Shown: positions 1 to 64,000 of the stretch, piece by piece
Layout: the number at the start of each line of letters is the position of its first letter
Position numbering within the stretch: the first letter of the stretch is position 1
Origin: Oscillospiraceae bacterium
GTDB taxonomy: Bacteria > Bacillota > Clostridia > Oscillospirales > CAG-272
DNA: 64,000 bases
Direction: 5' to 3'
Assembly: GCA_015064505.1 (NCBI GenBank)
Contig: SVSB01000001.1
Location: forward strand, 56,826 to 120,825
The notes under the pieces: generated by a model
Seen by the model: only the letters and a program-made list of their open reading frames with translations
Told to the model about the DNA's origin: nothing
The model's database searches: none
Position numbers and translations under genes: made by a program

Positions 1-1697
1 GGTCCGAGGTGGGCAGCTCGTACGTTCTCTCCGACGGCACGCAGGCATTCCTGCCCAACAAGGCGTATCAGGTAGATATCCGCATCAAGGCAAAGACGGG
101 ATATGAATTTGCCACTGATTCTTTCGGCATCGTTTCCACGGCTGTCACCGTCAACGGTAAGAGCGCATCCGTCTCCGGAAACAAGAACGAAATTCTCATT
201 ACCTGCGAGTTCCCCGCTACGGGTAACCTGGCCATTGGCAAGATAGGAGTTACGGACATTGAACTACCCGCCGAGGAAAGCACCCCCGATTACAACGTAA
301 CTTACTTAAACGTCAACTACGGCGCCGCCAATTACAACAACGCAACCACGAAGAACGGTATTTCCTGGTACAACGAAACTGATAGCAAGGTCATGTCCAC
401 CACCGACAAGTTTGAGGCAGGCAAGACCTATACTGTGCAGATCACGATCTGGACCAACGAGGGCTATGAGTTCCTATATGATTTGGGCGAGGTAAACGTG
501 GACGGTACCGTCAACGGCGAGAAGGCCGAGGTAAGCTCGCGCCACAACGAGGAAGTTACGCTTTCCTACAGCTTTCCGAAGGTAGTTAAGCACAAGCACT
601 CTCCCATAAAGGTGGACGAAGTGAAAGCAACCTGTAAGGAAGAAGGCAAAAAGGCGTATTACTACTGTTCCGAATGCGGCAAGATCTTCGAGGATAGCAA
701 GTGTACCATCGATATCTACGACGTCAACACTTGGGGAACGATCGAAAAGCTTGAGCATACCGGCGGCAAGGCGACCTGCGACACCCGTGCGATCTGCAAA
801 AACTGCGGTGAATACTACGGCGATCTTGCGGAACACAACTTCGGAAGCACGTGGGATTATAAGGACGCATTGGGCCACGCACACAAATGTAAGGTTTGCG
901 GCGTCATCGATACCGTTATTCCTCACGGCGGAGGAACCGCAAAGTGCGGAGAACTGGCAAAATGCGCAGAGTGCAAGACCGAATACGGCGAAGTGATGCA
1001 GCATCAGTGGAGCAAAACTCCCGAATACACCGATTCCAAGGGACACGCATATATATGCACCGTTTGCGGCGATCACGACGATATCGTGAAGCACTCTCCC
1101 GGCCCGGAGGCAACCGAGACCTCCTCCCAAAACTGCACCGTGTGCAATTACGTGATCACTCCCGCAAAGCAGCATAAGCACACCCTTACCAAGGTTGAAA
1201 AGACCGATGCCACCTGCACGACAGCAGGCCAAGAACAGCACTACGTCTGCGACGGATGCGGCAAGCTTTTCAGCGACAGCAAGGGAAACACGGAGATCAC
1301 GGACAAGGACAGTCTGGTCATCCCCGCCACAGGTCACAAGGATTCCGCGTGGAAGTCCGATGCTGACGTGCATTGGAAAGAATGCACCGTTAAGGGCTGC
1401 GGTGAGCTGACCGTAGAAAAAGGATCACACGAATTCAACAAGGCAGGCAAATGTACCGTTTGCGGATACGTTTCCGAAGATGAAACCGACGAGCCCAAGA
1501 CAACGGACAGCGCCGCCGAAGACGATACGACCGTCCCCGACGAACCCGATGATACCACGGAAGTAAATGACCCCGCAGACGATAACGAAAGCAACGCGGT
1601 AATGTGGATCGTTCTTATTGCTTCCGGTGTATTAGCCGTTGCTTGTATCGCTATCGTTGCAATAGTGCTCGTGAAAAAGAATAAGAAAAAATCATGA
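1..1697 (+). CDS. 5'-truncated cell-surface protein with Cys/His-rich (HxH..TC..G..CxxC) repeats, acidic linker and C-terminal membrane anchor
   Basis: Frame is open to the window edge. Repeated ATC/CxxCG/H modules, D/E/T/P-rich linker (EPDDTT), hydrophobic helix followed by KKNKKKS. Confidence 0.8.
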   Translation, partial: SEVGSSYVLSDGTQAFLPNKAYQVDIRIKAKTGYEFATDSFGIVSTAVTVNGKSASVSGNKNEILITCEFPATGNLAIGKIGVTDIELPAEESTPDYNVTYLNVNYGAANYNNATTKNGISWYNETDSKVMSTTDKFEAGKTYTVQITIWTNEGYEFLYDLGEVNVDGTVNGEKAEVSSRHNEEVTLSYSFPKVVKHKHSPIKVDEVKATCKEEGKKAYYYCSECGKIFEDSKCTIDIYDVNTWGTIEKLEHTGGKATCDTRAICKNCGEYYGDLAEHNFGSTWDYKDALGHAHKCKVCGVIDTVIPHGGGTAKCGELAKCAECKTEYGEVMQHQWSKTPEYTDSKGHAYICTVCGDHDDIVKHSPGPEATETSSQNCTVCNYVITPAKQHKHTLTKVEKTDATCTTAGQEQHYVCDGCGKLFSDSKGNTEITDKDSLVIPATGHKDSAWKSDADVHWKECTVKGCGELTVEKGSHEFNKAGKCTVCGYVSEDETDEPKTTDSAAEDDTTVPDEPDDTTEVNDPADDNESNAVMWIVLIASGVLAVACIAIVAIVLVKKNKKKS

Positions 1698-1714
1698 AAC
1701 CGCGAGGTGAACCC

Positions 1715-2281
1715 ATGAAATGGCTTTTCCTCGGGCTTGGAGTCGCATTTGCCGCCCTGATCTGCGGCATCGCGGCATTCCGCCGAAACCTTCCCGAAAA
1801 AACCAGCGAAGATATAGACGGCGGCGTTGTCAAACGCTACCGGACCGATATGCCGAAGGTAATTGAATCTACCGAAATCGTGAGCTTCCAATGCGTGATC
1901 TCTTTGATTGCCGCGTGTGAAGCAGAAGGCTTGGGACACCGCGTATATAAGCTTGCCGCCGAAGTGCGTGACGGCGAGGTGCTTGTAAAATACGATTGGC
2001 GTGAGCGCGGCGGCAAAAGCGACAGGGCTGAATATACGGCTGAGGCGGATTTTATGGTGCGCCTGCAAAAAATCGTTTCCGATTACGATCTTGCAAGTCA
2101 AAACGGATATTACCATAACGTCAGCGGTCTGCCCGATATGTACGGAGGAAGTTTGGATATCGTATACGCCACCGACGAACGAATTCATATCCACGATAAC
2201 CAGAGTGGGATTCTGCCGCCCGAAGCCGAAAGGGAGCTTATTTTGCTGTTCGGCGCGGCAACGAAGCTTGAACGCGAATGA
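1715..2281 (+). CDS. Hypothetical protein with N-terminal membrane anchor
   Basis: GAGGTG RBS before ATG 1715; N-terminal hydrophobic stretch WLFLGLGVAFAALICGIAAF. Confidence 0.7.
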   Translation: MKWLFLGLGVAFAALICGIAAFRRNLPEKTSEDIDGGVVKRYRTDMPKVIESTEIVSFQCVISLIAACEAEGLGHRVYKLAAEVRDGEVLVKYDWRERGGKSDRAEYTAEADFMVRLQKIVSDYDLASQNGYYHNVSGLPDMYGGSLDIVYATDERIHIHDNQSGILPPEAERELILLFGAATKLERE

Positions 2282-2297
2282 ATAAGGAGGAATCTGA

Positions 2298-2861
2298 ATG
2301 TCAATTTTTGATAAACTGAAGAAAAACGTACAAACTGCGGTGAGATCTGCCGCAACGGCTGCTTTTGCAAGCGAGGAGACCTTCACGTTTGCGGCACTTC
2401 CCGAAAGTCTTGCCGAGATGAAGGCATTGCCGGAAGCATCCCTTGCCAGCCCCTTTGCAACGGCGGCTCTTACCGTTTGCGCGCTGTGCGCGTATGCTGC
2501 AGATAAGTCCATCGGCACGGAAATGCTCAATTATCTGCGCGGTCCCCGTCCGCTGTCCAATCACGATATCTCTTTCCTGAACGATCGCTTCAGCGAAGTG
2601 CGCTACGTTCCCTTCTCCTACTTCAAGGGTGCCGTTCCCGCCAACGATTACACGCCCGACACACCCTTTACCGTCACCGTCACAAGCGGTCCCTATTCCG
2701 ACGCAAACGAAGGCTATAAGAAGCTCTATATAAAAAGCGGCGGCGCTGACAGCCCGCGCGAGATAGTCCTGAGAAGGCTTGGGGACGGAAGATGGATGCT
2801 GTGGGATCAGTTTCTGCTTGTGAGCATCCGCAAGTCGGGATCCGACGATCCGTGGGCGTGA
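2298..2861 (+). CDS. Conserved hypothetical protein (DUF6935-like)
   Basis: AGGAGG RBS. Motifs LRGPRPLS, SYFKGAxPxNDY, GADSPR and C-terminal DPWA recalled from a clostridial DUF family. Confidence 0.65.
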   Translation: MSIFDKLKKNVQTAVRSAATAAFASEETFTFAALPESLAEMKALPEASLASPFATAALTVCALCAYAADKSIGTEMLNYLRGPRPLSNHDISFLNDRFSEVRYVPFSYFKGAVPANDYTPDTPFTVTVTSGPYSDANEGYKKLYIKSGGADSPREIVLRRLGDGRWMLWDQFLLVSIRKSGSDDPWA

Positions 2862-3331
2862 GAATACGGATACTGACGGCCGTTATGATATTTACTGCGC
2901 TGTTTGGTTTGTTCGGATGCAACGGAGGGGGCAAAAAGACGGTCACTTCCGTAGAGGCGGTGACGCTCGTCCTGCAAACGATGCGAGGGAGCTGCGTATA
3001 CAAGGTTGAGGGCAACGGAGACGCAAAGGAGCTGAGGCGATATCGGGAAATCTACCGCAGCGAAGCAGTGGAGCTTGTGCTTGAGCTGAGCGTTCCCTGC
3101 GATGCGCAAAAGCTGACCGAGCTTATGAATGCCTGCGGTATCCTTCGTTGGGACGGCTTTCACGGCAAGCATCCAAAAAACGTCTCCGACGGAACCTCGT
3201 TCCGCTTTGAAGCCACGGTAAACGGCGGACAGACGATCCGCGCTGAAGGTTCTGCGAATTTCCCCAAAGGCTACAACGAATTTGTCAGCGCTCTGAATGC
3301 GATGCTTGCAGAGCACGAAAAGACCGAATAA
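2858..3331 (+). CDS. Putative lipoprotein
   Basis: GTG start overlaps the upstream TGA (GTGA); signal peptide ending in lipobox LFGC. Confidence 0.7.
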   Translation: MRIRILTAVMIFTALFGLFGCNGGGKKTVTSVEAVTLVLQTMRGSCVYKVEGNGDAKELRRYREIYRSEAVELVLELSVPCDAQKLTELMNACGILRWDGFHGKHPKNVSDGTSFRFEATVNGGQTIRAEGSANFPKGYNEFVSALNAMLAEHEKTE

Positions 3332-3403
3332 CGGAGCTGCGGCAACGGGTAATTTCTGCTCAAATGCGGAAAGCCGCGCAAGTAACGAATAAAATACGGA
3401 AGC

Positions 3404-3468
3404 GGGGAACCTCGGTTCCCCCCTTCTCAAAGTCCTTCTCTCCCAATGAGAGGAGGACTTTGAGAAGG
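3404..3468. repeat. Two adjacent intergenic hairpins (8-bp and 21-bp stems)
   Basis: GGGGAACC-tc-GGTTCCCC, then CCTTCTCAAAGTCCTTCTCTC-ccaat-GAGAGGAGGACTTTGAGAAGG (one G.T pair). Confidence 0.7.
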
Positions 3469-3515
3469 AAAATTCTTCAAAGCAAACACAAATCACAAAT
3501 AAGGGGGCATATACG

Positions 3516-3950
3516 ATGCGTTATGTTGGAAAATGGGTCTTTCACTCCATTGGAGCGGTGACGGATGCCGATGAACCGGTATATCTTAATGCCGAGGAGT
3601 ATCTGAAATCTCCAATGCCGTATATCGACGAAACGGATGAAGAAGCGGTTGCAGGCGAGCTTCGGGAGAGAAAATCCATGATCGGAATGCAAATAGAGAT
3701 CTGCGAGGACGGAAAGCTGTACACGCTGATGCCTCTTCCCGAAGGCGTTACCAAAGAGGAGGTCGATGCAGCCGTTGCCGCCGGTGAGATAATGCTGCGA
3801 GGAGGCATGATGACTAACGGTCCCGCATCGTGGGAGGAACGGGACGGCGTGCTGTGGTATACCACCGAGCTCAGCGAGGACGGGTGGACGAGAGGCTCGG
3901 ACGACGGCTTTGTTTTCTTCATGACCGTACGGTTTGCAAAAGCCGAATGA
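3516..3950 (+). CDS. Hypothetical protein (acidic)
   Basis: AAGGGGG RBS, 144-aa ORF co-oriented with its neighbours. Confidence 0.7.
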   Translation: MRYVGKWVFHSIGAVTDADEPVYLNAEEYLKSPMPYIDETDEEAVAGELRERKSMIGMQIEICEDGKLYTLMPLPEGVTKEEVDAAVAAGEIMLRGGMMTNGPASWEERDGVLWYTTELSEDGWTRGSDDGFVFFMTVRFAKAE

Positions 3951-3965
3951 TCAAGGTGGCGGCTT

Positions 3966-4391
3966 ATGAGTGTTTTCGATACCAAAAAATTCCGCGTGAC
4001 GGTGCCTGAGGGCTGGATGGCGTTCTGCGGCACCGACAGCGGCGGAAAAACCACACCTAAGAAGGTACATATTTATAAAGGGATATCCCTTCAAACGGAT
4101 ATTTTTACCCACGCGGGCATTACGGTCTGCTACTTCGGTAAGGAGGACCCTTACCTTTCACCGAAGAGCTTTTACGAAAACGTTACGGATATGGAGCCGC
4201 TCTCCCTCGGACCGTATATCTGGAACGGATATACCTGCACGAGTATCGGATATCCGTATACGATGTTAGACGCAAAAAAGGACGGATGCGTCCTTCAGGT
4301 AATGATCCTCATGAAAAACGGAGATCATGAAATCTCACTTAACGATGCGGACGTGAGACTCATAATCGGGAGTCTTGCGCTGTCTGAATAA
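3966..4391 (+). CDS. Hypothetical protein
   Basis: AAGGTGG RBS, 141-aa ORF 15 bp after the previous stop. Confidence 0.7.
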   Translation: MSVFDTKKFRVTVPEGWMAFCGTDSGGKTTPKKVHIYKGISLQTDIFTHAGITVCYFGKEDPYLSPKSFYENVTDMEPLSLGPYIWNGYTCTSIGYPYTMLDAKKDGCVLQVMILMKNGDHEISLNDADVRLIIGSLALSE

Positions 4392-4498
4392 CGTCTTTTA
4401 AAACACACGGACGAGGAGTGAGGGTTTTTGCGGTTTTGCGGTAACACAGATCTCCCTGCGGCGGAAAAGCCCAACGGGAGTTACGGAAGGAGAACAAA

Positions 4499-7400
4499 AT
4501 GAATCAGAAAATGAGAAGAATATGGAGTATACTGCTCTGCTTTTTGCTGTTGATCGGAATATTTCCGAGATATACACAGCATAACGAATTTCACAGTCTT
4601 GCCGAGCTGGAATTATCTTTCGACGGTCACGACGGTCACGGTCACGAAGATCACGGTCACGACGGTCACGGTCACGAGGATCACGATCACGAAGGTCACG
4701 GTCACGGTGATCAAGACGACCACGACCGTGAGGAGCTTGATTCCCGCGCTGCGTTCGATCTGTTATCGGTTTTCGAGGATATTCTTGAGTTTTCGCTGTC
4801 ACTTTTTGCAACGCCCGTATACGCCGCCTACGAGGACGGCGTGGAGTGCGAATACTGCGGCGGCTGGCGTTACGACGATTGGAAATGTGACAACGGCGAC
4901 CACTGCGGCGAGGGTGCCGACGGCGACTGCTACGAGGAGCATCACTGCGGATACTGCGGTGCCTGCGAGGATGATAACGAGCTGTGCGACGATTGCGGCA
5001 ACTGTCTTGACGAATGCTGCGAGTGCGACGAAAAGTGCCGCGGATGCTATTCAACGAGCGGCGACGTGTGCGACGTATGTGGAGAAAAATGCACGGAATG
5101 TGTGGATTTCATCTGCGATGACTGCGGCATCTGTGCCGATTGTGCGGGCAACGACCTGTACTGCTCCGAATGTATGCTGTGTATCGGCTGTGCCGATTGG
5201 ATATGCTACTGCGGCGGTGGCTGCTCGGAATGCACAACGGGCTGCGAGCAATGCTATGAAAAGTGCATGGTCTGTGCAGAAGACGAGATCTGTGGCGACT
5301 GCGGAACCTGCTTTGACTGTCTCGGCGGTGACGGTAACTACTGCTCTGAATGTCTGCTGTGTAAATTCTGTGTTGAATACATATGTGAATGCGGCAGAGG
5401 CTGTTCCGAATGTGTACTGATCTGTGAGCAATGCCAGGAAAAGTGCGAGCAATGCGCCGACGGCGGAATTTGCCAGGACTGCGGTGTTTGTTTTGACTGC
5501 GTGGGCGGTGACGGCAACTTCTGTCAGAACTGTGAGCTTTGCAAATTCTGCGTTGAATACATCTGCACCGGCTGCGGTGAGGGTTGCTCGGAATGTGCCA
5601 TAATCTGTTCGGAATGCGGCGAGAAGTGCGAAAGCTGTGCGGACGACGAGCTGTGCGGCGAGTGCGGGGTATGCTTTGCTTGCCGCGGAGGAGAGGGTAA
5701 TTACTGTTCTGACTGCGGTTTATGCAAAATGTGCGTGGATTACGTCTGCGCCTGCGGAAACGGATGCTCGGAGTGCTCCTACGTATGCCCCGAATGCGGC
5801 GAAAAATGTTCAGCCTGCGCCGAGGAAGAGATCTGCATAGAATGCGGTACCTGCTTTGACTGCGTGGGCGGTGAGGGCAACTTCTGTTCCTCATGCGGCT
5901 ACTGTAAAAACTGCGTCGACTACATCTGCTACTGCGGCGAAGGATGCTCGGAATGCGCTATTATCTGCGTGGCGTGTAACGAAAAATGTGAAAAATGCGC
6001 CGATGACGAGCTGTGCGCCGATTGCGAGCGCTGTTTTGATTGCGCAGGCGGCGACTTCTGTGCCGAATGCGGCTTATGCGGTGAATGCGTTGAGGTTCTG
6101 TGCGCCTGCGGCAACGGATGTAATAATTGTGCAGAAGTGATCTGCGAGAGCTGCGGTGAAAAATGCTCAAACTGTGCCGAGGATGAGCTGTGCACGGAAT
6201 GCGGCACCTGCCGCGATTGCGTGGGCGGCGACGGCAACTTCTGCGACACCTGCTCAATTTGTAAAAACTGCGTGGATTATATCTGCGTGGGATGCAGCGA
6301 GGGCTGCTCCAATTGCGCGGAGATCTGTCCCGAGTGCGGCGAAAAATGCGAAAACTGCGCAGCGGATGAGCTTTGTGCAGACTGCGGCGTCTGCCGCGAC
6401 TGCGTGGGCGGCGACGGCAACTTCTGCGACACCTGCTCTCTCTGCAAAAACTGCGTGGACTACGTCTGCTCCGAGTGCGGTCAGGGCTGCTCCAATTGCG
6501 CGGAGGTCTGTCCCGAGTGCGGTGAAAAATGTAATCAATGCGCAAACGACGAGATGTGCTCGGATTGCGGAATCTGCGTGGATTGTGTCGGTGCGGAGAA
6601 TTTTTGCGTGATGTGCTCACTCTGCCATGAATGCGTGGAGGCGGTGTGCGCCTGCGGAGAGGGCTGCTCCAACTGTGCCACCGTATGCTCGGATTGTAAC
6701 GAAAAATGCTCTAACTGCTCCGACGGTGAGGTGTGCACGGAATGCGGCAAGTGCGTTGACTGTGCGGGTGCGGACAGCTTCTGCATAAACTGCGGACTCT
6801 GCTCGGACTGCGGCGTTATCTGCCCTTGCGGCGAGGGATGCGAAAACTGTGCGGATCTCTGCCCTGACTGCGGCGAAAAATGCTCCAACTGCACGGACGA
6901 ATTCTGTGTGTCCTGCGATATTTGCCGTGAATGTGCGGAGGATATCTTCTGCGAGGATTGTTATCAGTGCGGCGAATGCACGGAAATATGCGATGACTGC
7001 GGCACCGTCTGTGCCGACTGTGCCGAGAGCGTGTGCGAGGAGTGCGGCAAATGCTCCGGATGTATTGATGAATTCTGTCCCGACTGCGGCGTCTGCATTG
7101 ACTGTGCCGACAGCATGTGCCGCGACTGCTATTACTGCGGCGACTGTACCGATAACATCTGCGTTGACTGCGGTGAATACTGCTCCGACTGTGCCGAGTT
7201 CTGCGCGGAGTGCGAAAAATGCGAGAACTGCGTGGAGATATGCCCCGATTGCGGGCTGTGCGAGGATTGCTGTGCAGAAGCTGCGGCGGAATTCGGTTGC
7301 AGCCACGGTATCTGCCCCGAAAGTGACGCCTGGAAAAGCCATTACTGCGCCGAGGGCGGTCACTGCGTCGGCAAATCAAGCAAGCTTGAGCACGATAAGG

Positions 7401-8509
7401 ACGAACACTGGACGGCCTGCGGCGAGGGATGCAATATCAGGCTGAATTCCGAATTGCATACCTATGGCGAAGGCAAAATCACGAAGGAAGCAACGAAAAC
7501 TGCTGACGGCGTAATGGAATTCACCTGTTCCGTCTGCGGCTTTGTAACGGAAAAAGCTATTCCGAAGCTGACAGGCGGACATACACACGAATATACCTCC
7601 GTTGTAAACAAACCCACCTGTGAATCGGGCGGATATACGACGCATACCTGCGAGTGCGGCCATACTTATACGGATGCGTATACGCCTGCCGTAAAGCACA
7701 ATTACGTTCACAAGCATACCGAATCCGAGCACTGGCAGGAATGTGAATACTGCCACGCTACCACCGAAAAGGCGGCTCACAAGCTGGGAGCCTGGATAAC
7801 CGTTGTGAAGGCGGGCTTCACCTTTGAGGGTGAAAAAGAGCGCAAATGCAACGTATGTGAATATGCGATCAAAGAGGCTATTCCCAAGCTCACCGTTCCC
7901 GGCGAAAAAGTGGTTATCGTTATCCTGGATTATGACAAGTACGTGCCTTCTACCGACGGCGGTACTTCTGCTCCCGATAGCGGAACGTCTGCTCCCGACG
8001 GTTCGGGTGAAATCGGCTCGGATGTTACCACGGAGCTCCCAAGCGGCGGCGATTCAACGCCCGGGGGAAACACTCCCACAACCAAGGAGCTTCTGACCAA
8101 AGGCGAAGAAAACACCGTTCCCGCACTTCCCACCCTTCCCCCGACAGAGGATGGTAATATTTTTGAGGGATGGATAAACAAAGCAACGGGCGAACCGGTC
8201 AAGAAAGGCGATAAGATCAGCGAAAACATTGAGATCGTGCCTGTGTGGAAGGATTGCGGCGAGGGCAATCATAAGGATGCCAATAAAGATAACGGCTGTG
8301 ATGCTTGCGGATATATTCTCGTGAAGTCCTCAGAGCCCGACGATACAACCGCACCCGACAGCGATAAAAACGATGAACAGAAGGGCGAAGATCCGTCGCC
8401 TGATAAAAACGGCTTCCCCACCTGGGTGATCGTTCTCGTTTCCTGCTTTGGCGGAGTGATCGGCGTGTGCGGCGTTATACTTGCGGTCGTTCTGCGAAAA
8501 AAGAAATAA
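4499..8509 (+). CDS. Giant cysteine-rich, membrane-anchored surface protein (His-rich N-terminus, about 50 CxxC-x(2-3)-CxxC modules, H/C repeats, InlB B-repeat-like segment, C-terminal TM)
   Basis: AAGGAG RBS; 1336-aa ORF; N-terminal hydrophobic segment; ~60-aa, 16-Cys repeat units; C-terminal TM followed by RKKK. Confidence 0.9.
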   Translation: MNQKMRRIWSILLCFLLLIGIFPRYTQHNEFHSLAELELSFDGHDGHGHEDHGHDGHGHEDHDHEGHGHGDQDDHDREELDSRAAFDLLSVFEDILEFSLSLFATPVYAAYEDGVECEYCGGWRYDDWKCDNGDHCGEGADGDCYEEHHCGYCGACEDDNELCDDCGNCLDECCECDEKCRGCYSTSGDVCDVCGEKCTECVDFICDDCGICADCAGNDLYCSECMLCIGCADWICYCGGGCSECTTGCEQCYEKCMVCAEDEICGDCGTCFDCLGGDGNYCSECLLCKFCVEYICECGRGCSECVLICEQCQEKCEQCADGGICQDCGVCFDCVGGDGNFCQNCELCKFCVEYICTGCGEGCSECAIICSECGEKCESCADDELCGECGVCFACRGGEGNYCSDCGLCKMCVDYVCACGNGCSECSYVCPECGEKCSACAEEEICIECGTCFDCVGGEGNFCSSCGYCKNCVDYICYCGEGCSECAIICVACNEKCEKCADDELCADCERCFDCAGGDFCAECGLCGECVEVLCACGNGCNNCAEVICESCGEKCSNCAEDELCTECGTCRDCVGGDGNFCDTCSICKNCVDYICVGCSEGCSNCAEICPECGEKCENCAADELCADCGVCRDCVGGDGNFCDTCSLCKNCVDYVCSECGQGCSNCAEVCPECGEKCNQCANDEMCSDCGICVDCVGAENFCVMCSLCHECVEAVCACGEGCSNCATVCSDCNEKCSNCSDGEVCTECGKCVDCAGADSFCINCGLCSDCGVICPCGEGCENCADLCPDCGEKCSNCTDEFCVSCDICRECAEDIFCEDCYQCGECTEICDDCGTVCADCAESVCEECGKCSGCIDEFCPDCGVCIDCADSMCRDCYYCGDCTDNICVDCGEYCSDCAEFCAECEKCENCVEICPDCGLCEDCCAEAAAEFGCSHGICPESDAWKSHYCAEGGHCVGKSSKLEHDKDEHWTACGEGCNIRLNSELHTYGEGKITKEATKTADGVMEFTCSVCGFVTEKAIPKLTGGHTHEYTSVVNKPTCESGGYTTHTCECGHTYTDAYTPAVKHNYVHKHTESEHWQECEYCHATTEKAAHKLGAWITVVKAGFTFEGEKERKCNVCEYAIKEAIPKLTVPGEKVVIVILDYDKYVPSTDGGTSAPDSGTSAPDGSGEIGSDVTTELPSGGDSTPGGNTPTTKELLTKGEENTVPALPTLPPTEDGNIFEGWINKATGEPVKKGDKISENIEIVPVWKDCGEGNHKDANKDNGCDACGYILVKSSEPDDTTAPDSDKNDEQKGEDPSPDKNGFPTWVIVLVSCFGGVIGVCGVILAVVLRKKK
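4631..4720 (+). repeat. Three copies of a 30-bp coding repeat encoding His-rich DGHGHEDHGH
   Basis: gacggtcacggtcacgaagatcacggtcac and two degenerate copies in tandem. Confidence 0.85.
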
Positions 8510-8553
8510 AGGCAGACTGCTTATATCCGTGATCAAAGCGGAGACTGAATAAG

Positions 8554-8593
8554 AAACCGCCCGGAATTCCGAAGAAGAATTCCGGGCGGTTTT
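8554..8593. terminator. Probable bidirectional intrinsic terminator
   Basis: AAACCGCCCGGAATTC-loop-GAATTCCGGGCGGTTTT between convergent genes. Confidence 0.8.
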
Positions 8594-8630
8594 CGTTGTC
8601 CTGACGATCTCGTATGAGCTACCGTGATCT

Positions 8631-11222
8631 CTATTTAGCGGTGCGAATATTCAGACTTACGATCTGCGCATCTCCCGAAAGGCTTATGCCGTTGCTTGCT
8701 TCATCGGGATATATCATTGCGGATATTACCGCCTCGCCATTTCCGCCGAACACCTCAACGCTTACCGTATCAACGTATACGCGCAAAGCGATAAGGCCGT
8801 TTTCATCGGGCTTAAGTCTTGCGGAAAAGCTCTTGCCGGTGTAGGTATAACCGCTGTCCCTTGCAAGCTCGCCGGATCTTGAAGTATCCAGGACGAGCAG
8901 CGAAGATGACTTGTTGTATATAAGCCTTGTTGCCTCACTCTCGCCCTTACGCAGCTCTATAACGACGCGGGAGGCGTTTTCCATGTCAAAGATGCCCTCA
9001 AGATAATACGCATTGCTTTCAACGGACGGAATATCAGCCTTTCCTATTTCCTCATTCTTCATTTCAAAGGCCTTACCGCCGAACAAAGAACCAACCTCCT
9101 CAACGGGATTCTGGATCAGTATCGGAACCCCTTCCGAGGAGATAAGCGCAACCTCATAGGGCAGGGACATTATGCCGTCCCAGGCCTTATCTGCCTTAAG
9201 AAGCGGCGCGCTCTTGTCAACCATCCAGTTAAGCAGTATTCTTCTTCCCTGCGGATCGTTAAAGAAGCTTTGGGTAGCGTAAACACCCTTCACGGAGGAG
9301 GTACCGTTAAAATCCCTCTTATCATATTCGGCAAAAAACTCGTACAGTCCGTTTCCGTTCTTTTCAAGAGCTCCCACGTAATATGACACTCCCGCGCACG
9401 AAAGCACCCATTTCACGTTGTTTTCGTCTCCATCCACGGCAAGCGGGAACAAATCGGGGCACTCACTGTAAATTGCTCCGCCGCTCTTTGTCTTTGCTGC
9501 GCTGTTTGGGGTCCAGTGTATAAGATCGGGAGAGGTGAAGAGCTGAACGCGACCTCCGCCGATTATCATCAGCCACACACCGCCGTTTTCGGCAGTTTCA
9601 TCTTCTATCCAAATGACCTTTGGATCGCGGAACGCCTTATTTTCGGTGGTTATGTATTTGCTTGTTTCTATAACGGCACCGTAGAGCTTGTAGGTATAGC
9701 CTCCGTCGTGGGAATACGCAAGCATCTGCGTTTCCTTACCGCCCGAGCTGCGCGTAAATACAGTAACGAGCCTGTTTTCGGGCGCTATGCTGTCATTAAA
9801 AAGACCAGAGGTGTTATTTTTATCCACAACGGCACTACCCGATATGGTATGTCCGAAGCTCATTGCCGCATTTTGCTCCGTCCAGTTCACCAGATCCTTT
9901 GATACAGCGTGACCCCAGCTTGCGCGGACCTTATCGCGCAAAATGCCCTCGTGCCGCTGATAATACATATGATATTCGCCCGTTGCGGCGTTGTAAACAA
10001 GGCCGTTCGGGTCGGCAAGGAAGTTCTTTTTGGGCGAATAATGATACACGGGGCGGTACACGTCGCCGCCTGAAAGAGGAGACGAACCGTTGATTGAGTT
10101 TATCTCCGCCAAAAGATCGCTTTCCGCACTTCTTCCCTCGGAAATATCTCCGCATATCTTCGTTACGCTTCCAAATGACGAAGTATCGCACTTCAGCTTT
10201 GATATGAGGTATGCAAAATTATCCTGCTCACAGTACAGATTTACCGCACCGCATTTTTTCATACTGTCCTCTGCGGGTCCCCAAGGGTTGGGGCAAGTGC
10301 CGGAAATGCCAAATGAGGAGCCCTGAACCGTAGTAAAGCTTTTTTCGGCATCAAAGCGGTCGGTTACGTACAGATTGAGCACGCCCGTACAGCGATCGGA
10401 GGTTCCGCGCATACCGTTGATGAAAACGTTGATCTTTCCTCCGTCTATAAGCACCTCGCCATTTGCATAGGTATAAGCACCTTCACCCCAAGGGCCGACA
10501 AAAACCTTGTTTACCTCCGCCGTGCCTGCTATGGTGAGATAGATCGTGCCGTTATAATTACGGTCCTTTCCGTATCTGGAGCCGCCCGTTATCTCGGTGA
10601 ACACACCGCTTTTTACGGTAACGTGTACGTCCTTTTCCTTGTTAGCGCCTCCGTTACTGCCACCTATAAGGATAACCTCGTTGAAAGTACCTGAGAAATC
10701 CACGCCTTCCTCAAAGGTTATGCAATTAAAATCCGCAATAAATACCGCCTTGCCGTTTATCTTTACGGGCAAGTTTTCAAAGACAGTATCACCGGAAAGA
10801 TAATATCTGCATCCGTTTTTAAAGCTTATGGAGCCGTTATAGGTTTTGCCGCCGTAGCTTGCGGTAATAACGACCCTGCCACCGTGGGCGGGCTGACGGT
10901 AGTCGCCGCCTATTTCAATGGGATTCATAATAACTACGCAGCTATCCTCCGCACAAGCGGAAATTGCCTCGTCAATCCCCTTAAAAGGCTCTTGCTCCGA
11001 ACCGTTTCCCCCGTTTCCCTTGGGGTCAACGTAAAACACGTTTTCCATGATCTCCTCCGTTTTCTCCGTCGTTGCGGCTTCCGTTTTCGGTTCAGCCGTC
11101 GTTTCGGGTATAGCCGTGGTTAACGGCGCTTTTGTGGTTATTGCATCCGTTTTTTCACCGCCGCACGCCGCAGCAGAGAACGCAATAAAACAAATAAGCA
11201 AGCATACCGGCAATTTTTTCAT
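8631..11222 (-). CDS. Lipoprotein GH32 beta-fructosidase/levanase with Thr-rich linker and extra N-terminal beta-rich domain
   Basis: Lipobox AAAC; GH32 motifs (A)DPNG, WGHAVSKDL, SGSAVVD, FRDP, ECP; C-terminal D..SVEVF beta-sandwich. Confidence 0.9.
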   Translation of the reverse strand: MKKLPVCLLICFIAFSAAACGGEKTDAITTKAPLTTAIPETTAEPKTEAATTEKTEEIMENVFYVDPKGNGGNGSEQEPFKGIDEAISACAEDSCVVIMNPIEIGGDYRQPAHGGRVVITASYGGKTYNGSISFKNGCRYYLSGDTVFENLPVKINGKAVFIADFNCITFEEGVDFSGTFNEVILIGGSNGGANKEKDVHVTVKSGVFTEITGGSRYGKDRNYNGTIYLTIAGTAEVNKVFVGPWGEGAYTYANGEVLIDGGKINVFINGMRGTSDRCTGVLNLYVTDRFDAEKSFTTVQGSSFGISGTCPNPWGPAEDSMKKCGAVNLYCEQDNFAYLISKLKCDTSSFGSVTKICGDISEGRSAESDLLAEINSINGSSPLSGGDVYRPVYHYSPKKNFLADPNGLVYNAATGEYHMYYQRHEGILRDKVRASWGHAVSKDLVNWTEQNAAMSFGHTISGSAVVDKNNTSGLFNDSIAPENRLVTVFTRSSGGKETQMLAYSHDGGYTYKLYGAVIETSKYITTENKAFRDPKVIWIEDETAENGGVWLMIIGGGRVQLFTSPDLIHWTPNSAAKTKSGGAIYSECPDLFPLAVDGDENNVKWVLSCAGVSYYVGALEKNGNGLYEFFAEYDKRDFNGTSSVKGVYATQSFFNDPQGRRILLNWMVDKSAPLLKADKAWDGIMSLPYEVALISSEGVPILIQNPVEEVGSLFGGKAFEMKNEEIGKADIPSVESNAYYLEGIFDMENASRVVIELRKGESEATRLIYNKSSSLLVLDTSRSGELARDSGYTYTGKSFSARLKPDENGLIALRVYVDTVSVEVFGGNGEAVISAMIYPDEASNGISLSGDAQIVSLNIRTAK

Positions 11223-11242
11223 TTTGCATCCTTTCCGCGATA

Positions 11243-11980
11243 TCAGGCAAGCACTATCTCAAAATGCCGCTTGTATCTTTCAAGCTGCTCCAAGGAGATA
11301 CCGCCATCGGTAACGCAGACGTCAATATCCGAAAGATCCGTGATCTTCTCCATTGCAGTCTTGTCAAATTTCGAATGGTCAGCCACAAGTATCCGTTTTT
11401 TTGCCGCCCCTATTATCTTTTGCTGAAGGCGCGTGTGCATGGGATACGGCGCCGTAAGTCCGTGCTCCGAGGAGATACCGCTGGTTCCGATAATGCATAC
11501 GTCTGCGTGTACGGAAGATATAAACTCCTCTGCCTGCGTGCCGACAAAGCCCATGGAATCCGGAAAAAAGTAGCCTCCGCTGCAATACAGCACGCTGTTT
11601 TTGAATTTTGAAAGCAGAAGTGAAGCCTGCAGGCTGGTGGTGTAAAAGGTAAGTCCCATTGAAAGATCCAGATGCTTTGCGCATTCAAGGGCGGTGGTAC
11701 TGTTATCAAATATCACCGACTGACCGGGCTTTATCAGCTCTGCGGCCTTTTTTCCGATCCTGTATTTTTCATCGGCGTAGAAAACGCTTTTTTCTCTGTC
11801 CGAGCATTCCACGAACACGGCGGCTCCGCGTTTTTTATACAGATAGCTGTGCTCCTCCAGATAGTTAAGGTCCCTGTGTACCGTCATTTCCGATACACCG
11901 AGATGTGCCGCAAGATCCTTTACCGTGATCTCGCCGCGCTTCTCAAGCAAAGTAATAATATCCTGTTGACGGGTGTTCAT
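11243..11980 (-). CDS. DeoR/GlpR family transcriptional regulator
   Basis: GGAGGTG RBS; HTH VSEMTVHRDL; DNSTT and DHSKF sensor motifs. Confidence 0.92.
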   Translation of the reverse strand: MNTRQQDIITLLEKRGEITVKDLAAHLGVSEMTVHRDLNYLEEHSYLYKKRGAAVFVECSDREKSVFYADEKYRIGKKAAELIKPGQSVIFDNSTTALECAKHLDLSMGLTFYTTSLQASLLLSKFKNSVLYCSGGYFFPDSMGFVGTQAEEFISSVHADVCIIGTSGISSEHGLTAPYPMHTRLQQKIIGAAKKRILVADHSKFDKTAMEKITDLSDIDVCVTDGGISLEQLERYKRHFEIVLA

Positions 11981-11998
11981 TTCACCACCTCCATGCCA

Positions 11999-12040
11999 AT
12001 TATATAACAATGCCATAACAAAGTCAACACATTTTGTTAT
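11999..12040 (-). promoter_or_regulatory. SigmaA promoter of the DeoR gene overlapped by TGTTAT boxes (candidate operator)
   Basis: Minus strand TTGACT-17-TATAAT; ATAACA at 12004 and 12015, inverted TGTTAT at 12035. Confidence 0.65.
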
Positions 12041-12057
12041 TTTAAAGGCAAAAAAAA

Positions 12058-12118
12058 CGGACGGCCAAGGCCGCCCCTACATTGTGCCGTGATCGTAGGG
12101 GCGAGCATCGCTCGTCCG
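12058..12118. repeat. Inverted pair of GTAG-type REP elements
   Basis: Reverse complement of GTAGGGGCGGCCTTGGCCGTCCG followed by GTAGGGGCGAGCATCGCTCGTCCG; each has an internal hairpin. Confidence 0.7.
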
Positions 12119-12127
12119 CCGTTTTTA

Positions 12128-12970
12128 TCAATTTCCGAACAGTATCTTCGCTCTTGAGCAATACTCTCTTATAAGCGAGAAAACAAGGGATGCAGGGGTG
12201 GGGGAATCTGCGGAAAAGCAGGGCACCTCACCAAAGCCCGCGCGGCGCATAAGGGTCTTTATTCGGGGAATGTGGAAGGAGGTGGACACACAGGCGACCT
12301 CCCTGTCCTCAAGCCCCATTTTCGTTATGAGCGCTTTGGAATTATCAATGTTTGCAATGGTGTTTCTTGCTTCCGTTTCCGCTATGATGCGCTCCTCGGG
12401 AATGCCCTTTGCTATAAGATAATTCCGCATTACCTCCCCTTCGGGCATTATCTCGTCATCACCCTGACCACCCGTTACGATGCAGATAAGATCGGGGCGC
12501 GCCTCCATCAGCTCTGCGGCTCTGTCAAGGCGCTTTGCAAGAGGACGTGCGGGATTCGTGCCCTGTACCTTGGAGCCAAAGACCAGAAGTATCGCACCGT
12601 TATCAAGCTCGTCTATACTTGCATCGGGCGCGGGAAACAACAGCGTATCCCACAGATGGATAACGAAGGTAACAAGGAAAAACAGCGCAAGCGCCGTATA
12701 TACGCACAGCAGAATAAATGCAAGGCGCGGCGTTTTTTTGCGCAAAAAGGGATATATGAGAAGGGGCAGAAGAGAGCACGCGGAAACGAGCACCGCAAGG
12801 ATGCGGGGGCTTGTCCCCTCCGGGAAAACGAACTGCCGTAAAAGATAGGAAAAGAACATCAGAAAAATAACGGTGCCGCAGATATATCCCGTTATTCTTA
12901 CCGTCTTTTCTCCCTTTATTTTCGGGGGAAGGCTTTTTTTATTTGCTGTTTTCGTTTTTAATTTCTTCAT
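12128..12970 (-). CDS. YdcF/ElyC (DUF218) family membrane protein
   Basis: Three TM helices, then LLVFGS, RLDRA, TGGQG, ARNTIAN, FHIPR; start probably ATGA-coupled at 12970 (ORF track start 12979). Confidence 0.85.
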   Translation of the reverse strand: MKKLKTKTANKKSLPPKIKGEKTVRITGYICGTVIFLMFFSYLLRQFVFPEGTSPRILAVLVSACSLLPLLIYPFLRKKTPRLAFILLCVYTALALFFLVTFVIHLWDTLLFPAPDASIDELDNGAILLVFGSKVQGTNPARPLAKRLDRAAELMEARPDLICIVTGGQGDDEIMPEGEVMRNYLIAKGIPEERIIAETEARNTIANIDNSKALITKMGLEDREVACVSTSFHIPRIKTLMRRAGFGEVPCFSADSPTPASLVFSLIREYCSRAKILFGN

Positions 12971-14142
12971 GGCTTCCATCTGCTTGAATACTCGGCGTGA
13001 TACTCCACGTTGCCGAGGCGAACGCCCTTGCCCTTTTCCTTATACTCGCAGAGCATCTTTTTAAAGTGCTCCCCATTGCAGGGAACGGGCACGGGATGAC
13101 CCTCGTATGCGGAAAGGTATGCGGCGTTGGAAAGATCAAGAGCGTTTATCGCCTCATCTGCGGGGCAGATAAGCTCCTCTTCCTTACCGAGCAGCACTCG
13201 GGCAAAGTTTTCAAGCACTATTTCGTGGCCGTCTCTTTCAAGCTTTTCGGGGGTTATATCCTCCCATTTGCCGTCTGCGCGATAGGAGGACTTCATTGCT
13301 GTATTGCGCACGTCCATTTCGTCGAAGCTGTTTACGAACAGCTTAAGCTTGCCGCCCTCGGCAACAAGCTTGCCGCGGCTGCCCGTTATCTCAAGGCGGT
13401 TTGTACCGGGAAGCTCACCCGTAGATGCGATAAATACGCAAGAGGCGCCGTTTTCATAGCGCCCGACGATAACAGCATCATCCTCCACCTCAATATCGTG
13501 CCATAGGGAAATGCCGCAATCGCCGTATACCGTTGCGGGCATTCCCACCAGCCATTGAAGCAGATCAAGCTGATGGGGCGCTTGATTCAAAAGCACTCCT
13601 CCGCCCTCACCATTCCAGGTGGCGCGCCAGCCGCCGTTATCGTAATAATGCTGTGTTCTGTACCAGGCAGAGGCAACGAACAGAGTGCGGCGCAGTTCGC
13701 CGATAACGCCGTTTTTTACTATCTCTCTCGCTTTGATATATACGGGAGTGGTGCGCTGATTGAACATAACGCCGTAAAGCAGTCCTTTTTCCTTGGCAAA
13801 AGATACCGCTCTGCGCGCCTCCGAAGCCTCTACCGCAACGGGCTTTTCGGAAAGGACGTGAACGCCTTTTTTCATGGCGTACTCGGCAATGGGTACGTGG
13901 CTGTAATGGGGCACCGCAATCATCAGTGCCTCGCAAACGCCGGAATCAATAAGCTCCTCATGGGAAGCAAAGCGCGGCACTTCGGGAAACTTTTCCGCGC
14001 AAAGTGCAAGCTTTTCGGGATCCGTATCGCAAAGGGCGGCAAGATACGCGCCGTCTATTTTGCCGCCGTACAGGGCGTTTGCGTGGGCAGAACCGATTGC
14101 ACCTACGCCGCACACGGCAAAGGCTATTTTTTTATCGCACAT
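12967..14142 (-). CDS. Gfo/Idh/MocA family NAD(P)-dependent oxidoreductase
   Basis: GVGAIG, PHYSH, EKP, GGGVLLNQAPHQLD. Confidence 0.92.
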   Translation of the reverse strand: MCDKKIAFAVCGVGAIGSAHANALYGGKIDGAYLAALCDTDPEKLALCAEKFPEVPRFASHEELIDSGVCEALMIAVPHYSHVPIAEYAMKKGVHVLSEKPVAVEASEARRAVSFAKEKGLLYGVMFNQRTTPVYIKAREIVKNGVIGELRRTLFVASAWYRTQHYYDNGGWRATWNGEGGGVLLNQAPHQLDLLQWLVGMPATVYGDCGISLWHDIEVEDDAVIVGRYENGASCVFIASTGELPGTNRLEITGSRGKLVAEGGKLKLFVNSFDEMDVRNTAMKSSYRADGKWEDITPEKLERDGHEIVLENFARVLLGKEEELICPADEAINALDLSNAAYLSAYEGHPVPVPCNGEHFKKMLCEYKEKGKGVRLGNVEYHAEYSSRWKP

Positions 14143-15305
14143 CAGTATGTCCCTTCCGTATTGCCGAAGGTCTCCTTAACGTTCGTCTTGCGGCGGGAGG
14201 TGGCAACTCTCTTCATAAGCTCTGCCTTGAAAAGCTCCTCGTCGAAGGGGAACTCCACGGGCTTTCCCGTCCAGGCGGAAAGGTGCATCGCGTTTGAGAG
14301 CATAAGTCCGTTTATGCCCTCTTCACCGTCTGCTATCAGCTTGCCGCCGCGGAGCACCGCATCCGCAAAGGCGTTAAGGACAGCGGGATGCTGAGGATTC
14401 TCTCCGTCAAGCTCCACGGCGATCTTCTCGCACCCGGGAGTGCCGAAGGGCACCTCGTTCACGGCGGAAAATTCCTGCTCCGCCATAGGAAGCTTCCAAA
14501 GGGTAAGATTCTTCCCCTCCGCAACCAGCTTGCCCTTATCAAAGGTTATCTCCAGACGGTTTGTTCCGGGATAGTCACCCGTGGAGGTAACGAACACGGC
14601 AGTTGCACCGTTTTCATACTCCGCGTAAGCGGTAACGTCGTCCTCTACCTCTATATCGTGCCATTTACCGAAGTGCAGATTTGCGCTTATTTTTCGGGGC
14701 ATACCGCAGAACCACTGCCACAGATCAAGCTGATGGGGGCACTGATTAAGCAGAACGCCGCCGCCCTCTCCGCTCCAGGTTGCGCGCCAATCACCGGAAT
14801 CGTAATAAGCGCGGGGACGGTACCAGCTTGTGATTATCCAGTTAAAGCGGCGCATTGCGCCAAGCTCACCCGAATCTATCATTTCCTTTATCTTACGGTA
14901 TACGCAGTTTGTGCGCTGATTGAACATCATACCGAAGACCTTGCCGCTTTCCTTTGCCGCCTTGTTCATCACTCTTACGTCGGCAGTACAGACTCCCGCA
15001 GGCTTCTCCACCATTACGTGATATCCCTTGGCAAACGCTTCTACGGCAAAGGGAACGTGACCGTAATGAGGCACGCAGATAATAACGCTTTCGCATTTCT
15101 TTGCGGCAAGAAGCTCCTCGCCCGAGGAGAAGAACTCGGGCATCTCCGCGCCCGCCTCGGCAAACATTTTTTTGGCCTCCGCAATGCGCGCTTCCTTCAG
15201 GTCAGCAACTGCGGTGATCTTTATCTCGGGGCATTTGCCCGCAAGTATGTTTTTTGCGTGACCGGTGCCCATGTTACCAAACCCGATTATTCCGAGTGTA
15301 AGCAT
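14142..15305 (-). CDS. Gfo/Idh/MocA family oxidoreductase (paralogue of the downstream gene)
   Basis: GFGNMG, PHYGH, EKP, GGGVLLNQCPHQLD; TGATG coupling to the next gene. Confidence 0.92.
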   Translation of the reverse strand: MLTLGIIGFGNMGTGHAKNILAGKCPEIKITAVADLKEARIAEAKKMFAEAGAEMPEFFSSGEELLAAKKCESVIICVPHYGHVPFAVEAFAKGYHVMVEKPAGVCTADVRVMNKAAKESGKVFGMMFNQRTNCVYRKIKEMIDSGELGAMRRFNWIITSWYRPRAYYDSGDWRATWSGEGGGVLLNQCPHQLDLWQWFCGMPRKISANLHFGKWHDIEVEDDVTAYAEYENGATAVFVTSTGDYPGTNRLEITFDKGKLVAEGKNLTLWKLPMAEQEFSAVNEVPFGTPGCEKIAVELDGENPQHPAVLNAFADAVLRGGKLIADGEEGINGLMLSNAMHLSAWTGKPVEFPFDEELFKAELMKRVATSRRKTNVKETFGNTEGTY

Positions 15306-15315
15306 ATTTTCCTCC

Positions 15316-16059
15316 TTACTTAAGCCCTAGGGACTTCAGATATTTACAGCTTTTTTCAAGACATTCAAAGGGATCCTCTCCGTTGCAGTTATCCTGCTCA
15401 ACGAAGGCGTATTTGGTTCCCGCAGACTCGCAGGCGGCAACTATCTTCTCAAAATCAAGAGAGCCGTTTCCTACCCACTCCATGCGTTTTTCCTCACCCA
15501 TATCCTTGAAGTGAACGCAATCAAGTCTGCCGCTTAACTTGTTTATATATTCAACGGGATCGCAGCCTCCCGCCTTTACCCAATAGGTATCAAGGGTAAA
15601 GCCCATAAGAGAAGCGGGAATGCGCTCCGCCATAGTATCAAGTATCACCGTGCCCTCGTAGGTCTCGAACTCATGGCCGTGGTTATGATACATAAACAGC
15701 TTGCCCGCATCCGCAATCTTCTTCATAACGGGCAGAAATATCTTTTCAAAGCCTTCGTAGCCCTCGCCGTTTTGCAGCTTGCGCCAGCCAAGACCGATAT
15801 AGTCAGCGCCGATAACCTCGTGCGCCTTGATGACAGCATCGGTCTTTTCCGTAAGCAGATCCACCTTCGTATGGGTAAGGGGGCAGATAAGACCGTTCTT
15901 ATCAAGCTGCTCCTTGAACCACACGGGATCAACGGCGCAGATGCCGCTTGCCTGAACGGCGGTGTATCCCATAGCGGCAACGCGCTCAAGGGTCTTTGCC
16001 ACGTCCTCGGGTGTTTTGCAAAATTCTCTTACCGTGTAAAGCTGTGCTCCGCAGATCAT
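15316..16059 (-). CDS. Sugar phosphate isomerase/epimerase, xylose-isomerase-like TIM barrel
   Basis: GAQLYTVR, YHNHGHEF, LDTYW, VHFKD, VEQD. Confidence 0.9.
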   Translation of the reverse strand: MICGAQLYTVREFCKTPEDVAKTLERVAAMGYTAVQASGICAVDPVWFKEQLDKNGLICPLTHTKVDLLTEKTDAVIKAHEVIGADYIGLGWRKLQNGEGYEGFEKIFLPVMKKIADAGKLFMYHNHGHEFETYEGTVILDTMAERIPASLMGFTLDTYWVKAGGCDPVEYINKLSGRLDCVHFKDMGEEKRMEWVGNGSLDFEKIVAACESAGTKYAFVEQDNCNGEDPFECLEKSCKYLKSLGLK

Positions 16060-16095
16060 ATCCGTTCTCCTTTTTATCCGTACTTTTATCCGTTT

Positions 16096-16965
16096 TTATC
16101 TGTAAGTATTTCCCGTCTTTTCGATAACGGTTTTAAGGGATCTTATGGCAACGTCAAATGCCTCGCCGTTTGTCTTGAAGCCGCGGCTGTACTTCCTGCT
16201 CAGATCCTCCGCGCTGTCGTTCTCCAGTGCCGCAAGCCCCGCAAATATCTTAAGATGCGGCTCTGCCGTCAGGCACAGATGACCGTTCTTTGCGCAGGCA
16301 GTAAGCAGCTCTTCCATACGGCAATCGCCGTATCCCGCGGGATGGATGCTTCCGTCCCTTGCCGCGTCCTTGATATGTATATATTCAAGATAAGAGGCAA
16401 GCAGACCGTAGGCGGCAATGGGCTCTTCCCCGCACTGCATAAAGTTTGCGGGGTCGTATACTCCCTTTATCTTCGGCAGTGCGTCAAGAAGCTTCAGGCA
16501 TCTTGTTGCCGTATCCCCGAAGATGCCCTTCTCGTTTTCGTGGCACAGAAGAATACCGCTTCCCTCCGCCGCCTCCGTAAAGCGCAGAAGTCTTTCCCCA
16601 ACCTCGTCGAAGTACGGATCCGCATCCTCTCCCTTGGGGATATAAAAGCTGAAGATGCGCATTTTTTCAGCGCCCAGAACACGGGCGGTTTCTATAAGTC
16701 GGGAAAGGCGGTCGATCTCCGGCTGAAGAGGATCTTTAATACCGATCTTTCCAATGGGGGAGCCGATGGAAAAGACCTCGATCCCGTTTCCGTCCAGCCG
16801 TTTTTTTATCTCACAAGCGGCGGCAACGTCTATATCGGCAACGTTTTTGCCGTCAACGCCACGTATCTCCATACGGGAAACGCCGTTGCGCGAAAGGGCA
16901 CTTATCTGCCCCTCAAGGGCACGGTCCGCCTCATCCGAAAAGGCGCAGAGTCTGAATTCTGCCAT
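16096..16965 (-). CDS. Sugar phosphate isomerase/epimerase family TIM-barrel protein
   Basis: GGAGGT RBS; AFSDE, GSPIGK, HENEKGI, DPANF, HIKDA, EPHL. Confidence 0.88.
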   Translation of the reverse strand: MAEFRLCAFSDEADRALEGQISALSRNGVSRMEIRGVDGKNVADIDVAAACEIKKRLDGNGIEVFSIGSPIGKIGIKDPLQPEIDRLSRLIETARVLGAEKMRIFSFYIPKGEDADPYFDEVGERLLRFTEAAEGSGILLCHENEKGIFGDTATRCLKLLDALPKIKGVYDPANFMQCGEEPIAAYGLLASYLEYIHIKDAARDGSIHPAGYGDCRMEELLTACAKNGHLCLTAEPHLKIFAGLAALENDSAEDLSRKYSRGFKTNGEAFDVAIRSLKTVIEKTGNTYR

Positions 16966-17065
16966 ATTTACCTCCGCAGTCGAATATCTTTTTTTAAATT
17001 TTAACACAGCAGAGGTCGGATGTAAAGTCCGTTTTTGTGCTAAAAGGTGGGGATTTTGAAAAAAC

Positions 17066-17100
17066 AAAAAGGCAAAAACCCTGAAGGCTTTTGCCTTTTT
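17066..17100 (-). terminator. Intrinsic terminator after the spore-coat gene
   Basis: AAAAAGGCAAAA...TTTTGCCTTTTT inverted repeat. Confidence 0.65.
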
Positions 17101-17110
17101 CATCAATCAG

Positions 17111-18625
17111 TCATCTTTTTAACGTCAGCGCCCGTACCCCTGCAAGGCTTTCCTCGGAATCGGGATCCTCGCAAAGCTCGGCGGAAAGTCCGTTCATGCG
17201 ACAAAGCTCCGCGGGAGATACCCCTCTGCGCTTTGCTATCTGCCACAGTGAATCACCCTTTTGGGGATACACGACCGAAACGCCGAACGGCGTTTTTTCA
17301 TCCTCTGAGGGTACGGTCTTAACGGAGCACACCGTGCTCTCCGTCGCCTTTTCCGTTATTATAACGGATACGGAAAGCTCTCCCTCGGCGCTGACGCTTC
17401 CCTTCTCCGTCTTTATTCTGACGGAGGAGAGAGTTCCGCTGAGGTTTCCGTAAAGTCTGCCGCCGCCCGAGGCCACGCCTTCAAGACGAACCCTGAAGGG
17501 CATCTCTATTTTTACGGGAGCGCATTCTCCGCCCTCTCCCTGCAGGATGCAATGCAGCACGGCGTTGCCGCGCACGGCAGCCCCCGAGCCGTCTCTTTCG
17601 GGATTTTCAAAGGCGACCTCCCACCATGGAGCGCACACCCGATCAAGTCCCGCTTCCTCGCCCGTAAGCACTCTGCTTCCGTTTACGGGAACGGTAACGC
17701 TGCCGCAGTCAACGCAGGAGGTAAGCTCCGTTTTGCTTTTTTCCGCAACGGAGGGAGCGCCGCATACGAAGGCGTCCCGTGCAAGAGCCACGGAAAAAGC
17801 CGCACAGCACTCCGCCTCAACCTCCGCCACGGCGCTTACCTCGCCTCCGTTCTCATCGCCCGTGTATTCACAGGACCAACAGGAGGCAATGGGGCGGCAC
17901 AGCCAGCTTTTATCCACGTCTCCGTCAAAGCGCCTTTCAAAGGGAATACGCTTTTCATAGGTAATAAGCCCACCGTCCTCGCAGGTAACTCTCGCCCAAA
18001 GCTCGCCGCGGCAATATACCTCGCCCTGCTCACAGTGCATCTCCGTTACGCTTACGGTGCCGTCGCAGGCAAGGGGTCTTCCCTGCACCTTTATATCTCC
18101 GCCGATCTCAAATTCTCCGCCGGTGATCCTTTTGCGAAGACATACGGGGGCAGTGCTGCGCAGTATCTCCGTAAGGGGAGGCGCATCACACGGGGGAACT
18201 GCGGAATCGGAAAGCATCTGCACGCGGCTTTTAAGCCTTGTGCGGAACTGAAGCCTGCGTGGAGCAAGGGGGCGGCACATAACGCTATCCGCCACCGTGT
18301 CCGCAAATACCGCGATCTCCCTGTCTCCGTTATTGCAAGGCACGGCAAACTCGTAATCGGAAGACAGAGAAACGCATCCCGTCTCCCCCTCCGTGCCTCT
18401 GTAAATAAGTCCGTAGACCACACTTCCCGCAAATTCCGCCCTGCCGCCGCCAACGTATTTTCCCGCAGGGAGCACCCTTGCGGTAACGCGCAGTATCTTT
18501 TTTATTTCCGGCTCGTATTCGGGCAAGGTAAACTCCTCGGAGATATCGCAAAATACCGCATCTCCGAAAAGATCCTCAGTAAACGTTCTTCCTTCAGACG
18601 GCACAGCGCTCTGTTTTTCTGCCAT
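17111..18625 (-). CDS. SPOCS (DUF3794) + C-terminal LysM spore coat morphogenetic protein (SipL/SpoVID-like)
   Basis: LPEYEPEIKKIL N-terminal motif; C-terminal LysM GDSLWQIAKR..SPAELCRMNGL. Confidence 0.78.
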   Translation of the reverse strand: MAEKQSAVPSEGRTFTEDLFGDAVFCDISEEFTLPEYEPEIKKILRVTARVLPAGKYVGGGRAEFAGSVVYGLIYRGTEGETGCVSLSSDYEFAVPCNNGDREIAVFADTVADSVMCRPLAPRRLQFRTRLKSRVQMLSDSAVPPCDAPPLTEILRSTAPVCLRKRITGGEFEIGGDIKVQGRPLACDGTVSVTEMHCEQGEVYCRGELWARVTCEDGGLITYEKRIPFERRFDGDVDKSWLCRPIASCWSCEYTGDENGGEVSAVAEVEAECCAAFSVALARDAFVCGAPSVAEKSKTELTSCVDCGSVTVPVNGSRVLTGEEAGLDRVCAPWWEVAFENPERDGSGAAVRGNAVLHCILQGEGGECAPVKIEMPFRVRLEGVASGGGRLYGNLSGTLSSVRIKTEKGSVSAEGELSVSVIITEKATESTVCSVKTVPSEDEKTPFGVSVVYPQKGDSLWQIAKRRGVSPAELCRMNGLSAELCEDPDSEESLAGVRALTLKR

Positions 18626-18690
18626 TTTTCCTCCTTTGGGGCAGGGATTATTATGCCTTTTGCGGCGCGCCGCTGCCCTTTATCCGCTAA

Positions 18691-18718
18691 AATATATGCT
18701 CCCGCAAAGAAAATTATC
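18691..18718 (-). promoter_or_regulatory. Putative sigmaE (mother-cell) promoter
   Basis: Minus strand gATA-16 nt-CATATATT upstream of a coat-assembly gene. Confidence 0.5.
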
Positions 18719-18945
18719 ACTCATCTTTCCCTTAAAATAATCTTTTATAAACATTCCCTAAAAATAAACCCGAAGCTTTTTTCGCCCCCCAAAAAGCTTT
18801 TACAAAAAATCCGCAGGCTTTTATAAAAAGCATCCCGATTTCAGCCTCTTTTTGCCTTATCGGCCCTTTATTTATCAAGGTTTTCCGCCTCATTTCTCTA
18901 AAATAAATATTCGCTTCCCGAAAGCACACCAAAGTAAAATAATTA

Positions 18946-18986
18946 TTGACATAAATGTATATTTGCGATAAAATGTATGTGTATAA
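18946..18986 (+). promoter_or_regulatory. SigmaA promoter of the catabolic operon with overlapping AAATGTAT repeats
   Basis: TTGACA-17-TAAAAT; AAATGTAT occurs in the spacer and again at the -10 box. Confidence 0.65.
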
Positions 18987-19045
18987 AATTCGCTAAAAAT
19001 AAACAAGAAATCAAAAAACGAAATCAATACAAAAGGAGAACACAA

Positions 19046-20080
19046 ATGAAAAAAGTAGTTACCTTTGGCGAGCTTATGCTCAGAATCACCCCTCCCGGCA
19101 GAGAGATGATCCTCCAGACCCCCAACATGGTATGCACCTTCGGCGGCGCAGAGGCTAACGTTGCCGTTGCCGTAAGCTCTTACGGTGACGAGGCAAGATA
19201 CGTTACCGCTCTTCCCGCAAACGACCTCGGCAGAGCTGCAATTAACGAGCTTCGCCGCTTCGGCGTTGATACCTCCGCCATCAAGCTGACGGACAAGCGC
19301 CTTGGTCTTTATTTCACCGAGACCGGCTCCAACATGCGCCCCTCCAAGGTCATCTACGACCGTGACAATACCGCTATTGCCGCAGTTAAGCCCGGCGACT
19401 TCGATTGGGATACCATTCTTGCAGACGCAGACTGGTTCCACGTTACCGGTATCACTCCCGCTCTTTCCGAGAGCCTTTGCGAGGCTACCCTTGAGGCACT
19501 GAAGAAGTGCAAGGAGAAGGGTATCACCGTTTCCTGCGACCTTAACTACCGCAAGAAGCTGTGGAAGTGGGGCAAGGAGCCCATTGAGGTTATGCCCGAG
19601 ATCGCAAAGTATATCGACGTTATGATCGCAAACGAGGAGGACTGCCAGAAGTGCCTCGGCATCGAGCTTGAGACCGGCGTTGACTCCGGCAAGCTTAACA
19701 CCGATATGTACAAGGATCTTGCAAAGATCGTTATGGATACCTACCCCAACGTTAAGGCACTTGCAGTAAGCCTCCGCGAGAGCATCAGCGCAGACCACAA
19801 CAACTGGTCCGGCGTTCTTGCCATCCGTGACGGCGGATTCTATCAGAGCCGCAAGTACAGCATCACCAACATCGTTGACCGTATCGGCGGCGGCGACAGC
19901 TTCGGCGGTTCTCTTATCTACGGCTTCCGCAACTTTGATAACGACTACCAGAAGATCATCGAGTACGCTATCGGCGGTTCCGCTCTCAAGCACACCGTAT
20001 ACGGCGACTACGTTCGCTTCACCAAGGAAGACGTTCTCAACCTCATCGCAGGCAGCGGCAACGGCCGTATCCAGAGATAA
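19046..20080 (+). CDS. kdgK: 2-keto-3-deoxygluconate kinase (PfkB family)
   Basis: FGELMLR, GGAEANVA, GITPALS, DLNYRKKLW, IVDRIGGGDSF; AAGGAG RBS. Confidence 0.85.
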   Translation: MKKVVTFGELMLRITPPGREMILQTPNMVCTFGGAEANVAVAVSSYGDEARYVTALPANDLGRAAINELRRFGVDTSAIKLTDKRLGLYFTETGSNMRPSKVIYDRDNTAIAAVKPGDFDWDTILADADWFHVTGITPALSESLCEATLEALKKCKEKGITVSCDLNYRKKLWKWGKEPIEVMPEIAKYIDVMIANEEDCQKCLGIELETGVDSGKLNTDMYKDLAKIVMDTYPNVKALAVSLRESISADHNNWSGVLAIRDGGFYQSRKYSITNIVDRIGGGDSFGGSLIYGFRNFDNDYQKIIEYAIGGSALKHTVYGDYVRFTKEDVLNLIAGSGNGRIQR

Positions 20081-20092
20081 GGAGCAACAAAA

Positions 20093-20755
20093 ATGGAAAT
20101 TCAGAGAATCAAAGTTATTGAGAATATGCACAAGAACGGTCTCGTAGGTATCGTACGCGATAACAACGAGGCTGACGCAATGACCCGTACCCGCGCTATC
20201 CGCGACGGTGGCTGCTCCATCCTTGAGATATCCATGAGCACCCCCGGTGCGCTCAACATCATCGAGACCGTTGCCAAGGAGATCAAGGAAAAGAATCTTG
20301 ATTCTTACGTTGGCGCAGGTACCGTTCTTGACGTTGAGACCGCACGTGCCTGCATCCTTGCGGGCGCAAGCTTCATCATCGCCCCCAACTTCAAGCCCGA
20401 GGTTGCTCTTCTCTGCAACCGTTACAGCGTTGTATACATGCCCGGCGTTCAGACTCTTACCGAGATCGTAAACGCTATGGAGTACGGCTGCGACGTGGTT
20501 AAGGCGTTCCCCGCTACCGCAGTTGGCGGCATCGGCTTCATCAAGGCAGTTATGGGTCCCCTTCCCCACGCCCGTCTGGTTCCCGTTGGCGGCGTAAATA
20601 TCAACAACATTCAGGATTGGTTCAACGACGGCGCATACGCCGTTGCTCTCGGCACCGGTCTTACCCACCCCACCAAGGGTACCTGCGACTACGAGGAGAT
20701 CAAGGCTCACACCGAGCGCGTAGTTGAGACCGTTAAGAACTGCAAGAGAAAATGA
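20093..20755 (+). CDS. eda: KDPG/KHG aldolase
   Basis: LEIS, VGAGTVLD, PG..T..EI, VKAFPA (Schiff-base Lys), PVGGV. Confidence 0.88.
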   Translation: MEIQRIKVIENMHKNGLVGIVRDNNEADAMTRTRAIRDGGCSILEISMSTPGALNIIETVAKEIKEKNLDSYVGAGTVLDVETARACILAGASFIIAPNFKPEVALLCNRYSVVYMPGVQTLTEIVNAMEYGCDVVKAFPATAVGGIGFIKAVMGPLPHARLVPVGGVNINNIQDWFNDGAYAVALGTGLTHPTKGTCDYEEIKAHTERVVETVKNCKRK

Positions 20756-21639
20756 GTGCGCGTTTTGAAAGGGTAAGCGGAGACGTTTACGTTCTCCGCG
20801 TCCCCTTCGGTTGCGTTTGGACGTCCGTTATTTTAGTGGGCGACAAAAAAGGCGATTGCGTTCTTATAGACTCCGCAAACTGCGGCGAGAGAGTGGACGA
20901 CACTCTCATCCCCGCCCTTTCGGAGCTGGGGCTTTCTTTGGAGGACGCAAAATACCTGCTTTGCACCCACACACACGGCGACCACGTGGGCGGACACAAG
21001 CGCATAAAGGAGCTTTCACCTAAGACTGCGGCTCTTTGCACCGAGGAGCAGCTTCCCAAGTTAAGGGATCCGTTGAAATACTCAAAGCTTATCCGTTCCG
21101 TATTTCCCGAGTACAGCCCCGAGGCACCCGCAGGACTTTGCGGCACCGAGCCCGACGGCATCCTGAAGGACGGAGAAACGGTACATAACAGGCTTAAGCT
21201 GATAAAGACCCCCGGACACGACAGCGACGCGGTATGCTTTTTCGATACCGTAACGAAGACCGTTATCTGCGGTGACAGCCTGCAGGCAAACGGCACGGAA
21301 AGTCAGGGCATCGGTCTTTATATGGAGCTTGCCCCCTACGAAAAGAGCATTGCGGACATTAAGGCGCTGGGCGCAACCAATCTTATTCTCAGCCACGGCT
21401 ACGACCCAATAGGCGATATCGCTCTCGGAGAAAAGGCCGTTGAGGACTGCATCGCGGTCTGCGAGAACGCAGTCAGCACTTACCACTCCGTGATCGAAAG
21501 ATGCGCAAGGGAGGGGCTGGATGCACCGGAGATCGCAAGGGTGCTTACCCGTGAGGTAAACGCGGTGCTTCCCGAATATCTGTTCCTTCCCCTCTACACG
21601 GTCACAGCCCATTTAAACGAGATAAAAAATAAATCATAA
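20752..21639 (+). CDS. Metallo-beta-lactamase-fold hydrolase (possible lactonase)
   Basis: LID, THTHGDHVGG, TPGH, GD, SHG; ATGA overlap with eda. Confidence 0.85.
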   Translation: MSARFERVSGDVYVLRVPFGCVWTSVILVGDKKGDCVLIDSANCGERVDDTLIPALSELGLSLEDAKYLLCTHTHGDHVGGHKRIKELSPKTAALCTEEQLPKLRDPLKYSKLIRSVFPEYSPEAPAGLCGTEPDGILKDGETVHNRLKLIKTPGHDSDAVCFFDTVTKTVICGDSLQANGTESQGIGLYMELAPYEKSIADIKALGATNLILSHGYDPIGDIALGEKAVEDCIAVCENAVSTYHSVIERCAREGLDAPEIARVLTREVNAVLPEYLFLPLYTVTAHLNEIKNKS

Positions 21640-21663
21640 AGTCAAACGACAAAAGGAGAAACC

Positions 21664-22545
21664 ATGAGTAAGAACGTTCTTATTACCGGCTCTTCCAACG
21701 GCATCGGCGCAGCCGCTGCCATCGCATTCGCAAAGGAAGGTTACAACGTTGGCGTAACCTACAACACCAATCCCGACGGCGCTATGAAGATCGCAGCTAA
21801 GTGCGAGAAGTACGGCGTTCAGACCATCGTCCTCGGCGGTAACGTAGGCGAGCACGACGTATGCAAGAAGATGATGGAGGACTTCCTTGCCAAGTTCGGC
21901 ACCATCGACGTGCTTATCAACAATGCAGGCGGCGCTCTCAAGATGCCTCTCGGCGGCTTTGAGAAGATGCCCATGGATTACTGGGATTCCCAGATCAATC
22001 TCAATCTCAACGCTGCAGCATACCTCTCCCACTACGCTATGATCAATATGATCGAGAACAAGATCGAGGGTGCTATTATCAACGTAAGCTCCGTTCACGG
22101 TACCATTCCGTGGGTAAGAAGAAAGACCCTTCCCTACGCAGCTGCAAAGGCAGGTCTTAACATGTTCACCAAGAACCTCGGTATCGAGGCTATCCACTAC
22201 GGCATCAACGTAAACGGTATCGCTCCCGGCTTTATCACCACCAAGGCTACCGACAGATACGACGAGTCCGATCTCCGCGACGGCTTCCTCCGCAAGATCC
22301 CCGCAGGCTTCCTTGGCAACGTAGACGACATCACCCCCATGATGCTCTTCCTTGCCGATAAGAGCAAGAGCCGCTTCATCGTTGGTCAGACCTTCGTTAT
22401 CGACGGCGGTCAGTCCGTTGACGGATGCATCGACAAGATGCTTGACGACGGCAACCCCGTCAACGCATACGATATCAAGCCCGACGTAAGCAAGGCTATC
22501 AAGCCCTCTCTTGAGGAGCTTGCAGAGATGACCCTCAACAAGTAA
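21664..22545 (+). CDS. SDR family oxidoreductase
   Basis: TGSSNGIG, NNAG, SS, YAAAK, PG, GQTFVIDGG. Confidence 0.92.
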   Translation: MSKNVLITGSSNGIGAAAAIAFAKEGYNVGVTYNTNPDGAMKIAAKCEKYGVQTIVLGGNVGEHDVCKKMMEDFLAKFGTIDVLINNAGGALKMPLGGFEKMPMDYWDSQINLNLNAAAYLSHYAMINMIENKIEGAIINVSSVHGTIPWVRRKTLPYAAAKAGLNMFTKNLGIEAIHYGINVNGIAPGFITTKATDRYDESDLRDGFLRKIPAGFLGNVDDITPMMLFLADKSKSRFIVGQTFVIDGGQSVDGCIDKMLDDGNPVNAYDIKPDVSKAIKPSLEELAEMTLNK

Positions 22546-22622
22546 GCTACCCCTCCGCCGATGGCGGTCAAAAAAATAAATAAATCAACATATTCATATT
22601 TCTAAAAGTGAGGTAAAAAACA

Positions 22623-24311
22623 ATGCTTAAGAAGAAAAAGTATGAAGACATGAGATCCTGCTGGGAGTTCGGCGAAGCTGAAGAGTGCCGCCGCGGCCTT
22701 ATGCTCGGTATGGGTTACACCGAGGAGGAGATCCACCGTCCCCTTATCGGTATCGTAAACTCCTGGAACGAGTACAACCCCGGCCACGTACACCTTGACA
22801 AGCTGGCTCAGAGAGTTAAGCAGGGCGTTCGCGAGGCAGGCGGTCTTCCCCTTGAGGTTATGACCACCGGTATCTGCGACGGTATGGTACTTAAGGATCC
22901 CAAGTACATAGAGGTTCCTTCCCGTAACTCCATTGCTGACCAGGTTGAGATCTCCGTTGAGGGTAACTTCTTCGACGCTATGGTTATGCTCTGCACCTGC
23001 GACTCCATCGTTCCCGGTTATCTGATGGCTGCTGCACGTCTTGACATTCCTACCATCATCGTTACCGGCGGTTATATGCCTCTCGGTATCAACCGCGGTA
23101 AGGAAGTTCTCCACATTCACGCACAGGATAAGGTTGGTACCGCTCAGAAGGGTCTTATGGACATGGACGAGTACAACGATCTTATCGCTCACAGCTGGGG
23201 CATCTGCGGCGGATGCACTTCCATGACCACCGCTAACTCCATGTGCATGATCGCCGAGGCTCTCGGTATGACTCTTCCCAACAACTCCTCCATGTGCGCT
23301 GCAGGCTCTGCTATCTACAAGTGCGCGTACGAGGCAGGTCTCCAGATCATGAACCTTCTCGACGAGGGCATCACTGCACGTCAGATCATGAGCGTTGAGG
23401 CTATCAAGAACGCTATCAAGCTTGATATGGCTGTTGCCGCTTCCTCCAACCTCATTCTCCACATCCCCGCTATCGCTCACGAGTGCGGCTACACCGATAT
23501 TCCTTGGTGGAAGTACTTCGACGAGGCTTCAAACGACATTCCTCTTCTCTCCCACCTCGCTCCCTCCGGTATGTACAACGTTAAGGACTTCGACATGGCA
23601 GGCGGTATGACTGCTATGCTCAAGAACCTCCTTCCCAAGCTGGACGGCAACGTTATGACTGTTACCGGTAAGACCCTTGCAGAGAACGTTAAGGATGCAA
23701 GAGTTTGGAACGACGACGTTATCCGCAGCCTTGACAACCCCGTTATGACCGAGCCCGGTATCGGCGTTCTCTACGGTTCTCTCGCACCCGAGGGAGCTAT
23801 CATCAAGATCGCCGCTGTTCCCCAGAACCTTATGACCGGATACAAGGGCAAGGCAAGAGTATTCGATAACCTTGACGATGCTCTTACCGCTCTCCGCACC
23901 GGCAAGATCAACGAGGGCGACGCTTGCGTTATCCGTTACCTCGGCCTTAAGGCTCGTTTCGGTACCACCGCATTCACCTTCCAGGAAGAGCTTAAGGGTC
24001 ATCCCGGTCTCTTCACCTCCTGCGCAGTTATTACCGACGGCCGCTTCTCCGGCGGTTCCTCCGGACTTTCCGTTGGTTACGTTTCTCCCGAGGCAGCTCT
24101 CGGCGGACCTCTCGGCATCGTAGAGGAAGGCGATATGATCGAGATCGACGTTCTCGGCAGAAGAATCGACCTCTGCATCTCCGAGGAGGAGAAGGCAGCT
24201 CGTCTTGCAAAGTTCCACTTCGAGTTCCCCGCAAACAACTACCCCAGATTCCTCAACCTGTTCGTAAAGAACGTAGGCTCCATGGCAGCCGGCGGTATTT
24301 GGGAAGTTTAA
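22623..24311 (+). CDS. IlvD/Edd family dihydroxy-acid (probably sugar-acid) dehydratase
   Basis: NPGHVHL, ICDG, CTCD, GGCTSMTTANSM, GSLAPEGA, ITDGRFSG, SPEAA. Confidence 0.9.
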   Translation: MLKKKKYEDMRSCWEFGEAEECRRGLMLGMGYTEEEIHRPLIGIVNSWNEYNPGHVHLDKLAQRVKQGVREAGGLPLEVMTTGICDGMVLKDPKYIEVPSRNSIADQVEISVEGNFFDAMVMLCTCDSIVPGYLMAAARLDIPTIIVTGGYMPLGINRGKEVLHIHAQDKVGTAQKGLMDMDEYNDLIAHSWGICGGCTSMTTANSMCMIAEALGMTLPNNSSMCAAGSAIYKCAYEAGLQIMNLLDEGITARQIMSVEAIKNAIKLDMAVAASSNLILHIPAIAHECGYTDIPWWKYFDEASNDIPLLSHLAPSGMYNVKDFDMAGGMTAMLKNLLPKLDGNVMTVTGKTLAENVKDARVWNDDVIRSLDNPVMTEPGIGVLYGSLAPEGAIIKIAAVPQNLMTGYKGKARVFDNLDDALTALRTGKINEGDACVIRYLGLKARFGTTAFTFQEELKGHPGLFTSCAVITDGRFSGGSSGLSVGYVSPEAALGGPLGIVEEGDMIEIDVLGRRIDLCISEEEKAARLAKFHFEFPANNYPRFLNLFVKNVGSMAAGGIWEV

Positions 24312-24315
24312 TAAA

Positions 24316-25959
24316 ATGCCGAAAAATATCAACATTCAAACTTTTGATGCGCTCGTCATCGGGTCCGGAATCTCCGGACTCGTGGCGGCGCGCCGCTTGG
24401 CTGAGACCAAGGGCCGCAGCATAGCCATTCTCGGCACGGGCGTCGGCGCTTCTCCCTACGTGCACGGCTTCAATATGCCCCTGCACCCGGAGGATTCCGT
24501 TGACCTCTTCCTCAAGGATACCCTCGTGAGCGGTCGCGGACAGTGCGACGTGCCTCTGGCTACCACTCTTTGCAGCAAGGCGCCCGAGCTTATTCCCGTT
24601 CTTAAGGAGCTTGGAATAGAGTTCGACCGCAATGCAGACGGCAGCTACTCTCTGCTCCGTCCTCTCGGCGCAAGCGTGCCCAGAGTTGCAAGTGCCGGCA
24701 ATCACACCGGTGTTGCGATCATGAACGCCATCAAGCGCGAGCTTGAGGCTAACCCCACAGTATACTTTATGGAAAACACCCGTGCTCTCCGTCTTCTCAA
24801 GAAGGACGACAGAGTTATCGGCGCAGTGGTTGCCGATTATACTAACGAAGTGTTCTCCGCTTACGTTGCCGACGTAGTAGTCCTTGCCTGCGGCGGCTTC
24901 TGCAATATTTATCCCTTCTCCACCAACTCCAAGGATATCGGAGGCGACGGCGTTGCAATGGCGTATTACGCGGGCGCAGAGCTTACCGATATGGAATTTA
25001 TTCAGTTTGAGCCCAGTGCCGCAGTTGCCCCCCAGGAGCTGCGCGGCAAGAGCGTTATCACCACCATGTATTTTGAGGGCGCAGTTCTCAAGAACGCAAA
25101 GGGCGAGCGCTTTATGCTGAATTATTCCGAGGATGCGGAATGCGTTAACAAGGACGTTCAGGCGCGTTGCATATTCCGCGAGATCGCGGAGGGCAGAGGC
25201 ACCGAAAACGGCGGAGTGTTCTTTGACGCTACGGGCGTTGGCAGAGAGAAGCTTGACACTCTCTACCCCTCCTACGTTAAGCGCTACGCGGACGTGGGCA
25301 TAGATATTGCCACCACCCCCTTTGAGATAGCACCCGCTCCCCACACCTCTCTCGGCGGCGTTGTTATAAACAGCGATTGCTCCGTAAAGGGGCTTCGCGG
25401 TCTTTACGCCTGCGGCGAGGCTGTCGGCGGAATCCACGGCGCCAACCGCGTCGGCGGTAACGCGGGTCTTGAGATACTCGTATTCGGTAATATCGCAGGA
25501 GAAAGCGCCTGCGAGTTTTTGAATGACAACGCACAGGACGCATACGTGCCCTGCATGGATCAGGCAAACGCCATCGTGAACCGCGAGGGTATCCCTCCCG
25601 TTCCCGGCAGAGCTGACGCCATCCGCGCAGAGCTCGGCAAGATCCTTTCCGAGGACCTGAACGTGCTCCGTAACGGTGCGGCTATCGAAAAGGCGATCGC
25701 AAAGCTGAACGAGCTTCTTCTGGAGGTTCGCGGTCTTACCACCGCTATTCCCTTCTTCGGCATCGTAAAGCTTCTCCGTCTGGAGAACGATCTCATTGCC
25801 GCTCTGGCACTTGCTCATTCCGCATATCTGCGCAACGAAAGCTGCGGCTGTCACGTGCGTACCGACTGCCCCGATGCGGATCCCGAATCCGCGAAGTACC
25901 GCACCGTCGTATCCTGCGGCGAGGACGGCACCATGAAGGCAGATCGCAAAAACATCTAA
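24316..25959 (+). CDS. FAD-dependent oxidoreductase, L-aspartate oxidase/SdhA flavoprotein family
   Basis: GSGISG, LACGG, GDG, DMEFIQFEP, HTSLGG, GEAVGGIHGANRVGGN, ESCGCHVRTD. Confidence 0.88.
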   Translation: MPKNINIQTFDALVIGSGISGLVAARRLAETKGRSIAILGTGVGASPYVHGFNMPLHPEDSVDLFLKDTLVSGRGQCDVPLATTLCSKAPELIPVLKELGIEFDRNADGSYSLLRPLGASVPRVASAGNHTGVAIMNAIKRELEANPTVYFMENTRALRLLKKDDRVIGAVVADYTNEVFSAYVADVVVLACGGFCNIYPFSTNSKDIGGDGVAMAYYAGAELTDMEFIQFEPSAAVAPQELRGKSVITTMYFEGAVLKNAKGERFMLNYSEDAECVNKDVQARCIFREIAEGRGTENGGVFFDATGVGREKLDTLYPSYVKRYADVGIDIATTPFEIAPAPHTSLGGVVINSDCSVKGLRGLYACGEAVGGIHGANRVGGNAGLEILVFGNIAGESACEFLNDNAQDAYVPCMDQANAIVNREGIPPVPGRADAIRAELGKILSEDLNVLRNGAAIEKAIAKLNELLLEVRGLTTAIPFFGIVKLLRLENDLIAALALAHSAYLRNESCGCHVRTDCPDADPESAKYRTVVSCGEDGTMKADRKNI

Positions 25960-25978
25960 TTCAAACAAGAGGAACGAT

Positions 25979-27517
25979 ATGAAAAAGATTCAACTTAAGA
26001 AAAACCGTTACGTTGACTCCGTTTCCCTTATGGGTATCGGCGACAAGGTAACGGCTCTCGGAGGCATTGAAAACTCCGAGGTTGCAATGTGCACCCCCGC
26101 AAATATCGAGGTTCTTGTTGAGCTGGGTTACACCATCCCCGAGGATGCAACTCCCAACGACCTTATCCTTGCCTGCACCGCAGACACCGAGGAGAAGCTG
26201 GCAGAGGCATTCCAGCTGATGATGGATATCATCGACCACAAGAACGTCGGCGAAGAGGGCGCAAACGTATATAAGTCCCTTTCCGAGATCGACCTCCGCG
26301 AGGACGGCTACGATCTCGCCCAGATCTCTCTCCCCGGCGAGTACGCTGCAGCTGAGGCTAAGCGCGCACTTGCCATGGGTCTTGACGTATTCATCTTCTC
26401 CGATAACGTAAGCCTTGAGGAGGAGCTTGAGGTCAAGCAGTTCGGCGCAGAGCGCGGCCGCCTCGTTATGGGCCCCGACTGCGGCGTTGGTCTTATCAAG
26501 GGAGTTGCGCTTGCCGCAGGCTCCATCGTTCGTCCCGGCCCCGTAGGCATCGTAGCCGCTTCCGGCTCCGGCGCTCAGGAGGTTGCCTGCCTCGTTGAAA
26601 AATGCGGTCTCGGCGTTTCCTCCATCATCGGTACCGGCGGACACGACCTTCTTCCCCAGATCGGCGGTATCACTATGCTTGCAGGCATGAAGCGCCTGGA
26701 GGCTGATCCCGATACTCAGGTTATCGTGCTTGTTTCCAAGCTTGCTGACCTTACCGTTATGGCAAAGATCTTAAACGAGGCAGACAACCTCCGCAAGCCC
26801 GTTGTTGCCATGTTCCTTGGCAGTGACGAGAGCCTCTTTGCAGGTCACAAGGTTCACGCAACCTTCACTCTCCAGGATGCGGCTACCAAGGCAGTAGAGC
26901 TTGCCACCGGCAAGGCTACCACCCTCGGCTTTACCGACAAGGAGATCGAAGAGATCGTTGCCCGCGAGATCAAGAAGTACGGTCCCGAGCAGAAGTACGT
27001 TCGCGGACTCTTCTCCGGCGGTACCTTCACCGAGGAAGGCATGATCTACTACACCCAGAACAACAAGGGCGTTAAGCTCTACTCCAACCTTAAGACCAAG
27101 TACGCAGAGCAGATCCCCGACCACGACGTAAGCGTTGGTCACTGCATTCTTGACCTTGGTGCAGAGGACTTCACCGCTGAGGCTCCTCACCCCATCTTTG
27201 ATCCCGCCCTCAAGCTGAAGCGCCTGAAGAAGGAGCTTGCTGATCCCAGCGTTGCAGTAGTAACCATGGACTTCATCGCAGGCCCCGGCGTTCACCTTGA
27301 TCCCGTTCGTCCCTTTGCAGAGGCTTGCAAGGCAATTCTTGAGGAGAGAAAGGGTGCCATCACCTTTATCGCAAACATTTGCGGCTCTCTCGAGGATCCC
27401 CAGGACGTTCCCGCCTGCGAGAATATGCTCCGCGATGCAGGCGTTATCGTAACCGCAAGCAACTACCAGAGCACCAAGCTTGCAAGCGCTCTTATGAATG
27501 CGCTTGAGAACAGATAA
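25979..27517 (+). CDS. fdrA: FdrA-like protein (succinyl-CoA-synthetase-alpha-like; AllF-type)
   Basis: YVDSVSLM, FIFSDNV, LVMGPDCG, GIVAASGSG, GTGG, LVSK, GLFSGGT, DLG...PHP..DP. Confidence 0.88.
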   Translation: MKKIQLKKNRYVDSVSLMGIGDKVTALGGIENSEVAMCTPANIEVLVELGYTIPEDATPNDLILACTADTEEKLAEAFQLMMDIIDHKNVGEEGANVYKSLSEIDLREDGYDLAQISLPGEYAAAEAKRALAMGLDVFIFSDNVSLEEELEVKQFGAERGRLVMGPDCGVGLIKGVALAAGSIVRPGPVGIVAASGSGAQEVACLVEKCGLGVSSIIGTGGHDLLPQIGGITMLAGMKRLEADPDTQVIVLVSKLADLTVMAKILNEADNLRKPVVAMFLGSDESLFAGHKVHATFTLQDAATKAVELATGKATTLGFTDKEIEEIVAREIKKYGPEQKYVRGLFSGGTFTEEGMIYYTQNNKGVKLYSNLKTKYAEQIPDHDVSVGHCILDLGAEDFTAEAPHPIFDPALKLKRLKKELADPSVAVVTMDFIAGPGVHLDPVRPFAEACKAILEERKGAITFIANICGSLEDPQDVPACENMLRDAGVIVTASNYQSTKLASALMNALENR

Positions 27518-27530
27518 GGGGGACAGAACA

Positions 27531-28955
27531 ATGGCAGAAAAGAATTATTCAAGCGATCTTCGCGTTATAAATGTGGGCCTTCAGTTCTTCTACGATTCTC
27601 TCGTATCCCAGAACGTAAAGGCAACTCAGCTCCAGTGGCGTCCTCCCTTCAAGGTCAATGCAGAGGTTGCAAACGCTCAGGCGGCAATCAGCTCTCCCGA
27701 CCTTAAGGCAAAGATCGACGCGGCAAACGAGACCGCAGTTAACTACGTTATCAACTCTCAGCCCTACTGGGTAGACGTTAAGCCCGCAGGCGAGGTAGTT
27801 GAGGGTCTTGACGATTACACCATCATCCACTCCGGTCCTCCCATCGAGCACGAGGACATGGTTATGCTTCACCGCCGCGGACTCGTTTCCGCCTGCCTCT
27901 TTGAGGGTTGGGCAAAGAACGAGGAAGAGGCTATGAAGCTTATTACAAGCGGCAAGATCAAGCTTCTCTCCGCTCTTGACACCAACACCGTTGGTGCAGG
28001 TACCGGTATTATTACCAAGAGCGTTGCAATGATCGTTACCGAGGATCGCGCAACCGGTAAGATCGCCGCTACCTTCCCCGCAGAGGGTCCCAACCAGGGC
28101 GGATTCTGCGGTTGGGGTCTTTACAGCCAGGAAATCGCAGATTACCTCCGCTATATGCGCGAGGAGCTTCTCCCCGTAATGGCTATCGTTGCAAAGAACA
28201 TGGGCGGTCTTGCTACCAAGCCCATTCTTGCAGAGGCTATGCAGATGGGTGACGAGAACCATACCCGTCAGACCGCTGCAGACCTTCTCTTCGATAAGAA
28301 GGTTCTTCCCGAGCTCTTCAAGCTCGATATGCCCAAGGAGCAGATCATGAAGGTTCTCGACTACATCGTTGAGACTCCTCGCTTCTTCCACTGCTTCGGT
28401 CAGGGCGCAAGCCGTGCGGCTATGCTCTCCGCAGTTGGCACTCCTTACTCCACCATGGTTACCGCTATCTGCGGAAACGGCGTTGAGTTCGGTATTAAGG
28501 TTGCAGGCCTCGGCGACGAGTGGTTCTGCGCTCCCGCACCTATGATGAAGGGTAAATACACCTCCTCCTCCTTCAAGGAAAGCGATCAGCTTCCCTGGAT
28601 CGGTGACAGCTGCGTAGTTGAGTGCGCAGGTATGGGCGGTATCGCCGCAGGTGCTTCCCCCATCGTATGCAACCTCCGCGGTCTTAAGCTGAAGGATGCT
28701 ATCGGCATCTCCCGCGAGATGGAGCAGATCTGTATCGCCCGCAACTACAACTTCCCCATTCCTAACCTTGATTTCGACTTCCTCCCCGTAGGTATCGATA
28801 TCCGTAAGGTTCTGGAAACCGGCATCTGCCCCGAGATCCACGGCGGTATGTTCAACTACACCGGCGGTCTTATGGGCGCAGGCTCCGCGCGCGTTCCTAT
28901 GCTCTGCTTTGAGAAGGCAATGAAGCGCTTCGCAGAGAAGTACGGCAACGCTTAA
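27531..28955 (+). CDS. ylbE: DUF1116 (YlbE/AllG/YahG-like) protein with fused N-terminal INVGL..WRPP segment
   Basis: HSGPP, FEGWA, MGDENHTR, GNGVEFGI, GDS, GIDIRKVLETGICP. Confidence 0.85.
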   Translation: MAEKNYSSDLRVINVGLQFFYDSLVSQNVKATQLQWRPPFKVNAEVANAQAAISSPDLKAKIDAANETAVNYVINSQPYWVDVKPAGEVVEGLDDYTIIHSGPPIEHEDMVMLHRRGLVSACLFEGWAKNEEEAMKLITSGKIKLLSALDTNTVGAGTGIITKSVAMIVTEDRATGKIAATFPAEGPNQGGFCGWGLYSQEIADYLRYMREELLPVMAIVAKNMGGLATKPILAEAMQMGDENHTRQTAADLLFDKKVLPELFKLDMPKEQIMKVLDYIVETPRFFHCFGQGASRAAMLSAVGTPYSTMVTAICGNGVEFGIKVAGLGDEWFCAPAPMMKGKYTSSSFKESDQLPWIGDSCVVECAGMGGIAAGASPIVCNLRGLKLKDAIGISREMEQICIARNYNFPIPNLDFDFLPVGIDIRKVLETGICPEIHGGMFNYTGGLMGAGSARVPMLCFEKAMKRFAEKYGNA

Positions 28956-28967
28956 GCTCCATAAATA

Positions 28968-29009
28968 ATTGCCCCGTCCTGCCCCTCAAAAGGAGCGAGG
29001 CGGGGCAAT
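28968..29009 (+). other. Intercistronic stem-loop between the DUF1116 and kinase genes
   Basis: ATTGCCCCG...CGGGGCAAT with no U-tract. Confidence 0.55.
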
Positions 29010-29027
29010 ATCTTAAAAGAGGAAAAA

Positions 29028-30212
29028 ATGAAAGAAATTCGCAACGTAATAGTTCTGAACCTTGGCTCCACCAGCTTTAAGTTCAAGCTTTTTGATTTTG
29101 CAAATAACGAAAAGGTGCTTGCAACGGGCGAGATAGAAAATATCGGCACCGCAGGCGGCGCATACAGCATCTCCACGGGAGATAACACCGTCAAGGGTGC
29201 TTGCGATTGCAAGGTACACGGCGACGCCTTTGCCCTTCTTATGGACGCGCTTACAGGGGCGGGCATCTTAAAAGGTCTTGACGAGCTTGACGCAGTAGGC
29301 TACAAGGCAGTTCACTGCGGCGCCCTTAAGGGTGCACAGCTCGTAAACGACGAGCTTATCGCAAAGCAGGAGAAGTTCATCTCCTTTGCTCCCGCTCACA
29401 ACCCCATCTACATCAATATGATGAAGCAGGTATCCGAGCGTTGGCCCGATCTTAAGCAGGTGGCTTATTTTGAAACCAGCTTCCACGCAACCATTCCCGA
29501 CGAGCGCGTAATATACGGCGTTCCCGTGGAATGGAAGGACGAGATGGGCGTGCGCCGCTACGGCTTCCACGGCTCCTCCCACAGCTACATCGGTATGAAG
29601 ATGCAGGAGCTGGAGCCCGAAGCTACGAAGGTAGTATCCGTACACCTTGGCGGCTCCTCCTCCATCTGCGCTATCAAGAACGGAGAAAGCGTTGCTTCCT
29701 CCATGGGCGCAACTCCCCAAAGCGGTCTGTTCCATAACAACCGCGTGGGCGATTTCGACGTATTCTGCATTCCCGAGCTTGTAAACAAGTACGGCGATCT
29801 TGATACGGTAATGAAGAAGCTTTCCAAGGAAAGCGGCTTTTTGGGTGTCAGCGGTGTTTCCAACGACCTGCGCGACGTTATCGCCGCCGCAGAGGACGGA
29901 AACAAGAACGCACAGCTGGCTATCGACGCATTCGTTGATAATATCGTAGGATACATCGGTATGTTCTCCGCATATATGGAGGGTCTTGACGGAATCGCCT
30001 TCACGGGCGGTATCGGTCAGCACAGCCACAAGGTACGCACCGCGGTGCTGAAGCGCCTCGCTTGGCTTGGCGTTGAGCTGAACGATGCGGAGCTTGAGCG
30101 CAGCTCCGACGGAAAGATCACCACGGATAACAGCAAGGTTGCCGTTTACGTCCTCAAAACCAACGAGGAGCTTATGGTAGCTCGCAAGACCGTTGAATTC
30201 CTTTCCAAGTAA
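29028..30212 (+). CDS. ackA: Acetate/propionate kinase family enzyme (divergent active site)
   Basis: NLGSTSFK, PAHNP, RRYGFHGSSH, HLGG, FTGGIG, TNEELMVA. Confidence 0.88.
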   Translation: MKEIRNVIVLNLGSTSFKFKLFDFANNEKVLATGEIENIGTAGGAYSISTGDNTVKGACDCKVHGDAFALLMDALTGAGILKGLDELDAVGYKAVHCGALKGAQLVNDELIAKQEKFISFAPAHNPIYINMMKQVSERWPDLKQVAYFETSFHATIPDERVIYGVPVEWKDEMGVRRYGFHGSSHSYIGMKMQELEPEATKVVSVHLGGSSSICAIKNGESVASSMGATPQSGLFHNNRVGDFDVFCIPELVNKYGDLDTVMKKLSKESGFLGVSGVSNDLRDVIAAAEDGNKNAQLAIDAFVDNIVGYIGMFSAYMEGLDGIAFTGGIGQHSHKVRTAVLKRLAWLGVELNDAELERSSDGKITTDNSKVAVYVLKTNEELMVARKTVEFLSK

Positions 30213-30217
30213 TTATG

Positions 30218-30255
30218 AAAAAGCTCCCGCAGACTCGGTCTGCGGGAGCTTTTTT
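30218..30255. terminator. Bidirectional intrinsic terminator
   Basis: AAAAAGCTCCCGCAGAC-tcg-GTCTGCGGGAGCTTTTTT between convergent genes. Confidence 0.88.
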
Positions 30256-30285
30256 ACTTCGAGTCTGTCATCAACTCACTGCCGT

Positions 30286-31422
30286 TCAAAAATCATTCCT
30301 GAACTCAATGCTTCTCCAGGCGATATTTCCGTCCTTCAGGGTCATACGGGGAGCAAGGAAATAGGAAGCGTCTATGCGGTGGCGTCTGCCGTCAAAGAGC
30401 ACGCCGCCGTCGTTTTTTACCTCAAATACCGCAATATCGGCTCTCTCTCCCACCTTCAGTCTGCCGCCCGTGAAGCCCAAAATATCTGCGGCGCCGGAGG
30501 TTGCGCGGCGAAGGACCTCCCCCTCGTCCATACCGAGAGAAACAAGCTTTGAAAGGGTCATCGGCAAAGCAAAGGTACCGCTGAAGAACACGCCCTTATC
30601 CGTAACGTCGCCGCCGATAATATCGGGCAAGAAGCCCTCTGCAAGAGCGATCTTGAAAACCTCAAAATCAAAATGGAAGCAAGCGTCTCCCACGTCGAAT
30701 ATCACTCCCCGCTCACGGGCCTCCAGAATACGGCGATCTATCCTATCCCCGTCAATTACGGTATTCCCCCTGCCCTGATAGGTGTGGGTGAAAATATCTC
30801 CCTCGCCCATCATTTCAGCAAGCTCACCCGCGGGAAAATCGGGGTCTGAAACGTGGGTGCAAAGAGGCACGCCGAGGCCGTGAGCAAGATCAAGGGCGGC
30901 GGCAAGAGGTGCTTTGCCGTAATGACGGGAGCATTCCTTGCCCATTCTTATTTTAAGACCGCACAGCTTGTCGGGATATTTTTCAAACATACGTTCTATT
31001 TTTTTCTTATCGAATTTTTCCGGGTCTATATCCTCCGGATAGGAGCGCAGGCTGTTAAGCCCGTAGGAGCAGACGTTCATAAAAAGCCGCGTTTCCACGG
31101 GGGCGGTGTACATTGCGTGCGCAACGGAATCAACGGTGTTACAGCCAACGCTTCCCGCGTCAAGAGCGGCGGTAACGCCGAAGGGCAGGCAGGCAAGCTT
31201 TGGGTCAACTCCGATGCCCGCGTATGGCGCAAGATGGGCGTGAGCGTCAATAAGACCCGGAGTAACGGTCATACCCGTGCAGTCTATCTTAAAATCGGCA
31301 TTATAGTCCTCAATCCCGCCGATTGCGGCAATTTTACCGCCGTAAACGGCAATATCGGTGCCGCCTTCAATAAACCTTTCACCGTCAAAAAGACGGCAGT
31401 TCTTTAAAATAACGTCGTACAT
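30286..31422 (-). CDS. Amidohydrolase/deacetylase (dihydroorotase-like, EF_0837/COG3964 type)
   Basis: PGLIDAHAH, DAGSVG, GLKIR, THV, GDIFTH, RGVIFDVG, ADIAVF. Confidence 0.85.
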   Translation of the reverse strand: MYDVILKNCRLFDGERFIEGGTDIAVYGGKIAAIGGIEDYNADFKIDCTGMTVTPGLIDAHAHLAPYAGIGVDPKLACLPFGVTAALDAGSVGCNTVDSVAHAMYTAPVETRLFMNVCSYGLNSLRSYPEDIDPEKFDKKKIERMFEKYPDKLCGLKIRMGKECSRHYGKAPLAAALDLAHGLGVPLCTHVSDPDFPAGELAEMMGEGDIFTHTYQGRGNTVIDGDRIDRRILEARERGVIFDVGDACFHFDFEVFKIALAEGFLPDIIGGDVTDKGVFFSGTFALPMTLSKLVSLGMDEGEVLRRATSGAADILGFTGGRLKVGERADIAVFEVKNDGGVLFDGRRHRIDASYFLAPRMTLKDGNIAWRSIEFRNDF

Positions 31423-31502
31423 AACAGACCTCACAAAATGCTTGCATAATATTCAAAACAATGCTACAATATTATAAAAGGAAGAAAAAACGAGGAGCGT
31501 CT

Positions 31503-32066
31503 ATGAAAAACGATCTTTCCGCATACCGTTGGCACAGAAACGGTATCACCCTGCGCCCCCAGACAAACGCCGACTGGGTGCACTTTTTCAATAACTATTT
31601 TGACAGCGAAAGGCGCTTCAATTTTTATTCCGAGGCAGAGGGTCCCGAATGCGAGCGTTCCGCAGAGGAGCGATTTGCCACGTTCCTTGCGAAGTCCAGG
31701 GAGAAAGGCAATATGGACCTTGCGGCAGAGGATGCGGAAGGAAACGTTGTAGGCTCTCTCGATCTTTACGCGGTAGACAAGCGCCACGGCACGTTCCAGA
31801 TCGCCGTTGCGGTCTGTGACGGGCACACGGGCAAGGGATATGCAAAAACCATGATGAGCATACTCCTTGACTACTGCTTCGGCGAGCTTCGCCTTAATAA
31901 GCTGAACGCCCGCGTAATGGAGGGCAACGAAGCTTCAAAAAGATTGCATCTTTCTCTGGGCTGCAAGGAAGAAGGCGTGCACAGAGAGATGTACTTCCAC
32001 GGCGGAAGATATATAGACGAATATTTCTACGGTCTTACGAAAGCAGATTGGGAACAGAGAAAATAA
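31503..32066 (+). CDS. GNAT N-acetyltransferase (RimJ/RimL type)
   Basis: GKGYAK, YCFGELRLNKL, NEAS, LGCKEEG..RE. Confidence 0.85.
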   Translation: MKNDLSAYRWHRNGITLRPQTNADWVHFFNNYFDSERRFNFYSEAEGPECERSAEERFATFLAKSREKGNMDLAAEDAEGNVVGSLDLYAVDKRHGTFQIAVAVCDGHTGKGYAKTMMSILLDYCFGELRLNKLNARVMEGNEASKRLHLSLGCKEEGVHREMYFHGGRYIDEYFYGLTKADWEQRK

Positions 32067-32507
32067 TCATTTCCTGCCCGTGGAGCCGAAGCCTCCGTCG
32101 GAGCGCACGGTATCCGTAAGTTTGGTTGCTTCACAGAACTCAAATTGCGGTGCCTGTGCAATAACCATCTGGGCAACGCGCTCACCGCTCTCCACCGTTT
32201 GAAGAGCGGAGGAATGATTATGGAGGGCGACCATTATCTCACCGCGGTAATCCGCGTCGATAACACCCACCTTGTTTGCGGGGGCAAGTCCCCTTTTTGA
32301 GGCAAGTCCGCTTCTTGCGTATACGAAGCCTGCGTATCCCACGGGGATCTCCATAGCAATGCCCGTGTGGATCAGTACGGTTTCACCGGGCGCCACGGCA
32401 ACTGCGCTCTCCTCTGCAGAAAAAAGATCAGCTGCGGCGGCGTATTCACTTGAATAAACGGGTATTTTACCAAGAGGCGAAAGAATTTTAACGTTTATCT
32501 TTTCCAT
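32067..32507 (-). CDS. dut: dUTP diphosphatase
   Basis: AAADL, ARSGLA, GVIDADYRGE, RVAQ, RSDGGFGSTG. Confidence 0.97.
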   Translation of the reverse strand: MEKINVKILSPLGKIPVYSSEYAAAADLFSAEESAVAVAPGETVLIHTGIAMEIPVGYAGFVYARSGLASKRGLAPANKVGVIDADYRGEIMVALHNHSSALQTVESGERVAQMVIAQAPQFEFCEATKLTDTVRSDGGFGSTGRK

Positions 32508-32646
32508 ATCATTCTCCGTTATTTTTTATATAGCTTTATTTTATCACGGGCACGGAGGAAAGTAAAGCAGAAGAAACGAAGAGTGAGAAAAATACTTTTA
32601 AAAATTAAAAAAATCGCTGAAAATCAACGATAAAATCAAAAAAACC

Positions 32647-32675
32647 TTGACAATGGCAGTATTTGTGTGTATAAT
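32647..32675 (+). promoter_or_regulatory. Consensus sigmaA promoter for yceD-rpmF
   Basis: TTGACA-17-TATAAT. Confidence 0.85.
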
Positions 32676-32730
32676 ATCTTGTGCTGTTGTTCAATCGTGA
32701 GTAATTGTGCGATTTTGGAGGGCATTTGAG

Positions 32731-33279
32731 ATGATAATTGACCTTACTGCTCTCTTAACGGGAGAAGCTTCCACCATCGATATTGAGTTTGATTTCACCC
32801 CCGATATGGGTGAAGAGGCTCCGATGGCGCTTGCGGATGTTTCCTTCCCCCACGGCGCTCACGCAAAGGGCAGGGCTGTGGATAACGCAGGCTATATCCG
32901 CCTGGAGCTGGATGTTTCAGCTCCCTGGCAGGGGGAATGTGCCCGTTGTCTGGAGCAGGTAAACGGAACGCTGGAGTTCTTCTTCGAACGCACCGTAGCC
33001 GCCAAGGGTACCCTCGAAAACGAGGAGGAGGTTGCAGACTATTCCTCCGAGTACCTGATTGCCGAAAACGGCAAGATCGCTCCTGTAAAGGAGCTTTCCG
33101 ACAGCATCGCCTTTGAATTTCCATCAAAGGTGCTGTGTGATCCCGATTGTCCCGGTATGTGCGCCCGTTGCGGCAAATCTCTGAAGAACGGAGACTGCGG
33201 CTGCAACAAAAAAGAGCATGATCCCCGTTGGGACGTGCTTCGCACCATGAAATTCCCCGATGATCCGGCGGATCAATAA
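32731..33279 (+). CDS. yceD: YceD/DUF177 family protein
   Basis: CARCL, P.KVLCDPDCPGMC..CG, DPRW; lies upstream of rpmF. Confidence 0.92.
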   Translation: MIIDLTALLTGEASTIDIEFDFTPDMGEEAPMALADVSFPHGAHAKGRAVDNAGYIRLELDVSAPWQGECARCLEQVNGTLEFFFERTVAAKGTLENEEEVADYSSEYLIAENGKIAPVKELSDSIAFEFPSKVLCDPDCPGMCARCGKSLKNGDCGCNKKEHDPRWDVLRTMKFPDDPADQ

Positions 33280-33333
33280 TTAAGTTTATAAAATAATTAG
33301 ATAGCGGTTTTCCGCAACTCAGGAGGTGTAACC

Positions 33334-33528
33334 ATGGCAGTACCAAAGGCAAAAGTTTCTAAGGCTCGCAGAGATAAGAGACGTTCCAACGTTTGGAAGC
33401 TCACCGCTCCCGGACTTGTAAAGTGCCCTCATTGCGGCGAGTATACTCGTGCGCACCGTGTTTGTGCAGCTTGCGGCTTCTACGACGGCGTTCAGATCGT
33501 CAAGAATGCTGACGAAGCTAACGCGTAA
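33334..33528 (+). CDS. rpmF: 50S ribosomal protein L32 (Zn-ribbon type)
   Basis: MAVPKAKVSKARRDKRR, CPHCG, HRVCAACGFY. Confidence 0.97.
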   Translation: MAVPKAKVSKARRDKRRSNVWKLTAPGLVKCPHCGEYTRAHRVCAACGFYDGVQIVKNADEANA

Positions 33529-33537
33529 ATTTTAAAG

Positions 33538-33566
33538 AAAAACCGCCGCGCGCACGGCGGTTTTTT
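33538..33566 (+). terminator. Intrinsic terminator after rpmF
   Basis: CCGCCG-loop-CGGCGG-TTTTTT. Confidence 0.8.
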
Positions 33567-33603
33567 CAATTCTCCGCATTTCTTTACTTCCGCGGAACAA
33601 AAC

Positions 33604-33641
33604 AAAAAGTGTCAACGGAAAATTTCCGTTGACACTTTTTT
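33604..33641 (-). terminator. Intrinsic terminator after spoVG
   Basis: AAAAAGTGTCAACGGAAA / TTTCCGTTGACACTTTTT. Confidence 0.75.
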
Positions 33642-33666
33642 CGTTCGGTGGTATACTGTTAACAGA

Positions 33667-33996
33667 TCAAAGATCCGTGCCCTCGCTGCCGTCAGCAAAG
33701 GCAGACTCGGAATTCTCCTCGTTTGCCATAACCTCGGCAAGAGCAACCTCGCGGTTATACGCGTCGATCACCTGCTCCTCCATTCTTGCGCGGAAGTCGG
33801 AGTTGATGGGGTGAACGATGTCACGGTATGTTCCGTCGGGATTCTTGCGGCTGGGCATTACGATAAAGATCTTCTCTCTTGCGCTGATGACCTTAACGTC
33901 GTGCAGAGCAAGCTGACCGTCAAAGGTGACGGAAACGATGGCCTTCATGGGGCCCTCGTCAAAAAGCTTTCTTACTTTGATATCAGTGATTTCCAT
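33667..33996 (-). CDS. spoVG: Septation regulator SpoVG
   Basis: MEITDIKVRK, KAIVSVTFD, MPSRK, YRDIVHPIN. Confidence 0.95.
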   Translation of the reverse strand: MEITDIKVRKLFDEGPMKAIVSVTFDGQLALHDVKVISAREKIFIVMPSRKNPDGTYRDIVHPINSDFRARMEEQVIDAYNREVALAEVMANEENSESAFADGSEGTDL

Positions 33997-34140
33997 TAAA
34001 AATTCTCCTTCATACAGTCGAAATCCGACCAAATTATGTCCTTTTTATCATTATATTTGCCTTATATGATGGCTATGTGAACAAAAAATTCTAAAATCGA
34101 TATCCTTTTTAAACAATTTGTTAACAAACCGAGGTACCAT

Positions 34141-35526
34141 ATGTCACTACCCAACACAAGATACGGAGCAAAGGCAATATGCGAGATGCTGGCGGGCGGA
34201 AAAAAGGTTTTTTTCTGCGGTATCGGCGGCATACATATGTCCAGCCTTGCCCATATTGCCGCGCTCATGAACTGCAAGGTAAGCGGCTCGGACAGACGCC
34301 GCTCCCCTCTTACGGAGAGGCTTGAAAAGGAGGGCGCTGTTATATATTATTCCCATAATGCGGAAAATATTCAGGATGCGGAGCTTTTTGTTTACACCGT
34401 TGCAATTTCTCCCGATAATCCCGAGTATCTGGAAGCCCAAAGAAGAGGCATCCCCACGGTCAGCCGTGCGGATTTTCTCGGCTTCGTTATGTCCGCGTAT
34501 ACAAATCGCGTTGGCATCAGCGGCGCCCACGGAAAAAGCACCTGCGTTTCCATGGCGGCGCATATATTTGCGGAAACGGGTATGGATCCCACCGTCATTT
34601 CGGGCGCGGAATACGCAGGCATGGGCGGTGCTTACCGCATCGGCGGCAAAAAGGATTTCATTTTTGAATCCTGCGAATATATGGATAATTTCCTTTCCTT
34701 CTGCCCCAATCTTGCGGTCATACTGAATATAGAATTCGACCACGCCGATTATTTTGCGGATCTTGAGGCGGTGCGCGCATCCTTTGCAAGCTACGCAAGA
34801 CTTTCCATTGCAAACGGCGGCAGGGTTCTTGCAAACGGCGACGACGAAAACACCCGTATCGCCCTTGAGGGTATAGAGCATATTACCTTCGGCATCGGAG
34901 AAAACAACGATTACCGCGCCGTTGATATCAAGATAGAGAATGGCAATCCCCGCTTCACGGTGATCTGCCCCGATGGGGAAAAATACGCTGTTTCCCTGCC
35001 CGTTGCGGGAGAGCATAACGTTTATAACGCACTTGCATCCTTTGCCGCCCTTGATATATGCGGCGGCAACAGAGAAAAGGCAGCCAAGGCGTTTGATAGC
35101 TTTATGGGCGCAAAGCGCCGCATGGAGTTCAAAAAAGAGGTGCGCGGAGCAAAGATATTTGAGGATTACGCCCACCATCCCACGGAGATACGCGCCACCA
35201 TCCGTGCCGCAAGAATGGCACAAGGCGGCAGAGTGATATGCGTGTTCCAGCCACATACCTATTCCCGCACCGCAGAGCTGCTTGAGGATTTTGCCACCGC
35301 CCTCGGAGAGGCGGATAAAACCTATCTCCTGCCCATTTACAGCGCAAGAGAGACGGATACCCTCGGCGTATCCTCCGAGCTTTTGGCGTCAAAAATTGAC
35401 GGCGCCGTGGCGGCGGAAAGCTTTGAAGCTCTGGCAAAGATCCTTAACGCCGAGCTTAAAGAGGGCGACACCCTTCTCATTACCGGCGCGGGCGACGTTA
35501 TAGCTCTCACGGATTTGATAAAATAA
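34141..35526 (+). CDS. murC: UDP-N-acetylmuramate--L-alanine ligase
   Basis: GIGGIHMS, GAHGKST, ESCEY, DYAHHPTEI, FQPHTYSRT, GAGD. Confidence 0.96.
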   Translation: MSLPNTRYGAKAICEMLAGGKKVFFCGIGGIHMSSLAHIAALMNCKVSGSDRRRSPLTERLEKEGAVIYYSHNAENIQDAELFVYTVAISPDNPEYLEAQRRGIPTVSRADFLGFVMSAYTNRVGISGAHGKSTCVSMAAHIFAETGMDPTVISGAEYAGMGGAYRIGGKKDFIFESCEYMDNFLSFCPNLAVILNIEFDHADYFADLEAVRASFASYARLSIANGGRVLANGDDENTRIALEGIEHITFGIGENNDYRAVDIKIENGNPRFTVICPDGEKYAVSLPVAGEHNVYNALASFAALDICGGNREKAAKAFDSFMGAKRRMEFKKEVRGAKIFEDYAHHPTEIRATIRAARMAQGGRVICVFQPHTYSRTAELLEDFATALGEADKTYLLPIYSARETDTLGVSSELLASKIDGAVAAESFEALAKILNAELKEGDTLLITGAGDVIALTDLIK

Positions 35527-35581
35527 TACACACGGCAAATCTATCTCCATTTTAAAGCTTAACTCCTTTCTAACGCTTAAC

Positions 35582-35616
35582 GGTAGGGGGCGGCACCTTG
35601 GAAGCCGCCCCCTACC
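35582..35616. repeat. GTAG-type palindrome (REP-like, or murC terminator)
   Basis: GGTAGGGGGCGGC-9 nt-GCCGCCCCCTACC. Confidence 0.6.
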
Positions 35617-35642
35617 TATAAAAATAATTTTCAAAAAAACTA

Positions 35643-35671
35643 TTGACAAAATGGATCGCATCTGTTATAAT
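35643..35671 (+). promoter_or_regulatory. SigmaA promoter (extended -10) of tRNA-Thr
   Basis: TTGACA-17-TATAAT with TG at the extended position. Confidence 0.85.
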
Positions 35672-35689
35672 AACCCTTGCTGTGAGAGT

Positions 35690-35765
<76 letters not shown>

Positions 35766-35944
35766 AAAATCCCGTTCACGAAAGTGGGCGGGATTTTTAC
35801 TTATTACTTCTTACTTCTTCACTCTTACTTCGAATAATGTTTTGAACGGGATTTTTGGAAGGTAATAAGTAAGAAGTAATAGGTAATAAGTATTGAGGCT
35901 TCGCCGCTTTTATGCTATAATACAGCCAAGGCGGTGAGTTATAT

Positions 35945-36252
35945 ATGGGATGCTTGTTTTTTCCTTTAGAGTTATTGGTTGACGGTATTATTGAGGGCTG
36001 ATTTTACTTGATGGAATGGATAATTCCTGAAAGGTATATTACACGAACGGTCCAAATTGTTTTAAAGGTTTTTGTTTGGATTCTTTCTGGTTTGCTCTTT
36101 GTGATAATATTCCTAGGTGTTTTTGCTATTATTTCACCAGATCCTGATACACATTTATTGGGGAAATATATGATTTTATACCTCTTGGAATAAGTGTCAT
36201 TCAAATTCTTTTAGGTATTATTGTGCGTATAATTTCAAAAAAGAAAAAATAA
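35945..36252 (+). pseudogene. Small AT-rich membrane-protein pseudogene (in-frame TGA plus frameshift)
   Basis: ATG at 35945 with RBS; TGA at 35999; the hydrophobic reading continues in a shifted frame after ~36175 to KKKK-TAA at 36252. Confidence 0.6.
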
Positions 36253-36374
36253 AGAAAATCCTCGGTTTTCACCCAGTTCTTTTTCGGACACGAATGACAA
36301 AAATCCTGAAAACTTTGTTTTCAGGATTTTTTATTTGTGTCCGCAGAACACAACCATATACACACTACGAAAAC

Positions 36375-36410
36375 AAAAACGGAATGCACCGAAAAATGCA
36401 TTCCGTTTTT
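36375..36410 (-). terminator. Intrinsic terminator after pepD
   Basis: AAAAACGGAATGCA...TGCATTCCGTTTTT. Confidence 0.7.
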
Positions 36411-36415
36411 TTATT

Positions 36416-37846
36416 TTACTTCTCAATCAGCGTAAGCAGGACCTTCCAGATACGCTCGCAGGAGGAGATGGACATTCTCTCGCGGGGGGTGTGGATATCG
36501 TGCATATTGGCGCCGATGGATATCATATCCATATGGGGCGCCTTCTTTTTGAAGATGCCGCATTCAAGGCCGGCGTGGATGCCCTGAACATTGGGGCGGG
36601 TGCCGAACACCTTTTCGTATGCATCGCCGTACTCTGCGCAAAGAGCGCTGTTCTTGCTGTAAGCCCAGCCGGGATAACGGTTTCTTTCCGATTTTTCCGC
36701 GCCGTGGAAGATGCAAAGGGAGGTAACGATATAATCAACGCCGTCAAGCTTATCGTCGCTTGCGCTGCGGCAAAGCATGGATACGGAAAGTCCCTCCTCC
36801 GCAAGCTTTACTATGCCGATATTGGCGCTGGTTTCAACTATTCCCAGATCCTCGTTAAACTCAAGCGCACCGTAAGGCAGAATGGAAACGAATTCCGCGC
36901 ATCTGCGGCTGTCCTCGCGGGAGAGCATCTTTTCGGGGGCAAGCACTCTTTCAAGAGTAAAGCCCACTCCCGCCTTATCCTCCTCGTTGAGTCCTGCAAT
37001 AAACTCCTCCTTGTATGCCTCAAGGATCTCCGTTGCCTTCTTTATATCCGTAACCGCAAATACGGCGGATGCGGAGCGGGTAATGGCGTTATCCTTGCTT
37101 CCGCCCTCAAAGGCGCAAAGATTGACTCTTACCTGACGGCAAAGGGTCTGGAGCGCTTTTGCAAGCTCGCGGTTTGCGTTTGCTCTGCCAAGGTGGATAT
37201 CGGCGCCGCTGTGTCCGCCCGCAAGACCGTCTATCGTCAGCTTAAGGGCAACGCCGTCGCAATCCATAAAATCAAAGCGGAGCATCATATCCATACGCAT
37301 ACCGCCCGCACAGCTTACAAGCACCGTGTTCTCCTCTTCGGAATCAAGGTTCACAAGCTTTTTTGCGGTAACGGGGGCAAAATCAAAGGCGGTAGCTCCA
37401 CCAAGACCAACCTCCTCGTCGGAGGTGAAGAGGAACTCAAGTCTGGGATGGGAGGGTGCGGCACCGTCAAGAAGCGCAAGCATTGCGGCAACGGCAAAGC
37501 CGTCGTCACCGCCAAGGGTGGTGCCGTCGGCGCGGAGCCAATCGCCCTCGCGGATAAGAGTAACGCCCTCGTTCAGCACGTCCCACTGAACGCCTTCGTC
37601 CGCCTCGCATACCATATCGGTATGGCCCTGGAACATAAGAGCGTCCTCCCCTTCTCTGCCCTCGGTTGCGGGCAGAACGGCAAACACGTTATGCTTTGCG
37701 TCTCTTACGTATTCAATATTTCTTTCACGAAGGAACGCCTCCAGATAGTCGGCGATCTTTTCCTCGTGCCCCGAGGGGCGGGGGATCCTTGTTATCTCCT
37801 CAAAAAAGTGAAGCAGTCTTTCTGCGGAAGATGCTGAAAAATCCAT
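36416..37846 (-). CDS. pepD: Aminoacyl-histidine dipeptidase (M20C)
   Basis: IPRPSGHE, QGHTDMV, GTTLGGDDG, EEVGL, NLDSEE, GGHSG, HAGLECG, HTP.E. Confidence 0.93.
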   Translation of the reverse strand: MDFSASSAERLLHFFEEITRIPRPSGHEEKIADYLEAFLRERNIEYVRDAKHNVFAVLPATEGREGEDALMFQGHTDMVCEADEGVQWDVLNEGVTLIREGDWLRADGTTLGGDDGFAVAAMLALLDGAAPSHPRLEFLFTSDEEVGLGGATAFDFAPVTAKKLVNLDSEEENTVLVSCAGGMRMDMMLRFDFMDCDGVALKLTIDGLAGGHSGADIHLGRANANRELAKALQTLCRQVRVNLCAFEGGSKDNAITRSASAVFAVTDIKKATEILEAYKEEFIAGLNEEDKAGVGFTLERVLAPEKMLSREDSRRCAEFVSILPYGALEFNEDLGIVETSANIGIVKLAEEGLSVSMLCRSASDDKLDGVDYIVTSLCIFHGAEKSERNRYPGWAYSKNSALCAEYGDAYEKVFGTRPNVQGIHAGLECGIFKKKAPHMDMISIGANMHDIHTPRERMSISSCERIWKVLLTLIEK

Positions 37847-37862
37847 AATTTCCTCCAAATTA

Positions 37863-39290
37863 TTACGAAAGCTTTACGTTCTTCCATTTATCGCCCGAAA
37901 TGCGAATGCTGGAAGCGAAAGAGCGTGTAGTCTGGTCAATAAACAGCGCGATCCAGGCGCCGATAACGCCGAGCCCCGCGGGATAACAGAGCAGATAAGC
38001 AACCACGGGACGGATAATGCCGATGCTGAAAAATGATGCAACGGCAGTATAATGAGTATCGCCCGCGCCGCGCAAGCAGCCGGTATTGATGGTCTGCACC
38101 ACCTGAAAAAGCGCCACAACGGCGATGATGCGCATAATTTTTTCGCCGGTGTCCACAACGAAGGGCACGTCGGAAAATAGGCTTACAAGCCATCTGCCCC
38201 AGAGCATAAATACGGTGAACATCACAACGGAAATGATCATTCCCACTCTTTGCGCCGCCTTTGCGCTGAGCTCCGAAAGATCGGAGCGATTCTTACCCAG
38301 ATTCTGCCCAACGAGAGCGGAGGCGGCAACGCCAAGGCCGTCGCCAAAGGCAAAGGTAATGGAAATAAGGGTCATACATATCTGGTGGGTGGCAAACTCG
38401 TCGGTGCCAAGCTCCGCAACCACCTTTGCAAACATAAACATACCAAAGCGCAAGAAGAGCTGCTCAAGCCCCGTACCCATGGCAACGCGACCGATCATAC
38501 CCATATATCTGCGGCTGATATGCTTAAGGCGGGCAACGGAAAGCTTCAGGTATCCGTCCTTACGCAGAACCGAGGAAACGGAAACGGCGCAGGCGCAGAT
38601 ATTGCCAAGCAAGGTGGCGATTGCGGCACCCGTAATCTCAAGGCGGGGAAAGAACCAATGTCCGTTTATGAGAAAGAAGTTGAAAACAACGTTTACCACG
38701 TTTGCAATAACCGTGGTGCGGAAAGCGATCTTCGTGTTTGAGCAAGCGCGCTGTGCCGCGTTTATAGCCATACCGAAGGCGTTGATGCACACGCCCGCAA
38801 CGGTGATGAGAAAGTATACCCGTGCTTCGGGCAATATAGCCGCGTTCTCTCCCGTGGCTCCCGCAAATTTAAGAAGCGGAACGGCAAACAACGAAGCAAA
38901 AGCAAAGGCAAGCACCGCAAGAGCAAGGCAAAGGAGCAGGCCCGTGTGCATGGCGGCGTTAGCCCCATCACGGTCACCCTGCCCCTTTTTGCGACTTACA
39001 ACGGCAGTTATACCTGCGTTAATTGAAAAGAATAAAGCGAATATCAAAAGACGGGGCTGGTTCGTCAGTCCCACGGCGCTGATGGCAGCGGTGGAAAGAG
39101 TGCCCACCATCATGGTATCCACAAAGCTCGTCATGGCGGTAACGGCGGATTCCAGCATACTTGGCCACGCAAGCTTCAAAAAACCACCGTAAAGCTCCCG
39201 TGATCCGGGAAGCTCTCCCAACCTTTTCTCGGGCTTCAGCAAGCTCTGGGGTGAAAAAATCCTGTCAAAAAAACGTCTGAAAATACTCAT
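37863..39290 (-). CDS. MATE family efflux transporter
   Basis: LAWP, VDTMMVG, GAAIAT, GQNLG, LRGAGDT; many TM helices. Confidence 0.92.
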   Translation of the reverse strand: MSIFRRFFDRIFSPQSLLKPEKRLGELPGSRELYGGFLKLAWPSMLESAVTAMTSFVDTMMVGTLSTAAISAVGLTNQPRLLIFALFFSINAGITAVVSRKKGQGDRDGANAAMHTGLLLCLALAVLAFAFASLFAVPLLKFAGATGENAAILPEARVYFLITVAGVCINAFGMAINAAQRACSNTKIAFRTTVIANVVNVVFNFFLINGHWFFPRLEITGAAIATLLGNICACAVSVSSVLRKDGYLKLSVARLKHISRRYMGMIGRVAMGTGLEQLFLRFGMFMFAKVVAELGTDEFATHQICMTLISITFAFGDGLGVAASALVGQNLGKNRSDLSELSAKAAQRVGMIISVVMFTVFMLWGRWLVSLFSDVPFVVDTGEKIMRIIAVVALFQVVQTINTGCLRGAGDTHYTAVASFFSIGIIRPVVAYLLCYPAGLGVIGAWIALFIDQTTRSFASSIRISGDKWKNVKLS

Positions 39291-39296
39291 CTTGAA

Positions 39297-40319
39297 TTAT
39301 CTTAAATACTTTCCGTAGATGGCTCTCTCCGTGGGTCCATCACTGAAAAAGCGCATTGCCTTTCCCGTTCCTATAGCAACACACTGCTCGGGATTCTGTG
39401 GGATGCGGGCGCGCACGCCGATGCAGGAGGTGATAACGTCGCTGAGACCCGCAAGCATACTTCCGCCGCCCGTCAGCAAAATACCGTTGCTTACAAGGTC
39501 ACCGTCAAGCTCCGGGGGAGTATTGTCGATAACCTCGGTTATAGCGTCAAGTATCTGATTTATGGGATCGGTCAGCGCCTCCTTGATATCCTGAGGCGTT
39601 ACGCGCACGGTCTTTGGCAATCCTCTTGCAAGGCATCTGCCCGTAACGTCCATATACTTGCCGCTGTACTTGGGATCTGCGGGAATAAGAGTGCCCACGG
39701 TGCGCTTAAGCTCCTCTGCGGTGCGCTCACCGATAAGCACGTTATAGCGGTTCCTGATATGACGGGCAATTGCCTCGTCGAACTTATCTCCCGCCACCTT
39801 AATGGACTTGGAGGCTATAACGCCGCCAAGAGAAATGACCGCAACGTCCGTGGTTCCGCCGCCGATATCAACAACAAGATTGCCGTTGGGTGCGGTAATA
39901 TCCACACCCGCGCCGATTGCGGCGGCAACGGGCTCGGAGATAAGATAGGGACGGGTGTATCCCGCACCCGTGGCGGCATCGTGCACCGCCTTTTCCTCTA
40001 CCTCCGTAATATCTCCGGGTATGCATATAAAGAGTCTTGGCTTTATTATCTGGGTGCCGATAGCCTTGCGCAAAAAGTACTGCAGCATCTTAACGGTCAG
40101 CTCGTACTGGCTGATAACTCCGTCCTGGAGCGGCTTAACGACGCGAATATTAGCGGGGGCACGCCCAAGTATCTTGCGCGCGTCCTCGCCAAAGCAAACT
40201 ATTTCTCCCGTATCCTTTTTCACCGCCACCACAGACGGCTCCTTAAGGGCAATTCCCCTGCCCCCCACGGAAACGAGAACGTTTGAGGTTCCGAGATCGA
40301 TTCCTATATCTCTGCTCAT
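39297..40319 (-). CDS. mreB: Rod shape-determining protein MreB/Mbl
   Basis: GIDLGT, EPSVVA, EPVAAAIGAG, DIGGGTT, LTGGG. Confidence 0.93.
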   Translation of the reverse strand: MSRDIGIDLGTSNVLVSVGGRGIALKEPSVVAVKKDTGEIVCFGEDARKILGRAPANIRVVKPLQDGVISQYELTVKMLQYFLRKAIGTQIIKPRLFICIPGDITEVEEKAVHDAATGAGYTRPYLISEPVAAAIGAGVDITAPNGNLVVDIGGGTTDVAVISLGGVIASKSIKVAGDKFDEAIARHIRNRYNVLIGERTAEELKRTVGTLIPADPKYSGKYMDVTGRCLARGLPKTVRVTPQDIKEALTDPINQILDAITEVIDNTPPELDGDLVSNGILLTGGGSMLAGLSDVITSCIGVRARIPQNPEQCVAIGTGKAMRFFSDGPTERAIYGKYLR

Positions 40320-40494
40320 TATACTTCCATTATGTAAACCGCCCTTTGGCGGTAATATTTATTGATTTTCGGGTAATATACCTATACATATATAATTATA
40401 TAATACAGTATCGGGAAATGCAACACCGAAAGGGGATTTTAAGGATGTTTTTTTCTGCGTTTTTTTGGCATTTTCCGAAGCCCCAAATCACTCT

Positions 40495-40783
40495 GCCGCA
40501 GTAAAATTGTTTCGTAGGCAAGTAATAAATTTCAAAGTTATTCTGCCGCCGTAATTTTTGTTCGTAGGCGAGAAAAGGAGTTACGCTTGGATGACGGCGT
40601 ATTTTCATACGCCGAAGTCAAGCGTGACGAACTTTCCGAAGCATACGGAAGAATTTTCAAGGCGCAGCCGCAGTAAAATTGTTTCGTAGGCGAGGAAGGA
40701 AGATAGGTTTGGGCGAAGCCGTACTTACGTACGGCGAGGTCAAGCCTGTCGCACCTTCCGACGCATACGGAAGAATTTTCAAG
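40495..40783 (+). repeat. Tandem 117-bp structured repeat (two full copies, 40545-40661 and 40667-40783, plus a 25-bp partial copy)
   Basis: Shared ends GCCGC.GTAA..TT..TTCGTAGGCG and GCATACGGAAGAATTTTCAAG; nested stems with compensatory changes. Confidence 0.8.
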
Positions 40784-42998
40784 TCAGATCTTTGATTCGG
40801 CGCACAAGTCCGCTATACCTTACAGTTTGGGAATCGTTCTTCACCATATTATCAAGCACGTCCCTGCTGCCCACCAGAATAACGTAGGTACGGGCACGGG
40901 TCAGGGCGGTATAGAGCATATTACGGGTCTGTAGCATTGGTGCGCAAGGGTAGAGGGGCATCACGACGATGGGGTACTCACTTCCCTGACTCTTGTGCAC
41001 CGTTATGGCGTATGCAAGCTCAAGATCCTCAAAATCCCCAAGGGGGTATTTTACCAGTCTGTCATCAAAGCGCACCTGCGCGCCTCCCGTGGAGGGATCG
41101 AACTTAACGATAACGCCGATATCGCCGTTATAAACTCCCCTGCCGTCCTTGCCGTTTGCCTTCCACTCCAGCTCGTAATTATTGCGGGTCTGCATAACCT
41201 TGTCGCCCTCGCGGAACAGTCTGCCGCTGAGCTCCTTTTCCGCTTTTTGGGGGCTTTTTGGGTTAAGGCGGTCGCGGAGCATCAGGTTAAGATTCTCCGT
41301 TCCCGCAACGCCCTTTCTTGCGGGGGTGATAACCTGCACGCCTCTTTTGCCCATATCTCCGTAGCTTGCGGGAAGTCTGCGTGCGCAAAGATCCGCAACT
41401 GTCAGCGCGGTGCTCTCGCTGTTTTCTCTCGGAAGAAAGAAAAAGTCCTTGTCCTTTGCGTCAAGCTTTGGCATCTCGCCGCGATTTACGGCGTGTGCGT
41501 TGCTGACGATAAGACTCTCCTCCGCCTGCCTGAATATCTCCGTTAGCCTTACGGTGGGAAACGCCTCGGATTCTATTATATCCCACAGCACCTTTCCCGC
41601 GCCAACGGGAGGAAGCTGATCGCTGTCTCCGATAAATATAAGTCGGCATCCCGGGCGTATCGCCTTAACGAGCGCATCGCACAGGAAAATATCAAGCATA
41701 CTTGCTTCGTCTATGATAATTACTCTTGCTTCGAGGGGGGTCATTGCGTCGCGCATAAAGCGCGCTTCCCCCTCGTCTCCCTGATAGTCCATCTCAAGAA
41801 GGCGGTGCACCGTCTTTGCCTCGTGGCTCGTTGCCTCGCTCATTCTTTTGGCGGCTCTGCCCGTGGGTGCGGCAAGAGCGCACTCAAGTCCCATCTCCTC
41901 AAAAATGCGGATAAGGGCAAGGATAACGGTGGTCTTTCCCGTGCCGGGGCCTCCCGTGATAACGGAAACGCCCGACTCCACGGCACTGACGATAGCCTTC
42001 TTCTGCATGGGTGCGTAAACTATGCCGCTTTCCGCCTCTATAACGCCGATAAGACCGTTTACGTCGCTTACCCCGATGCGGGCACAACGGCGGTCCAGAT
42101 CCGCAAGGCGCATGGCGATATCCCTCTCCGTTTCCCATACGTGCTTTCTGTATAGAAGTCCCGTCCTGCCCTCGCAGATTATCTCTCCCTCCGCGATAAG
42201 CGCGTCTCGCTGTGCTCTTACCTCCTCCTCGCTTACGGAGATAAGCTTTGCCGTCTGCTCCTCAAGGATCTCCGTTGGGAGACAGCAATGCCCTCCGCTT
42301 GCGGCAACGGAGCCGAGCACGTGCATAATGGCACAGCGTACGCGATAAGCGGCGTTTCCGCTGAAGCCCATAGAGGAAGCAAGCTTGTCCGCGCGGGCAA
42401 AGCCGATACCCTCAAATTCATCCGCAAGGCGGTACGGATTCTCCTCCACCAGCTTTGCTGCAGAGCTTCCCCATTTTTTATAAACGCGCATTGCCATGGT
42501 GGGAGAAAGAGCGTCTCCGCACAAAAGCAGCAAGCTCCTCATACCCGATCTTTTTGCAAAGCTCTCCCCTATCTCACGCGCCTTTTTTGGAGATATTCCC
42601 GGTATCTCCGCAAGCCACAGGGGGTGCTTATCCATTATTTCAAAGGTCTTTTCTCCAAAGCGGTTTATTATTTTGACGGCGGTCTTGGGTCCTACCCCGG
42701 GCACGGCGCCCGAGGCAAGATAACGGAGCATTGCCTCCGTACCCGAGGGAAGCATACGCTCGTATTCCTTAATTTTCAGCTGGCGGCCGTACTCCGCGTG
42801 CTTCATCCATTCGCCGATGGCGTGAAGGGTCTCCCCCTCCGCAACGTCGGGCATAATGCCAACGAGGGTCACCTCGTCCCCTCCGTTATCAAGGCGCACC
42901 ACGGTATATCCGCTTTCATCACTGCGGAACACCACCTGCGTTACAACGCCGCTTACTTTTTCTTCGTTTTCTCTAAGCTCTTCCCTCACGGTCATCAT
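40779..42998 (-). CDS. recD2: ATP-dependent RecD2-like DNA helicase
   Basis: ENPYRL, GIGF..AD, GGPGTGKT, APTGRAA, DEASM, QLPPVG, TVHKSQGSE, YTALTRA; start uncertain (42998 or 43028). Confidence 0.95.
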   Translation of the reverse strand: MMTVREELRENEEKVSGVVTQVVFRSDESGYTVVRLDNGGDEVTLVGIMPDVAEGETLHAIGEWMKHAEYGRQLKIKEYERMLPSGTEAMLRYLASGAVPGVGPKTAVKIINRFGEKTFEIMDKHPLWLAEIPGISPKKAREIGESFAKRSGMRSLLLLCGDALSPTMAMRVYKKWGSSAAKLVEENPYRLADEFEGIGFARADKLASSMGFSGNAAYRVRCAIMHVLGSVAASGGHCCLPTEILEEQTAKLISVSEEEVRAQRDALIAEGEIICEGRTGLLYRKHVWETERDIAMRLADLDRRCARIGVSDVNGLIGVIEAESGIVYAPMQKKAIVSAVESGVSVITGGPGTGKTTVILALIRIFEEMGLECALAAPTGRAAKRMSEATSHEAKTVHRLLEMDYQGDEGEARFMRDAMTPLEARVIIIDEASMLDIFLCDALVKAIRPGCRLIFIGDSDQLPPVGAGKVLWDIIESEAFPTVRLTEIFRQAEESLIVSNAHAVNRGEMPKLDAKDKDFFFLPRENSESTALTVADLCARRLPASYGDMGKRGVQVITPARKGVAGTENLNLMLRDRLNPKSPQKAEKELSGRLFREGDKVMQTRNNYELEWKANGKDGRGVYNGDIGVIVKFDPSTGGAQVRFDDRLVKYPLGDFEDLELAYAITVHKSQGSEYPIVVMPLYPCAPMLQTRNMLYTALTRARTYVILVGSRDVLDNMVKNDSQTVRYSGLVRRIKDLT

Positions 42999-43165
42999 CC
43001 TCTGGTACGTCAAAAAGTTTACACACAATCAAATAAAACTCACGCAATGCGTGAAAAACGCCGTAAAGCGCGAAAACGCAAATGAAAATTTCAAGCATAA
43101 ACACCCCTCCGATTTCAGGATATGCCAAAACCGAAGGGGTGTTTAAACTAATTCAGCTATTCAGC

Positions 43166-44332
43166 TTATTTCAGCTTTTCCGCAAGATCTCTTGCTTCCC
43201 AAGCAACGTTAAGATCCTCGCGGCCCATATGACCGTAAGCGGAGAGCTGACGGTAAATGGGACGGCGCAGACCGAACTTCTCGATAATTGCGGCGGGACG
43301 GAGATCAACCAGTGCGCTTACCTTATCCGCTATCTCACTATCGGCGATCTTGCCGGTGCCAAAGGTATCAACGCGGACGGAAAGAGGACGGGCAACGCCG
43401 ATGGCGTAAGCAAGCTGTACCTCGCAACGGCGGGCAAGTCCTGCGGCAACTATGTTCTTTGCAAGATATCTTGCGGCGTAGCAGGCACTGCGGTCAACCT
43501 TGGTGGGATCCTTACCGCTGAAGGCACCGCCGCCGTGACGTGCGTATCCGCCGTAGGTATCAACGATTATCTTTCTGCCCGTAAGACCCGTATCTCCCTG
43601 AGGACCGCCCACAACGAAACGGCCCGTGGGGTTTACGTATATCTTGGTGTTCTCGTCAATAAGCTTTTCGGGGCATATCTTATAAATTACCTCGCGGCAC
43701 ACGTCCTCGCGGATCTGCTCCTGAGTTACCTCCGGATCGTGCTGAGAGGAAACGACTATCGCCTCAAGGCGTACGGGCTCGTCCCCATCGTACTCAACGG
43801 TTACCTGAGTCTTTCCGTCGGGACGGAGATAGGGGAGGGTCTTTGAGAGGCGAACCTCGTCAAGACGCTTTGCAAGAGCGTGGGCCAAAGAAATGGGCAG
43901 GGGCATCAGCTCGGGAGTTTCGTCGCAGGCGTAGCCGAACATAAGACCCTGATCTCCCGCACCCGTATCAAGTCCGTCGCTTTCTCCCTGCTTTGCCTCA
44001 AGGCATTTATCAACGCCGAGAGCAATATCGGGGGACTGACCGTGGATGGAGTTAAGAACCGCGCAGGTATCCGCATCAAAGCCGTACTTTGCGCGGGTGT
44101 AGCCGATCTCGCGTACCGCGTTTCTTACTATACCCTCAATATCCACGTAAGCGGAAGTGGTTATCTCACCCATAACGCACACGATACCCGTCGTTGTGAA
44201 GCTCTCACACGCAACGCGGGCGGTGGGATCCTCCGCAATGATGGCGTCAAGCACGGAATCACTTATTCTGTCACACATTTTATCGGGGTGACCCATGGTA
44301 ACAGACTCACTTGTAAAAAGCTTTCTTTCCAT
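43166..44332 (-). CDS. metK: S-adenosylmethionine synthetase
   Basis: [39 protein letters not shown]. Confidence 0.98.
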
Positions 44333-44351
44333 ATTTTTTAACCTCCGGGCG

Positions 44352-44476
44352 AAAAAAGCGCTCCCGATCCCCGAGAGCGCTTTGTATCTCATCTCTCAGG
44401 ATTTGGCACCTTTTTTGCAATGCAAACAGGTTGCCGGGCTTCATCGGGCCAGTCCCTCCGCCTCTCTTGATAAGAA
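44352..44476 (-). ncRNA. SAM-I (S-box) riboswitch with expression-platform terminator, P4-less form
   Basis: Minus strand CTTATCAAGAGAGGCGGAGGGACTGGCCCGATGAAGCCCGGCAACC...GGTGCCAAATCC...GATGAG, then AAAGCGCTC..GAGCGCTTTTTT, upstream of metK. Confidence 0.93.
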
Positions 44477-44495
44477 TTATTATTTTAACTGTATG

Positions 44496-44524
44496 ATTAT
44501 AGCACGCGATTTTTAAAAATGCAA
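44496..44524 (-). promoter_or_regulatory. SigmaA promoter for the metK leader
   Basis: TTGCAT-17-TATAAT with extended TG. Confidence 0.75.
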
Positions 44525-44559
44525 TACTTTAGCCCCGTTTTCTGCGTTTTTATCCGTTT

Positions 44560-45039
44560 TTACAGTAAAAAATTGAGAAATCCGAGAGCGCCGTAAGCAA
44601 TAAGACTGACGATAACGCCCGCAACGAGCACACCGAAGAAAACGGAGAGGAGAGAATGCTTAAGCCTCATCTCCAGCAGTGCCGCAACGAGAGATCCCGT
44701 CCACGCACCCGTACCGGGCAAAGGAATGGCAACGAACAGCATAAGACCCCAGGTGGCGTACTTGCTTACCCTATCCGAGTTTTTTGCCGCGCGCTCCTCA
44801 AGCCACAGGGCGATCTTATCCAATTTGGGCACCTTTTTCATCCAATTAAGCACCGCGCGGATAAAGAGCAGAATGAACGGCACGGGCAGAAAATTGCCCA
44901 CCACGCACACTATGTAGTTTATATACCACGGAAGTCCCAGCCCCGCTCCAAGGGGTATCGCGCCGCGGAGCTCAATAACGGGCACCATGGAAAGAAGAAA
45001 CGTGTATATAACGTCCCAAAGCTCAAAGGTATCGGGCAT
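44560..45039 (-). CDS. Small multidrug-export family (COG2426) membrane protein
   Basis: PVIELRGAIP, FVAIPLPGTGAWTG. Confidence 0.9.
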   Translation of the reverse strand: MPDTFELWDVIYTFLLSMVPVIELRGAIPLGAGLGLPWYINYIVCVVGNFLPVPFILLFIRAVLNWMKKVPKLDKIALWLEERAAKNSDRVSKYATWGLMLFVAIPLPGTGAWTGSLVAALLEMRLKHSLLSVFFGVLVAGVIVSLIAYGALGFLNFLL

Positions 45040-45099
45040 TTTTCACCTCAAAAAAGAATTGCTTACATTCTATCATAACACGCGCACGGTGTCAACTTA

Positions 45100-45777
45100 C
45101 TATTTTATCTTTCCGTATTTTCTTCTGAATACGAGAAAGGCGGTGATTATCATCACGGCGTCGATGCCGAGTATTATCCAGAAGGCGGGAGTGCCTCTTC
45201 CCACGGCGGCGCCGCCCAGAAGAGTTACCCATATCATACCGGGAGTAATACCCAACATACTGCTTATAAGAAAAGTGGGATAGCTTACGCCCATGGAGCC
45301 CAGAAACAGCCCCAGAAGATCGCTTGGCAGACTCAGCACCCGCAGAATAAGGGAAAGCATAAAGGAATACTCACGCTCGCTTTCCGATATTCTGCGAAGC
45401 TGCTTATTTTTGGCAAGAGCCTTCTCCACCCACGGTCCGCCCGCCTGAGAGCGCCCAACGAAATAAGGGAGAGAAACGCAGATGGCAGTGCCGATAAGAT
45501 TTATTATCAGCGCCTCCCAAAAGGGGAAAAGCAAGCCCGCCGCCGCAACGGGAATATTATACAGCACGAACACCGTCATGCTTTTTACCGCAAACAGCAA
45601 AATTATCAGAAGCGCGGTAACGAAGCGATTACTGCCCGAGAGTCTCTCGTATATCCCCTCCGCGGTAAGCTCCTCTCCCGAGGTGAGCAGAAACACCGCC
45701 GCTCCGATAACGAACAGCAGCATAAGCACCACGGGCAGGTAGCCGAACATATTTTCCTTTTCTCTTGCTTTTTTCAT
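45100..45777 (-). CDS. TVP38/TMEM64 (DedA superfamily) membrane protein
   Basis: AGLLF, YFVGR, LILR..LP.D, FLISS.LG..P. Confidence 0.8.
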   Translation of the reverse strand: MKKAREKENMFGYLPVVLMLLFVIGAAVFLLTSGEELTAEGIYERLSGSNRFVTALLIILLFAVKSMTVFVLYNIPVAAAGLLFPFWEALIINLIGTAICVSLPYFVGRSQAGGPWVEKALAKNKQLRRISESEREYSFMLSLILRVLSLPSDLLGLFLGSMGVSYPTFLISSMLGITPGMIWVTLLGGAAVGRGTPAFWIILGIDAVMIITAFLVFRRKYGKIK

Positions 45778-45793
45778 CTTTTACTTCCGTTTT

Positions 45794-48700
45794 TTATTTG
45801 GGCGTTGAGTAGGTGGGTGAATCGTACCACACCTCCGACATATGCGTTGCCTCCGAATAATTATGCCAGGTCTTGCCGCCGTCAAAGGTCATATATACGG
45901 TCTCAAGCCCTGCGTAGCTGCTAAAGCTCCATATACCGAAATCCCCCGTGAAATACGGCATACTTACGCCCGATTCAAAAAGGCGGGAGCTTAAGGTAAA
46001 GCCGCCATCCGTTTTCTTGCCGTCTATAAAGGTAGTAACCGTATATCGGACGTCATTATCGATAAACTCGGTGGTCACGCGGTATTCAACGCCTCCGAAT
46101 ACCATTCCGTAGCTTCCGCCGCGCTCCGTCTTATCAAGGAGAGAAAAGGTCTTGCCGCCGTCTATGGAATAGTATTCATAATATTCCTTACTTTTATCCT
46201 CTGCAGTTTTAAAGCAAACCACGGAAAGCTCGTTTTCCCCGTACCACGTTACGTTATCTATCTCATAGTCGAACACGCGGGTAAGGAAGGTATCTCCCAT
46301 ATCGCGGCTTATAATAAGAGCGCGGCCGTCAAAGAGCCAGGTCAGCGGTTCGGAAACGTAGTAATCAAAGCGCCGGTTGTAGTAAAGATCAAAAGCAAGC
46401 ACCTCTCCGCTCTCGCTTTTCACCTCGTTTGGAAGCTCTACGATCTTTGAATAGTTGTTGTAGCTGAGGTAGTTATGCTTTCTGTCGTTCTCCCATACGG
46501 AGGACAGCTTATGAGCGCTGCCCGTTATTCCTCTATACAGCGGAACTCCCGTATTATCCTCAAAACCAAGAATAGCGTTAAACAGATTCGCGTATACGCT
46601 TTTTCCGTTTTCATAACGGGCATTCCCGCTGTACCACGCAAGTCTGTTAAGGACCACGTTTTCAACGCCCTCAACGGTGACCTCATCCCCGTCAAAGGTA
46701 AAGGTCCTTCCCTCAAAAACGCGCTCCGACTTATTTCCGTACACCTTGATCTCTCTGACCTCGGCATCCGCATCGGCAGGATCGAATATCTGCCAGCTCA
46801 TGCCGCCGTCAAAGCTGATAAAGTAAACGTAAAACCCGATGAACACGCCGTTTTCGTCCCTTTGGGACTCAAAGGTGCATTTTCTGCGGCAGAAGCCTAT
46901 ATCTCCGTCAAAATACACCTTATCTATTGTAAAGCGGTTCTTGCCGTTATCGGTACGCAAGATATGCTCCGCCTCGTAAAAGTTTTCGGGGTACACGCGG
47001 GTCATATACTCAAAGCCCTCCCCTTCAAAGAAGCCGTAGTTCATATACCGCGCTTCGTCTAACACAGTAGGAAGATTTATGGCTATGACCGCATTATCGC
47101 TTGGGCGCTTTACGCAGTGATTCAGATTAACGTTTGACTCAAACGTAAGTCCTCCGTCCACTGTTATCCTAAGATTGACGATGCGCATTCCCGCGGCGTA
47201 CGTAACACCGGTATTATAAAAACCCACCAGATCGCTTACGAACTTTATTGAGGGGGAAGTGCCTATGCAAAGCTCGCCGCCGTTATGCACGATAATACCC
47301 TTTGAGGTAATATACCCCTTGCCTGCGGTGTTATCTATGCACTCCACCACGCAGTAGGAGGTGCTGTAAGAAACGCGCTCGGTCCATACCTCGCCTATCT
47401 CTATCCCCTCCTCAACGAAGGGGTTTTTTTGCCAATTCATACTTTTGTCAAGAACGAGGTCGGGAGATCCGTCGCCGTAGGAAAGGCAAAGCTTACCCTC
47501 TGAATTTACGTAAAAGCCGCCTTTTTCTTCAGGGGCTTCATACGCGGGCTCTACCTCACTGCGGCTTGCGTAAAACCTCATGCCTCGCTCGTCCTCGTAA
47601 GCAAGATAAACGCCGTCTGCGGGGAATCTGACGGTATCACTGCCCTTTACGTGGTAGTATCCGTCATCCCCAAGATAAATACGCTCGTCCGCTTCCCTAT
47701 CGGTGATCTTTGCAAGCTTTGCGGAATCCTGCATATTTGCGGACATTCTGCCCTCAAGGCAGGCAAGGCTTGAAAGCTCCGTGAGCTTTGCGCCCTTAAC
47801 TATGTCAAGGTCACCCTCAAAGCCGAGGAAGGCGTATTTTTCTATCTTTTTTACCGTGGACGGCAGAACAAGAGTGCCGATGCTTGCATTCTTGAATGCA
47901 CCCTCACAAAGGGTGGTGATGCCCTCGGGCAAAATCAGCGTGCCGATCTTTGCTCCGCAGAATGCGTATTCGGGTATGGCTTCCGCGGTACCCGTCAGCG
48001 TAAGCACATCCACCTCCCAGGAGCTGCAGAAGAAGCTTTCAAGCTCCGAGGCGGAAAGAAATACGTCACAGCCGCCGCTGATATCCACTTTTTCTATATC
48101 CGCGCCCTCGGGGAAACGGGCAACCACCGCGGGGGAGAGATCTGCCCACACGCCGGTAAATTCCTCAAAAATATATTCCGTTTCGTTCGGCTTATAGCCG
48201 TATTCTATCTTTTTACCCGAAAGGGGGATGGGGGTCTTGATCACGCTTTTATATACCTTATTCGCCGCGTAGGTAAGCTCCGAAAATCCGCCGCCAAGCT
48301 CCACCTCCGCGGTTTTTGCAAAGGCGTTATTTCCTATAAAGGTAACGGAATCGGGGATCTTGACGTTTTTGAAGGCGCAGTAATCGAAGGCGTATTCTCC
48401 GATATATTCAACGCCCTCGGAAATATGAATATTCTTAAGATTTTTGCAATAATAGAAGCAGCGCTTCTCTATTCTCTTTACCGTTGCGGGAATGGCAACC
48501 TCTTCCACAAGATAGCTGTTCCATTCGCGGAACGCATCCTCCCCAAGCACGGTTACGGGGTGGCCGTCTACGGTTTCGGGGATGATGACCCTTTTGGGAG
48601 CGCCCACGTACTTTAAGATGGTTGCGCTGCCGTCGGGATTTACTATATAGTCAAAATCCGCCTCGGTAACGTCCATATCAACGGGAAGCTTTACCTCCTC

Positions 48701-49561
48701 GAACACGCAGGTGACGGTAACGCCCTTTTCAAGGCTTTTTACCACCGCCTCGTACTCTTTGGGGTATTTTTCAAAGCTGTATTCGTAATAAGCAAGCCAG
48801 GCGTAGCTGCGCATCCCCACGGGCACCTCGCGGTTTATCCTGCAATATGTGTAGGTAAAGCCGTTTTCCGATATTTTCTCGGAGGGCTCGGAGCGCCACG
48901 TTCTCATGCCGTTTTCCGTTGTTTCCGTTCCGCCGTTATCGCTCCAATACCCAGGGCGGTTAGACTTCGGGTAAAGATATGCGTTCTCCACGCCTCCGTA
49001 CACCACGTTCAAAACGTTGAGCGCTTCCACGTCAAACAATGGCAGACGGAGCAGAGTCTTTTCCCCGTTCTTTAAGGTGAACACACCGTAATCCACCTGG
49101 TATTTGTCAGAAAAGCGGTACTTTTCCACCACAAAGGAATGGGGCGCGTAAACGGTTATATCCGCTACGTATTTGTCTATATACGGTTCTAATTTTTCGT
49201 CGTAGTTTTTGTTTTTTCCCCGAACGCCCTTAAGGGTATAGCCGGTTGCCTCCAGCGCCTCAAGGATACCCTGCTCCGTGGGGTCCTCCGTAACGGGCTC
49301 GGTTTTCGGCGCTTCCGTGACGGGATCGGTTATCGGCTCCGTCTTCGGAGCTTCGGTTATCGGTTCCGTTTTCGGTGATTCCGTTACGGGGTCGGTTACG
49401 GGCTCCGTTTTGGGAGCTTCCGTAACGGGATCCGTTACGGGAGCAACGGTAGTGATCCCGTCCGTGATATCCTCCGTAACGGCGGGAGTGCCGTTATTGC
49501 ACGAAGCAAGCAGGCAGATAAGGGCAATATACGCCGCTATAACGGTGATTTTTCTGTTCAT
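45794..49561 (-). CDS. Lipoprotein with Pro/Thr linker, BspA-type leucine-rich repeats and Asp-box (BNR) motifs
   Basis: Lipobox LASC; IP.TV..I...AF repeats; TVDGGLTF, SFDGGMSW, SRDMGDTF, SIDGGKTF, TFDGGKTW. Confidence 0.82.
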   Translation of the reverse strand: MNRKITVIAAYIALICLLASCNNGTPAVTEDITDGITTVAPVTDPVTEAPKTEPVTDPVTESPKTEPITEAPKTEPITDPVTEAPKTEPVTEDPTEQGILEALEATGYTLKGVRGKNKNYDEKLEPYIDKYVADITVYAPHSFVVEKYRFSDKYQVDYGVFTLKNGEKTLLRLPLFDVEALNVLNVVYGGVENAYLYPKSNRPGYWSDNGGTETTENGMRTWRSEPSEKISENGFTYTYCRINREVPVGMRSYAWLAYYEYSFEKYPKEYEAVVKSLEKGVTVTCVFEEVKLPVDMDVTEADFDYIVNPDGSATILKYVGAPKRVIIPETVDGHPVTVLGEDAFREWNSYLVEEVAIPATVKRIEKRCFYYCKNLKNIHISEGVEYIGEYAFDYCAFKNVKIPDSVTFIGNNAFAKTAEVELGGGFSELTYAANKVYKSVIKTPIPLSGKKIEYGYKPNETEYIFEEFTGVWADLSPAVVARFPEGADIEKVDISGGCDVFLSASELESFFCSSWEVDVLTLTGTAEAIPEYAFCGAKIGTLILPEGITTLCEGAFKNASIGTLVLPSTVKKIEKYAFLGFEGDLDIVKGAKLTELSSLACLEGRMSANMQDSAKLAKITDREADERIYLGDDGYYHVKGSDTVRFPADGVYLAYEDERGMRFYASRSEVEPAYEAPEEKGGFYVNSEGKLCLSYGDGSPDLVLDKSMNWQKNPFVEEGIEIGEVWTERVSYSTSYCVVECIDNTAGKGYITSKGIIVHNGGELCIGTSPSIKFVSDLVGFYNTGVTYAAGMRIVNLRITVDGGLTFESNVNLNHCVKRPSDNAVIAINLPTVLDEARYMNYGFFEGEGFEYMTRVYPENFYEAEHILRTDNGKNRFTIDKVYFDGDIGFCRRKCTFESQRDENGVFIGFYVYFISFDGGMSWQIFDPADADAEVREIKVYGNKSERVFEGRTFTFDGDEVTVEGVENVVLNRLAWYSGNARYENGKSVYANLFNAILGFEDNTGVPLYRGITGSAHKLSSVWENDRKHNYLSYNNYSKIVELPNEVKSESGEVLAFDLYYNRRFDYYVSEPLTWLFDGRALIISRDMGDTFLTRVFDYEIDNVTWYGENELSVVCFKTAEDKSKEYYEYYSIDGGKTFSLLDKTERGGSYGMVFGGVEYRVTTEFIDNDVRYTVTTFIDGKKTDGGFTLSSRLFESGVSMPYFTGDFGIWSFSSYAGLETVYMTFDGGKTWHNYSEATHMSEVWYDSPTYSTPK
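49277..49441 (-). repeat. Coding tandem repeat (EAPKTEPVTDPVT)n
   Basis: About four degenerate 27-39-bp units in the linker. Confidence 0.75.
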
Positions 49562-49579
49562 AAGCTTCCTCCAAGGTCT

Positions 49580-52288
49580 TTACCAGCTCCAGTCCGTATA
49601 CTTGGTACCGAGAGCCTTCTCCTCATAGATCTTAACCAGCTTGCCGTCACGCACCTCAAAGCCCGTGGTTGCAACACCCTGCAGATATATCTCGTCCCCC
49701 GCATACTGCTTAAGTATCTTGTGCAGATTCTTTTGCAGCGTATCGCGGGTGAGTCTGCCGTCGGGTCCGGGAACGAATACCGTTTTTGCACGGGCAGTGG
49801 TATATACGGTGCCGATATCGTTAAGCAGGTGGTGTGCGGTCTGCACGGCAGTCATATCCCTTATAACGTCCCGCTGGTTCTTGATGATAACGTTCATTGC
49901 GGGCTTGTTGATATCGCCCGTTATAAGTATCTGTGCGCCGTCAAAGCGCAGAATAAAGGTGGAGCAGGTATTATTGAAATCGCCGTCTATCAGGCTTTCC
50001 GCCGTTCTCACGTTGGTAAGATCCTCGTGAGTATAGACCATCTCCATCTCCACCTCGCCGATATTAAGTATCTCGCCCGTATGCATCTTGTAATACTTTA
50101 TATTATTGACGGGGGTAGCTTTGGGAAGATAGGTAAAGAGCTTTTCGTAATCGTTTCTGAAGGTGACTATAGTGCCGTTCGTGCTGTAAACGGACGGCAT
50201 ATTGCTTATCATTCTTTCTATTACGAAGCGGCTGCCGTATCTGTTGAAAAACAGGCAAAGACCGCTGAGGTGATCCTGATGACCGTGGGTTATTATCCAT
50301 GCGGAAACGCGTATTTTTTCGGCAGAGGAAACGCCCGTGATCTCCTGAAGCAATTTCATCAGATTTGCGCTTTCCGTTGCATCGAAATGCTGATAAGAGC
50401 CGCCATCCAGCAGAATGACCGAATTATCCGCAAGCTTTATTATATAAAGCATTCCGTAGCCCTTATTGGAGGAAAGTCCGTACTGATAGAATTCCGTGGT
50501 CTCTCCGGATTTTTTCGTGTAGGTATAGCCGAATTCCTCTGCGGAAACGCTTGGAGCAAGCTCCTCCACCACTCTTGCGGTCTTTTCCGCACCGAAATAG
50601 TAGGCGTATACGCGCTTGCCCTTATTTGCCCCTTCCGTAAATCGGTAGGAGGCGTAAAGGTTTTTGCCCGATTCACGGTAAGATTCACGTTTAAGGGCGG
50701 GGGTGGCATCCAGCCTTTCAAGATAATCGGCAAACTCCTCTTCGTCCGTTGAGGAGATTATCTGCATTCTGCTGTCCTTTTCATAGGGGAAATTTCCATC
50801 CAAAGCGCTTGCGCCCGCCATATAGAGCTTTTCGGAATAAGAGCCTGCACCGTACTCGGGCGCAAGGGAAAGAAGCCACTCTCTCTCAATGGAAGAGCTG
50901 TAGGAGATGCCGCAAAGAACGCAGACCGCCTCGCCGTTTCTTTCCGTATAGCTGTGGCATCTTGCTCCGTTAAGATAAGGCACGGCGTCTGCGGCGGGCT
51001 CGTCACCCGTACCCGTCCAGATCTTGATATTATCAATATATCCGTTCTGCTTGCCGCCGACCTTAAGAACTACGGCTCCGCCGCCGAATTCGTTATCGGG
51101 CAGTACGTTTGCCTTGCCGCCCGCCTTTATCTCGGAGATCGCAATCCACTTGCCCGAGTTTGCGTAACCGGAGCTGTTTATGCGCACGTAGGCACAAACA
51201 CCCTTCTCCGCATCCACGGTGTATCTCACGGAAAGATCAATGCCGGAAAGGAGCTGAGTTCCGTCGTAATACTTATTAAGCAGTAAGTATGCCGCACTTG
51301 CTTTGGAGGTCTTTGAGGTGCTGTTTCCCTTAACGGAATAGCTTGCATCCTCGTAATTATACCACTTACCCGCAAGGTAATACTGATTGTTGGCGTAGCC
51401 GCCGTTGCGCAGGTGGAAGGAATTGAAGAACGCCCCGCCGTAATCGGTAATGATATTGATATAGCGGGAATTTGAAGAAGCTTCCGTATACTTCAGATCG
51501 TACTGTACCGTATAGCTTCCATCGGAAAAATACTTGAACTTTTCTCCGGGGATCAGGGTGTAATAGCAATCGCCCGCATCGGAAATATCGGGAGAATTAT
51601 TGGTTATATAGAGAGCCTTACCGCCGTAATATTCCTTAAGGGAAAGCTTTGCGGTGGCATTGGTGGGAGCGCCCTGAGCCTTGTTGAACTTCTTCCATCC
51701 CAGCTTTGCAAAAAGGTCGGATTCGTTCTTGGCTTCTATACCGTCAAAATTCTCGTAATAAAGGAGGGTTCCGTCCTTGGGCGCTTCAACAAGCTCCGGC
51801 AAGGGCACAGTGGTCTCGGGGGCTTCCGTGGTTACGGGCGCAACCGTAGTTTCGGGCACAGCCGTAGTCTCGGGTGCAGCCGTTGTTTCGGGTGCAGCCG
51901 TTGTTTCGGGTGCAGCCGTTGTTTCGGGTGCAGCCGTTGTTTCGGGGGCAGCCGTAGTTTCGGGTGCAGCCGTTGTTTCGGGAGCAACCGTTGTTTCGGG
52001 CGCAGCCGTTGTTTCGGGCGTAGCCGTTGTTTCGGGAGCAGCCGTAGTTTCGGGTGCAGCAGTGGTTTCGGGCACAACCGTGGTTTCGGGCGCAGCCGTT
52101 GTTTCGGGCACAGCCGTTGTTTCGGGCGCAGCCGTGGTTTCGGGCGCAACCGTGGTTTCGGGGATAATTACCGTATCCGCGACCGTGGTATCTTCAATTA
52201 CGGGAGGCGTGGGATCGGCACAGGATACAAGGAACAAAAGCTGTACCGCACAAAGAAGTGCCGCAATTATTCTTACCGTGTTTTTCAT
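49580..52288 (-). CDS. Lipoprotein with (PETTAA)n stalk and C-terminal MBL-fold (ComEC/Pce-like) hydrolase domain
   Basis: GGAGG RBS; lipobox LVSC; LLDGG, ITHGHQDH, NNTC, ITGD, AHH. Confidence 0.83.
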   Translation of the reverse strand: MKNTVRIIAALLCAVQLLFLVSCADPTPPVIEDTTVADTVIIPETTVAPETTAAPETTAVPETTAAPETTVVPETTAAPETTAAPETTATPETTAAPETTVAPETTAAPETTAAPETTAAPETTAAPETTAAPETTAAPETTAVPETTVAPVTTEAPETTVPLPELVEAPKDGTLLYYENFDGIEAKNESDLFAKLGWKKFNKAQGAPTNATAKLSLKEYYGGKALYITNNSPDISDAGDCYYTLIPGEKFKYFSDGSYTVQYDLKYTEASSNSRYINIITDYGGAFFNSFHLRNGGYANNQYYLAGKWYNYEDASYSVKGNSTSKTSKASAAYLLLNKYYDGTQLLSGIDLSVRYTVDAEKGVCAYVRINSSGYANSGKWIAISEIKAGGKANVLPDNEFGGGAVVLKVGGKQNGYIDNIKIWTGTGDEPAADAVPYLNGARCHSYTERNGEAVCVLCGISYSSSIEREWLLSLAPEYGAGSYSEKLYMAGASALDGNFPYEKDSRMQIISSTDEEEFADYLERLDATPALKRESYRESGKNLYASYRFTEGANKGKRVYAYYFGAEKTARVVEELAPSVSAEEFGYTYTKKSGETTEFYQYGLSSNKGYGMLYIIKLADNSVILLDGGSYQHFDATESANLMKLLQEITGVSSAEKIRVSAWIITHGHQDHLSGLCLFFNRYGSRFVIERMISNMPSVYSTNGTIVTFRNDYEKLFTYLPKATPVNNIKYYKMHTGEILNIGEVEMEMVYTHEDLTNVRTAESLIDGDFNNTCSTFILRFDGAQILITGDINKPAMNVIIKNQRDVIRDMTAVQTAHHLLNDIGTVYTTARAKTVFVPGPDGRLTRDTLQKNLHKILKQYAGDEIYLQGVATTGFEVRDGKLVKIYEEKALGTKYTDWSW
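51803..52162 (-). repeat. Twenty copies of an 18-bp coding tandem repeat (PETTAA)
   Basis: Plus-strand unit (t/c)gcagccgttgtttcggg repeated over 360 bp. Confidence 0.92.
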
Positions 52289-52302
52289 ATTTCCTCCGTA
52301 TA

Positions 52303-53874
52303 TCATTTGTCGTTATACGCGTAAACGATGAAATCGTAGAAAAACTCCGCCTCGGGGTCGATACCGTGGCATTGCTTATACCAGAATTCAAAATAAGAGC
52401 TGTCAAAGGGCAGGATATATCTGTAAAGATTATTATCGGGCATTATGAAGACGAGCTTTTCCGTCTCCCCGGCCTTGAATTTTTCCACGTACTGATCGTT
52501 ATATTCGTATGCGGCGGTATTTTCAAGATACTTATCCGCTCTGAAGGCCATCGCGTAAGTGCCGACGAGGCACAGCACACAGCACAGAACCGCCGCAACT
52601 GCATTACCCGCCTTTTTTTGCGCGATGCGGCAAAGCAGATAAGAGCCCGCACAGCAAATGGGAACGAACAGCAAAAGCGCGGAGCAAAGGCAGGTGCGGG
52701 CACCGATCTCGGGGGAAAGGAGCATTGCAAGCTGCAATACAGCCGCAAGCAAACAAAAGGCGGGCGGGAGAAAATCCCTGTGACCCACGAAGATCACCGC
52801 CATTACCCCAAGGCAGAGCACGCAACAAAGTCCCGTTGCACCAAAGGCCGCGCCCCAAAGCAGTCCGTTTGAGGAATGAACTGAAAGAAGATATACGTAA
52901 AAAGCCGCCGAAGCGTAGCAAAAAGGCGCAACTATAGCGGCGCACACCGCCGTGCGCTTCATATCAAGCTCCCTTGCCTTCAAAAGCAGATAGGTGGGCA
53001 ACAGAAGAAGGAGTGCAACGTAAAGCACGGTGCTTCCCTTTTCCCCGATATTGTAATTCACAACTACGCTTACGTTTCCAAGCACTCTTTCAAGGAGAGG
53101 ACGGGCGTAGAAATCGGGGTAATATCCCGTTCTTTCGCTGTTACCGGGGGCAAGGTAAAGAATACCGAAGCACACGAGCCCCACCGCAAAGCAGATGGCA
53201 AACAAGCGCACCAGGCGCGTTTTTTCCGTCTTTTCTCTCTTTTCAAGGGCGGAGCGCATCAAAAAATAAAAGCACACCGCAAGAAAGCCTGCACTTGCCT
53301 GCTCCGTGGACTGTCCCACAAGCACGCCGCAGGCAACGAGAAACACCGCAAGCCTGCCGCCAAATCCCCTCTCGTACACCGCAAGCGCGTAATAAGTAAA
53401 CGCCAAAAGCACTGCCATAGGGAACAGATAGTTCACCGAGCCCGTTGCCCAATAGACCGTGCCCTTGAGCATTTCAAGGGGGAGAGTGGCGAACAAAAAG
53501 CAGGCAATAACCAACGAAACGCCGAAGCGCCCGTTCATAAAACCGTTTTTATGAGCGCTTGCGGCAATGGCGGCGGCAAAGAACACCGCAACGCCTATCA
53601 TTATCATATCCGCTATTCCGAACAGGGTAAGACTCTTGTCTGCAAGCAATAATTCCACAAAGAGGTGAACGAGCACACGCCCGTTCACCTCTTTGAAATG
53701 CCTTATGTTTTCAGACAGAAAATACTCGGAAGAGCGCACAAAGGTAGCATAGTAGTAATCGTCGCCAAACAGAGGCAGAGCAAAAACCACCAGCGCCTGA
53801 AGGCACAGAAACAGTGCAAAAAAGCCGAAGCACAGCCTTATCGCCATATTTTTCGTGCCGAATATTTTCTTCAT
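52303..53874 (-). CDS. DUF6056-like polytopic membrane protein (putative GT-C glycosyltransferase)
   Basis: P..GDDY after TM1, NGR, W..GSVNY, E, APGN..R; more than 10 TM helices. Confidence 0.7.
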   Translation of the reverse strand: MKKIFGTKNMAIRLCFGFFALFLCLQALVVFALPLFGDDYYYATFVRSSEYFLSENIRHFKEVNGRVLVHLFVELLLADKSLTLFGIADMIMIGVAVFFAAAIAASAHKNGFMNGRFGVSLVIACFLFATLPLEMLKGTVYWATGSVNYLFPMAVLLAFTYYALAVYERGFGGRLAVFLVACGVLVGQSTEQASAGFLAVCFYFLMRSALEKREKTEKTRLVRLFAICFAVGLVCFGILYLAPGNSERTGYYPDFYARPLLERVLGNVSVVVNYNIGEKGSTVLYVALLLLLPTYLLLKARELDMKRTAVCAAIVAPFCYASAAFYVYLLSVHSSNGLLWGAAFGATGLCCVLCLGVMAVIFVGHRDFLPPAFCLLAAVLQLAMLLSPEIGARTCLCSALLLFVPICCAGSYLLCRIAQKKAGNAVAAVLCCVLCLVGTYAMAFRADKYLENTAAYEYNDQYVEKFKAGETEKLVFIMPDNNLYRYILPFDSSYFEFWYKQCHGIDPEAEFFYDFIVYAYNDK

Positions 53875-53886
53875 ATTACGTCTCCG

Positions 53887-55992
53887 TCAATGGGGTATTT
53901 CACCGTCGTCCTCGCCGCCGTTTTCTTCGGGTTTTTCGCCCTCGGCGTCCGCGTCTGCCGCATTGGGATCGGCATCGCCTTCCCCGGTGCTGTCACCGCT
54001 TTCAGCCGCCGCCTTTTCTGCGGCTTCCTTTGCAGCCTTTTCTTCCTCAATGATCTTGCGGCGTCTTTCGTTCTCCTCCTCGCTGCGGCGGCGCTTTTCC
54101 TCGGTCATCGCCTCCAGCTCCTCAAAGGTAACGTCATTTTCCATAGCGGCCTTGAACTGCTCCTCGTCCATTACCTCGTTCTTTACGAGGAACTCGGCAA
54201 TAAAGTCAAGCTTTGCTCTGTCCGCACGGAGGATCTCCTCCGCCATTTTATAAGCCTCCTCAACGATGCGCTTGATCTCCGCATCGATAAGAGAAGCGGT
54301 CTCCTCTGAATAATTGCGGTCGTTTGAGAAATCTCTGCCAAGGAATACCTCTCCGTCGCTATGCTCGGAGCCGTAAAGAATTGGGCCGAGCTTATCGCTC
54401 ATACCGAAGCGCATAACCATCTTGCGCGCTATCTGGGATGCGCGCTGAATATCGTTGGATGCGCCGCCGGAGATATCGTCAAATACCACCGCCTCCGCAA
54501 CGCGGCCGCCGAGGAGCATGGATATCTCCTCCTGCATTGCCTTACGGTAAACGCTGTACTTATCCTCCGTGGGAGGAGTGAGCGTGTAGCCCAAAGCCCT
54601 GCCGCTGGGAATGATGGAGATAAGGGTTACGGGGTCCTGAGTTTCCATTCTGTACGCAACGATGGCGTGACCCGCCTCGTGGTACGCGGTCTTTCTCTTC
54701 TCCGATTCCTTGATCTGCATGCTCTTCTTGGGAGTGCCGACGATTATCTTGAGGGAAGCCTCCTCGATATCGTTCATACCGATAAGGGCCTTGCGCTTTC
54801 TTGCGGCAATAAGAGCCGCCTCGTTCAGAAGATTTGCAAGATCCGCACCCGTGAAGCCCACGGTGGTCTTTGCGACCTTGGAAAGATCCACGTCTGCCTC
54901 AAAGGGCTTTTTGCGGGCGTGTACCTTAAGAATGTCCTCTCTGCCCTTAAGATCGGGGTAACCCACGGTTACCTGTCTGTCAAAGCGACCGGGACGGAGA
55001 AGTGCAGGGTCAAGTATATCGGGGCGGTTGGTAGCGGCAATAACTATTACCGCATCGTTGCCGTTAAAGCCGTCCATCTCAACGAGCAGCTGGTTAAGTG
55101 TCTGCTCTCTCTCGTCGTGTCCGCCGCCGAGACCCGCGCCGCGGTGGCGACCCACTGCGTCTATCTCGTCTATAAAGATAATGCTTGCGGGATGGCGCTT
55201 TGCGGTCTCAAAGAGATCGCGCACGCGGGAAGCGCCCACACCCACGTACATCTCAACGAAATCGGATCCGGAAATGGAATAGAAGGGTACTTCCGCCTCA
55301 CCTGCAACGGCCTTGGCAAGAAGGGTCTTACCGGTACCGGGAGGGCCCATCAGCAGAACGCCGCGAGGAATCTTTGCGCCAAGCTTCTTGAAGCGCTCGG
55401 GGTCCTTTAAGAACTCCACTACCTCCTCAAGCTCTGCCTTTTCCTCGTCTGCGCCCGCAACGTCCGTAAAGCGGACGCGATTCTTATCGGGGGTATTTAT
55501 TCTGGCTCGGGATTTGCCAAAGCCTCCGATCTTGGAGCCCTTGCCGCCTCCCGAGAGACGCATCATATATACGAACATCGCAACGAATACGATCATAACC
55601 AGCGCATAGGGAAGAATGGTAACCCACCAGCTCTTATTGGTAGGCTCCTCCAGATCGTAATCTTCAATGATGCCGCGGGCCTTCTGGCCGTTCTCGCCGT
55701 AGACCAGCTCCTCCATTACGTGCTTACGGAACAGCTCGTAATCAAGCAGACGGTAAGTGACGGTGCTGTCCTTATCCTTATTATCGGGTGCCGTATCGGA
55801 ACGCACCTTCATAATAAGCTCCGCCTCTTGAGTTACGGTGAAGCTACGGACCTTCTCTTCAGCGAAAAGATCGTATATATCACTGTAAACAAGCTCGTCT
55901 TTTTCCGTGCCGCCAAGTACCGTGGTAACCGTTACAAGCACCACTGCCACCAGCACCACGTACAGGATAAGCGTTTTAAAATTGCTCTTCAT
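53887..55992 (-). CDS. ftsH: ATP-dependent zinc metalloprotease FtsH
   Basis: [29 protein letters not shown]. Confidence 0.97.
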
Positions 55993-56014
55993 TAACAAAA
56001 ACCATGCCTTTACT

Positions 56015-56563
56015 TTATTTATTGAAAGCGAAATCCGGGATGCCCACGTAGGGGAGCGTGCGGAATTTCTCATCAAAATCAAGACCGTAGCCCACAACGA
56101 AATAGTCGGGCACTTCCTTGCCCACGTAATCGGGGGTGAAGTCCACCTCGCGTCTTGAGGGCTTATCGAGAAGGGTGCAGGTCTTTACGCTGCGTGCGCC
56201 CTTTTCGTAAAGGTGGGATACCACCATCTTAAGAGTTCTGCCGCTGTCTATAATATCCTCGATAACGAGAATATCGCAATTCTCAAGGCCCTCGCGAAGC
56301 ACGTCAAGATGGATATTGAGTTTGCCGGAGGATACCGTGCCCGCTCCGTAAGAGGACACCTTCATAAACTCCAATTCGGCAGGAAGGGATATCTTGCGCA
56401 TAAGATCGCTCATAAAGGGTACCGACCCCTTTAAGATTCCCAGAAGCACGAGATTCTTTCCCTCAAAATCCTTGCTTATTTTTGCCGCAAGCCTCGTGGT
56501 TATTTCGTCTATCTCTTCGCTGCTTACAAGAACGTGACTTACTGCCCCGTTGAATTCTTCCAT
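56015..56563 (-). CDS. hpt: Hypoxanthine phosphoribosyltransferase
   Basis: [27 protein letters not shown]. Confidence 0.96.
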
Positions 56564-56574
56564 TTTGTCCTCCG

Positions 56575-57987
56575 TTACGCAGTTTGCGCCTTGATGTAGT
56601 ATATAATGTAATCTTTTTCCGAGTCTTTACCCGCCGCGCCGTCACGCACTCCAAAGCCGGGCACCCAAAGGATACCCTCCTTATCGCAGACAACGGGAAG
56701 CACTTCCCTCTCCCACAGGGGAATGCCCCTGTCGCAGAGAAGCTTTTTTAATTTTCTCGTCATATTCCCGAAGCGGTAGCTATCGCCGTTTTCGCGGCTT
56801 CTGGCAAAAATGCCTTTTTCTATTGTATCACCGCTTACCCTTGCGAATATTGACAAATTGTAAACATTTTGCGATTTTTGTATGTTTTTTGCCTCTTCTG
56901 CGGGCAAAACCAAAAGAATTGCTCCGCTTGGCAGAATATTTTCACCCACGGAAAGCTCCGTGCGGTAAGCAGTGTCGGCTTTTTCCTCCGCCTTCTCAAA
57001 AAACAGCTTACCTCTCTCGCATCTGCACACCACGTCGTCGGGCAGATACAGGGAAAAGGGCTCTTCTTTTTTATAAAGCATATTACACACACCGTCAAGG
57101 TGTACGCTTTCCGCCTTTTTTTCCGTTATTTTGCCGTAGGCAAGAGCCACAACCCTTGCAAGCACGGCGGGGTGAAGCGCCCTCAGCTCACGGGTTGGCA
57201 GATGCCCCGCATAGAGCTGACCGAACACCCGCTCCGCCTCCGTTTCCAGATAATCACTGTCCCTGCGCAGATTGCGCGAGGCACGTGAGATGGCGTCTGC
57301 GGCGTTGCCGTACAGCTTATCAAGCCTCGGCATTATCTCCGCTCTTATATAATTGCGGGAATAAGCAGTATCTGCGTTCGTGCTGTCGGTAACGTATTCA
57401 AGGGAGTTTTCCCTGCAGTAGTCAAGGATCTCCTCGCGGGTGACGTATATAAGGGGGCGGATTATTCTATCCCTCACGGGTGGAATACCGCAAAGCCCCT
57501 TGATGCCGCCGCCCCGCATCAGATTGAACAGCACCGTTTCGCCGTTATCGCTTGCGGTGTGCGCGGTGGCTATTTTTTTGAACTCCGCGTTCTCCTCCAG
57601 AATGCGGTGGAAAAACGCGTATCGCACGTCTCTTGCCGCCTCCTCAAAGCCCTTTCCCTCACGGCGGGCGATCTGTGCAACGTCAACGCGAAGAACCCTC
57701 AGGGGTATGCCCTCCGCATTGCATATACTGCGGCAGAACTCCTCGTCTCTGTCAGCCTCCGCACCCCTTAACATATGATTGACGTGGGCGCACATAACGG
57801 GCGTCCCCTCGCCGCATATTTTTATAAGGGCGTGAAGCAGCGCGCGGGAATCGGCACCGCCCGAAAGGGCAACAACGATGCCGCCCCCCTCAAGCATACC
57901 GTATTCCTCTGCGGCAAGACGCAGCTTTTTTACGAGGATATGCTCTTTATGACTTTTCCTGTCTTGCTTGCATAAGCTTTTCTTCAT
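56575..57987 (-). CDS. tilS: tRNA(Ile)-lysidine synthetase
   Basis: SGGADS, NH.LR, ATAH..D..ET, IIRPL, DSTN, RN.IR; start uncertain (overlaps the dnaB end by 41 nt). Confidence 0.93.
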   Translation of the reverse strand: MKKSLCKQDRKSHKEHILVKKLRLAAEEYGMLEGGGIVVALSGGADSRALLHALIKICGEGTPVMCAHVNHMLRGAEADRDEEFCRSICNAEGIPLRVLRVDVAQIARREGKGFEEAARDVRYAFFHRILEENAEFKKIATAHTASDNGETVLFNLMRGGGIKGLCGIPPVRDRIIRPLIYVTREEILDYCRENSLEYVTDSTNADTAYSRNYIRAEIMPRLDKLYGNAADAISRASRNLRRDSDYLETEAERVFGQLYAGHLPTRELRALHPAVLARVVALAYGKITEKKAESVHLDGVCNMLYKKEEPFSLYLPDDVVCRCERGKLFFEKAEEKADTAYRTELSVGENILPSGAILLVLPAEEAKNIQKSQNVYNLSIFARVSGDTIEKGIFARSRENGDSYRFGNMTRKLKKLLCDRGIPLWEREVLPVVCDKEGILWVPGFGVRDGAAGKDSEKDYIIYYIKAQTA

Positions 57988-59329
57988 CTTCGGGCATAAG
58001 CGTAACGAACTTGGTATACTGCGGTACCCATCCCATCTTTACGGTCCTCGTTTCGCCGTGGCGGTTCTTTGCCACGATGACCTCGAACAGACGGGTCGTG
58101 TTACGCTCCTCCTTTGAAAGTTCGTAGTATTCATCCGAATACAGGAGCATTACCATATCCGCATCCTGCTCGATAGAGCCGGATTCACGGAGGTCGGAAA
58201 GCATGGGGCGGTGGCCGCCCTCGGAATTCTTTCGGCTTTCGGGGTTACGGGAAAGCTGTGCACAGCAAAGTATCGGCACGCCGAAGTCCTTTGCCATCAG
58301 CTTCAGGTTTCTGGAGATATCGGATACTTCGTTTGTACGGCTGTCGTACTTTTTATCGCCCTGCATAAGCTGCAGATAGTCGATAACTATAAGACCCAGC
58401 TCGTTTCCCTTAACGCGGCGCAGCTTTGCGCGCATCTGGGAGATGGTTATACCCGCCGTATCGTCTATTCTTATATCGCAGGCGCTGAGCTTTTCCGTTG
58501 CGAAGGTCAGCTTATCCCATTCCTCCTGAGATATCTTTCCCGTACGCATGGAATTGTTGCTTACCATACCCTCGCTTGATATCATACGCATTACCAGCTG
58601 CTCTGCAGTCATCTCCAGAGAGAATATGCAGACCGCCTTACCGGAGGACTTCGCCACGTTGGCGGCGATATTGAGTGTAAAGCTGGTCTTACCCATACCG
58701 GGGCGGGCACCGACCAGAACCATATCTCCGGGGCCCATACCGATAAGCACCTTATCAAGGGCAGAGTAACCCGTCTGCAGACCCTTTTCTCCCGCCTTAT
58801 CGCTTGAGAGATCCACAAGATGATCCACAACGTTCATAACCACGTCGCCGATGTTCTTGAAATCCTCGCCGGATTTATTATTTGCGATATCGTATATCTT
58901 CTGCTCCGCGCTTCCCACGATATCGGATACCTTGCCCTCCTCGGAGAAGGCAGTATCGCTTATCTCGCCGCAAACACCGATAAGACGGCGCAAAACCGCC
59001 TTATCGTGCACGATCTGGGCGTAATCCTTTACGTTCGACGCTGTGGGAACGGACTCCGCAAGAAGCTTGATATACTTAACTCCGCCCGCCTTATCGCAGG
59101 CGCCGCTTTCGGAGAGACGGTTTATAAGGGTGACCACGTCTATCCTCTTGCTTTCGTTGAACATCTGCTTCATAGCGGCAAAGACCGCCCGATGCTCGGG
59201 AAGATAGAAATCCTCGTCCGACAGTCTGGTAGCCAGATCGGCAAAGCTCTCGGGGTCTATAAAAACACATCCAAGCACTGCCTGCTCCGCAAATTGGGAA
59301 TAGGGCAGCTTTCTTTGTAAATCGTCCAT
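57947..59329 (-). CDS. dnaB: Replicative DNA helicase
   Basis: AEQAVLG, ARPGMGKT, FSLEM, IDYLQLM, LSDLRESGSIEQDAD, KNRHG. Confidence 0.97.
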   Translation of the reverse strand: MDDLQRKLPYSQFAEQAVLGCVFIDPESFADLATRLSDEDFYLPEHRAVFAAMKQMFNESKRIDVVTLINRLSESGACDKAGGVKYIKLLAESVPTASNVKDYAQIVHDKAVLRRLIGVCGEISDTAFSEEGKVSDIVGSAEQKIYDIANNKSGEDFKNIGDVVMNVVDHLVDLSSDKAGEKGLQTGYSALDKVLIGMGPGDMVLVGARPGMGKTSFTLNIAANVAKSSGKAVCIFSLEMTAEQLVMRMISSEGMVSNNSMRTGKISQEEWDKLTFATEKLSACDIRIDDTAGITISQMRAKLRRVKGNELGLIVIDYLQLMQGDKKYDSRTNEVSDISRNLKLMAKDFGVPILCCAQLSRNPESRKNSEGGHRPMLSDLRESGSIEQDADMVMLLYSDEYYELSKEERNTTRLFEVIVAKNRHGETRTVKMGWVPQYTKFVTLMPEDEEKLMQARQEKS

Positions 59330-59349
59330 ATTCTTAAGCCTTTCAGCCT

Positions 59350-59796
59350 TTATTTATCCGCAACCACAACGGTCACGGTGGCCTCAACTCCCGTGTAAAG
59401 CTTTATTTTTACGGGGTGACTGCCATAGGTCTTGATTGCATCCGCAAGCATGATCTTTTTCTTATCAACGGTGATGCCCGCGGCACTTGCAAGAGCCTCG
59501 GATACCGTCTTTGAGGTAACGGCGCCGAAAAGTCTGCCGTCGCCGCCTGCCTTGCAGACCACCTTAACGGAAACGCCCTCAAGCTTTGCGGCAAGCTCCG
59601 TTGCGGCGGCGCGCTCGGTATCGATCTTGTGCTGACGGCTTGCTTCCTTGTTCTTGATATCCGTCATCGCGCCTGCGTCCGCAGGCTTTGCAAGCTTCTT
59701 GGGGAATAAGAAGTTTGCGGCGTAACCCTCGCTTACGTTCACTATGGTACCTGCCTTGCCCGTACCCTTTACGTCACTTAAAAGAACTACCTTCAT
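59350..59796 (-). CDS. rplI: 50S ribosomal protein L9
   Basis: [24 protein letters not shown]. Confidence 0.96.
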
Positions 59797-59846
59797 TTCT
59801 AAATCTCCTTTCGGCGCCCTGCGCCATCTTATTAAGCGGAAAAAGC

Positions 59847-61859
59847 TTACTTTTTACCGCCAAGCTCTGAAAAATATTCGTCTATCGCTCCGCGCAGCTT
59901 CTTTGCGGCAACGTCCAGAGAATCGGACGGAAGCTGTGCGCCCGCTTCCTCAAATCTGCCGCCTCCGCCAAGCTTTTCAAGAATGTGCTGAACGTTTACT
60001 CTGCCGTTGGAGCGACCTGAAATGTGGATCGCCGTCTCCGTGGGAACCATGGTAAAGGATGCGTCCACGCCCTTTATCTCAAGAAGCTTATCCGCAACTC
60101 TGGCGGCACAGATTATGCTCGCACTGTCAGATGCGGCAATGGCGATATTGGGATGCTTTGCGTATATGACCGCCCCCGCCTCAAATGCCGCCTCGTCCTT
60201 CATGGACGAAAACTCCGTATCAAAGAGGGGTCTGATCTCCTCGGGATTTGCGCCCGCGCCGCGAAGGAAGAGTGCGGCACCGAAGGTGCGGGGACCCGTA
60301 CCCTTTGTAAAACGCTTGGTATCAAGCTGAATGCCCGCAAGCAGCAGCTCTGCCTCTTGGCGGAGAAGGGTGCGGGATGGCAGGCTCTGCTCGATCATCT
60401 CCGCAACAAGCTCCGATGCGGATGATGCGGATACCTCAATGTAAGTATCTGCGGCGGTGTAATCAAACTCAAGCACCTTACGGTGATGATCCACGAACGC
60501 CTTGCGCGCAACCGCCTCCGCAACGCGGGGAGCCTCAAAGAGCTTGGGGTTGTTCACGTCAACGAATATCATAAGACTCTCGGAAGCCACAAGCTCAAGG
60601 GCGTCGTCCTCGCCGATGAACACGTCCTCGTACTCGGGGATGTCCTTCAGCCTTGCCATACACATCTTCACGGTGGGGTCCTCAAGATCCACTATGATAT
60701 TTACGGGCACTCCGCAGAAGAACGCCATTCGCGCCATACCCACGGCGGCGCCGAAGGCATCGAAATCTATCTTGCGGTGTCCGCAGATAAGCACGTTATC
60801 GGAGGAAGAGATCTTCGTGCAAAGCTCGTTTGCAAAAACGCGGGAGCGCACCTTGGTCGCCTTATGCGCCGTCTGGCTTACGCCTCCGAAATAAAGCACG
60901 CCCGCGTTCTCCGTGCGTACCACTGCCTGGTCGCCGCCGCGCTCCAGCGCAAGCTTTTGCGCCTCAGCCGCCGCCGCTTCCCTTTCGGCAAAGCTTCCCT
61001 CGCACCTGGCGGCACCGATGGATGCGGTAACGGAGGTTCCCGACTCGGAAATCCTTATATCTCTTATCTCGTCAAGAACGGAAAATTTGTTCTTTATGCA
61101 CTTTTCCAGCGCCTCGCTTGTGATGAACAGCAGATATTTGTTGCGCTCGTACTCGCGCAAAATGCCGTTAAGCCCCGCCGCCCATTGCTTTATTACAGCG
61201 TTGGTGCGCGCCTCCACCTGACGGTACTCGTCCTTGAGATACTGCTGCATCTCCTCCAGATTGTCAATACGCACGTAAACCACGACGGGCTGACCGTTCT
61301 TGTGCTCTTCCCTGAGGGAAACAAGCTCGGAGATATCCGTAAGCTGAAGCAGCACAAAGCTCTTTTCATGGGAGCTCAACTCATAGGTAGAGCATTTGTA
61401 GGTACGGCTTCCCAGCATAAAGGTGCCGCCGCGCTCGCCCTCTCCCGCAAGAAGATGTGCGGAATGGGGGAAAAGCTCCTTTACGGTGGCTGCGTTCTTC
61501 TGGGAGCTATCCGCCGCCGCAACGAAGGCGTCGTTATACCACAGCACCGCACCCTGCTTGTCACAAATAACGGCAGGGTTAGTCAACTTACGGGTCATTT
61601 CAAAAATATTGTTGTGCTCCGTGCGGATAGCATCCGCTCCGTCGTCCCCCGTGTGCTTACGGCGTGCGTTGCGTACGAGAAGAGTGACACAAGCGCCGAG
61701 AACGAGGAACAAAAGCAAGGAGATGGCAAAAGGGAACTCCGTAAGATCCGCAAGCGCCTTGGCGCAGAGGGAAAGAACGAATACCACTGCAAGTATAACC
61801 GCCACGGCAATGATATCTCGCACTGCGGGATTCCGCTTTTTGTTTTTACGTTCGGACAT
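59847..61859 (-). CDS. gdpP: c-di-AMP phosphodiesterase GdpP-like (TM, PAS, degenerate GGDEF, DHH/DHHA1)
   Basis: [10 protein letters not shown]...DFDA, DHHR, SSASELV, ISGRS; lies upstream of rplI. Confidence 0.9.
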
Positions 61860-61867
61860 ACATCCTC

Positions 61868-62920
61868 CTAATTTCTTCTGACCCGCCGCTCAAGCGCCGT
61901 TCGCATAACGATATAAGCGCCGAGAAAGGCAAGCAGAGTTATAAGATAAGTGAGCATGGGAAGCATCAAAACACACAAAACCGCTGCTCCCACTCTTATT
62001 CCGACGGGAGCGCCCGAGCGGAGCAGGGCTATTATCCCCTTTATGCCAAGATAGGCGAAGCAGGGAGTGAGGAGCACCGTTATATAACGCATAAACAGCC
62101 CCACCACCGTCTCCGATGAAAAGAAAACGGAAGCAAAGGAAAAGATCATATACAGATGGGCAAGAAAGGTCGGTACCGCAAAAATGCGGAAGGCAAACAG
62201 CTTTTTTCCGACCTTTTGAGAGGTCATAAGGAACAGGGCGAACACTCCGTAGGAAAAAACGGACACCGCCGCACCCACGTAAGCGGGCAGGCTTACGACT
62301 ATTCCCTTGCCGATTGCGTCTACGTAATCGTCTGCGCTGAGGCGGTCAAGCTGTGCGCTCATCTCCTCGTTGATCGCACCCGCCTCCGTAAAGATATATC
62401 TGAGATCCTCCACCGCCTGCAGATAGGCTGCGGAAAGCTCGCCGGAAAGTCTGCCGATATAGCCGTTGAAATGATCGCGGGTAACGCCACCCTCGCTCAG
62501 ATAGACCGTGAACGCAAAGGCAAGGCAAAGCACTGCACACGCCGAAACGGTGATCCAAAGCACGGTTTCAAACCTTTTGCGGCGGGATGAGATGCAAAGA
62601 GCTATGCAAAGTCCGCACACGATCCCCAGAACGGAAAACAGAGCACCGGCGGCACCGAAGGCAAAGGAGACGGCGGTGCAAAGGGCGGGCACTGCACAGA
62701 AGAGACCCTTGCCGTAGCAAAAGAGCATTGCGCAGGCAACGGCGGAAAATACGCCCAGAGGAACGGCGGCAATAATGCCCACCGCGCCAAAGGAAAGAAC
62801 GGCGGCTCCGCCGAGCATACAAACCGTCGCCGCTGCGGCACAGGCAAAACACGCCTTAGTCGACATTTTTTCATTTAACGCACTTTTTCTGAGCTTATCT
62901 TCGCTTGGATTCCGGAACAT
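61868..62920 (-). CDS. Polytopic membrane protein (YybS/DUF2232-like by position)
   Basis: Hydrophobic ORF with GGAGG RBS directly upstream of gdpP-rplI-dnaB. Confidence 0.65.
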   Translation of the reverse strand: MFRNPSEDKLRKSALNEKMSTKACFACAAAATVCMLGGAAVLSFGAVGIIAAVPLGVFSAVACAMLFCYGKGLFCAVPALCTAVSFAFGAAGALFSVLGIVCGLCIALCISSRRKRFETVLWITVSACAVLCLAFAFTVYLSEGGVTRDHFNGYIGRLSGELSAAYLQAVEDLRYIFTEAGAINEEMSAQLDRLSADDYVDAIGKGIVVSLPAYVGAAVSVFSYGVFALFLMTSQKVGKKLFAFRIFAVPTFLAHLYMIFSFASVFFSSETVVGLFMRYITVLLTPCFAYLGIKGIIALLRSGAPVGIRVGAAVLCVLMLPMLTYLITLLAFLGAYIVMRTALERRVRRN

Positions 62921-63108
62921 CACGCCTCCGTGGTAATACTTACCCATTATCAAACTATTAAATACATTATATTATAACAACATATAAGCGGTTTGTAAAC
63001 AATTTTTTGAAAATTTTGCCTTTATACTTGCGCTTCCCGCGGATATGCGGTAAAATATCTTCAATATTACGCTTATCGGCGGTCTTTTGCCGTCGGGAAA
63101 GGATAAAC

Positions 63109-64000
63109 ATGAATTATTACACCGCAAGACTTGAAAAGCTCCGCGCCGCCATGAAGGCAAAGGGCTGCGACGCCATGCTTATCTCGGAGCCCATGAACCA
63201 GAGCTGGCTCTGCGGCTTTGAATACCACGACGGCTATATGCTCGTTACTGAGAATAACGCTTATATCATCACCGATTCACGCTACACGGAGGCGGCAAGA
63301 GCAAACACGGGAAAGGAATTTACCGTTACCGTAAACGCTACCCCCGCAAAGGTGGACGAGCTTCTGAAGGAGGAGGATGCGATTACCCTTGCCTTTGAGG
63401 ACAGAAGCATGAGCTACGCATCCGCAGTGCGCCTTAAGGAGGGCGTGAAGGCGGAGTGCGTTGCCGCAGGCGGTCTGCTTGAGGATATCAGAGAATTCAA
63501 GGACGCAAGCGAGTTTGAGGCCATCCGCAAGGCACAGGAGCTGACGGATATGGCATTTGACCATATCCTTAAGGTGCTTACCCCCGAAATGACCGAGCTT
63601 GACGTGGCGGTGGAGCTGGAGTTTTTCCTCCGCAAGCACGGCGCCTCCGGCAAGAGCTTTGATTTCATCACCGTTTCGGGCGAGGCTTCCTCCCTGCCCC
63701 ACGGCGAGCCCAAGGACCGCAAGCTCCGCCCCGGCTTCCTTACCATGGACTTCGGCTGCGTTTATAACGGCTACTGCTCCGATATGACCCGCACCGTATG
63801 CCTCGGCAAGGCAGACGCGGAAATGAAAAAGCTCTATAACACCGTGCTTGAGGCACAGCTTGCGGCGCTTGCAATTATAAACGACGGTATGAAGTGCGCA
63901 GACGTTGACGCCGCCGCCAGAAGAATAATCGATAAGGAATACGCAGGCAAGTTCGGTCACGGACTTGGCCACGGCGTTGGAAAGTTCATCCACGAGGCAC
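63109..64000 (+). CDS. Xaa-Pro aminopeptidase (M24), 3'-truncated; not in the ORF track
   Basis: MNYYTARLEKLR..., TDSRY, PHG, MDFG...NGYCSDMTRT, FGHGLGHGVG..IHE; open to the window end. Confidence 0.92.
   Translation, partial: MNYYTARLEKLRAAMKAKGCDAMLISEPMNQSWLCGFEYHDGYMLVTENNAYIITDSRYTEAARANTGKEFTVTVNATPAKVDELLKEEDAITLAFEDRSMSYASAVRLKEGVKAECVAAGGLLEDIREFKDASEFEAIRKAQELTDMAFDHILKVLTPEMTELDVAVELEFFLRKHGASGKSFDFITVSGEASSLPHGEPKDRKLRPGFLTMDFGCVYNGYCSDMTRTVCLGKADAEMKKLYNTVLEAQLAALAIINDGMKCADVDAAARRIIDKEYAGKFGHGLGHGVGKFIHEA

What the first reader, a model, noticed from the sequence alone, without database searches (positions are those of the whole stretch)
4847..7273. Exported protein with an ~800-aa poly-cysteine rod: about 50 tandem four-Cys modules
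Seen: the core of the 1336-aa ORF is almost entirely CxxCxxCxxC, CxxCxxxCxxC and CxCxxxCxxC modules joined by short acidic linkers. They form about 10 higher-order ~60-aa units of 16 Cys (e.g. CPECGEKCENC-AADEL-CADCGVCRDC-VGGDGNF-CDTCSLCKNC-VDYV-CSECGQGCSNC). A manual count gives more than 200 Cys. Two units are near-identical in DNA at a 183-bp offset (6209 vs 6392), indicating recent tandem expansion. The protein has an N-terminal export signal and a C-terminal TM/KKK anchor. Knowledge: the spacing is neither the c-type heme motif (CxxCH is essentially absent) nor the canonical ferredoxin CxxCxxCxxxCP, and bacterial metallothioneins are tiny and cytoplasmic. Inference: in an anaerobe these thiols more plausibly bind metal than form ~100 disulfides. 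The protein could be a surface poly-Zn/Fe or Fe-S filament (metal sponge, redox buffer or non-heme electron wire) or a VSP-like rigid coat stalk. I recognise no described family with this architecture.
Basis: partly seen in the sequence, partly recalled or inferred. Interest (0 to 1): 0.9.

Follow-up and report, generated by a model that had tools for sequence, protein, structure and literature searches.

The report
Cysteine-packed surface rod protein, gut Clostridia
An uncultured gut anaerobe encodes a membrane-anchored surface protein whose core is a long rod of about 54 four-cysteine modules; it belongs to an undescribed family with a confidently predicted but unmatched fold, and is probably held together by bound metal ions rather than disulfide bonds.

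Summary
ORF 4499-8509 (+) encodes 1336 aa with 238 Cys. Residues 191-787 are ten units of 58-61 aa with exactly 16 Cys each.

The family is rare: 63 of 1.84 billion cluster representatives match. It was found only in gut or rumen metagenome bins, almost all labelled Clostridia. Relatives carry SLH, CWB2 or dockerin modules instead of the membrane anchor, so the rod is extracellular.

Indirect evidence favours metal (probably Zn) sites over disulfides:
- No DsbA, DsbB or VKOR was found in six carrier genomes.
- 21% of units have an odd Cys count.
- A lost Cys is replaced by His, Asp, Glu or Asn.
- Cys loss goes together with gain of a His at one fixed position: 33 of 54 units against 5 of 320.

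Function is untested. An Fe-S or electron-wire reading is disfavoured by Sec-type export and the absence of TatC. The family looks undescribed and deserves biochemical work.

The parts
4485..4492 (+). Shine-Dalgarno sequence GGAAGGAG, 6 nt upstream of the ATG at 4499
   Evidence: Read directly from the sequence.
4499..8509 (+). Complete ORF of 1336 aa (P0001) with 238 Cys; single copy in its genome
   Evidence: The only match in the 2.46-Mb, 88.7%-complete genome.
4499..4576 (+). N-terminal basic and hydrophobic segment (aa 1-26), read as a Sec-type signal or anchor
   Evidence: Kyte-Doolittle peak at aa 4-26. Homologues have equivalent N-termini without an RR pair. No predictor was run.
4623..4724 (+). 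His/Asp/Glu/Gly tract (about aa 42-76, 12 His in 40 aa), encoded by a 15/30-nt tandem repeat whose length differs between strains
   Evidence: TRF period 15/30, 85-91% matches. Repeat family D8. His count. A +15 nt insertion at 4633 in run X2 and a 39-nt skip at 4681-4721 in run X1. Shorter His-rich stretches sit at the same place in homologues.
4826..5068 (+). Conserved N-terminal 'head' (aa 110-190), an irregular Cys/His/Trp-rich module that precedes the rod
   Evidence: Conserved in distant relatives. Several representatives match the query best in this part (query residues 1-103 of the 809-aa query), for example dockerin-bearing P0155.
5069..6859 (+). Ten regular 58-61-aa units (aa 191-787) with 16 Cys each. 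Each unit has four 4-Cys modules: CxxCxExCxxC, CxxCGxCxDC, CxxCxxCxxC and Cx(x)CGxGCxxC
   Evidence: Segmentation. DNA periodicity of 177-183 bp. Unit consensus. Two-unit AlphaFold2 model with pLDDT 95.8 and pTM 0.79.
6152..6517 (+). The two most similar adjacent units (7 and 8), the youngest duplication in the array
   Evidence: 83.6% nt identity over 183 nt and 47/61 aa identical.
6860..7273 (+). Irregular proximal end of the rod (aa 788-925): 4-Cys modules joined by 3-5-residue linkers
7274..7903 (+). Post-rod region (aa 926-1135) with conserved Cys/His/Trp positions. It resembles modules in other surface proteins, including the neighbouring ORF 3-1697
   Evidence: Nearly invariant C, H and W columns. 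Weak BLASTP similarity to the neighbouring ORF, E 0.002-0.004. No Pfam family.
8063..8221 (+). Sub-threshold Flg_new-like (Listeria-Bacteroides repeat) segment, aa 1189-1241
   Evidence: Pfam PF09479 E 0.026 (whole protein) and 0.0044 (C-terminal fragment), 15-17.6 bits against a cut-off of 27. The Atlas's nearest clusters are Flg_new proteins, score 0.85.
8411..8506 (+). C-terminal transmembrane helix followed by RKKK (aa 1305-1336)
   Evidence: Kyte-Doolittle peak of 2.7. The same anchor module occurs in the neighbouring ORF (36% identity over 100 aa, E 2e-8). SLH, CWB2 or dockerin takes its place in relatives.

Best explanation
What it is. The gene encodes a Sec-exported protein tethered to the membrane at its C-terminus. 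Its distal two-thirds form a rigid, extremely acidic rod made of a previously undescribed ~60-aa repeat domain.

How it is held together. Each unit is held together mainly by its 16 Cys. I infer that these form four tetrahedral metal-thiolate sites per unit, most likely Zn(II) picked up after export. That gives roughly 54 sites in the whole rod. On this reading the metal sites take the place that disulfides have in oxidising habitats, because these strict gut anaerobes show no disulfide-forming enzymes.

Other parts. The His-rich tract at the mature N-terminus may capture metal for loading the sites. The C-terminal Cys/His modules, the Flg_new-like segment and the Pro/Ser/Thr linkers are ordinary surface-protein parts that span the wall.

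Likely role. Structural: a protease-resistant, polyanionic fibril or spacer that carries the conserved N-terminal head away from the cell. Metal buffering would come as a by-product.

Shown versus inferred. Shown: the anatomy, conservation, extracellular context, rarity and lack of known relatives. Inferred: the metal ligation, the identity of the metal, the rigidity and the role.
For: 1. Architecture and selection.
- Ten 16-Cys units lie within an 809-aa core that is 26.8% Cys.
- All Cys columns are invariant or at least 90% conserved in 150 two-unit segments that share 39-83% identity with the query.

2. A defined fold.
- The two-unit AlphaFold2 model built on that alignment has pLDDT 95.8 and pTM 0.79.
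- It has almost no helix or sheet, as expected for a knuckle-stapled domain.

3. Extracellular location.
- Of 45 relatives scanned, 11 carry SLH, 2 CWB2, 4 dockerin, 12 Flg_new and 3 CBM_X2.
- P0001 has only two hydrophobic segments, one at each end.

4. No disulfide machinery found.
- DsbB, VKOR, DSBA and Thioredoxin_4 were not found in the own genome, which is 88.7% complete.
- DsbB, VKOR and Thioredoxin_4 were not found in 5 of 5 other carrier genomes. The positive controls for these searches matched.
- Daniels et al. (PMC2823432, passages read) report that most Firmicutes exclude Cys from exported proteins. They also report that anaerobic Gram-positives do not favour even Cys numbers in secreted proteins.

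5. Odd Cys counts are tolerated.
- Of 374 unique complete units, 294 have 16 Cys, 54 have 15, 24 have 17, one has 14 and one has 18.

6. Lost Cys are replaced by ligand-type residues.
- In 17 hand-curated variant classes, the residue at the lost Cys position is His 3, Asp 4, Glu 5, Asn 2 and other 3.
- That is 14 of 17, against 36% expected from rod composition (binomial P about 1e-4). His alone is 3 of 17 against 0.7% expected (P about 2e-4).

7. A compensatory His appears when a Cys is lost.
- A His directly before the ninth Cys occurs in 33 of 54 15-Cys units but in only 5 of 320 other units.
- 8 of the 9 units that lack the twelfth Cys have this His, and the ninth has His at the lost position itself.
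- A His can replace a metal ligand. It cannot replace a disulfide partner.

8. Distant subfamilies mix Cys and His.
- Their rods are 3-6% His.
- HCxxCxxH occurs 14 times in 9 of 63 representatives, against a shuffle mean of 2.4 and a maximum of 8 in 200 shuffles.

9. Knuckle-type motifs.
- There are 36 CxxCG and 6 CPxCG. That this is the rubredoxin or zinc-knuckle consensus is recalled knowledge.
- The only weak sequence or fold neighbours are Zn-binding domains: RpoM ribbon, ZZ, LIM, PHD, FYVE and RING. All are non-significant.

10. An adjacent His tract with variable length.

11. Presence in RNA libraries.
- Contigs from two metatranscriptome runs of one study cover parts of the ORF at 97-100% identity.
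Against: - No metal was measured and no model coordinates were available. The Cys geometry (about 2.05 A S-S for a disulfide against about 3.6 A for a metal site) could not be read.
- 79% of units have an even count of 16 Cys, which also fits eight disulfides.
- The rod already has 173 Asp+Glu against 32 Lys+Arg. About 54 Zn(Cys)4 sites would add roughly -108 more charge, which is unusual for structural Zn sites.
- A general test failed. His is not enriched at the +/-3 register next to CxxC pairs in the rods of 58 of the 63 representatives (112 observed, 113.7 expected, z -0.2).
- The substitution classes were curated by hand, and the units are related. The 33 His-bearing 15-Cys units come from about six lineages, so the P values overstate the evidence.
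- Absence of four Pfam families in incomplete metagenome bins does not exclude another oxidase or spontaneous oxidation.
- All similarities to Zn fingers are above E = 0.03 by sequence and E = 1.7 by fold, so they are not evidence on their own.
- RNA-library contigs at depth 2-5 do not prove transcription.
- The structural role is a guess based on architecture alone.
Confidence: 0.5

Rival explanations
1. The rod is laddered with disulfides. The roughly 217 core Cys form about 108 disulfides, spontaneously or through an unrecognised oxidase. This would give a protease-resistant coat protein comparable to the CxxC-rich surface proteins of Giardia.
For: - The rod is extracellular.
- 294 of 374 units have an even count of 16 Cys.
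- The extreme acidity would not be made worse by disulfides.
- Giardia VSPs and CRMPs show that gut-lumen organisms use CxxC-rich membrane-anchored coats that protect against luminal proteases (PMC13671459, passages read).
- Some Clostridia do have working DsbA or VKOR enzymes (PMC12453122, abstract read).
Against: - DsbB, VKOR, DSBA and Thioredoxin_4 were not found in the own genome. DsbB, VKOR and Thioredoxin_4 were not found in five other carriers.
- The habitat is anoxic and reducing (animal gut, rumen, faeces).
- 78 of 374 units have an odd Cys count.
- A lost Cys is replaced by His, Asp, Glu or Asn in 14 of 17 variant classes and is accompanied by a His gain at a fixed site. A broken disulfide gives no reason for either pattern.
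- Related rods contain HCxxCxxH modules.
Confidence: 0.22
2. Metal storage or sequestration is the primary function. The chemistry is the same as in the best explanation, but the rod serves as a giant surface metallothionein. It would scavenge scarce Zn for uptake, or soak up excess Zn, Cu or Cd (for example from supplemented animal feed) outside the cell. The N-terminal His tract would act as the capture antenna.
For: - The Cys content (26.8%) is in the metallothionein range. The typical metallothionein range is recalled knowledge.
- There is a His-rich tract whose length varies between strains.
- The polyanionic surface would attract cations.
- The distribution is patchy and accessory-like: 0 of 8 same-genus genomes, and 9 of 200 other genomes of the family.
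- Carriers come from livestock and other animal guts.
Against: - The unit is a highly conserved domain with a confident fold and conserved non-Cys residues (Glu6, the Gly residues, the hydrophobic residue before each module). Metallothioneins are plastic by comparison.
- No metal transporter, metal sensor or efflux gene lies within about 5 kb, and no neighbour is conserved beyond close relatives.
- No Pfam metallothionein family matches, even at E <= 10.
- Tight structural sites would exchange metal poorly.
Confidence: 0.15
3. The rod is a redox-active iron rod. The modules bind Fe as rubredoxin-type Fe(Cys)4 centres, or as Fe-S clusters that self-assemble in the sulfide-rich lumen. They would form a non-haem chain for extracellular electron transfer or redox buffering.
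For: - The CxxCxxCxxC spacing is close to the ferredoxin CxxCxxCxxxC motif, and the CxxCG/CPxCG knuckles resemble rubredoxin (the motif lore is recalled).
- The metal sites would be closely spaced along a rod. This is an inference, not a measurement.
- Replacement of Cys by Asp or His is also known for Fe-S ligands (recalled).
Against: - Homologues have a Sec-type signal without a twin-arginine pair, and TatC was not found. Folded, cofactor-loaded export is therefore unlikely, and no extracytoplasmic Fe-S assembly system is known.
- CxxCxxCxxxCP occurs only twice.
- No Fer4 or rubredoxin Pfam hit at E <= 10.
- No ferredoxin-like fold match.
- No respiratory or electron-transfer genes nearby.
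Confidence: 0.05
4. The repeats are substrates for post-translational Cys chemistry, such as thiazole formation or thioether and sactionine cross-links, as in Cys-repeat RiPP precursors.
For: Cys-Xaa-Xaa repeats occur in heterocycloanthracin-type bacteriocin precursors (PMC2674419; only the search listing and the start of the abstract were seen).
Against: - The protein is 1336 aa with surface-anchor modules, not a short precursor.
- No radical-SAM, cyclodehydratase or other maturase family was found among the ten neighbouring ORFs scanned.
- The unit has a conserved, confidently predicted globular fold.
Confidence: 0.02

Closest known systems
Giardia variant-specific surface proteins and cysteine-rich membrane proteins (VSP, CRMP/HCMP)
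   Same: Both belong to gut-lumen organisms. Both have an N-terminal signal, a large extracellular region packed with CxxC (and CxC) motifs, a single C-terminal membrane helix and a very short basic tail. The Giardia proteins are thought to resist luminal proteases (PMC13671459, passages read). That VSPs bind Zn is recalled from older literature and was not seen here.
   Different: - Eukaryotic against bacterial.
- About 12% Cys (recalled) against 27% in this rod.
- No Pfam VSP match, even at E <= 10.
- The tail is RKKK, not CRGKA.
- This rod is a strict 60-aa, 16-Cys tandem array.
- The gene is single-copy here, so there is no sign of antigenic variation.
Zinc knuckle and zinc ribbon domains, and cross-braced Zn fingers (PHD, FYVE, RING, LIM, ZZ)
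   Same: CxxC/CxxCG knuckles grouped in fours, little regular secondary structure, and interchange of Cys and His in relatives. These domains are the only weak sequence and fold neighbours.
   Different: - The known domains are intracellular and are used singly or in small numbers.
- Here there are about 54 sites in one exported polypeptide, with four Cys inside 10-11 residues.
Metallothioneins, including bacterial SmtA/BmtA and PmtA
   Same: Very high Cys content with CxC and CxxC motifs and thiolate metal binding. One paper reports PmtA on the bacterial surface (PMC11237414; only title and listing seen).
   Different: - Metallothioneins are small, about 7 kDa (stated in abstracts listed), mostly cytoplasmic and poorly conserved outside the Cys.
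- This protein is 1336 aa, exported and anchored. Its repeat fold is rigidly conserved.
- No Pfam metallothionein hit.
Gram-positive wall-associated repeat proteins (SLH-, CWB2-, dockerin- or TM-anchored, with Flg_new, Ig-like or Fn3 modules)
   Same: The overall plan is the same: a signal peptide, tandem repeat modules, low-complexity linkers and a C-terminal anchoring module. Relatives carry exactly these Pfam modules.
   Different: The repeat itself is new. It is Cys-based rather than a beta-sandwich, it has no Pfam or NCBIfam model, and it sits at the distal end of the protein.
Polyferredoxins and multihaem cytochromes (protein electron wires)
   Same: Many closely spaced Cys motifs in one chain.
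   Different: Only 2 CxxCxxCxxxCP and 2 CxxCH motifs. No Fer4 or cytochrome Pfam hits. A Sec-type signal, and TatC not found.

Membership tests
Giardia VSP (Pfam PF03302) | A match to the VSP profile with repeated CxxC motifs | tested here: not met
   No VSP hit for the whole protein at E <= 1 or for the fragments at E <= 10.
Giardia VSP (Pfam PF03302) | C-terminal TM helix followed by the conserved five-residue CRGKA tail | tested here: not met
   A TM helix is present, but the tail is RKKK. The CRGKA feature is taken from PMC13671459.
Metallothionein (Pfam metallothionein families, bacterial SmtA type) | A small (<10 kDa) Cys-rich protein that matches a metallothionein profile | tested here: not met
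   The protein is 1336 aa, and no metallothionein Pfam hit appears at E <= 10.
Metallothionein (function: thiolate metal clusters) | Stoichiometric binding of Zn, Cu or Cd by the Cys | not testable with these tools
   This needs ICP-MS or a spectroscopic titration of purified units.
4Fe-4S ferredoxin / polyferredoxin (Fer4 families) | Repeated CxxCxxCxxxCP motifs and a Fer4 profile match | tested here: not met
   2 motif matches among about 54 modules. No Fer4 hit. No ferredoxin-like fold match.
Multihaem c-type cytochrome | Multiple CxxCH haem-binding motifs | tested here: not met
   2 CxxCH in 1336 aa.
Zinc ribbon / zinc knuckle domain families | A significant profile or fold match to a known Zn-ribbon, PHD, FYVE, RING or LIM domain | tested here: not met
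   - No Pfam hit.
- Best PDB profile E 0.032.
- Best Foldseek E 1.7.
- The protein may work like these domains without belonging to them.
Zinc ribbon / zinc knuckle domain families | Four Cys/His ligands per site, with ligand-type substitutions tolerated | tested here: inconclusive
   For:
- Lost Cys replaced by His, Asp, Glu or Asn in 14 of 17 variant classes.
- A coupled His gain in 33 of 54 units against 5 of 320.
- HCxxCxxH enriched, 14 against 2.4.

Against:
- The overall His-register test was negative.
- No geometry and no metal data are available.
Flg_new / Listeria-Bacteroides repeat (PF09479) | A score above the gathering cut-off of 27 bits | tested here: not met
   15.1 bits (E 0.026) for the whole protein and 17.6 bits (E 0.0044) for the C-terminal fragment. 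12 of 45 relatives do match.
Wall-anchored surface proteins (SLH, CWB2, dockerin) | Presence of one of these anchoring modules | tested here: not met
   P0001 has none and uses a TM helix. Relatives carry SLH (11 of 45), CWB2 (2 of 45) and dockerin (4 of 45).
Cys-repeat RiPP precursors (heterocycloanthracin / SCIFF type) | A short precursor next to a maturase gene (cyclodehydratase or radical SAM) | tested here: not met
   The protein is 1336 aa, and none of the ten neighbouring ORFs carries such a family.

The most novel reading that the evidence does not exclude
The rod is an extracellular conductive or redox-buffering appendage without haem. After export into the anoxic, Fe(II)- and sulfide-rich gut lumen, its roughly 54 tetrathiolate modules load iron as rubredoxin-type centres or self-assembled Fe-S clusters. 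Spaced about a nanometre apart, these centres relay electrons along a fibril tens of nanometres long. This would be a new, cofactor-cheap route to extracellular electron transfer in Gram-positive fermenters.
Probability: 0.05. Interest if true: 0.95.

Novelty: new variant of a known kind. Interest (0 to 1): 0.72.

Why it matters
Exported proteins of Firmicutes are known for avoiding cysteine (PMC2823432). This protein carries 238. If its roughly 54 Cys4 modules are metal sites, it would be the densest array of structural metal sites known to me in a single bacterial polypeptide (from my own knowledge; no search covered this claim).

It would also show how strict anaerobes stiffen extracellular proteins where disulfides are not available, by using metal staples in their place.

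The unit is a compact 60-aa domain with a high-confidence predicted fold and no relative in the PDB. That makes it an easy target for expression, metal analysis and structure determination, and possibly a useful scaffold for binding metals.

The family is confined to uncultured gut and rumen Oscillospirales. It is attached to cells through SLH, CWB2, dockerin or a TM anchor, so it is also a marker for a still unknown surface function in these communities.

Tried and rejected
- Pfam on the whole protein and on five fragments, at E up to 10, gave nothing for the rod. The only hits were MSSP at E 7.7 and sub-threshold Flg_new. NCBIfam gave only noise.
- PDB sequence searches gave nothing useful: rabphilin Zn finger at E 0.045 with the single sequence, and a best E of 0.032 with the profile.
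- The first AlphaFold2 run (241 aa, 38 full-length homologues) was mediocre, pLDDT 69.4, and its Foldseek search was empty. A unit-level alignment solved this.
- ESM Atlas on the whole protein pointed only to Flg_new surface proteins, score 0.85, below the reliable range. The rod alone gave no usable hit.
- The genomic neighbourhood gave no functional clue. The upstream genes (DUF6935 and unannotated small ORFs) are syntenic in only 7-15 of 45 loci, and those are the close relatives. The downstream GH32, DeoR and DUF218 genes are conserved in 0 of 45 loci, and GFO in 1 of 45 weakly.
- The promoter and terminator scans did not exceed the shuffle controls.
- The general His-register test was negative. 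Several apparent 'Cys13 losses' in the first column count were alignment shifts and were discarded.
- Parts of the ORF without RNA-library cover, and the joints with 21-26-nt sides in the repeats, were treated as uninformative.
- Five literature searches found no description of such a protein.
- Complex prediction was not used, because no protein-protein binding is claimed.

Full report
**1. The observation**

The window has a single long ORF at 4499-8509 (+). A GGAAGGAG Shine-Dalgarno sequence lies at 4485-4492. The ORF translates into 1336 aa without stops.

It contains 238 Cys. There are 131 CxxC pairs but only 2 CxxCH and 2 CxxCxxCxxxCP.

Cutting the protein at the recurrent CxxCxE[KY]C anchor gives ten consecutive units of 58-61 aa at aa 191-787. 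Each has exactly 16 Cys, arranged as four 4-Cys modules joined by short acidic or Gly-rich linkers that end in a hydrophobic residue. Less regular 4-Cys modules flank the array on both sides.

The DNA shows the same 177-183-bp period, with 60-72% identity between most units. The youngest pair, 6152-6334 and 6335-6517, is 83.6% identical in DNA and 47/61 identical in protein. 'Near-identical' is therefore too strong.

The rod has 173 Asp+Glu against 32 Lys+Arg. Only two segments are hydrophobic enough for a membrane helix: aa ~4-26, and aa ~1305-1335 followed by RKKK.

**2. Anatomy of the whole protein**

From the N-terminus the protein has:
- a signal or anchor segment;
- a His/Asp/Glu/Gly tract with 12 His in 40 aa, encoded by a 15/30-nt tandem repeat;
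- a conserved irregular Cys/His/Trp 'head' at aa 110-190;
- the rod;
- a region of conserved Cys/His/Trp modules with no Pfam family;
- Ser/Thr/Pro/Gly linkers;
- a sub-threshold Flg_new-like segment (15-17.6 bits against a cut-off of 27);
- a small Cys module;
- the TM helix.

The rod is therefore the distal part of the protein, and the ordinary surface-protein modules sit next to the anchor.

The length of the His tract differs between strains. One DNA run has an extra 15 nt at 4633, and another skips 39 nt at 4681-4721.

**3. Relatives and habitat**

A word-indexed search with aa 200-800 found 222 proteins. The close ones share 56-83% identity, are 1100-1300 aa long and have no Pfam domains. 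One carries a source name, a hypothetical protein of a 'Ruminococcaceae bacterium' MAG. The more distant ones, around 40% identity, carry SLH (PF00395) or CWB2 (PF04122) at the C-terminus.

An exhaustive HMMER scan of 1.84 billion 50%-identity cluster representatives found 63 matches at E <= 1e-3, 29 at E <= 1e-10 and 7 at E <= 1e-30. The family is therefore rare.

I scanned 45 of these 63 representatives with Pfam. I left out the short entries, which are mostly fragments. The hits were Flg_new 12, SLH 11, Flg_new_2 7, dockerin 4, He_PIG 4, CBM_X2 3 and CWB2 2. Fn3, Big_2/3 and PKD occurred once each, and one protein had classical Zn-ribbon families. One search gives examples.

All of these are extracellular or wall-binding modules. 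Combined with the interchangeable anchor, this places the rod outside the cell.

In species-representative genomes, 335 stretches matched the search patterns, 47 encode a relative, and these give 45 distinct loci. By their titles:
- 11 are Oscillospiraceae;
- 9 are Clostridia;
- 8 are Acutalibacteraceae;
- 5 are Eubacteriales;
- 5 are 'Ca. Flemingiibacterium';
- 7 are others, including one 1.9-kb contig binned as Muribaculaceae.

All are metagenome bins or 'uncultured' records from human, ruminant and other animal guts.

The distribution is patchy. The rod was not found in 8 of 8 same-genus genomes. At E <= 1e-10 it was found in 9 of 200 other genomes of the same family, and in 9 of 97 genera when the own genome is counted. 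The gene is single-copy in its own genome, which is 88.7% complete.

Twenty run rows from 14 studies of animal gut or faecal metagenomes hold the gene or part of it.

The number of units varies. Most of the 151 proteins with unit matches have 8-11 units by HMM, and this protein has 12.

**4. No known family and no known fold**

No known family covers the rod:
- Pfam, for the whole protein at E <= 1 and for five fragments at E <= 10;
- NCBIfam;
- PDB sequences, with a best single-sequence E of 0.045 and a best profile E of 0.032;
- the ESM Atlas searched with the rod alone.

The first AlphaFold2 model, 241 aa with 38 sequences, reached only pLDDT 69.4. I then located two-unit segments in the fetched loci by HMM. 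From 375 candidate segments I kept 177 that shared less than 80% identity, and used the first 149 together with the window's units 7-8.

With this alignment the 122-aa model reached pLDDT 95.8 and pTM 0.79, with 119 residues at or above 90. It has almost no regular secondary structure: one 3-residue helix and isolated bridges per unit.

Most of the weak neighbours in both fold searches and in the profile search are Zn-binding domains: PHD, FYVE, RING, LIM, ZZ and the RpoM ribbon. This is a hint, not evidence. Five literature searches found no description of such a protein.

**5. Metal sites or disulfides?**

This is the central question.

Evidence for metal:

(a) No disulfide machinery was found. 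DsbB, VKOR, DSBA and Thioredoxin_4 were not found in the own genome. DsbB, VKOR and Thioredoxin_4 were not found in 5 of 5 other carrier genomes. The positive controls matched in each search. These genomes are incomplete bins, so this is 'not found', not 'absent'.

(b) The habitat is the anoxic gut. Firmicutes generally exclude Cys from exported proteins, and anaerobic Gram-positives show no even-number Cys bias in secreted proteins (PMC2823432, passages read).

(c) Odd Cys counts are common. Of those 374, 294 have 16 Cys, 54 have 15, 24 have 17, one has 14 and one has 18.

(d) Lost Cys are replaced by ligand-type residues. I read all 54 of the 15-Cys units and collapsed them into 17 variant classes (one per protein group and module). 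The residue at the lost Cys position is His in 3, Asp in 4, Glu in 5, Asn in 2, and Ile, Tyr or Gly in 3. That is 14 of 17, against 36% expected from the rod's non-Cys composition (binomial P about 1e-4). His alone is 3 of 17 against 0.7% expected (P about 2e-4). The CxNGDGC and CxEGDGC variants always carry an Asp two residues after the replaced position (14 of 14 units).

(e) A His appears when a Cys is lost. A His directly before Cys9 is present in 33 of 54 15-Cys units but in only 5 of 320 other units. 8 of the 9 units that lack Cys12 have it, and the ninth has His at the Cys12 position itself. The 24 units that lack Cys6 have it too. The units are related, and these cases represent about six lineages, so the nominal Fisher P values (5e-8 and 9e-28) overstate the evidence. 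The direction is still clear: a His can take over a metal ligand position, but it cannot repair a disulfide.

(f) More distant subfamilies have rods with 3-6% His. HCxxCxxH modules occur 14 times in 9 of 63 representatives, against a shuffle mean of 2.4 and a maximum of 8 in 200 shuffles.

(g) There are 36 CxxCG and 6 CPxCG knuckle motifs, and the His tract lies next to the rod.

Evidence against metal:
- The dominant even count of 16 Cys fits disulfides equally well.
- Thiolate sites would add about -108 charge to a rod that is already about -141.
- A general test for His enrichment at the +/-3 register beside CxxC pairs was negative (112 observed, 113.7 expected).
- Unknown oxidases or spontaneous oxidation cannot be excluded.

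I put metal ligation at roughly 0.65-0.7 and an all-disulfide rod at roughly 0.2.

**6. Which metal, and what for?**

The homologues' signal peptides lack a twin-arginine pair, and TatC was not found. The chain should therefore cross the membrane unfolded through Sec and acquire metal outside the cell.

This favours ions that bind spontaneously, with Zn(II) the most likely. It argues against enzymatically assembled Fe-S clusters. The motif counts and the lack of any ferredoxin-like match point the same way.

The unit's strong conservation outside the Cys (Glu6, the Gly residues and the hydrophobic residue before each module) and its confident rigid model look like a structural domain, not a plastic metallothionein. 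The module is also reused with many different anchors and partner domains.

My best reading is a metal-stapled, protease-resistant, polyanionic surface rod that carries the conserved N-terminal head away from the cell. Metal buffering or scavenging is a secondary or alternative role. I give the full statement a confidence of 0.5.

No neighbouring gene helps. The upstream genes are syntenic only among close relatives, the downstream genes are not conserved at all, and none encodes a transporter, a maturase or a redox protein.

**7. Expression**

Two metatranscriptome runs from one study hold 12-13% of the gene's sampled words. Their contigs cover pieces of the ORF at 97-100% identity:
- X20 at 6923-7130 and 7302-7483, with no mismatches;
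- X19 at 6981-7401, with 6 mismatches.

Depth is 2-5. DNA carry-over in these libraries cannot be excluded, and no silent control stretch was assessed. This is weak support for expression.

**8. Verdict**

The finding is real and the family appears undescribed. It is a surface repeat protein, which is a known kind, built from a new Cys4-module domain with no sequence or structural relatives.

The chemistry and the function remain to be tested, and the experiments are straightforward.

Noticed in passing
window 3-1697 (+), open at the 5' end: This is a second surface protein with the same C-terminal plan as the Cys-rod protein: a small Cys module, an acidic Thr/Pro linker, a TM helix and a KKNKKKS tail (36% identity over 100 aa, E 2e-8). 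It also carries many Cys/His modules of the HxW...C..CG type and has no Pfam family. It is syntenic upstream of the rod gene in 11 of 45 loci with strong matches, and in 15 of 45 with any match.
   Followed up: partly
window 4623-4724: The length of the His-rich tract differs between strains in public metagenomes. Run X2 has a +15 nt insertion at 4633 and run X1 has a 39-nt deletion at 4681-4721. This suggests slippage in the 15-nt repeat.
   Followed up: partly
window 1694-4391 (+): A block of small genes lies upstream of the rod gene: a 195-aa protein with an N-terminal TM segment, DUF6935, a 179-aa putative lipoprotein, and two proteins of about 142 aa without Pfam families. The block recurs upstream of the rod gene in 7-14 of 45 loci, all of them close relatives. 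Its function is unknown, and no operon link has been shown.
   Followed up: partly
window 8631-11222 (-): An 863-aa GH32 (fructan or sucrose hydrolase) protein has a ~390-aa N-terminal extension with no Pfam match. It is followed on the same strand by DeoR, DUF218 and GFO/IDH/MocA genes. None of these four genes has a clear match near the rod gene in the 45 related loci (0 for the first three; one weak GFO hit, 27% identity, E 5e-6, in L015).
   Followed up: no
proteins P0155 and P0174 (representative relatives; not in the window): A divergent subfamily has the same N-terminal head but a rod with about 6% His. It contains repeated HCxxCxxH modules and longer units, and ends in dockerin (P0155) or Big_3 plus Flg_new_2 (P0174). 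This suggests a wider superfamily of Cys/His rods, some of which are attached to cellulosomes.
   Followed up: partly
window 5069-6859, unit linker between modules 2 and 3: The conserved Gly-rich acidic loop GG[DE]GN[FY], just before module 3, loosely recalls Ca-binding GGxGxD turns. That resemblance is recalled and was not tested. The aromatic residue at its end is the position that becomes His when a Cys is lost.
   Followed up: partly
same-genus and same-family genomes (G001-G219): The rod gene is patchy. It was not found in 8 of 8 same-genus genomes. It is present at 74-83% identity in a few other genera of the family (G065, G136, G156). This pattern looks like repeated loss or horizontal spread, and I did not resolve which.
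   Followed up: partly

What the first reader, a model, noticed from the sequence alone, without database searches (positions are those of the whole stretch)
19046..31422. Undescribed catabolic operon: sugar-acid Entner-Doudoroff module joined to FdrA/DUF1116 and an acyl kinase
Seen: one promoter, nine co-oriented genes (kdgK, eda, MBL hydrolase, SDR, IlvD/Edd dehydratase, NadB-like flavoprotein, fdrA, DUF1116, ackA-like), one terminator, then a convergent EF_0837-type amidohydrolase. Knowledge: in E. coli allantoin catabolism FdrA-YlbE-YlbF (AllFGH) phosphorolytically cleaves oxalurate to carbamoyl phosphate, which an adjacent carbamate kinase converts to ATP. EF_0837-type amidohydrolases often accompany glucosaminate/KDG genes. 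Here the YlbF/DUF2877 subunit and carbamate kinase are absent and an acetate-kinase-family gene sits in their place. Inference: FdrA/DUF1116 performs energy-conserving phosphorolysis of an N-acyl group to an acyl phosphate used for ATP synthesis. The flavoprotein, SDR, hydrolase and dehydratase would route the (amino)sugar-acid skeleton to a 2-keto-3-deoxy acid, then to pyruvate plus triose phosphate. This would be a new fermentation route for an N-acylated amino sugar or sugar acid.
Basis: partly seen in the sequence, partly recalled or inferred. Interest (0 to 1): 0.85.

Follow-up and report, generated by a model that had tools for sequence, protein, structure and literature searches.

The report
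Sugar operon with acyl-phosphate ATP module
A nine-gene sugar-breakdown operon of a gut or rumen spore-former, conserved in many anaerobes, joins an oxidative sugar-acid route to relatives of the oxalurate-splitting enzyme and an unusual acetate-kinase-like enzyme, which probably make ATP in a way not yet described.

Summary
Nine co-oriented genes lie between a strong promoter-like site and a strong terminator. The same gene set recurs in many gut, rumen and digester anaerobes of three phyla.

- FdrA/AllG always sits with an AckA-family kinase and never with a carbamate kinase (0 of 80 loci).
- The kinase is not ordinary acetate kinase. All 58 cluster copies carry K, E and G where canonical enzymes have R91, D148 and N211.
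- The DUF2877/AllH subunit is not missing. It is in the cluster in 43 of 80 loci and elsewhere in this genome.
- The convergent amidohydrolase is not part of the system (0 of 80 at the survey thresholds).
- Accessory genes point to neutral aldoses, not N-acyl amino sugars: aldose 1-epimerase, GH43, sugar ABC transporters, and lactonase and KDGal-kinase swaps.
- The NadB-like flavoprotein lacks the residues that define NadB and fumarate reductase. It co-occurs perfectly with the dehydratase.

Best model (inferred, confidence about 0.4): aldose, lactone, aldonate, 2-keto-3-deoxy acid. That acid is either phosphorylated and split by Eda, or oxidised to a 2,4-diketo acid. FdrA/AllG/AllH would cleave the diketo acid with phosphate to pyruvate plus a hydroxyacyl phosphate, which the kinase uses to make ATP. 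No paper describing this was found.

The parts
18946..18974 (+). Sigma-70-type promoter-like site, TTGACA-17-TAAAAT
   Evidence: 11 of 12 matches, the best site in 18600-31600. Sequence read.
19046..20080 (+). PfkB-family 2-keto-3-deoxy-gluconate/galactonate kinase (kdgK)
   Evidence: PF00294 at 111.8 bits. NCBIfam KDG/KDGal kinase models are the best hits, all below their cut-offs. In related locus L139 a DgoK (PF05035) stands in its place.
20093..20755 (+). KDPG/KHG aldolase (eda)
   Evidence: PF01081 at 138 bits; TIGR01182 at 166.7 bits, above its cut-off of 156.
20752..21639 (+). MBL-fold hydrolase, probable sugar lactonase
   Evidence: PF00753. It co-occurs with the SDR. An Amidohydro_2 protein takes its place in the divergent clade L140-L142. 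The lactonase role is inferred.
21664..22545 (+). SDR dehydrogenase, probable aldose 1-dehydrogenase
   Evidence: Glucose 1-dehydrogenases are among the best solved relatives. It is lost together with the MBL gene in loci L091 and L092. The role is inferred.
22623..24311 (+). IlvD/Edd-family sugar-acid dehydratase, a dedicated paralogue
   Evidence: A second IlvD of 40% identity lies elsewhere in the genome. It is 55-94% identical across the clusters.
24316..25959 (+). Frd/Sdh/NadB-superfamily flavoprotein of a distinct subfamily (E232, K279, H343, R378)
   Evidence: The four residues are invariant in 69 of 69 orthologues. NadB E121, H244 and R290 are replaced. It co-occurs with IlvD in 50 of 55 well-flanked loci, with no discordant locus.
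25979..27517 (+). FdrA/AllF-like subunit
   Evidence: It is 32% identical to E. coli AllF and matches solved structure 3dmy.
27498..28955 (+). AllG/DUF1116-like subunit
   Evidence: PF06545 at 221.8 bits. It is 34% identical to E. coli AllG. Homologues are 65-85% identical across phyla. The true start may lie about 11 codons downstream, because the closest homologue has 474 aa.
29028..30212 (+). AckA-family kinase of a distinct subfamily ('AckX': K for R91, E for D148, G for N211)
   Evidence: The signature is present in 58 of 58 cluster kinases. The genome's second AckA (38% identical) is canonical.
30216..30255 (.). Bidirectional intrinsic terminator shared with the convergent gene
   Evidence: -35.2 kcal/mol, z -6.61, 0 of 200 shuffles as stable.

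Best explanation
The operon encodes an oxidative route for a neutral aldose, possibly one of galactose/arabinose configuration. The sugar itself is not determined.

Steps inferred from family homology and gene context:
1. The SDR oxidises the aldose to a lactone.
2. The MBL-fold hydrolase opens the lactone to the aldonate.
3. The dedicated IlvD/Edd paralogue dehydrates the aldonate to a 2-keto-3-deoxy acid.
4. Acids that can be phosphorylated at C6 go through KdgK and Eda to pyruvate plus glyceraldehyde 3-phosphate.

Steps proposed by analogy only:
5. The flavoprotein dehydrogenates the 2-keto-3-deoxy acid at C3-C4 to a 2,4-diketo acid, an acylpyruvate.
6. FdrA/AllG, together with the AllH subunit encoded on another contig, cleaves it with phosphate to pyruvate plus a hydroxyacyl phosphate (glycolyl, lactyl or glyceroyl).
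7. The AckA-like kinase transfers the phosphate to ADP, giving ATP.

The analogy to the one characterised relative holds part by part:
- Acylpyruvate (R-CO-CH2-CO-COO-) resembles oxalurate (H2N-CO-NH-CO-COO-).
- Pyruvate resembles oxamate.
- The acyl phosphate resembles carbamoyl phosphate.
- The AckA-like kinase stands where carbamate kinase stands.
For: Gene identities.

Conservation over the best 80 of 133 confirmed loci of this AllG clade:
- AllG 79, FdrA 77, flavoprotein 67, IlvD 61, AckA-like 60, SDR 56, MBL 52.
- AllH 43, eda 43, kdgK 42.
- All seven core genes are present in 37 loci.
- The loci come from Oscillospiraceae, Lachnospiraceae, Erysipelotrichaceae, Christensenellaceae, Selenomonadaceae, Verrucomicrobiota and Lentisphaerota.

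A deeper clade, only 40-42% identical in AllG, keeps the same set.

Modules, from the 55 well-flanked loci:
- Flavoprotein and IlvD: both in 50 loci, neither in 5, none discordant.
- SDR and MBL: both in 45, neither in 6, discordant in 4.

Kinase:
- All 58 cluster kinases carry K, E and G at the R91, D148 and N211 positions, and A, V or T at L122.
- The housekeeping copy is canonical.
- In G460 and G461 an AckX-AllH pair with the same signature lies apart from FdrA-AllG.

AllH in trans:
- Among 61 relatives, 8 genomes have both AllG and AllH, 51 have neither, and 1 has each alone.
- On the tree it lies on a 98% SH-aLRT split that holds no classical AllH.

Neutral aldose substrate:
- Aldose 1-epimerase in 16 loci; GH43, CUT1 and CUT2 ABC transporters, LacI and ROK regulators.
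- Amidohydro_2 in place of MBL, and DgoK in place of KdgK.

Product acid: EtfAB plus a GlcD-type FAD oxidase lie beside some clusters.

Precedent: purified AllFGH needs only Mg2+, with no CoA and no nucleotide (PMC11326118, passages read).

Presence in RNA libraries: contigs of metatranscriptome libraries cover the operon and bridge gene junctions.
Against: - The substrates of the flavoprotein, of FdrA/AllG/AllH and of the kinase are all inferred.
- KdgK/Eda and the flavoprotein/FdrA branch would compete for the same kind of intermediate. I can only explain both being present by two substrates or two branches.
- By my own bookkeeping, both branches give about 1 ATP per hexose. No energetic advantage is evident for hexoses.
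- Five well-flanked loci have FdrA-AllG-AckX-AllH with only a transporter, with or without KdgK/Eda. Three of those genomes show no flavoprotein homologue at all with the window's protein as query. There the substrate must arise otherwise.
- The flavoprotein has no evident electron-acceptor partner in the operon.
- Frd/NadB-type flavoproteins are not known to oxidise sugar-acid C4 (recalled knowledge).
- The Verrucomicrobiota loci and one Oscillospiraceae-like clade lack the kinase within the locus.
Confidence: 0.4

Rival explanations
1. FdrA/AllG cleaves the N-acyl group of an N-acylated amino sugar acid with phosphate, giving an acyl phosphate for ATP synthesis. The flavoprotein acts as an amine oxidase. 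The amidohydrolase belongs to the pathway. A chemically kinder variant is that the dehydratase makes an enamide or N-acylimine, which is then cleaved to acyl phosphate plus KDG and ammonia.
For: - The kinase belongs to the acetate kinase family.
- KdgK/Eda are linked to FdrA-AllG-AckX-AllH even in minimal clusters L036 and L054. This would fit KDG as the deacylated product.
- An EF_0837-type amidohydrolase is adjacent in this window.
Against: - The amidohydrolase has no hit at the survey thresholds in any of the 80 loci. One hit appears at looser thresholds, in L078.
- No amino-sugar genes were seen among the conserved neighbours.
- The accessory genes are aldose epimerases, GH43 and neutral-sugar transporters.
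- The flavoprotein lacks NadB's amino-group-binding E121 and its H244 and R290.
- The kinase is not a canonical acetate kinase, and a canonical one exists in the genome.
- Plain amide phosphorolysis is uphill (general knowledge).
Confidence: 0.07
2. It is an ordinary oxamate carbamoyltransferase. FdrA/AllG plus the trans-encoded AllH split oxalurate to carbamoyl phosphate, and the AckA-like enzyme serves as the carbamate kinase. The sugar genes are merely neighbours.
For: - All three subunit families are present in the genome.
- Pfam AllG and AllH models score above their cut-offs.
- Carbamoyl phosphate and acetyl phosphate are look-alikes (recalled knowledge).
Against: - Identity to E. coli AllF, AllG and AllH is only 32%, 34% and 27%.
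- No carbamate kinase and no AllC homologue were found in the genome.
- Classical AllG loci of the same class form a separate, higher-scoring group without AckX, flavoprotein or IlvD: 14 of 19 fetched loci.
- The sugar genes are conserved with FdrA/AllG across three phyla and in a deep clade.
Confidence: 0.03
3. The module makes an acyl phosphate by another route. One version: an aldehyde released by the aldolase (glycolaldehyde or lactaldehyde) is oxidised by the flavoprotein on FdrA/AllG/AllH to an acyl phosphate. Another version: FdrA uses its CoA-binding fold as a phosphotransacylase for an acyl-CoA. In both, the kinase makes ATP.
For: - FdrA carries CoA-binding and CoA-ligase domains.
- The aldolase is conserved in the clusters.
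- The best solved relative of the kinase is deposited as a probable propionate kinase.
Against: - No CoA-acylating aldehyde dehydrogenase or CoA-transferase is among the conserved neighbours.
- E. coli AllFGH works without CoA.
- The flavoprotein pairs strictly with the dehydratase, not with the aldolase.
- With KdgK present, the aldolase product would be glyceraldehyde 3-phosphate, which needs no such module.
Confidence: 0.15
4. The module runs in the ATP-consuming direction. The kinase activates a carboxylate, and FdrA/AllG/AllH transfers the acyl group to an acceptor. That would be a biosynthetic or salvage step, not energy conservation.
For: The OXTCase reaction is reversible, and it was assayed in the condensing direction.
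Against: - The surroundings are catabolic: glycoside hydrolases, transporters, aldolase and sugar-responsive regulators.
- No biosynthetic neighbours are conserved.
Confidence: 0.08

Closest known systems
[quoted passage not shown]
   Same: The same three protein families are present, with full-length homology. A kinase gene stands beside them. The logic is phosphorolysis to an energy-rich acyl-type phosphate, followed by ATP synthesis.
   Different: - Identity is 27-34%.
- The kinase belongs to the ASKHA acetate-kinase family, not the amino-acid-kinase family.
- No allantoin genes are present.
- The module is embedded in sugar-acid genes with a dedicated flavoprotein.
- In this genome AllH is unlinked.
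- The substrate is almost certainly not oxalurate.
Non-phosphorylative 'diketo-hydrolase' routes for L-fucose, L-rhamnose and pentoses. The sequence is aldose dehydrogenase, lactonase, dehydratase, 2-keto-3-deoxy-acid 4-dehydrogenase, then 2,4-diketo-acid hydrolase. PMC11199699: abstract seen. The pentose 'route III' is recalled and was not read.
   Same: The proposed sequence is the same: aldose, lactone, aldonate, 2-keto-3-deoxy acid, 2,4-diketo acid, then pyruvate plus a hydroxy acid.
   Different: - The known routes use an SDR 4-dehydrogenase and a FAH-family hydrolase, and they waste the energy of C-C cleavage.
- Here a Frd/NadB-type flavoprotein and an OXTCase-like complex plus a kinase stand in their place.
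- No FAH hydrolase was seen among the conserved neighbours.
Semi-phosphorylative Entner-Doudoroff and De Ley-Doudoroff pathways (family knowledge, recalled)
   Same: SDR dehydrogenase, lactonase, IlvD/Edd dehydratase, KDG/KDGal kinase and KDPG(al) aldolase are all present by homology.
   Different: Five further conserved proteins have no role in those pathways: the flavoprotein, FdrA, AllG, AllH and AckX.
Pta-AckA and PduL-PduW substrate-level phosphorylation (recalled)
   Same: An acyl phosphate is handed to an acetate-kinase-family enzyme to make ATP.
   Different: There is no phosphotransacylase and no acyl-CoA source in the cluster. The kinase has changed residues at the R91, D148 and N211 positions.

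Membership tests
Oxamate carbamoyltransferase AllFGH (OXTCase) | All three subunit families (AllF/FdrA, AllG/DUF1116, AllH/DUF2877) are encoded | tested here: met
   FdrA and AllG are in the operon. AllH lies on contig C51, PF11392 at 88.6 bits. AllH is in the cluster in 43 of 80 related loci.
Oxamate carbamoyltransferase AllFGH (OXTCase) | Partnered with a carbamate kinase and with allantoin or ureidoglycolate genes | tested here: not met
   Carbamate kinase is in 0 of 80 loci. In the genome no hit passes TIGR00746's cut-off (34.7 against 358 bits), and tblastn with E. coli AllK and AllC finds nothing.
Oxamate carbamoyltransferase AllFGH (OXTCase) | Interconverts oxalurate plus phosphate with oxamate plus carbamoyl phosphate | not testable with these tools
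   This needs an enzyme assay.
Oxamate carbamoyltransferase AllFGH (OXTCase) | Groups with classical AllG sequences | tested here: not met
   The Pfam AllG model scores 190-227 bits for this type and 255-355 bits for classical copies in the same class. The 14 classical loci share no AckX, flavoprotein or IlvD.
Acetate/propionate kinase (AckA, TIGR00016) | Family model scores above its cut-off | tested here: met
   TIGR00016 at 343.3 bits against a cut-off of 293.4; PF00871 at 339 bits.
Acetate/propionate kinase (AckA, TIGR00016) | Catalytic and substrate residues R91, D148 and N211 and pocket residue L122. The numbering is that of Methanosarcina thermophila; the roles of these residues are recalled. 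| tested here: not met
   K, E, G and A/V/T stand at these positions in 58 of 58 cluster kinases and in the window's own copy. The housekeeping copy keeps R, D, N and L.
L-aspartate oxidase NadB, and fumarate reductase/succinate dehydrogenase flavoproteins | Active-site residues E121, H244, T259/E260, R290, H351 and R386 (E. coli NadB numbering read off the alignment; their roles are recalled) | tested here: not met
   The window has P116, E232, I248/T249 and K279 at the first positions. Only H343 and R378 are kept. E, K, H and R are invariant in 69 of 69 orthologues. All NCBIfam NadB, Frd and TfrA models score below their cut-offs.
Semi-phosphorylative ED / De Ley-Doudoroff sugar oxidation | Aldose dehydrogenase, lactonase, aldonate dehydratase, KDG(al) kinase and KDPG(al) aldolase are encoded together | tested here: met
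   All five are present by homology. This is supported by the lactonase and kinase swaps and by aldose 1-epimerases in related loci. The activities themselves were not testable.

The most novel reading that the evidence does not exclude
FdrA/AllG/AllH here is an 'acylpyruvate phosphorylase'. It would cleave a carbon-carbon bond of a sugar-derived 2,4-diketo acid with phosphate, giving pyruvate and a hydroxyacyl phosphate. A new branch of the acetate kinase family would convert that phosphate to ATP. This would be a previously unknown kind of substrate-level phosphorylation, and it would give gut and rumen anaerobes an ATP-yielding oxidative sugar pathway that needs no ATP investment.
Probability: 0.35. 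Interest if true: 0.9.

Novelty: new variant of a known kind. Interest (0 to 1): 0.78.

Why it matters
Only a few reactions are known to make ATP by substrate-level phosphorylation in fermenting organisms (recalled knowledge). Here three uncharacterised protein subfamilies are locked together with a sugar-acid route in many abundant gut, rumen and digester anaerobes of three phyla. The three are an OXTCase-like complex, an acetate-kinase-like enzyme with changed catalytic residues, and a Frd/NadB-like flavoprotein with a changed active site.

If the module does conserve the energy of a diketo-acid cleavage, three things would follow:
- A new energy-conserving reaction would be added to the known list.
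- Much of the DUF1116/DUF2877/FdrA family would gain a function beyond allantoin catabolism.
- The way oxidative ('non-phosphorylative') sugar pathways are judged in anaerobes would change.

The proposal is directly testable with three or four recombinant proteins and commercially available acetylpyruvate.

Tried and rejected
- Six literature searches found no paper on this gene combination, on DUF1116/DUF2877 with acetate kinase, or on phosphorolytic acylpyruvate cleavage. The library lacks most subscription journals. Supplements were closed, so Table S3 of PMC11326118, on the distribution of AllFGH, was not seen.
- Complex prediction with AllG (residues 60-485, alignment A1) and the trans-encoded AllH (alignment A2) gave no verdict. 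The scores were 0.25 and 0.01 against a mark of 0.32, and the controls were not run. I do not use this either way. I also do not know which subunits touch.
- A search for longer, fused forms of AllH found none. The tool itself calls this weak evidence.
- The ESM Atlas search with the flavoprotein gave only generic FAD-binding, L-aspartate oxidase and TfrA names.
- The consensus terminator scan missed the real terminator. It was found by reading and folding the sequence.
- In the RNA-library contigs no cover was seen at 18500-18936 or 30736-31172. The libraries may also hold DNA. I use only the fact that contigs cover the operon and bridge junctions.
- A sharp depth peak at 29425-29861 in three runs probably comes from other organisms' conserved kinase genes. 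It was not pursued.
- The first greedy ORF calling picked antisense shadow ORFs and undercounted genes. It was replaced by label-first calling. Even so, L030's kinase and a few SDR and MBL genes found by tblastn are missed in the ORF-based counts.
- I considered and dropped these substrates for lack of any supporting neighbour: oxaloacetate (carboxyphosphate), 2,3-diketogulonate, glucarate-type dicarboxylates and inositol. The window's upstream GFO/IDH/MocA and TIM-barrel genes are not conserved with the cluster.
- The sugar itself could not be identified.

Full report
WHAT IS THERE

ORF listing and family scans confirm nine co-oriented genes on the + strand:
- a PfkB KDG/KDGal-type kinase, 19046-20080;
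- Eda aldolase, 20093-20755;
- an MBL-fold hydrolase, 20752-21639;
- an SDR, 21664-22545;
- an IlvD/Edd dehydratase, 22623-24311;
- a FAD_binding_2/Succ_DH_flav_C flavoprotein, 24316-25959;
- FdrA, 25979-27517;
- AllG/DUF1116, 27498-28955;
- an acetate-kinase-family protein, 29028-30212.

The gaps between them run from -20 to 77 bp. The best promoter-like site of the region, TTGACA-17-TAAAAT with 11 of 12 matches, lies at 18946-18974. A 19-bp hairpin flanked by A and T runs lies at 30216-30255, at -35.2 kcal/mol and z -6.6. It is shared with the convergent amidohydrolase at 30286-31434 (-).

The divergent upstream gene is a SipL/LysM sporulation protein, so the host is a spore-forming Bacillota member. 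The genome held is 2.46 Mb in 72 contigs and 88.7% complete. Public runs that hold the stretch are labelled as gut metagenomes (several of them bovine or sheep), one feces metagenome and one anaerobic digester. Contigs of metatranscriptome libraries cover the operon. In run X4 they bridge the kdgK/eda/MBL, MBL/SDR, flavoprotein/FdrA and FdrA/AllG junctions. This shows presence in RNA libraries. It does not prove a single transcript, and such libraries can contain DNA.

IS IT CONSERVED?

The window's AllG has many relatives that are 65-85% identical. A scan of one genome per species confirmed 133 loci, and the best 80 were kept. These 80 are one AllG clade and they are kin, not independent samples.

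ORF clustering gives these counts out of 80 loci:

| Gene | Loci |
|---|---|
| AllG | 79 |
| FdrA | 77 |
| Flavoprotein | 67 (three cut by contig ends) |
| IlvD | 61 |
| AckA-like kinase | 60 |
| SDR | 56 |
| MBL | 52 |
| eda | 43 |
| AllH/DUF2877 | 43 |
| kdgK | 42 |

- All seven core genes are present in 37 loci.
- Those seven plus eda and kdgK are present in 18 loci.
- FdrA, AllG, the kinase and AllH are all present in 41 loci.

Among the 55 loci with at least 7 kb upstream and 3 kb downstream of AllG, the counts are FdrA 55, IlvD 50, flavoprotein 50, MBL 47, SDR 47, kinase 45, AllH 37, eda 37 and kdgK 37.

The usual order is MBL-SDR-IlvD-flavoprotein-FdrA-AllG-kinase-AllH. Record titles name Oscillospiraceae, Lachnospiraceae, Erysipelotrichaceae, Christensenellaceae, Anaerovibrio, Opitutales, Verrucomicrobiaceae and Victivallales.

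In an even sample of 400 scored genomes of the class, 17 had an AllG match. I fetched 19 loci from them:
- 14 were classical, closest to E. coli AllG. None had a kinase of this type, the flavoprotein or IlvD. Carbamate kinase appeared in 2 and AllC in 3.
- 5 were of the sugar type.
- Three of those five form a much deeper clade. Their identity to the window is 40-42% for AllG, 34-36% for the flavoprotein and 55-56% for IlvD. Their order is Amidohydro_2, flavoprotein, AllH, FdrA, AllG, kinase, IlvD, eda, SDR. Beside them lie two aldose 1-epimerases, a LacI-type regulator and a sugar ABC transporter.

The combination is old and widespread.

1. DUF2877 is part of the system.
   - It follows the kinase in 43 of 80 loci, and Pfam confirms it.
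   - This genome has one copy on contig C51, directly after dpaA/dpaB.
   - Among 61 relatives, AllG was found in 9 genomes and AllH in 9. Eight genomes have both and 51 have neither. The two exceptions are 69% and 82% complete. These hits represent only two genera.
   - On a quick maximum-likelihood tree of 67 AllH sequences, the trans copies lie on a split with 98% SH-aLRT support. That side also holds 20 cluster-encoded copies and no classical AllH.
   - In two genomes whose FdrA-AllG lacks both partners, a kinase-AllH pair lies elsewhere.
2. The amidohydrolase has no hit at the survey thresholds in any of the 80 loci.
3. The kinase is not an ordinary acetate kinase.
   - I aligned it to the Methanosarcina enzyme. 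The residue roles are recalled.
   - All 58 cluster kinases and the window's copy have K for R91, E for D148, G for N211 and A, V or T for L122.
   - The genome's second copy, 38% identical, keeps R, D, N and L. The same contrast holds in G460 and G461.
4. The flavoprotein is not NadB-like in its active site.
   - Against E. coli NadB, E121, H244, T259/E260 and R290 are replaced by P, E, I/T and K. H351 and R386 are kept.
   - E, K, H and R are invariant in 69 of 69 orthologues, including the deep clade.

WHAT THE NEIGHBOURS SAY ABOUT THE SUBSTRATE

Conserved accessory genes:
- aldose 1-epimerase, in 16 loci;
- LacI-type (16 loci), ROK, AraC and IclR regulators;
- CUT1 sugar ABC transporters;
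- GH43 and a GH-like DUF5696.

Two non-orthologous replacements fit the assigned roles. An Amidohydro_2 protein replaces the MBL gene; by recalled knowledge, that family includes sugar lactonases. A DgoK 2-keto-3-deoxygalactonate kinase replaces the PfkB kinase in L139.

Glucose 1-dehydrogenases are among the SDR's best solved relatives. The dehydratase's nearest solved relatives are dihydroxy-acid and L-arabinonate dehydratases. A second IlvD in the genome is presumably the biosynthetic one.

Presence and absence define four modules:
- SDR with MBL: both in 45 loci, neither in 6, discordant in 4.
- IlvD with the flavoprotein: both in 50, neither in 5, none discordant.
- FdrA, AllG, AllH and the kinase.
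- Eda with KdgK.

Four to six loci also carry EtfB, EtfA and a GlcD-type FAD oxidase. By recalled knowledge, that trio is typical of lactate or glycolate oxidation.

Minimal variants exist:
- a CUT2 ABC transporter plus FdrA-AllG-kinase-AllH plus eda/kdgK (L036, L054);
- IclR plus a TRAP transporter plus FdrA-AllG-kinase-AllH (L080, L083).

Their genomes show no flavoprotein homologue when searched with the window's protein.

HOW IT MOST LIKELY WORKS

Inferred from family homology and context:
1. Aldose to lactone, by the SDR helped by a mutarotase.
2. Lactone to aldonate, by the lactonase.
3. Aldonate to 2-keto-3-deoxy acid, by IlvD/Edd.
4. For acids that can be phosphorylated, KdgK and Eda give pyruvate plus glyceraldehyde 3-phosphate.

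Inferred by analogy only:
5. The flavoprotein, always paired with the dehydratase, removes two hydrogens across C3-C4. The product is the enol of a 2,4-diketo acid, an acylpyruvate.
6. FdrA/AllG/AllH cleaves it with phosphate to pyruvate plus an acyl phosphate.
7. The specialised kinase makes ATP.

The one characterised relative, purified E. coli AllFGH, interconverts oxalurate plus phosphate with oxamate plus carbamoyl phosphate. It needs Mg2+ only, and all three genes are needed for full activity (PMC11326118, passages read).

Oxalurate and an acylpyruvate differ only in NH against CH2 and NH2 against R. Oxamate is the classic analogue of pyruvate, and carbamoyl phosphate is the analogue of acetyl phosphate (recalled). 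By my own estimate from textbook values, cleavage of a beta-diketone releases enough energy to form an acyl phosphate, whereas cleavage of a plain amide does not.

The enlarged pocket (L122 to A) and the changed polar residues of the kinase fit a hydroxylated acyl group: glycolyl from pentoses, lactyl from 6-deoxyhexoses, or glyceroyl from hexoses.

The presence of both branches would make sense if a promiscuous upper pathway feeds a hexose, such as galactose, to KdgK/Eda and a pentose or deoxy sugar, such as arabinose, to the phosphorolytic branch. This is speculation.

WEAK POINTS

- Nothing has been assayed.
- Both branches yield about one ATP per hexose by my count.
- The minimal clusters lack the flavoprotein.
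- The flavoprotein has no evident electron acceptor.
- Some clades keep the kinase outside the locus.

I put the full model at about 0.4. The broader statement is that a non-carbamoyl acyl phosphate is made by FdrA/AllG/AllH in sugar catabolism and then used by the new kinase. I put that at about 0.6.

COMPARISON AND NOVELTY

The proteins belong to known families. Three of them fail the defining residue or context tests of their characterised members (see the membership table). The closest systems are:
- AllFGH with AllK;
- the diketo-hydrolase sugar routes, which waste the cleavage energy;
- the semi-phosphorylative ED and De Ley-Doudoroff pathways.

Six literature searches found no description of this cluster or of phosphorolytic acylpyruvate cleavage. 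I rate it a new variant of a known kind, with a realistic chance of being a new energy-conserving reaction.

Noticed in passing
G000 contig C51, L004:4824-8136: The genome's only DUF2877/AllH gene (L004:7312-8136) lies directly downstream of the dipicolinate synthase genes dpaA and dpaB (Pfam DpaA_N and Flavoprotein). This is a sporulation context unrelated to the sugar operon.
   Followed up: partly
window 11243-17106 (-): A second putative sugar or cyclitol catabolic cluster lies here: a DeoR regulator, DUF218, two GFO/IDH/MocA oxidoreductases and two xylose-isomerase-like TIM-barrel proteins. It is not conserved next to the FdrA cluster in other genomes. Single hits appear only in L042 and L069.
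   Followed up: no
window 30286-31434 (-): The EF_0837/PRK12394-type amidohydrolase scores below its curated cut-offs. It shares the bidirectional terminator with the operon. It has no hit in any of the 80 related loci at the thresholds.
   Followed up: yes
L140-L142 (genomes G177, G412, G150): A deep sister clade of the cluster has an Amidohydro_2 protein in place of the MBL hydrolase and AllH placed before FdrA. It has no PfkB kinase in the locus. L141 adds an enolase-superfamily dehydratase and a second SDR.
   Followed up: partly
L139:11319-12251: A DgoK-type 2-keto-3-deoxygalactonate kinase follows eda where other clusters have the PfkB kinase. No FdrA was found between the flavoprotein and AllG in this locus.
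   Followed up: no
L145/L151 (G461) and L146/L152 (G460): In the clade whose clusters end at AllG (L018-L031), the signature kinase and AllH form a separate two-gene unit elsewhere in the genome.
   Followed up: yes
L033, L050, L063, L091: EtfB, EtfA and a GlcD-type FAD-linked oxidase are adjacent to the cluster. This may mark oxidation of the acid product (lactate or glycolate).
   Followed up: no
window 29425-29861: Three RNA-library runs show a sharp depth peak in this one bin of the kinase gene (114, 48 and 30 against low single figures elsewhere). It probably comes from conserved kinase sequence of other organisms. It remains unexplained.
   Followed up: no
L008 (G006:C58:4380-5834): The AllG orthologue of a same-genus genome carries one in-frame TGA. 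This could be a sequencing error, a pseudogene or recoding. It was not examined.
   Followed up: no
L109 (G269:C3:96950-97594): A classical-type AllG match lies in an open frame of 1013 aa. One search finds an AllF-like match directly adjacent (L129), which suggests an FdrA-AllG fusion. It was not examined further.
   Followed up: no
L004:8288-14941: A 2217-aa protein with SLH domains and Listeria-Bacteroides repeats lies next to the AllH gene.
   Followed up: no

Follow-up and report, generated by a model that had tools for sequence, protein, structure and literature searches.

Downstream of the recD2 helicase gene of an Oscillospiraceae bacterium, two similar hairpin-forming sequences lie in tandem in front of an mreB-family gene, raising the question of whether they belong to a structured RNA or to a mobile DNA repeat. 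A preliminary description, made without database searches, had left both possibilities standing. The locus was analysed within a window of 64 kb (the whole stretch of DNA examined, 64,000 nt) of the source genome G000, together with the congeners G001-G008 and more distant relatives; contigs and loci are labelled C and L, respectively.

Results

Tandem array between recD2 and mreB

The two copies of equal length (117 nt) were found as described before, and aligned with each other without gaps at 79% identity and a spacing of 122 nt (Table 1). The 117-nt unit stands as the core of the element but not as its full extent, the model match of each copy including an outer stem of variable sequence. 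The 25-nt piece in front, previously taken as a partial copy, does agree in every base with the start of copy 2, but the most plausible reading is a third copy with an internal deletion, because it is followed by a right-end remnant (family D4) and because a longer copy is present in two strain runs. The array differs from that of the window in contigs of strain runs X2 and X5, where the first copy is longer and chimeric; copy 2 is missing from X5 contigs, and X10 contigs agree with the window sequence where covered.

Both neighboring genes are on the minus strand and the array folds better on the plus strand, and thus the rod-like element, hereafter the rod, is antisense to recD2 and mreB as had been noted. 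The recD2 gene ends inside copy 2, which therefore supplies its TGA, again in agreement with the preliminary description. The C terminus of RecD2 in G000 is 3-4 residues shorter than in G001, G003, and G005, in which the site is without a rod and carries other repeats. In the recD2-mreB spacers of these three genomes (L082, L084, and L083, respectively), the slot behind the recD2 stop is filled by such other repeats, and the recD2 stop codon of G003 is supplied by a GTAG REP. No promoter-like site was found on the plus strand of the array. In RNA run X18 (share 0.17), contigs of depth 3-4 covered part of copy 2; being assembled contigs, they are uninformative on strand, level, and locus.

Table 1. 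Features of the recD2-mreB region in window coordinates; the spans of rod copies 1 and 2 are approximate extents of the model matches.
Feature	Position	Strand	Remarks
Internally deleted first copy	40485..40535	+	Left end 40495-40519 joined to right-end remnant 40524-40535; weak model match 40485-40548
Rod copy 1 with outer stem (core 40545-40661)	40535..40672	+	In 117 nt, 93% identical to the copy that follows the gene adjoining mnmG near oriC
Rod copy 2 (core 40667-40783)	40657..40794	+	116/117 nt identical to the gyrB-gyrA copy; 3' end carries the recD2 stop codon
recD2 helicase gene (TIGR01448)	40779..43028	-	Leading strand
mreB/mbl-family gene, downstream of array	39297..40319	-	
Promoter-like site of mreB-family gene	40395..40423	-	Kept in congeners; undisturbed by the array, to which it is fork-distal; visual call scoring under the scanner threshold

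Members of a dispersed repeat family

The two hairpins are copies of a dispersed repeat of about 135 bases, present at about 25 copies per genome in two groups of Clostridia. An iterated profile (HMM) gave 35 matches at 21 loci of G000, of which 26 were full length. As the preliminary description had proposed, relatives were examined with a covariance model, and further copies were found both in the genus and in a second genus. The model built from 23 copies gave 28, 25, 24, 25, and 17 matches in G000, G001, G003, G005, and G008, respectively, and none in G002, G004, G006, and G007, three of which are 97-98% complete; five of the nine genomes of the genus thus carry the rod, with 17-28 matches each. 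The same model gave one or two divergent matches in three of 52 other relatives. A second covariance model detected matches in 18 of the 150 genomes of the family (none in 132), including those of the second rod-rich genus, G682 and G594, with 25 and 31 matches, respectively (E <= 0.05). This genus is distant from G000, with identities of 33% for DnaN and 68% for GyrB.

Outside the family, weak relatives were detected in six of 149 genomes of the class, some being about 10 bp shorter between the inner loops. A scan for the core pattern was positive in four of 400 other genomes of the phylum, and a pattern scan of genome contigs gave only six loci, all in Clostridia MAGs; as these pattern matches are so sparse, the breadth beyond the family rests on weak model matches. 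One strict pattern and two short queries gave no match in viral contigs, phages, or plasmids. In the window region, no Rfam family matched the element at E <= 10 or reached its gathering threshold, and 14 plus 14 related loci were likewise without a match; Clostridiales-1 (RF01699) was considered as the identity of the rod and rejected. With many further copies, strong covariation, and no Rfam match, the earlier proposal of a non-autonomous single-stranded DNA hairpin repeat family is supported. No account of the rod family, or of hairpin repeats locked to replichores and clustered at the origin, was found in the parts of the literature covered, which included, from the supplementary catalogues of candidate RNAs, one motif (PMC2864571).

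Three other observations on repeats were made. Outside the genus, three genomes have divergent rods at the 3' end of queA (L056, L058, and L114), and this site is empty in G000. G151 and G122 (L090, L091, L096, and L219-L238) carry a near-invariant repeat at 23-24 copies per genome, which includes a short version of the rod with about 11 nt between the inner loops and without replication polarity. The intergenic regions of G000 contain at least six further repeat families of 8-16 copies each, none being strictly polarised (at best 11:3).

Fold and covariation

The nested stems predicted for both copies form one long rod, both as RNA (z = -3.8 and -8.4 for copies 1 and 2) and as DNA (z = -4.6 and -6.3), and none of 200 shuffled sequences was equally stable. 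As RNA, the plus strand gave -41.3 and -58.4 kcal/mol for copies 1 and 2 and the minus strand -34.7 and -37.6 kcal/mol; the plus strand, to which G.T wobbles had been assigned, does include three and four G.T pairs, although the minus strand likewise folds better than shuffles (z of about -3.6 to -4.0). Between copies 1 and 2, six pairs are changed on both sides, above the minimum of four noted before, one is changed on one side with pairing kept, and four have the pairing broken in one copy.

An alignment of 99 copies was made from matches with E <= 1e-8 at 81 loci. A total of 87.6% of its cells were paired and 42 of 45 pairs showed two-sided changes, compared with 34-52% paired cells in slid controls; this figure is not a probability, the copies being related to one another and their alignment having been fitted to the structure. 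The rod fold is retained throughout while the stem sequence turns over. Also kept are three purine internal loops with Y-GAN-R opposite Y-GA-R, a G.A mismatch beside the lower loop, and an apical stem with a 4-nt loop; the inner two loops face each other at a conserved spacing of 20-23 nt. The unpaired position of the upper loop covaries with its opposite, being A.G in 68 and C.A in 24 copies, an exchange that we take, on grounds of isostericity, to be a swap of sheared pairs. This loop is looser in the second genus (A.G 19, A.A 10, C.A 6, and A.T 6). G.T cells outnumber A.C cells (298 vs 123), with only 21 vs 16 when counted per column. Of 89 copies folded as DNA, 83 are more stable on the purine-loop strand, as are all 42 of the second genus.

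The outermost stem varies in sequence between copies and pairs within each copy. In several rods, the final bases of the host gene are mirrored in the left outer arm, as is a synonymous dnaN difference between G005 and G008. In the passages covered of two reports (PMC8794818; PMC7202029), template switching is described as able to produce both such mirrors and double or multi-base compensatory changes in one event, and therefore the stem covariation is weaker evidence of selection than assumed in the preliminary description. Its statement that structure and not sequence is conserved thus holds in so far as the rod is kept across 99 copies, but not in so far as covariation alone should prove selection on structure, since template switching can give double changes in one event. 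The retained loops are a stronger sign of selection than the stem covariation. Broken, chimeric, and truncated copies are common. A palindromic insertion of about 65 nt in the left arm is common to four rods of three species (L036:2989-3191, L038:11279-11478, L144:2656-2857, and L198:7205-7406).

Orientation relative to replication

The better-folding purine-loop strand is the leading-strand template at all 21 loci of G000. It is the C-rich strand on all 14 copy-bearing contigs, with the local 20-kb skew being weakly opposite in sign at two loci (C38:7028 and C71). A codon-based strand caller, which was right for all 166 held-out windows at |LLR| >= 10, agreed with the polarity at 21 of 21 loci. 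The polarity was unchanged upon omission of genes within 5 kb (|LLR| > 60 for 11 single-arm contigs, C11 being weak and C58 undecided), and thus an artefact of local skew produced by the repeats themselves was rejected.

In four congeners, 69 loci were examined, of which four spanning oriC were set aside; the rule was followed at 59 of the 65 remaining loci by codon score and at 55 of 58 by synteny. At five of the six loci dissenting by codon score, synteny either favored the rule or gave no signal, and L193, which follows transcription and goes against replication, is the sole locus failing by both measures. After merging by orthologous neighbor, which was done partly by hand and includes a few weak calls on short contigs, 52 of 53 sites obey the rule, and most of the 53 were found in one species only.

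Gene orientation was rejected as the source of this polarity: no more than 63% of the genes of G000 are leading-strand genes, and the four independent sites in sense orientation between genes all lie on lagging-strand genes. Antisense sites between co-oriented genes are on leading-strand genes in 24 of 25 cases, and at the 11 convergent sites the folding strand faces the leading gene. The orientation flips across dnaA in three genomes of the two genera: in G000, from the copies to the left of dnaA to those of dnaN-recF-gyrB-gyrA (C37); in G682, between plus-strand copies at 36 to 147.7 kb and minus-strand copies at 157.7 and 158.1 kb, with dnaA at 150 kb (C1); and in G594 (C42), where the flipped copy is a weak match (E = 0.01). 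In the second genus, 20 of 20 regions agreed with the sign of GC skew, five of them having skew near zero.

Strict polarity is not a property of all such rods, a possibility rejected on the basis of an about even split for the short rod in the G151 repeat and of 7:8 for the 15 ERIC-type copies of E. coli, counted with the oriC and terminus positions that we assumed for this chromosome. GTAG REPs, as another control, split 93:79. With G003 and G005 as the reference, the rpmF-spoVG segment at 33279-33667 of the window is apparently inverted in G000 with respect to replication. Rods stand after the rpmF terminator in these two congeners and none in G000, a single case fitting loss after inversion.

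Position on the chromosome and behind genes

Six of the 21 G000 loci lie on two contigs, with dnaA/mnmG and mnmE, that make up 2.1% of the genome (p = 4e-6). In G682, 21 of 25 copies are on two contigs representing 22% of the genome, one including dnaA and the other placed by its shared genes. GTAG-REP-rich spacers are likewise dense on the origin-near contigs of G000, and hence the clustering is not specific to the rod. Two perfect parS-like palindromes, called with the parS consensus as we assume it, were noted in G000 at C47:9979 and 10036, on a contig with neither dnaA nor rods.

One end of the rod is flush against a stop codon, a terminator, a start codon, or a tRNA. At 17 of the 21 G000 loci, a stop codon is no more than 13 nt away from the 3' end of the folding strand, the end that the fork reaches first. 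Behind rpsT, rpmF, and a further ribosomal gene, rods stand directly after the T run of the terminator. The distance to the neighbor is smaller for the flush end than for the other end at 63 of 69 loci, a count with 20 G000 values, of which two were adjusted by eye to allow for a tRNA and for a start codon. The same holds for 16 of 18 convergent loci. At several sites, including recD2, the element replaces the last 3-4 codons of the gene. Rod arrays stop about 10 nt before tRNA-Leu(CAA) in G000, G003, and G005 (L036:10782-10999, L155, and L180).

Turnover and persistence of copies

Rod sites are gained, lost, and re-occupied. G003 contains a pair of 99% identical copies at unrelated sites, and G000 another, formed by copy 2 and the gyrB-gyrA copy. 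Shared sites were found with occupants of 56-70% identity, near the paralogue background of 60%, indicating that sites outlast their occupants. The occupants at rplA are 90-97% identical, compared with 79-82% for four-fold sites, and those at argF in G000 and G003 are 93% identical, compared with 53%; at least some occupants are thus under constraint. The dnaN-recF site is occupied in all five rod-bearing congeners and in G682, and the rlmH, argF, and rimO sites are occupied in both genera. No empty allele was seen within the species.

Search for a mobilising enzyme

An association of the rod family with RAYT, reverse transcriptase, IS1182-type, or IS91-type enzymes is not supported. The linked HUH transposase suggested before was not found: the RAYT-type Y1 genes of the genus carry GTAG REPs, and none was detected in G682 and G594 (97% complete) of the second genus. 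RAYT-type Y1 genes are present in all five rod-rich congeners and in none of G002, G004, and G007; among 61 genomes, seven of the eight with rods have RAYT, as do 19 of the 53 relatives without rods. One rod array of G001 abuts a RAYT gene, and at 15 other RAYT loci a rod within about 2 kb was found at none and GTAG motifs at all. GTAG REPs share spacers with rods (11/20 vs 62/381). Three RAYT-like Y1 HUH genes of G000 carry GTAG REP motifs inside the reading frame (C37:22574-23098, L250; C41:9410-9949, L251; and C63:24232-24915, L249), and all three were missed by a genome search with Pfam Y1_Tnp.

No reverse transcriptase (RVT_1) was found in G000, G001, and G003, and a retroelement passenger such as a retron or group II intron is therefore not supported; RVT_1 is present in G006, which has no rods. 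Of the IS families, the search covered the IS1182 and IS91 types, which exceeded the cut-off in none of 14 genomes, these being draft genomes, which lose IS. No integrase gene was found beside the G000 copies, the tyrosine recombinases of this genome lying elsewhere.

Discussion

Comparison with known hairpin repeats

Among the known repeats, ERIC or IRU (about 127 bp) belongs to the same length class and forms a single rod with internal loops as does the Clostridial element. A model built from Clostridial copies only aligned end to end, on the purine-loop strand, with 14 of 15 copies in E. coli K-12, which we take to be ERIC, the database record carrying no such annotation. A pattern of the apical stem is common to both (83 of 99 rods and 14 of 14 E. 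coli copies), the outer stems vary yet pair in both, and five of the seven E. coli copies facing an antisense gene end are 12-19 nt from its stop. The model scores of these copies (13-32 bits), however, overlap those of unrelated hairpins (12-25 bits), and no sequence-profile similarity to the rod was seen in either direction; identity by sequence homology is thus not shown, and for these two reasons the rod is not filed as ERIC. A filtered whole-genome model search of E. coli found nothing. The E. coli copies also differ in being without replichore polarity or origin clustering, and the fixed terminal inverted repeats, TA ends, and target-site duplication of ERIC as a MITE were not found in the rod.

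The REP/REPIN-RAYT system resembles the rod in being non-autonomous, confined to the chromosome, patchy in distribution, and extragenic, with hairpins and tandem arrays, and REPIN sites are re-occupied by different members, as are the rod sites. The rod differs in having no free 5' GTAG guide with a short hairpin, but forming one 135-bp rod in which GTAG-like bases are paired and covary; no RAYT accompanies it in the second genus, and its strict polarity is absent from the local GTAG REPs. Integron attC sites likewise conserve structure over sequence, fold better on the purine-rich strand, and are antisense to the gene whose stop precedes them. The folding strand of attC is on the leading-strand template, as in the rod, in 25 of 30 sedentary chromosomal integrons according to the part covered of PMC5371416. 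In contrast to attC, the rods are dispersed behind core housekeeping genes without a cassette array, no R'/R'' boxes were seen in the alignment, the loops are tandem purine mismatches instead of single extrahelical bases, and the G000 copies have no integrase beside them.

Derivatives of IS200/IS605 share with the rod strand-specific hairpins, orientation linked to replication, and the lack of target duplication (PMC6006769, in the part covered), but their active strand is the lagging-strand template, and in the rod neither separate left and right hairpin ends nor a fixed target tetranucleotide was seen. BOX and bcr1 of B. cereus are, like the rod, intergenic hairpin repeats of Firmicutes, here compared by description and not by sequence. 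In the passages covered, BOX supplies stop codons in 36 cases, with about half of the insertions being core (PMC3049150), and compensatory changes occur in bcr1 (PMC3184786). Unlike the rod, BOX has a modular build and bcr1 forms a cruciform with 5-bp direct repeats; no replication polarity is reported in these passages. The rod behaves as ERIC and REPIN elements do and is constructed like ERIC; it lacks the features that define MITE ends, REP guides, and integron arrays. The family is apparently an undescribed variant of small intergenic hairpin repeats.

Possible origin and function of the rod

The account that we favor, at about even chances, is that the rod is a non-autonomous, ERIC- or REPIN-like single-stranded DNA hairpin element coupled to the replication fork; it is likely to act there as folded single-stranded DNA and not as RNA. 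The purine-loop strand would be the recognised strand. Its putative binding sites are the three loops, with tandem G.A/A.G and one bulged base; the two inner loops face each other at 20-23 nt. By analogy with integron attC, copies with this strand on the exposed lagging-strand template would be excised or never fixed, and survivors would for this reason face one way; in sedentary integrons, the folding strand of attC is in the template of the leading strand, and the other orientation is excised more (PMC5371416, in the part covered). Known single-stranded DNA transposons use the lagging-strand template (PMC6006769, in the part covered), opposite to that of the folding strand here, and so the polarity must reflect retention or another chemistry. 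Local spread coupled to the fork would keep copies in early-replicated DNA near their founders and would build tandem arrays, template switching at the hairpin could produce the left outer arm mirroring the gene end and part of the compensatory changes, and recombination between copies might swap the occupants of old sites. Against this account stand the lack of a detected mobilising enzyme, the exception L193, the equally dense GTAG-REP-rich spacers near the origin, the lack of an observed empty allele, and both the better-than-synonymous conservation of some copies and the occupation of four sites in the two genera, which fit a host function as well.

Such a host function is the main rival and is compatible with a fork-coupled single-stranded DNA element: about 25 oriented hairpins around oriC would be kept by a host protein as domesticated DNA sites for fork restart, supercoil management, or organisation of the origin domain, movement being secondary. 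We regard this as possible at a rather low probability. The seven genomes carry comparable numbers of copies (17-31), both genera have clustering at the origin as well as polarity, the same four sites (dnaN-recF, rlmH, argF, and rimO) are occupied across genera with DnaN only 33% identical, conservation in place exceeds that of synonymous sites, and no match was found in the viral contigs, phages, and plasmids searched, all of which agrees with it. A site maintained by the host is, however, difficult to reconcile with its lack of detection in four of nine congeners, three of them 97-98% complete, and in 132 of 150 family genomes, with most of the 53 sites being single-species and arrays varying between strains, and with the abundance of broken, chimeric, and truncated copies. 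The preliminary description had also offered a structured ncRNA, and an RNA element, either an antisense ncRNA or a 3'-UTR hairpin at stop codons tuning mRNA stability or termination, is considered unlikely, since orientation follows the direction of replication and not of transcription; of the alternatives offered there, the hairpin repeat family is the one supported. Most sites have the folding strand antisense to the gene next to it, and the four sense sites are always on lagging-strand genes; at convergent sites this strand faces the leading gene, rods stand beyond the terminator T run at the three ribosomal genes, and the plus strand of the array has no detected promoter-like site. These points outweigh in our estimate the RNA-like G.U-type wobbles and A.G/C.A loop swap, the proximity to stop codons at 17 of 21 G000 loci, and the behavior of L193, which follows transcription. 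Also in favor of an RNA role, ERIC affects mRNA stability depending on its orientation (PMC2229807, in the part covered); a 3'-UTR hairpin function of this kind has been proposed for ERIC in Yersinia.

Two readings invoke a known class of transposase. An ordinary MITE moved in either orientation by a DDE transposase, with polarity arising later because selection acts against a lagging template that carries the stronger hairpin, or against inversions between copies, is improbable and is for the most part already refuted, as fixed ends are missing. In its size, its rod fold, its place between genes, and its capture of stop codons, the rod resembles ERIC and BOX in the passages covered (PMC2229807, PMC3049150), and a related shorter rod is found inside the near-invariant 23-24-copy repeat of G151 and G122. 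The rod has, however, neither a fixed terminal inverted repeat nor TA ends, its outer arms being variable yet paired within each copy; direct repeats of at least 5 nt across the ends occur in 23 of 79 cases against 22 after shuffling, with 4-nt matches somewhat commoner; and the repeats compared show no such polarity, with splits of 7:8 for the ERIC-type copies of E. coli, in which one strand is likewise the more stable, of about even for the G151 rods, and of 93:79 for GTAG REPs. A REPIN-like passenger of the RAYT (TnpA-REP) enzymes of the genus is very improbable. The co-occurrence of RAYT with rods in all five rod-rich congeners and in seven of eight rod-bearing genomes among 61, its absence from G002, G004, and G007, the sharing of spacers between REPs and rods (11/20 vs 62/381), and the G001 array abutting a RAYT gene would fit this reading, but G682 and G594 have no detected RAYT, 19 of 53 rod-less genomes have it, none of the 15 other RAYT loci has a rod within about 2 kb while all have GTAG motifs, and the GTAG-like bases of the rod are paired and variable.

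Biological implications

As a caution for screens of ncRNA, the family indicates that a dispersed DNA hairpin can yield textbook covariation. For fragmented genomes of these groups, rod copies could serve as marks of oriC and of replichore direction. A wider and rather doubtful extension is that the rods are a branch of cross-phylum, structure-defined single-stranded DNA hairpins including ERIC, which would be read through their tandem-GA loops by a putative replisome-associated protein; an oriented array of about 25 sites would then mark the origin region, spread without a dedicated transposase, and serve the host at the fork. To the questions of how ERIC-type repeats move and whether they serve the host, the rod family adds testable constraints, namely strict polarity in two genera with a flip at dnaA, clustering near the origin, one end that is flush with a neighbor, and a defined loop motif whose spacing is fixed. 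Altogether, these constraints point to a fork-linked DNA mechanism, and the folded purine-loop strand may be used as bait for the protein that recognises it.
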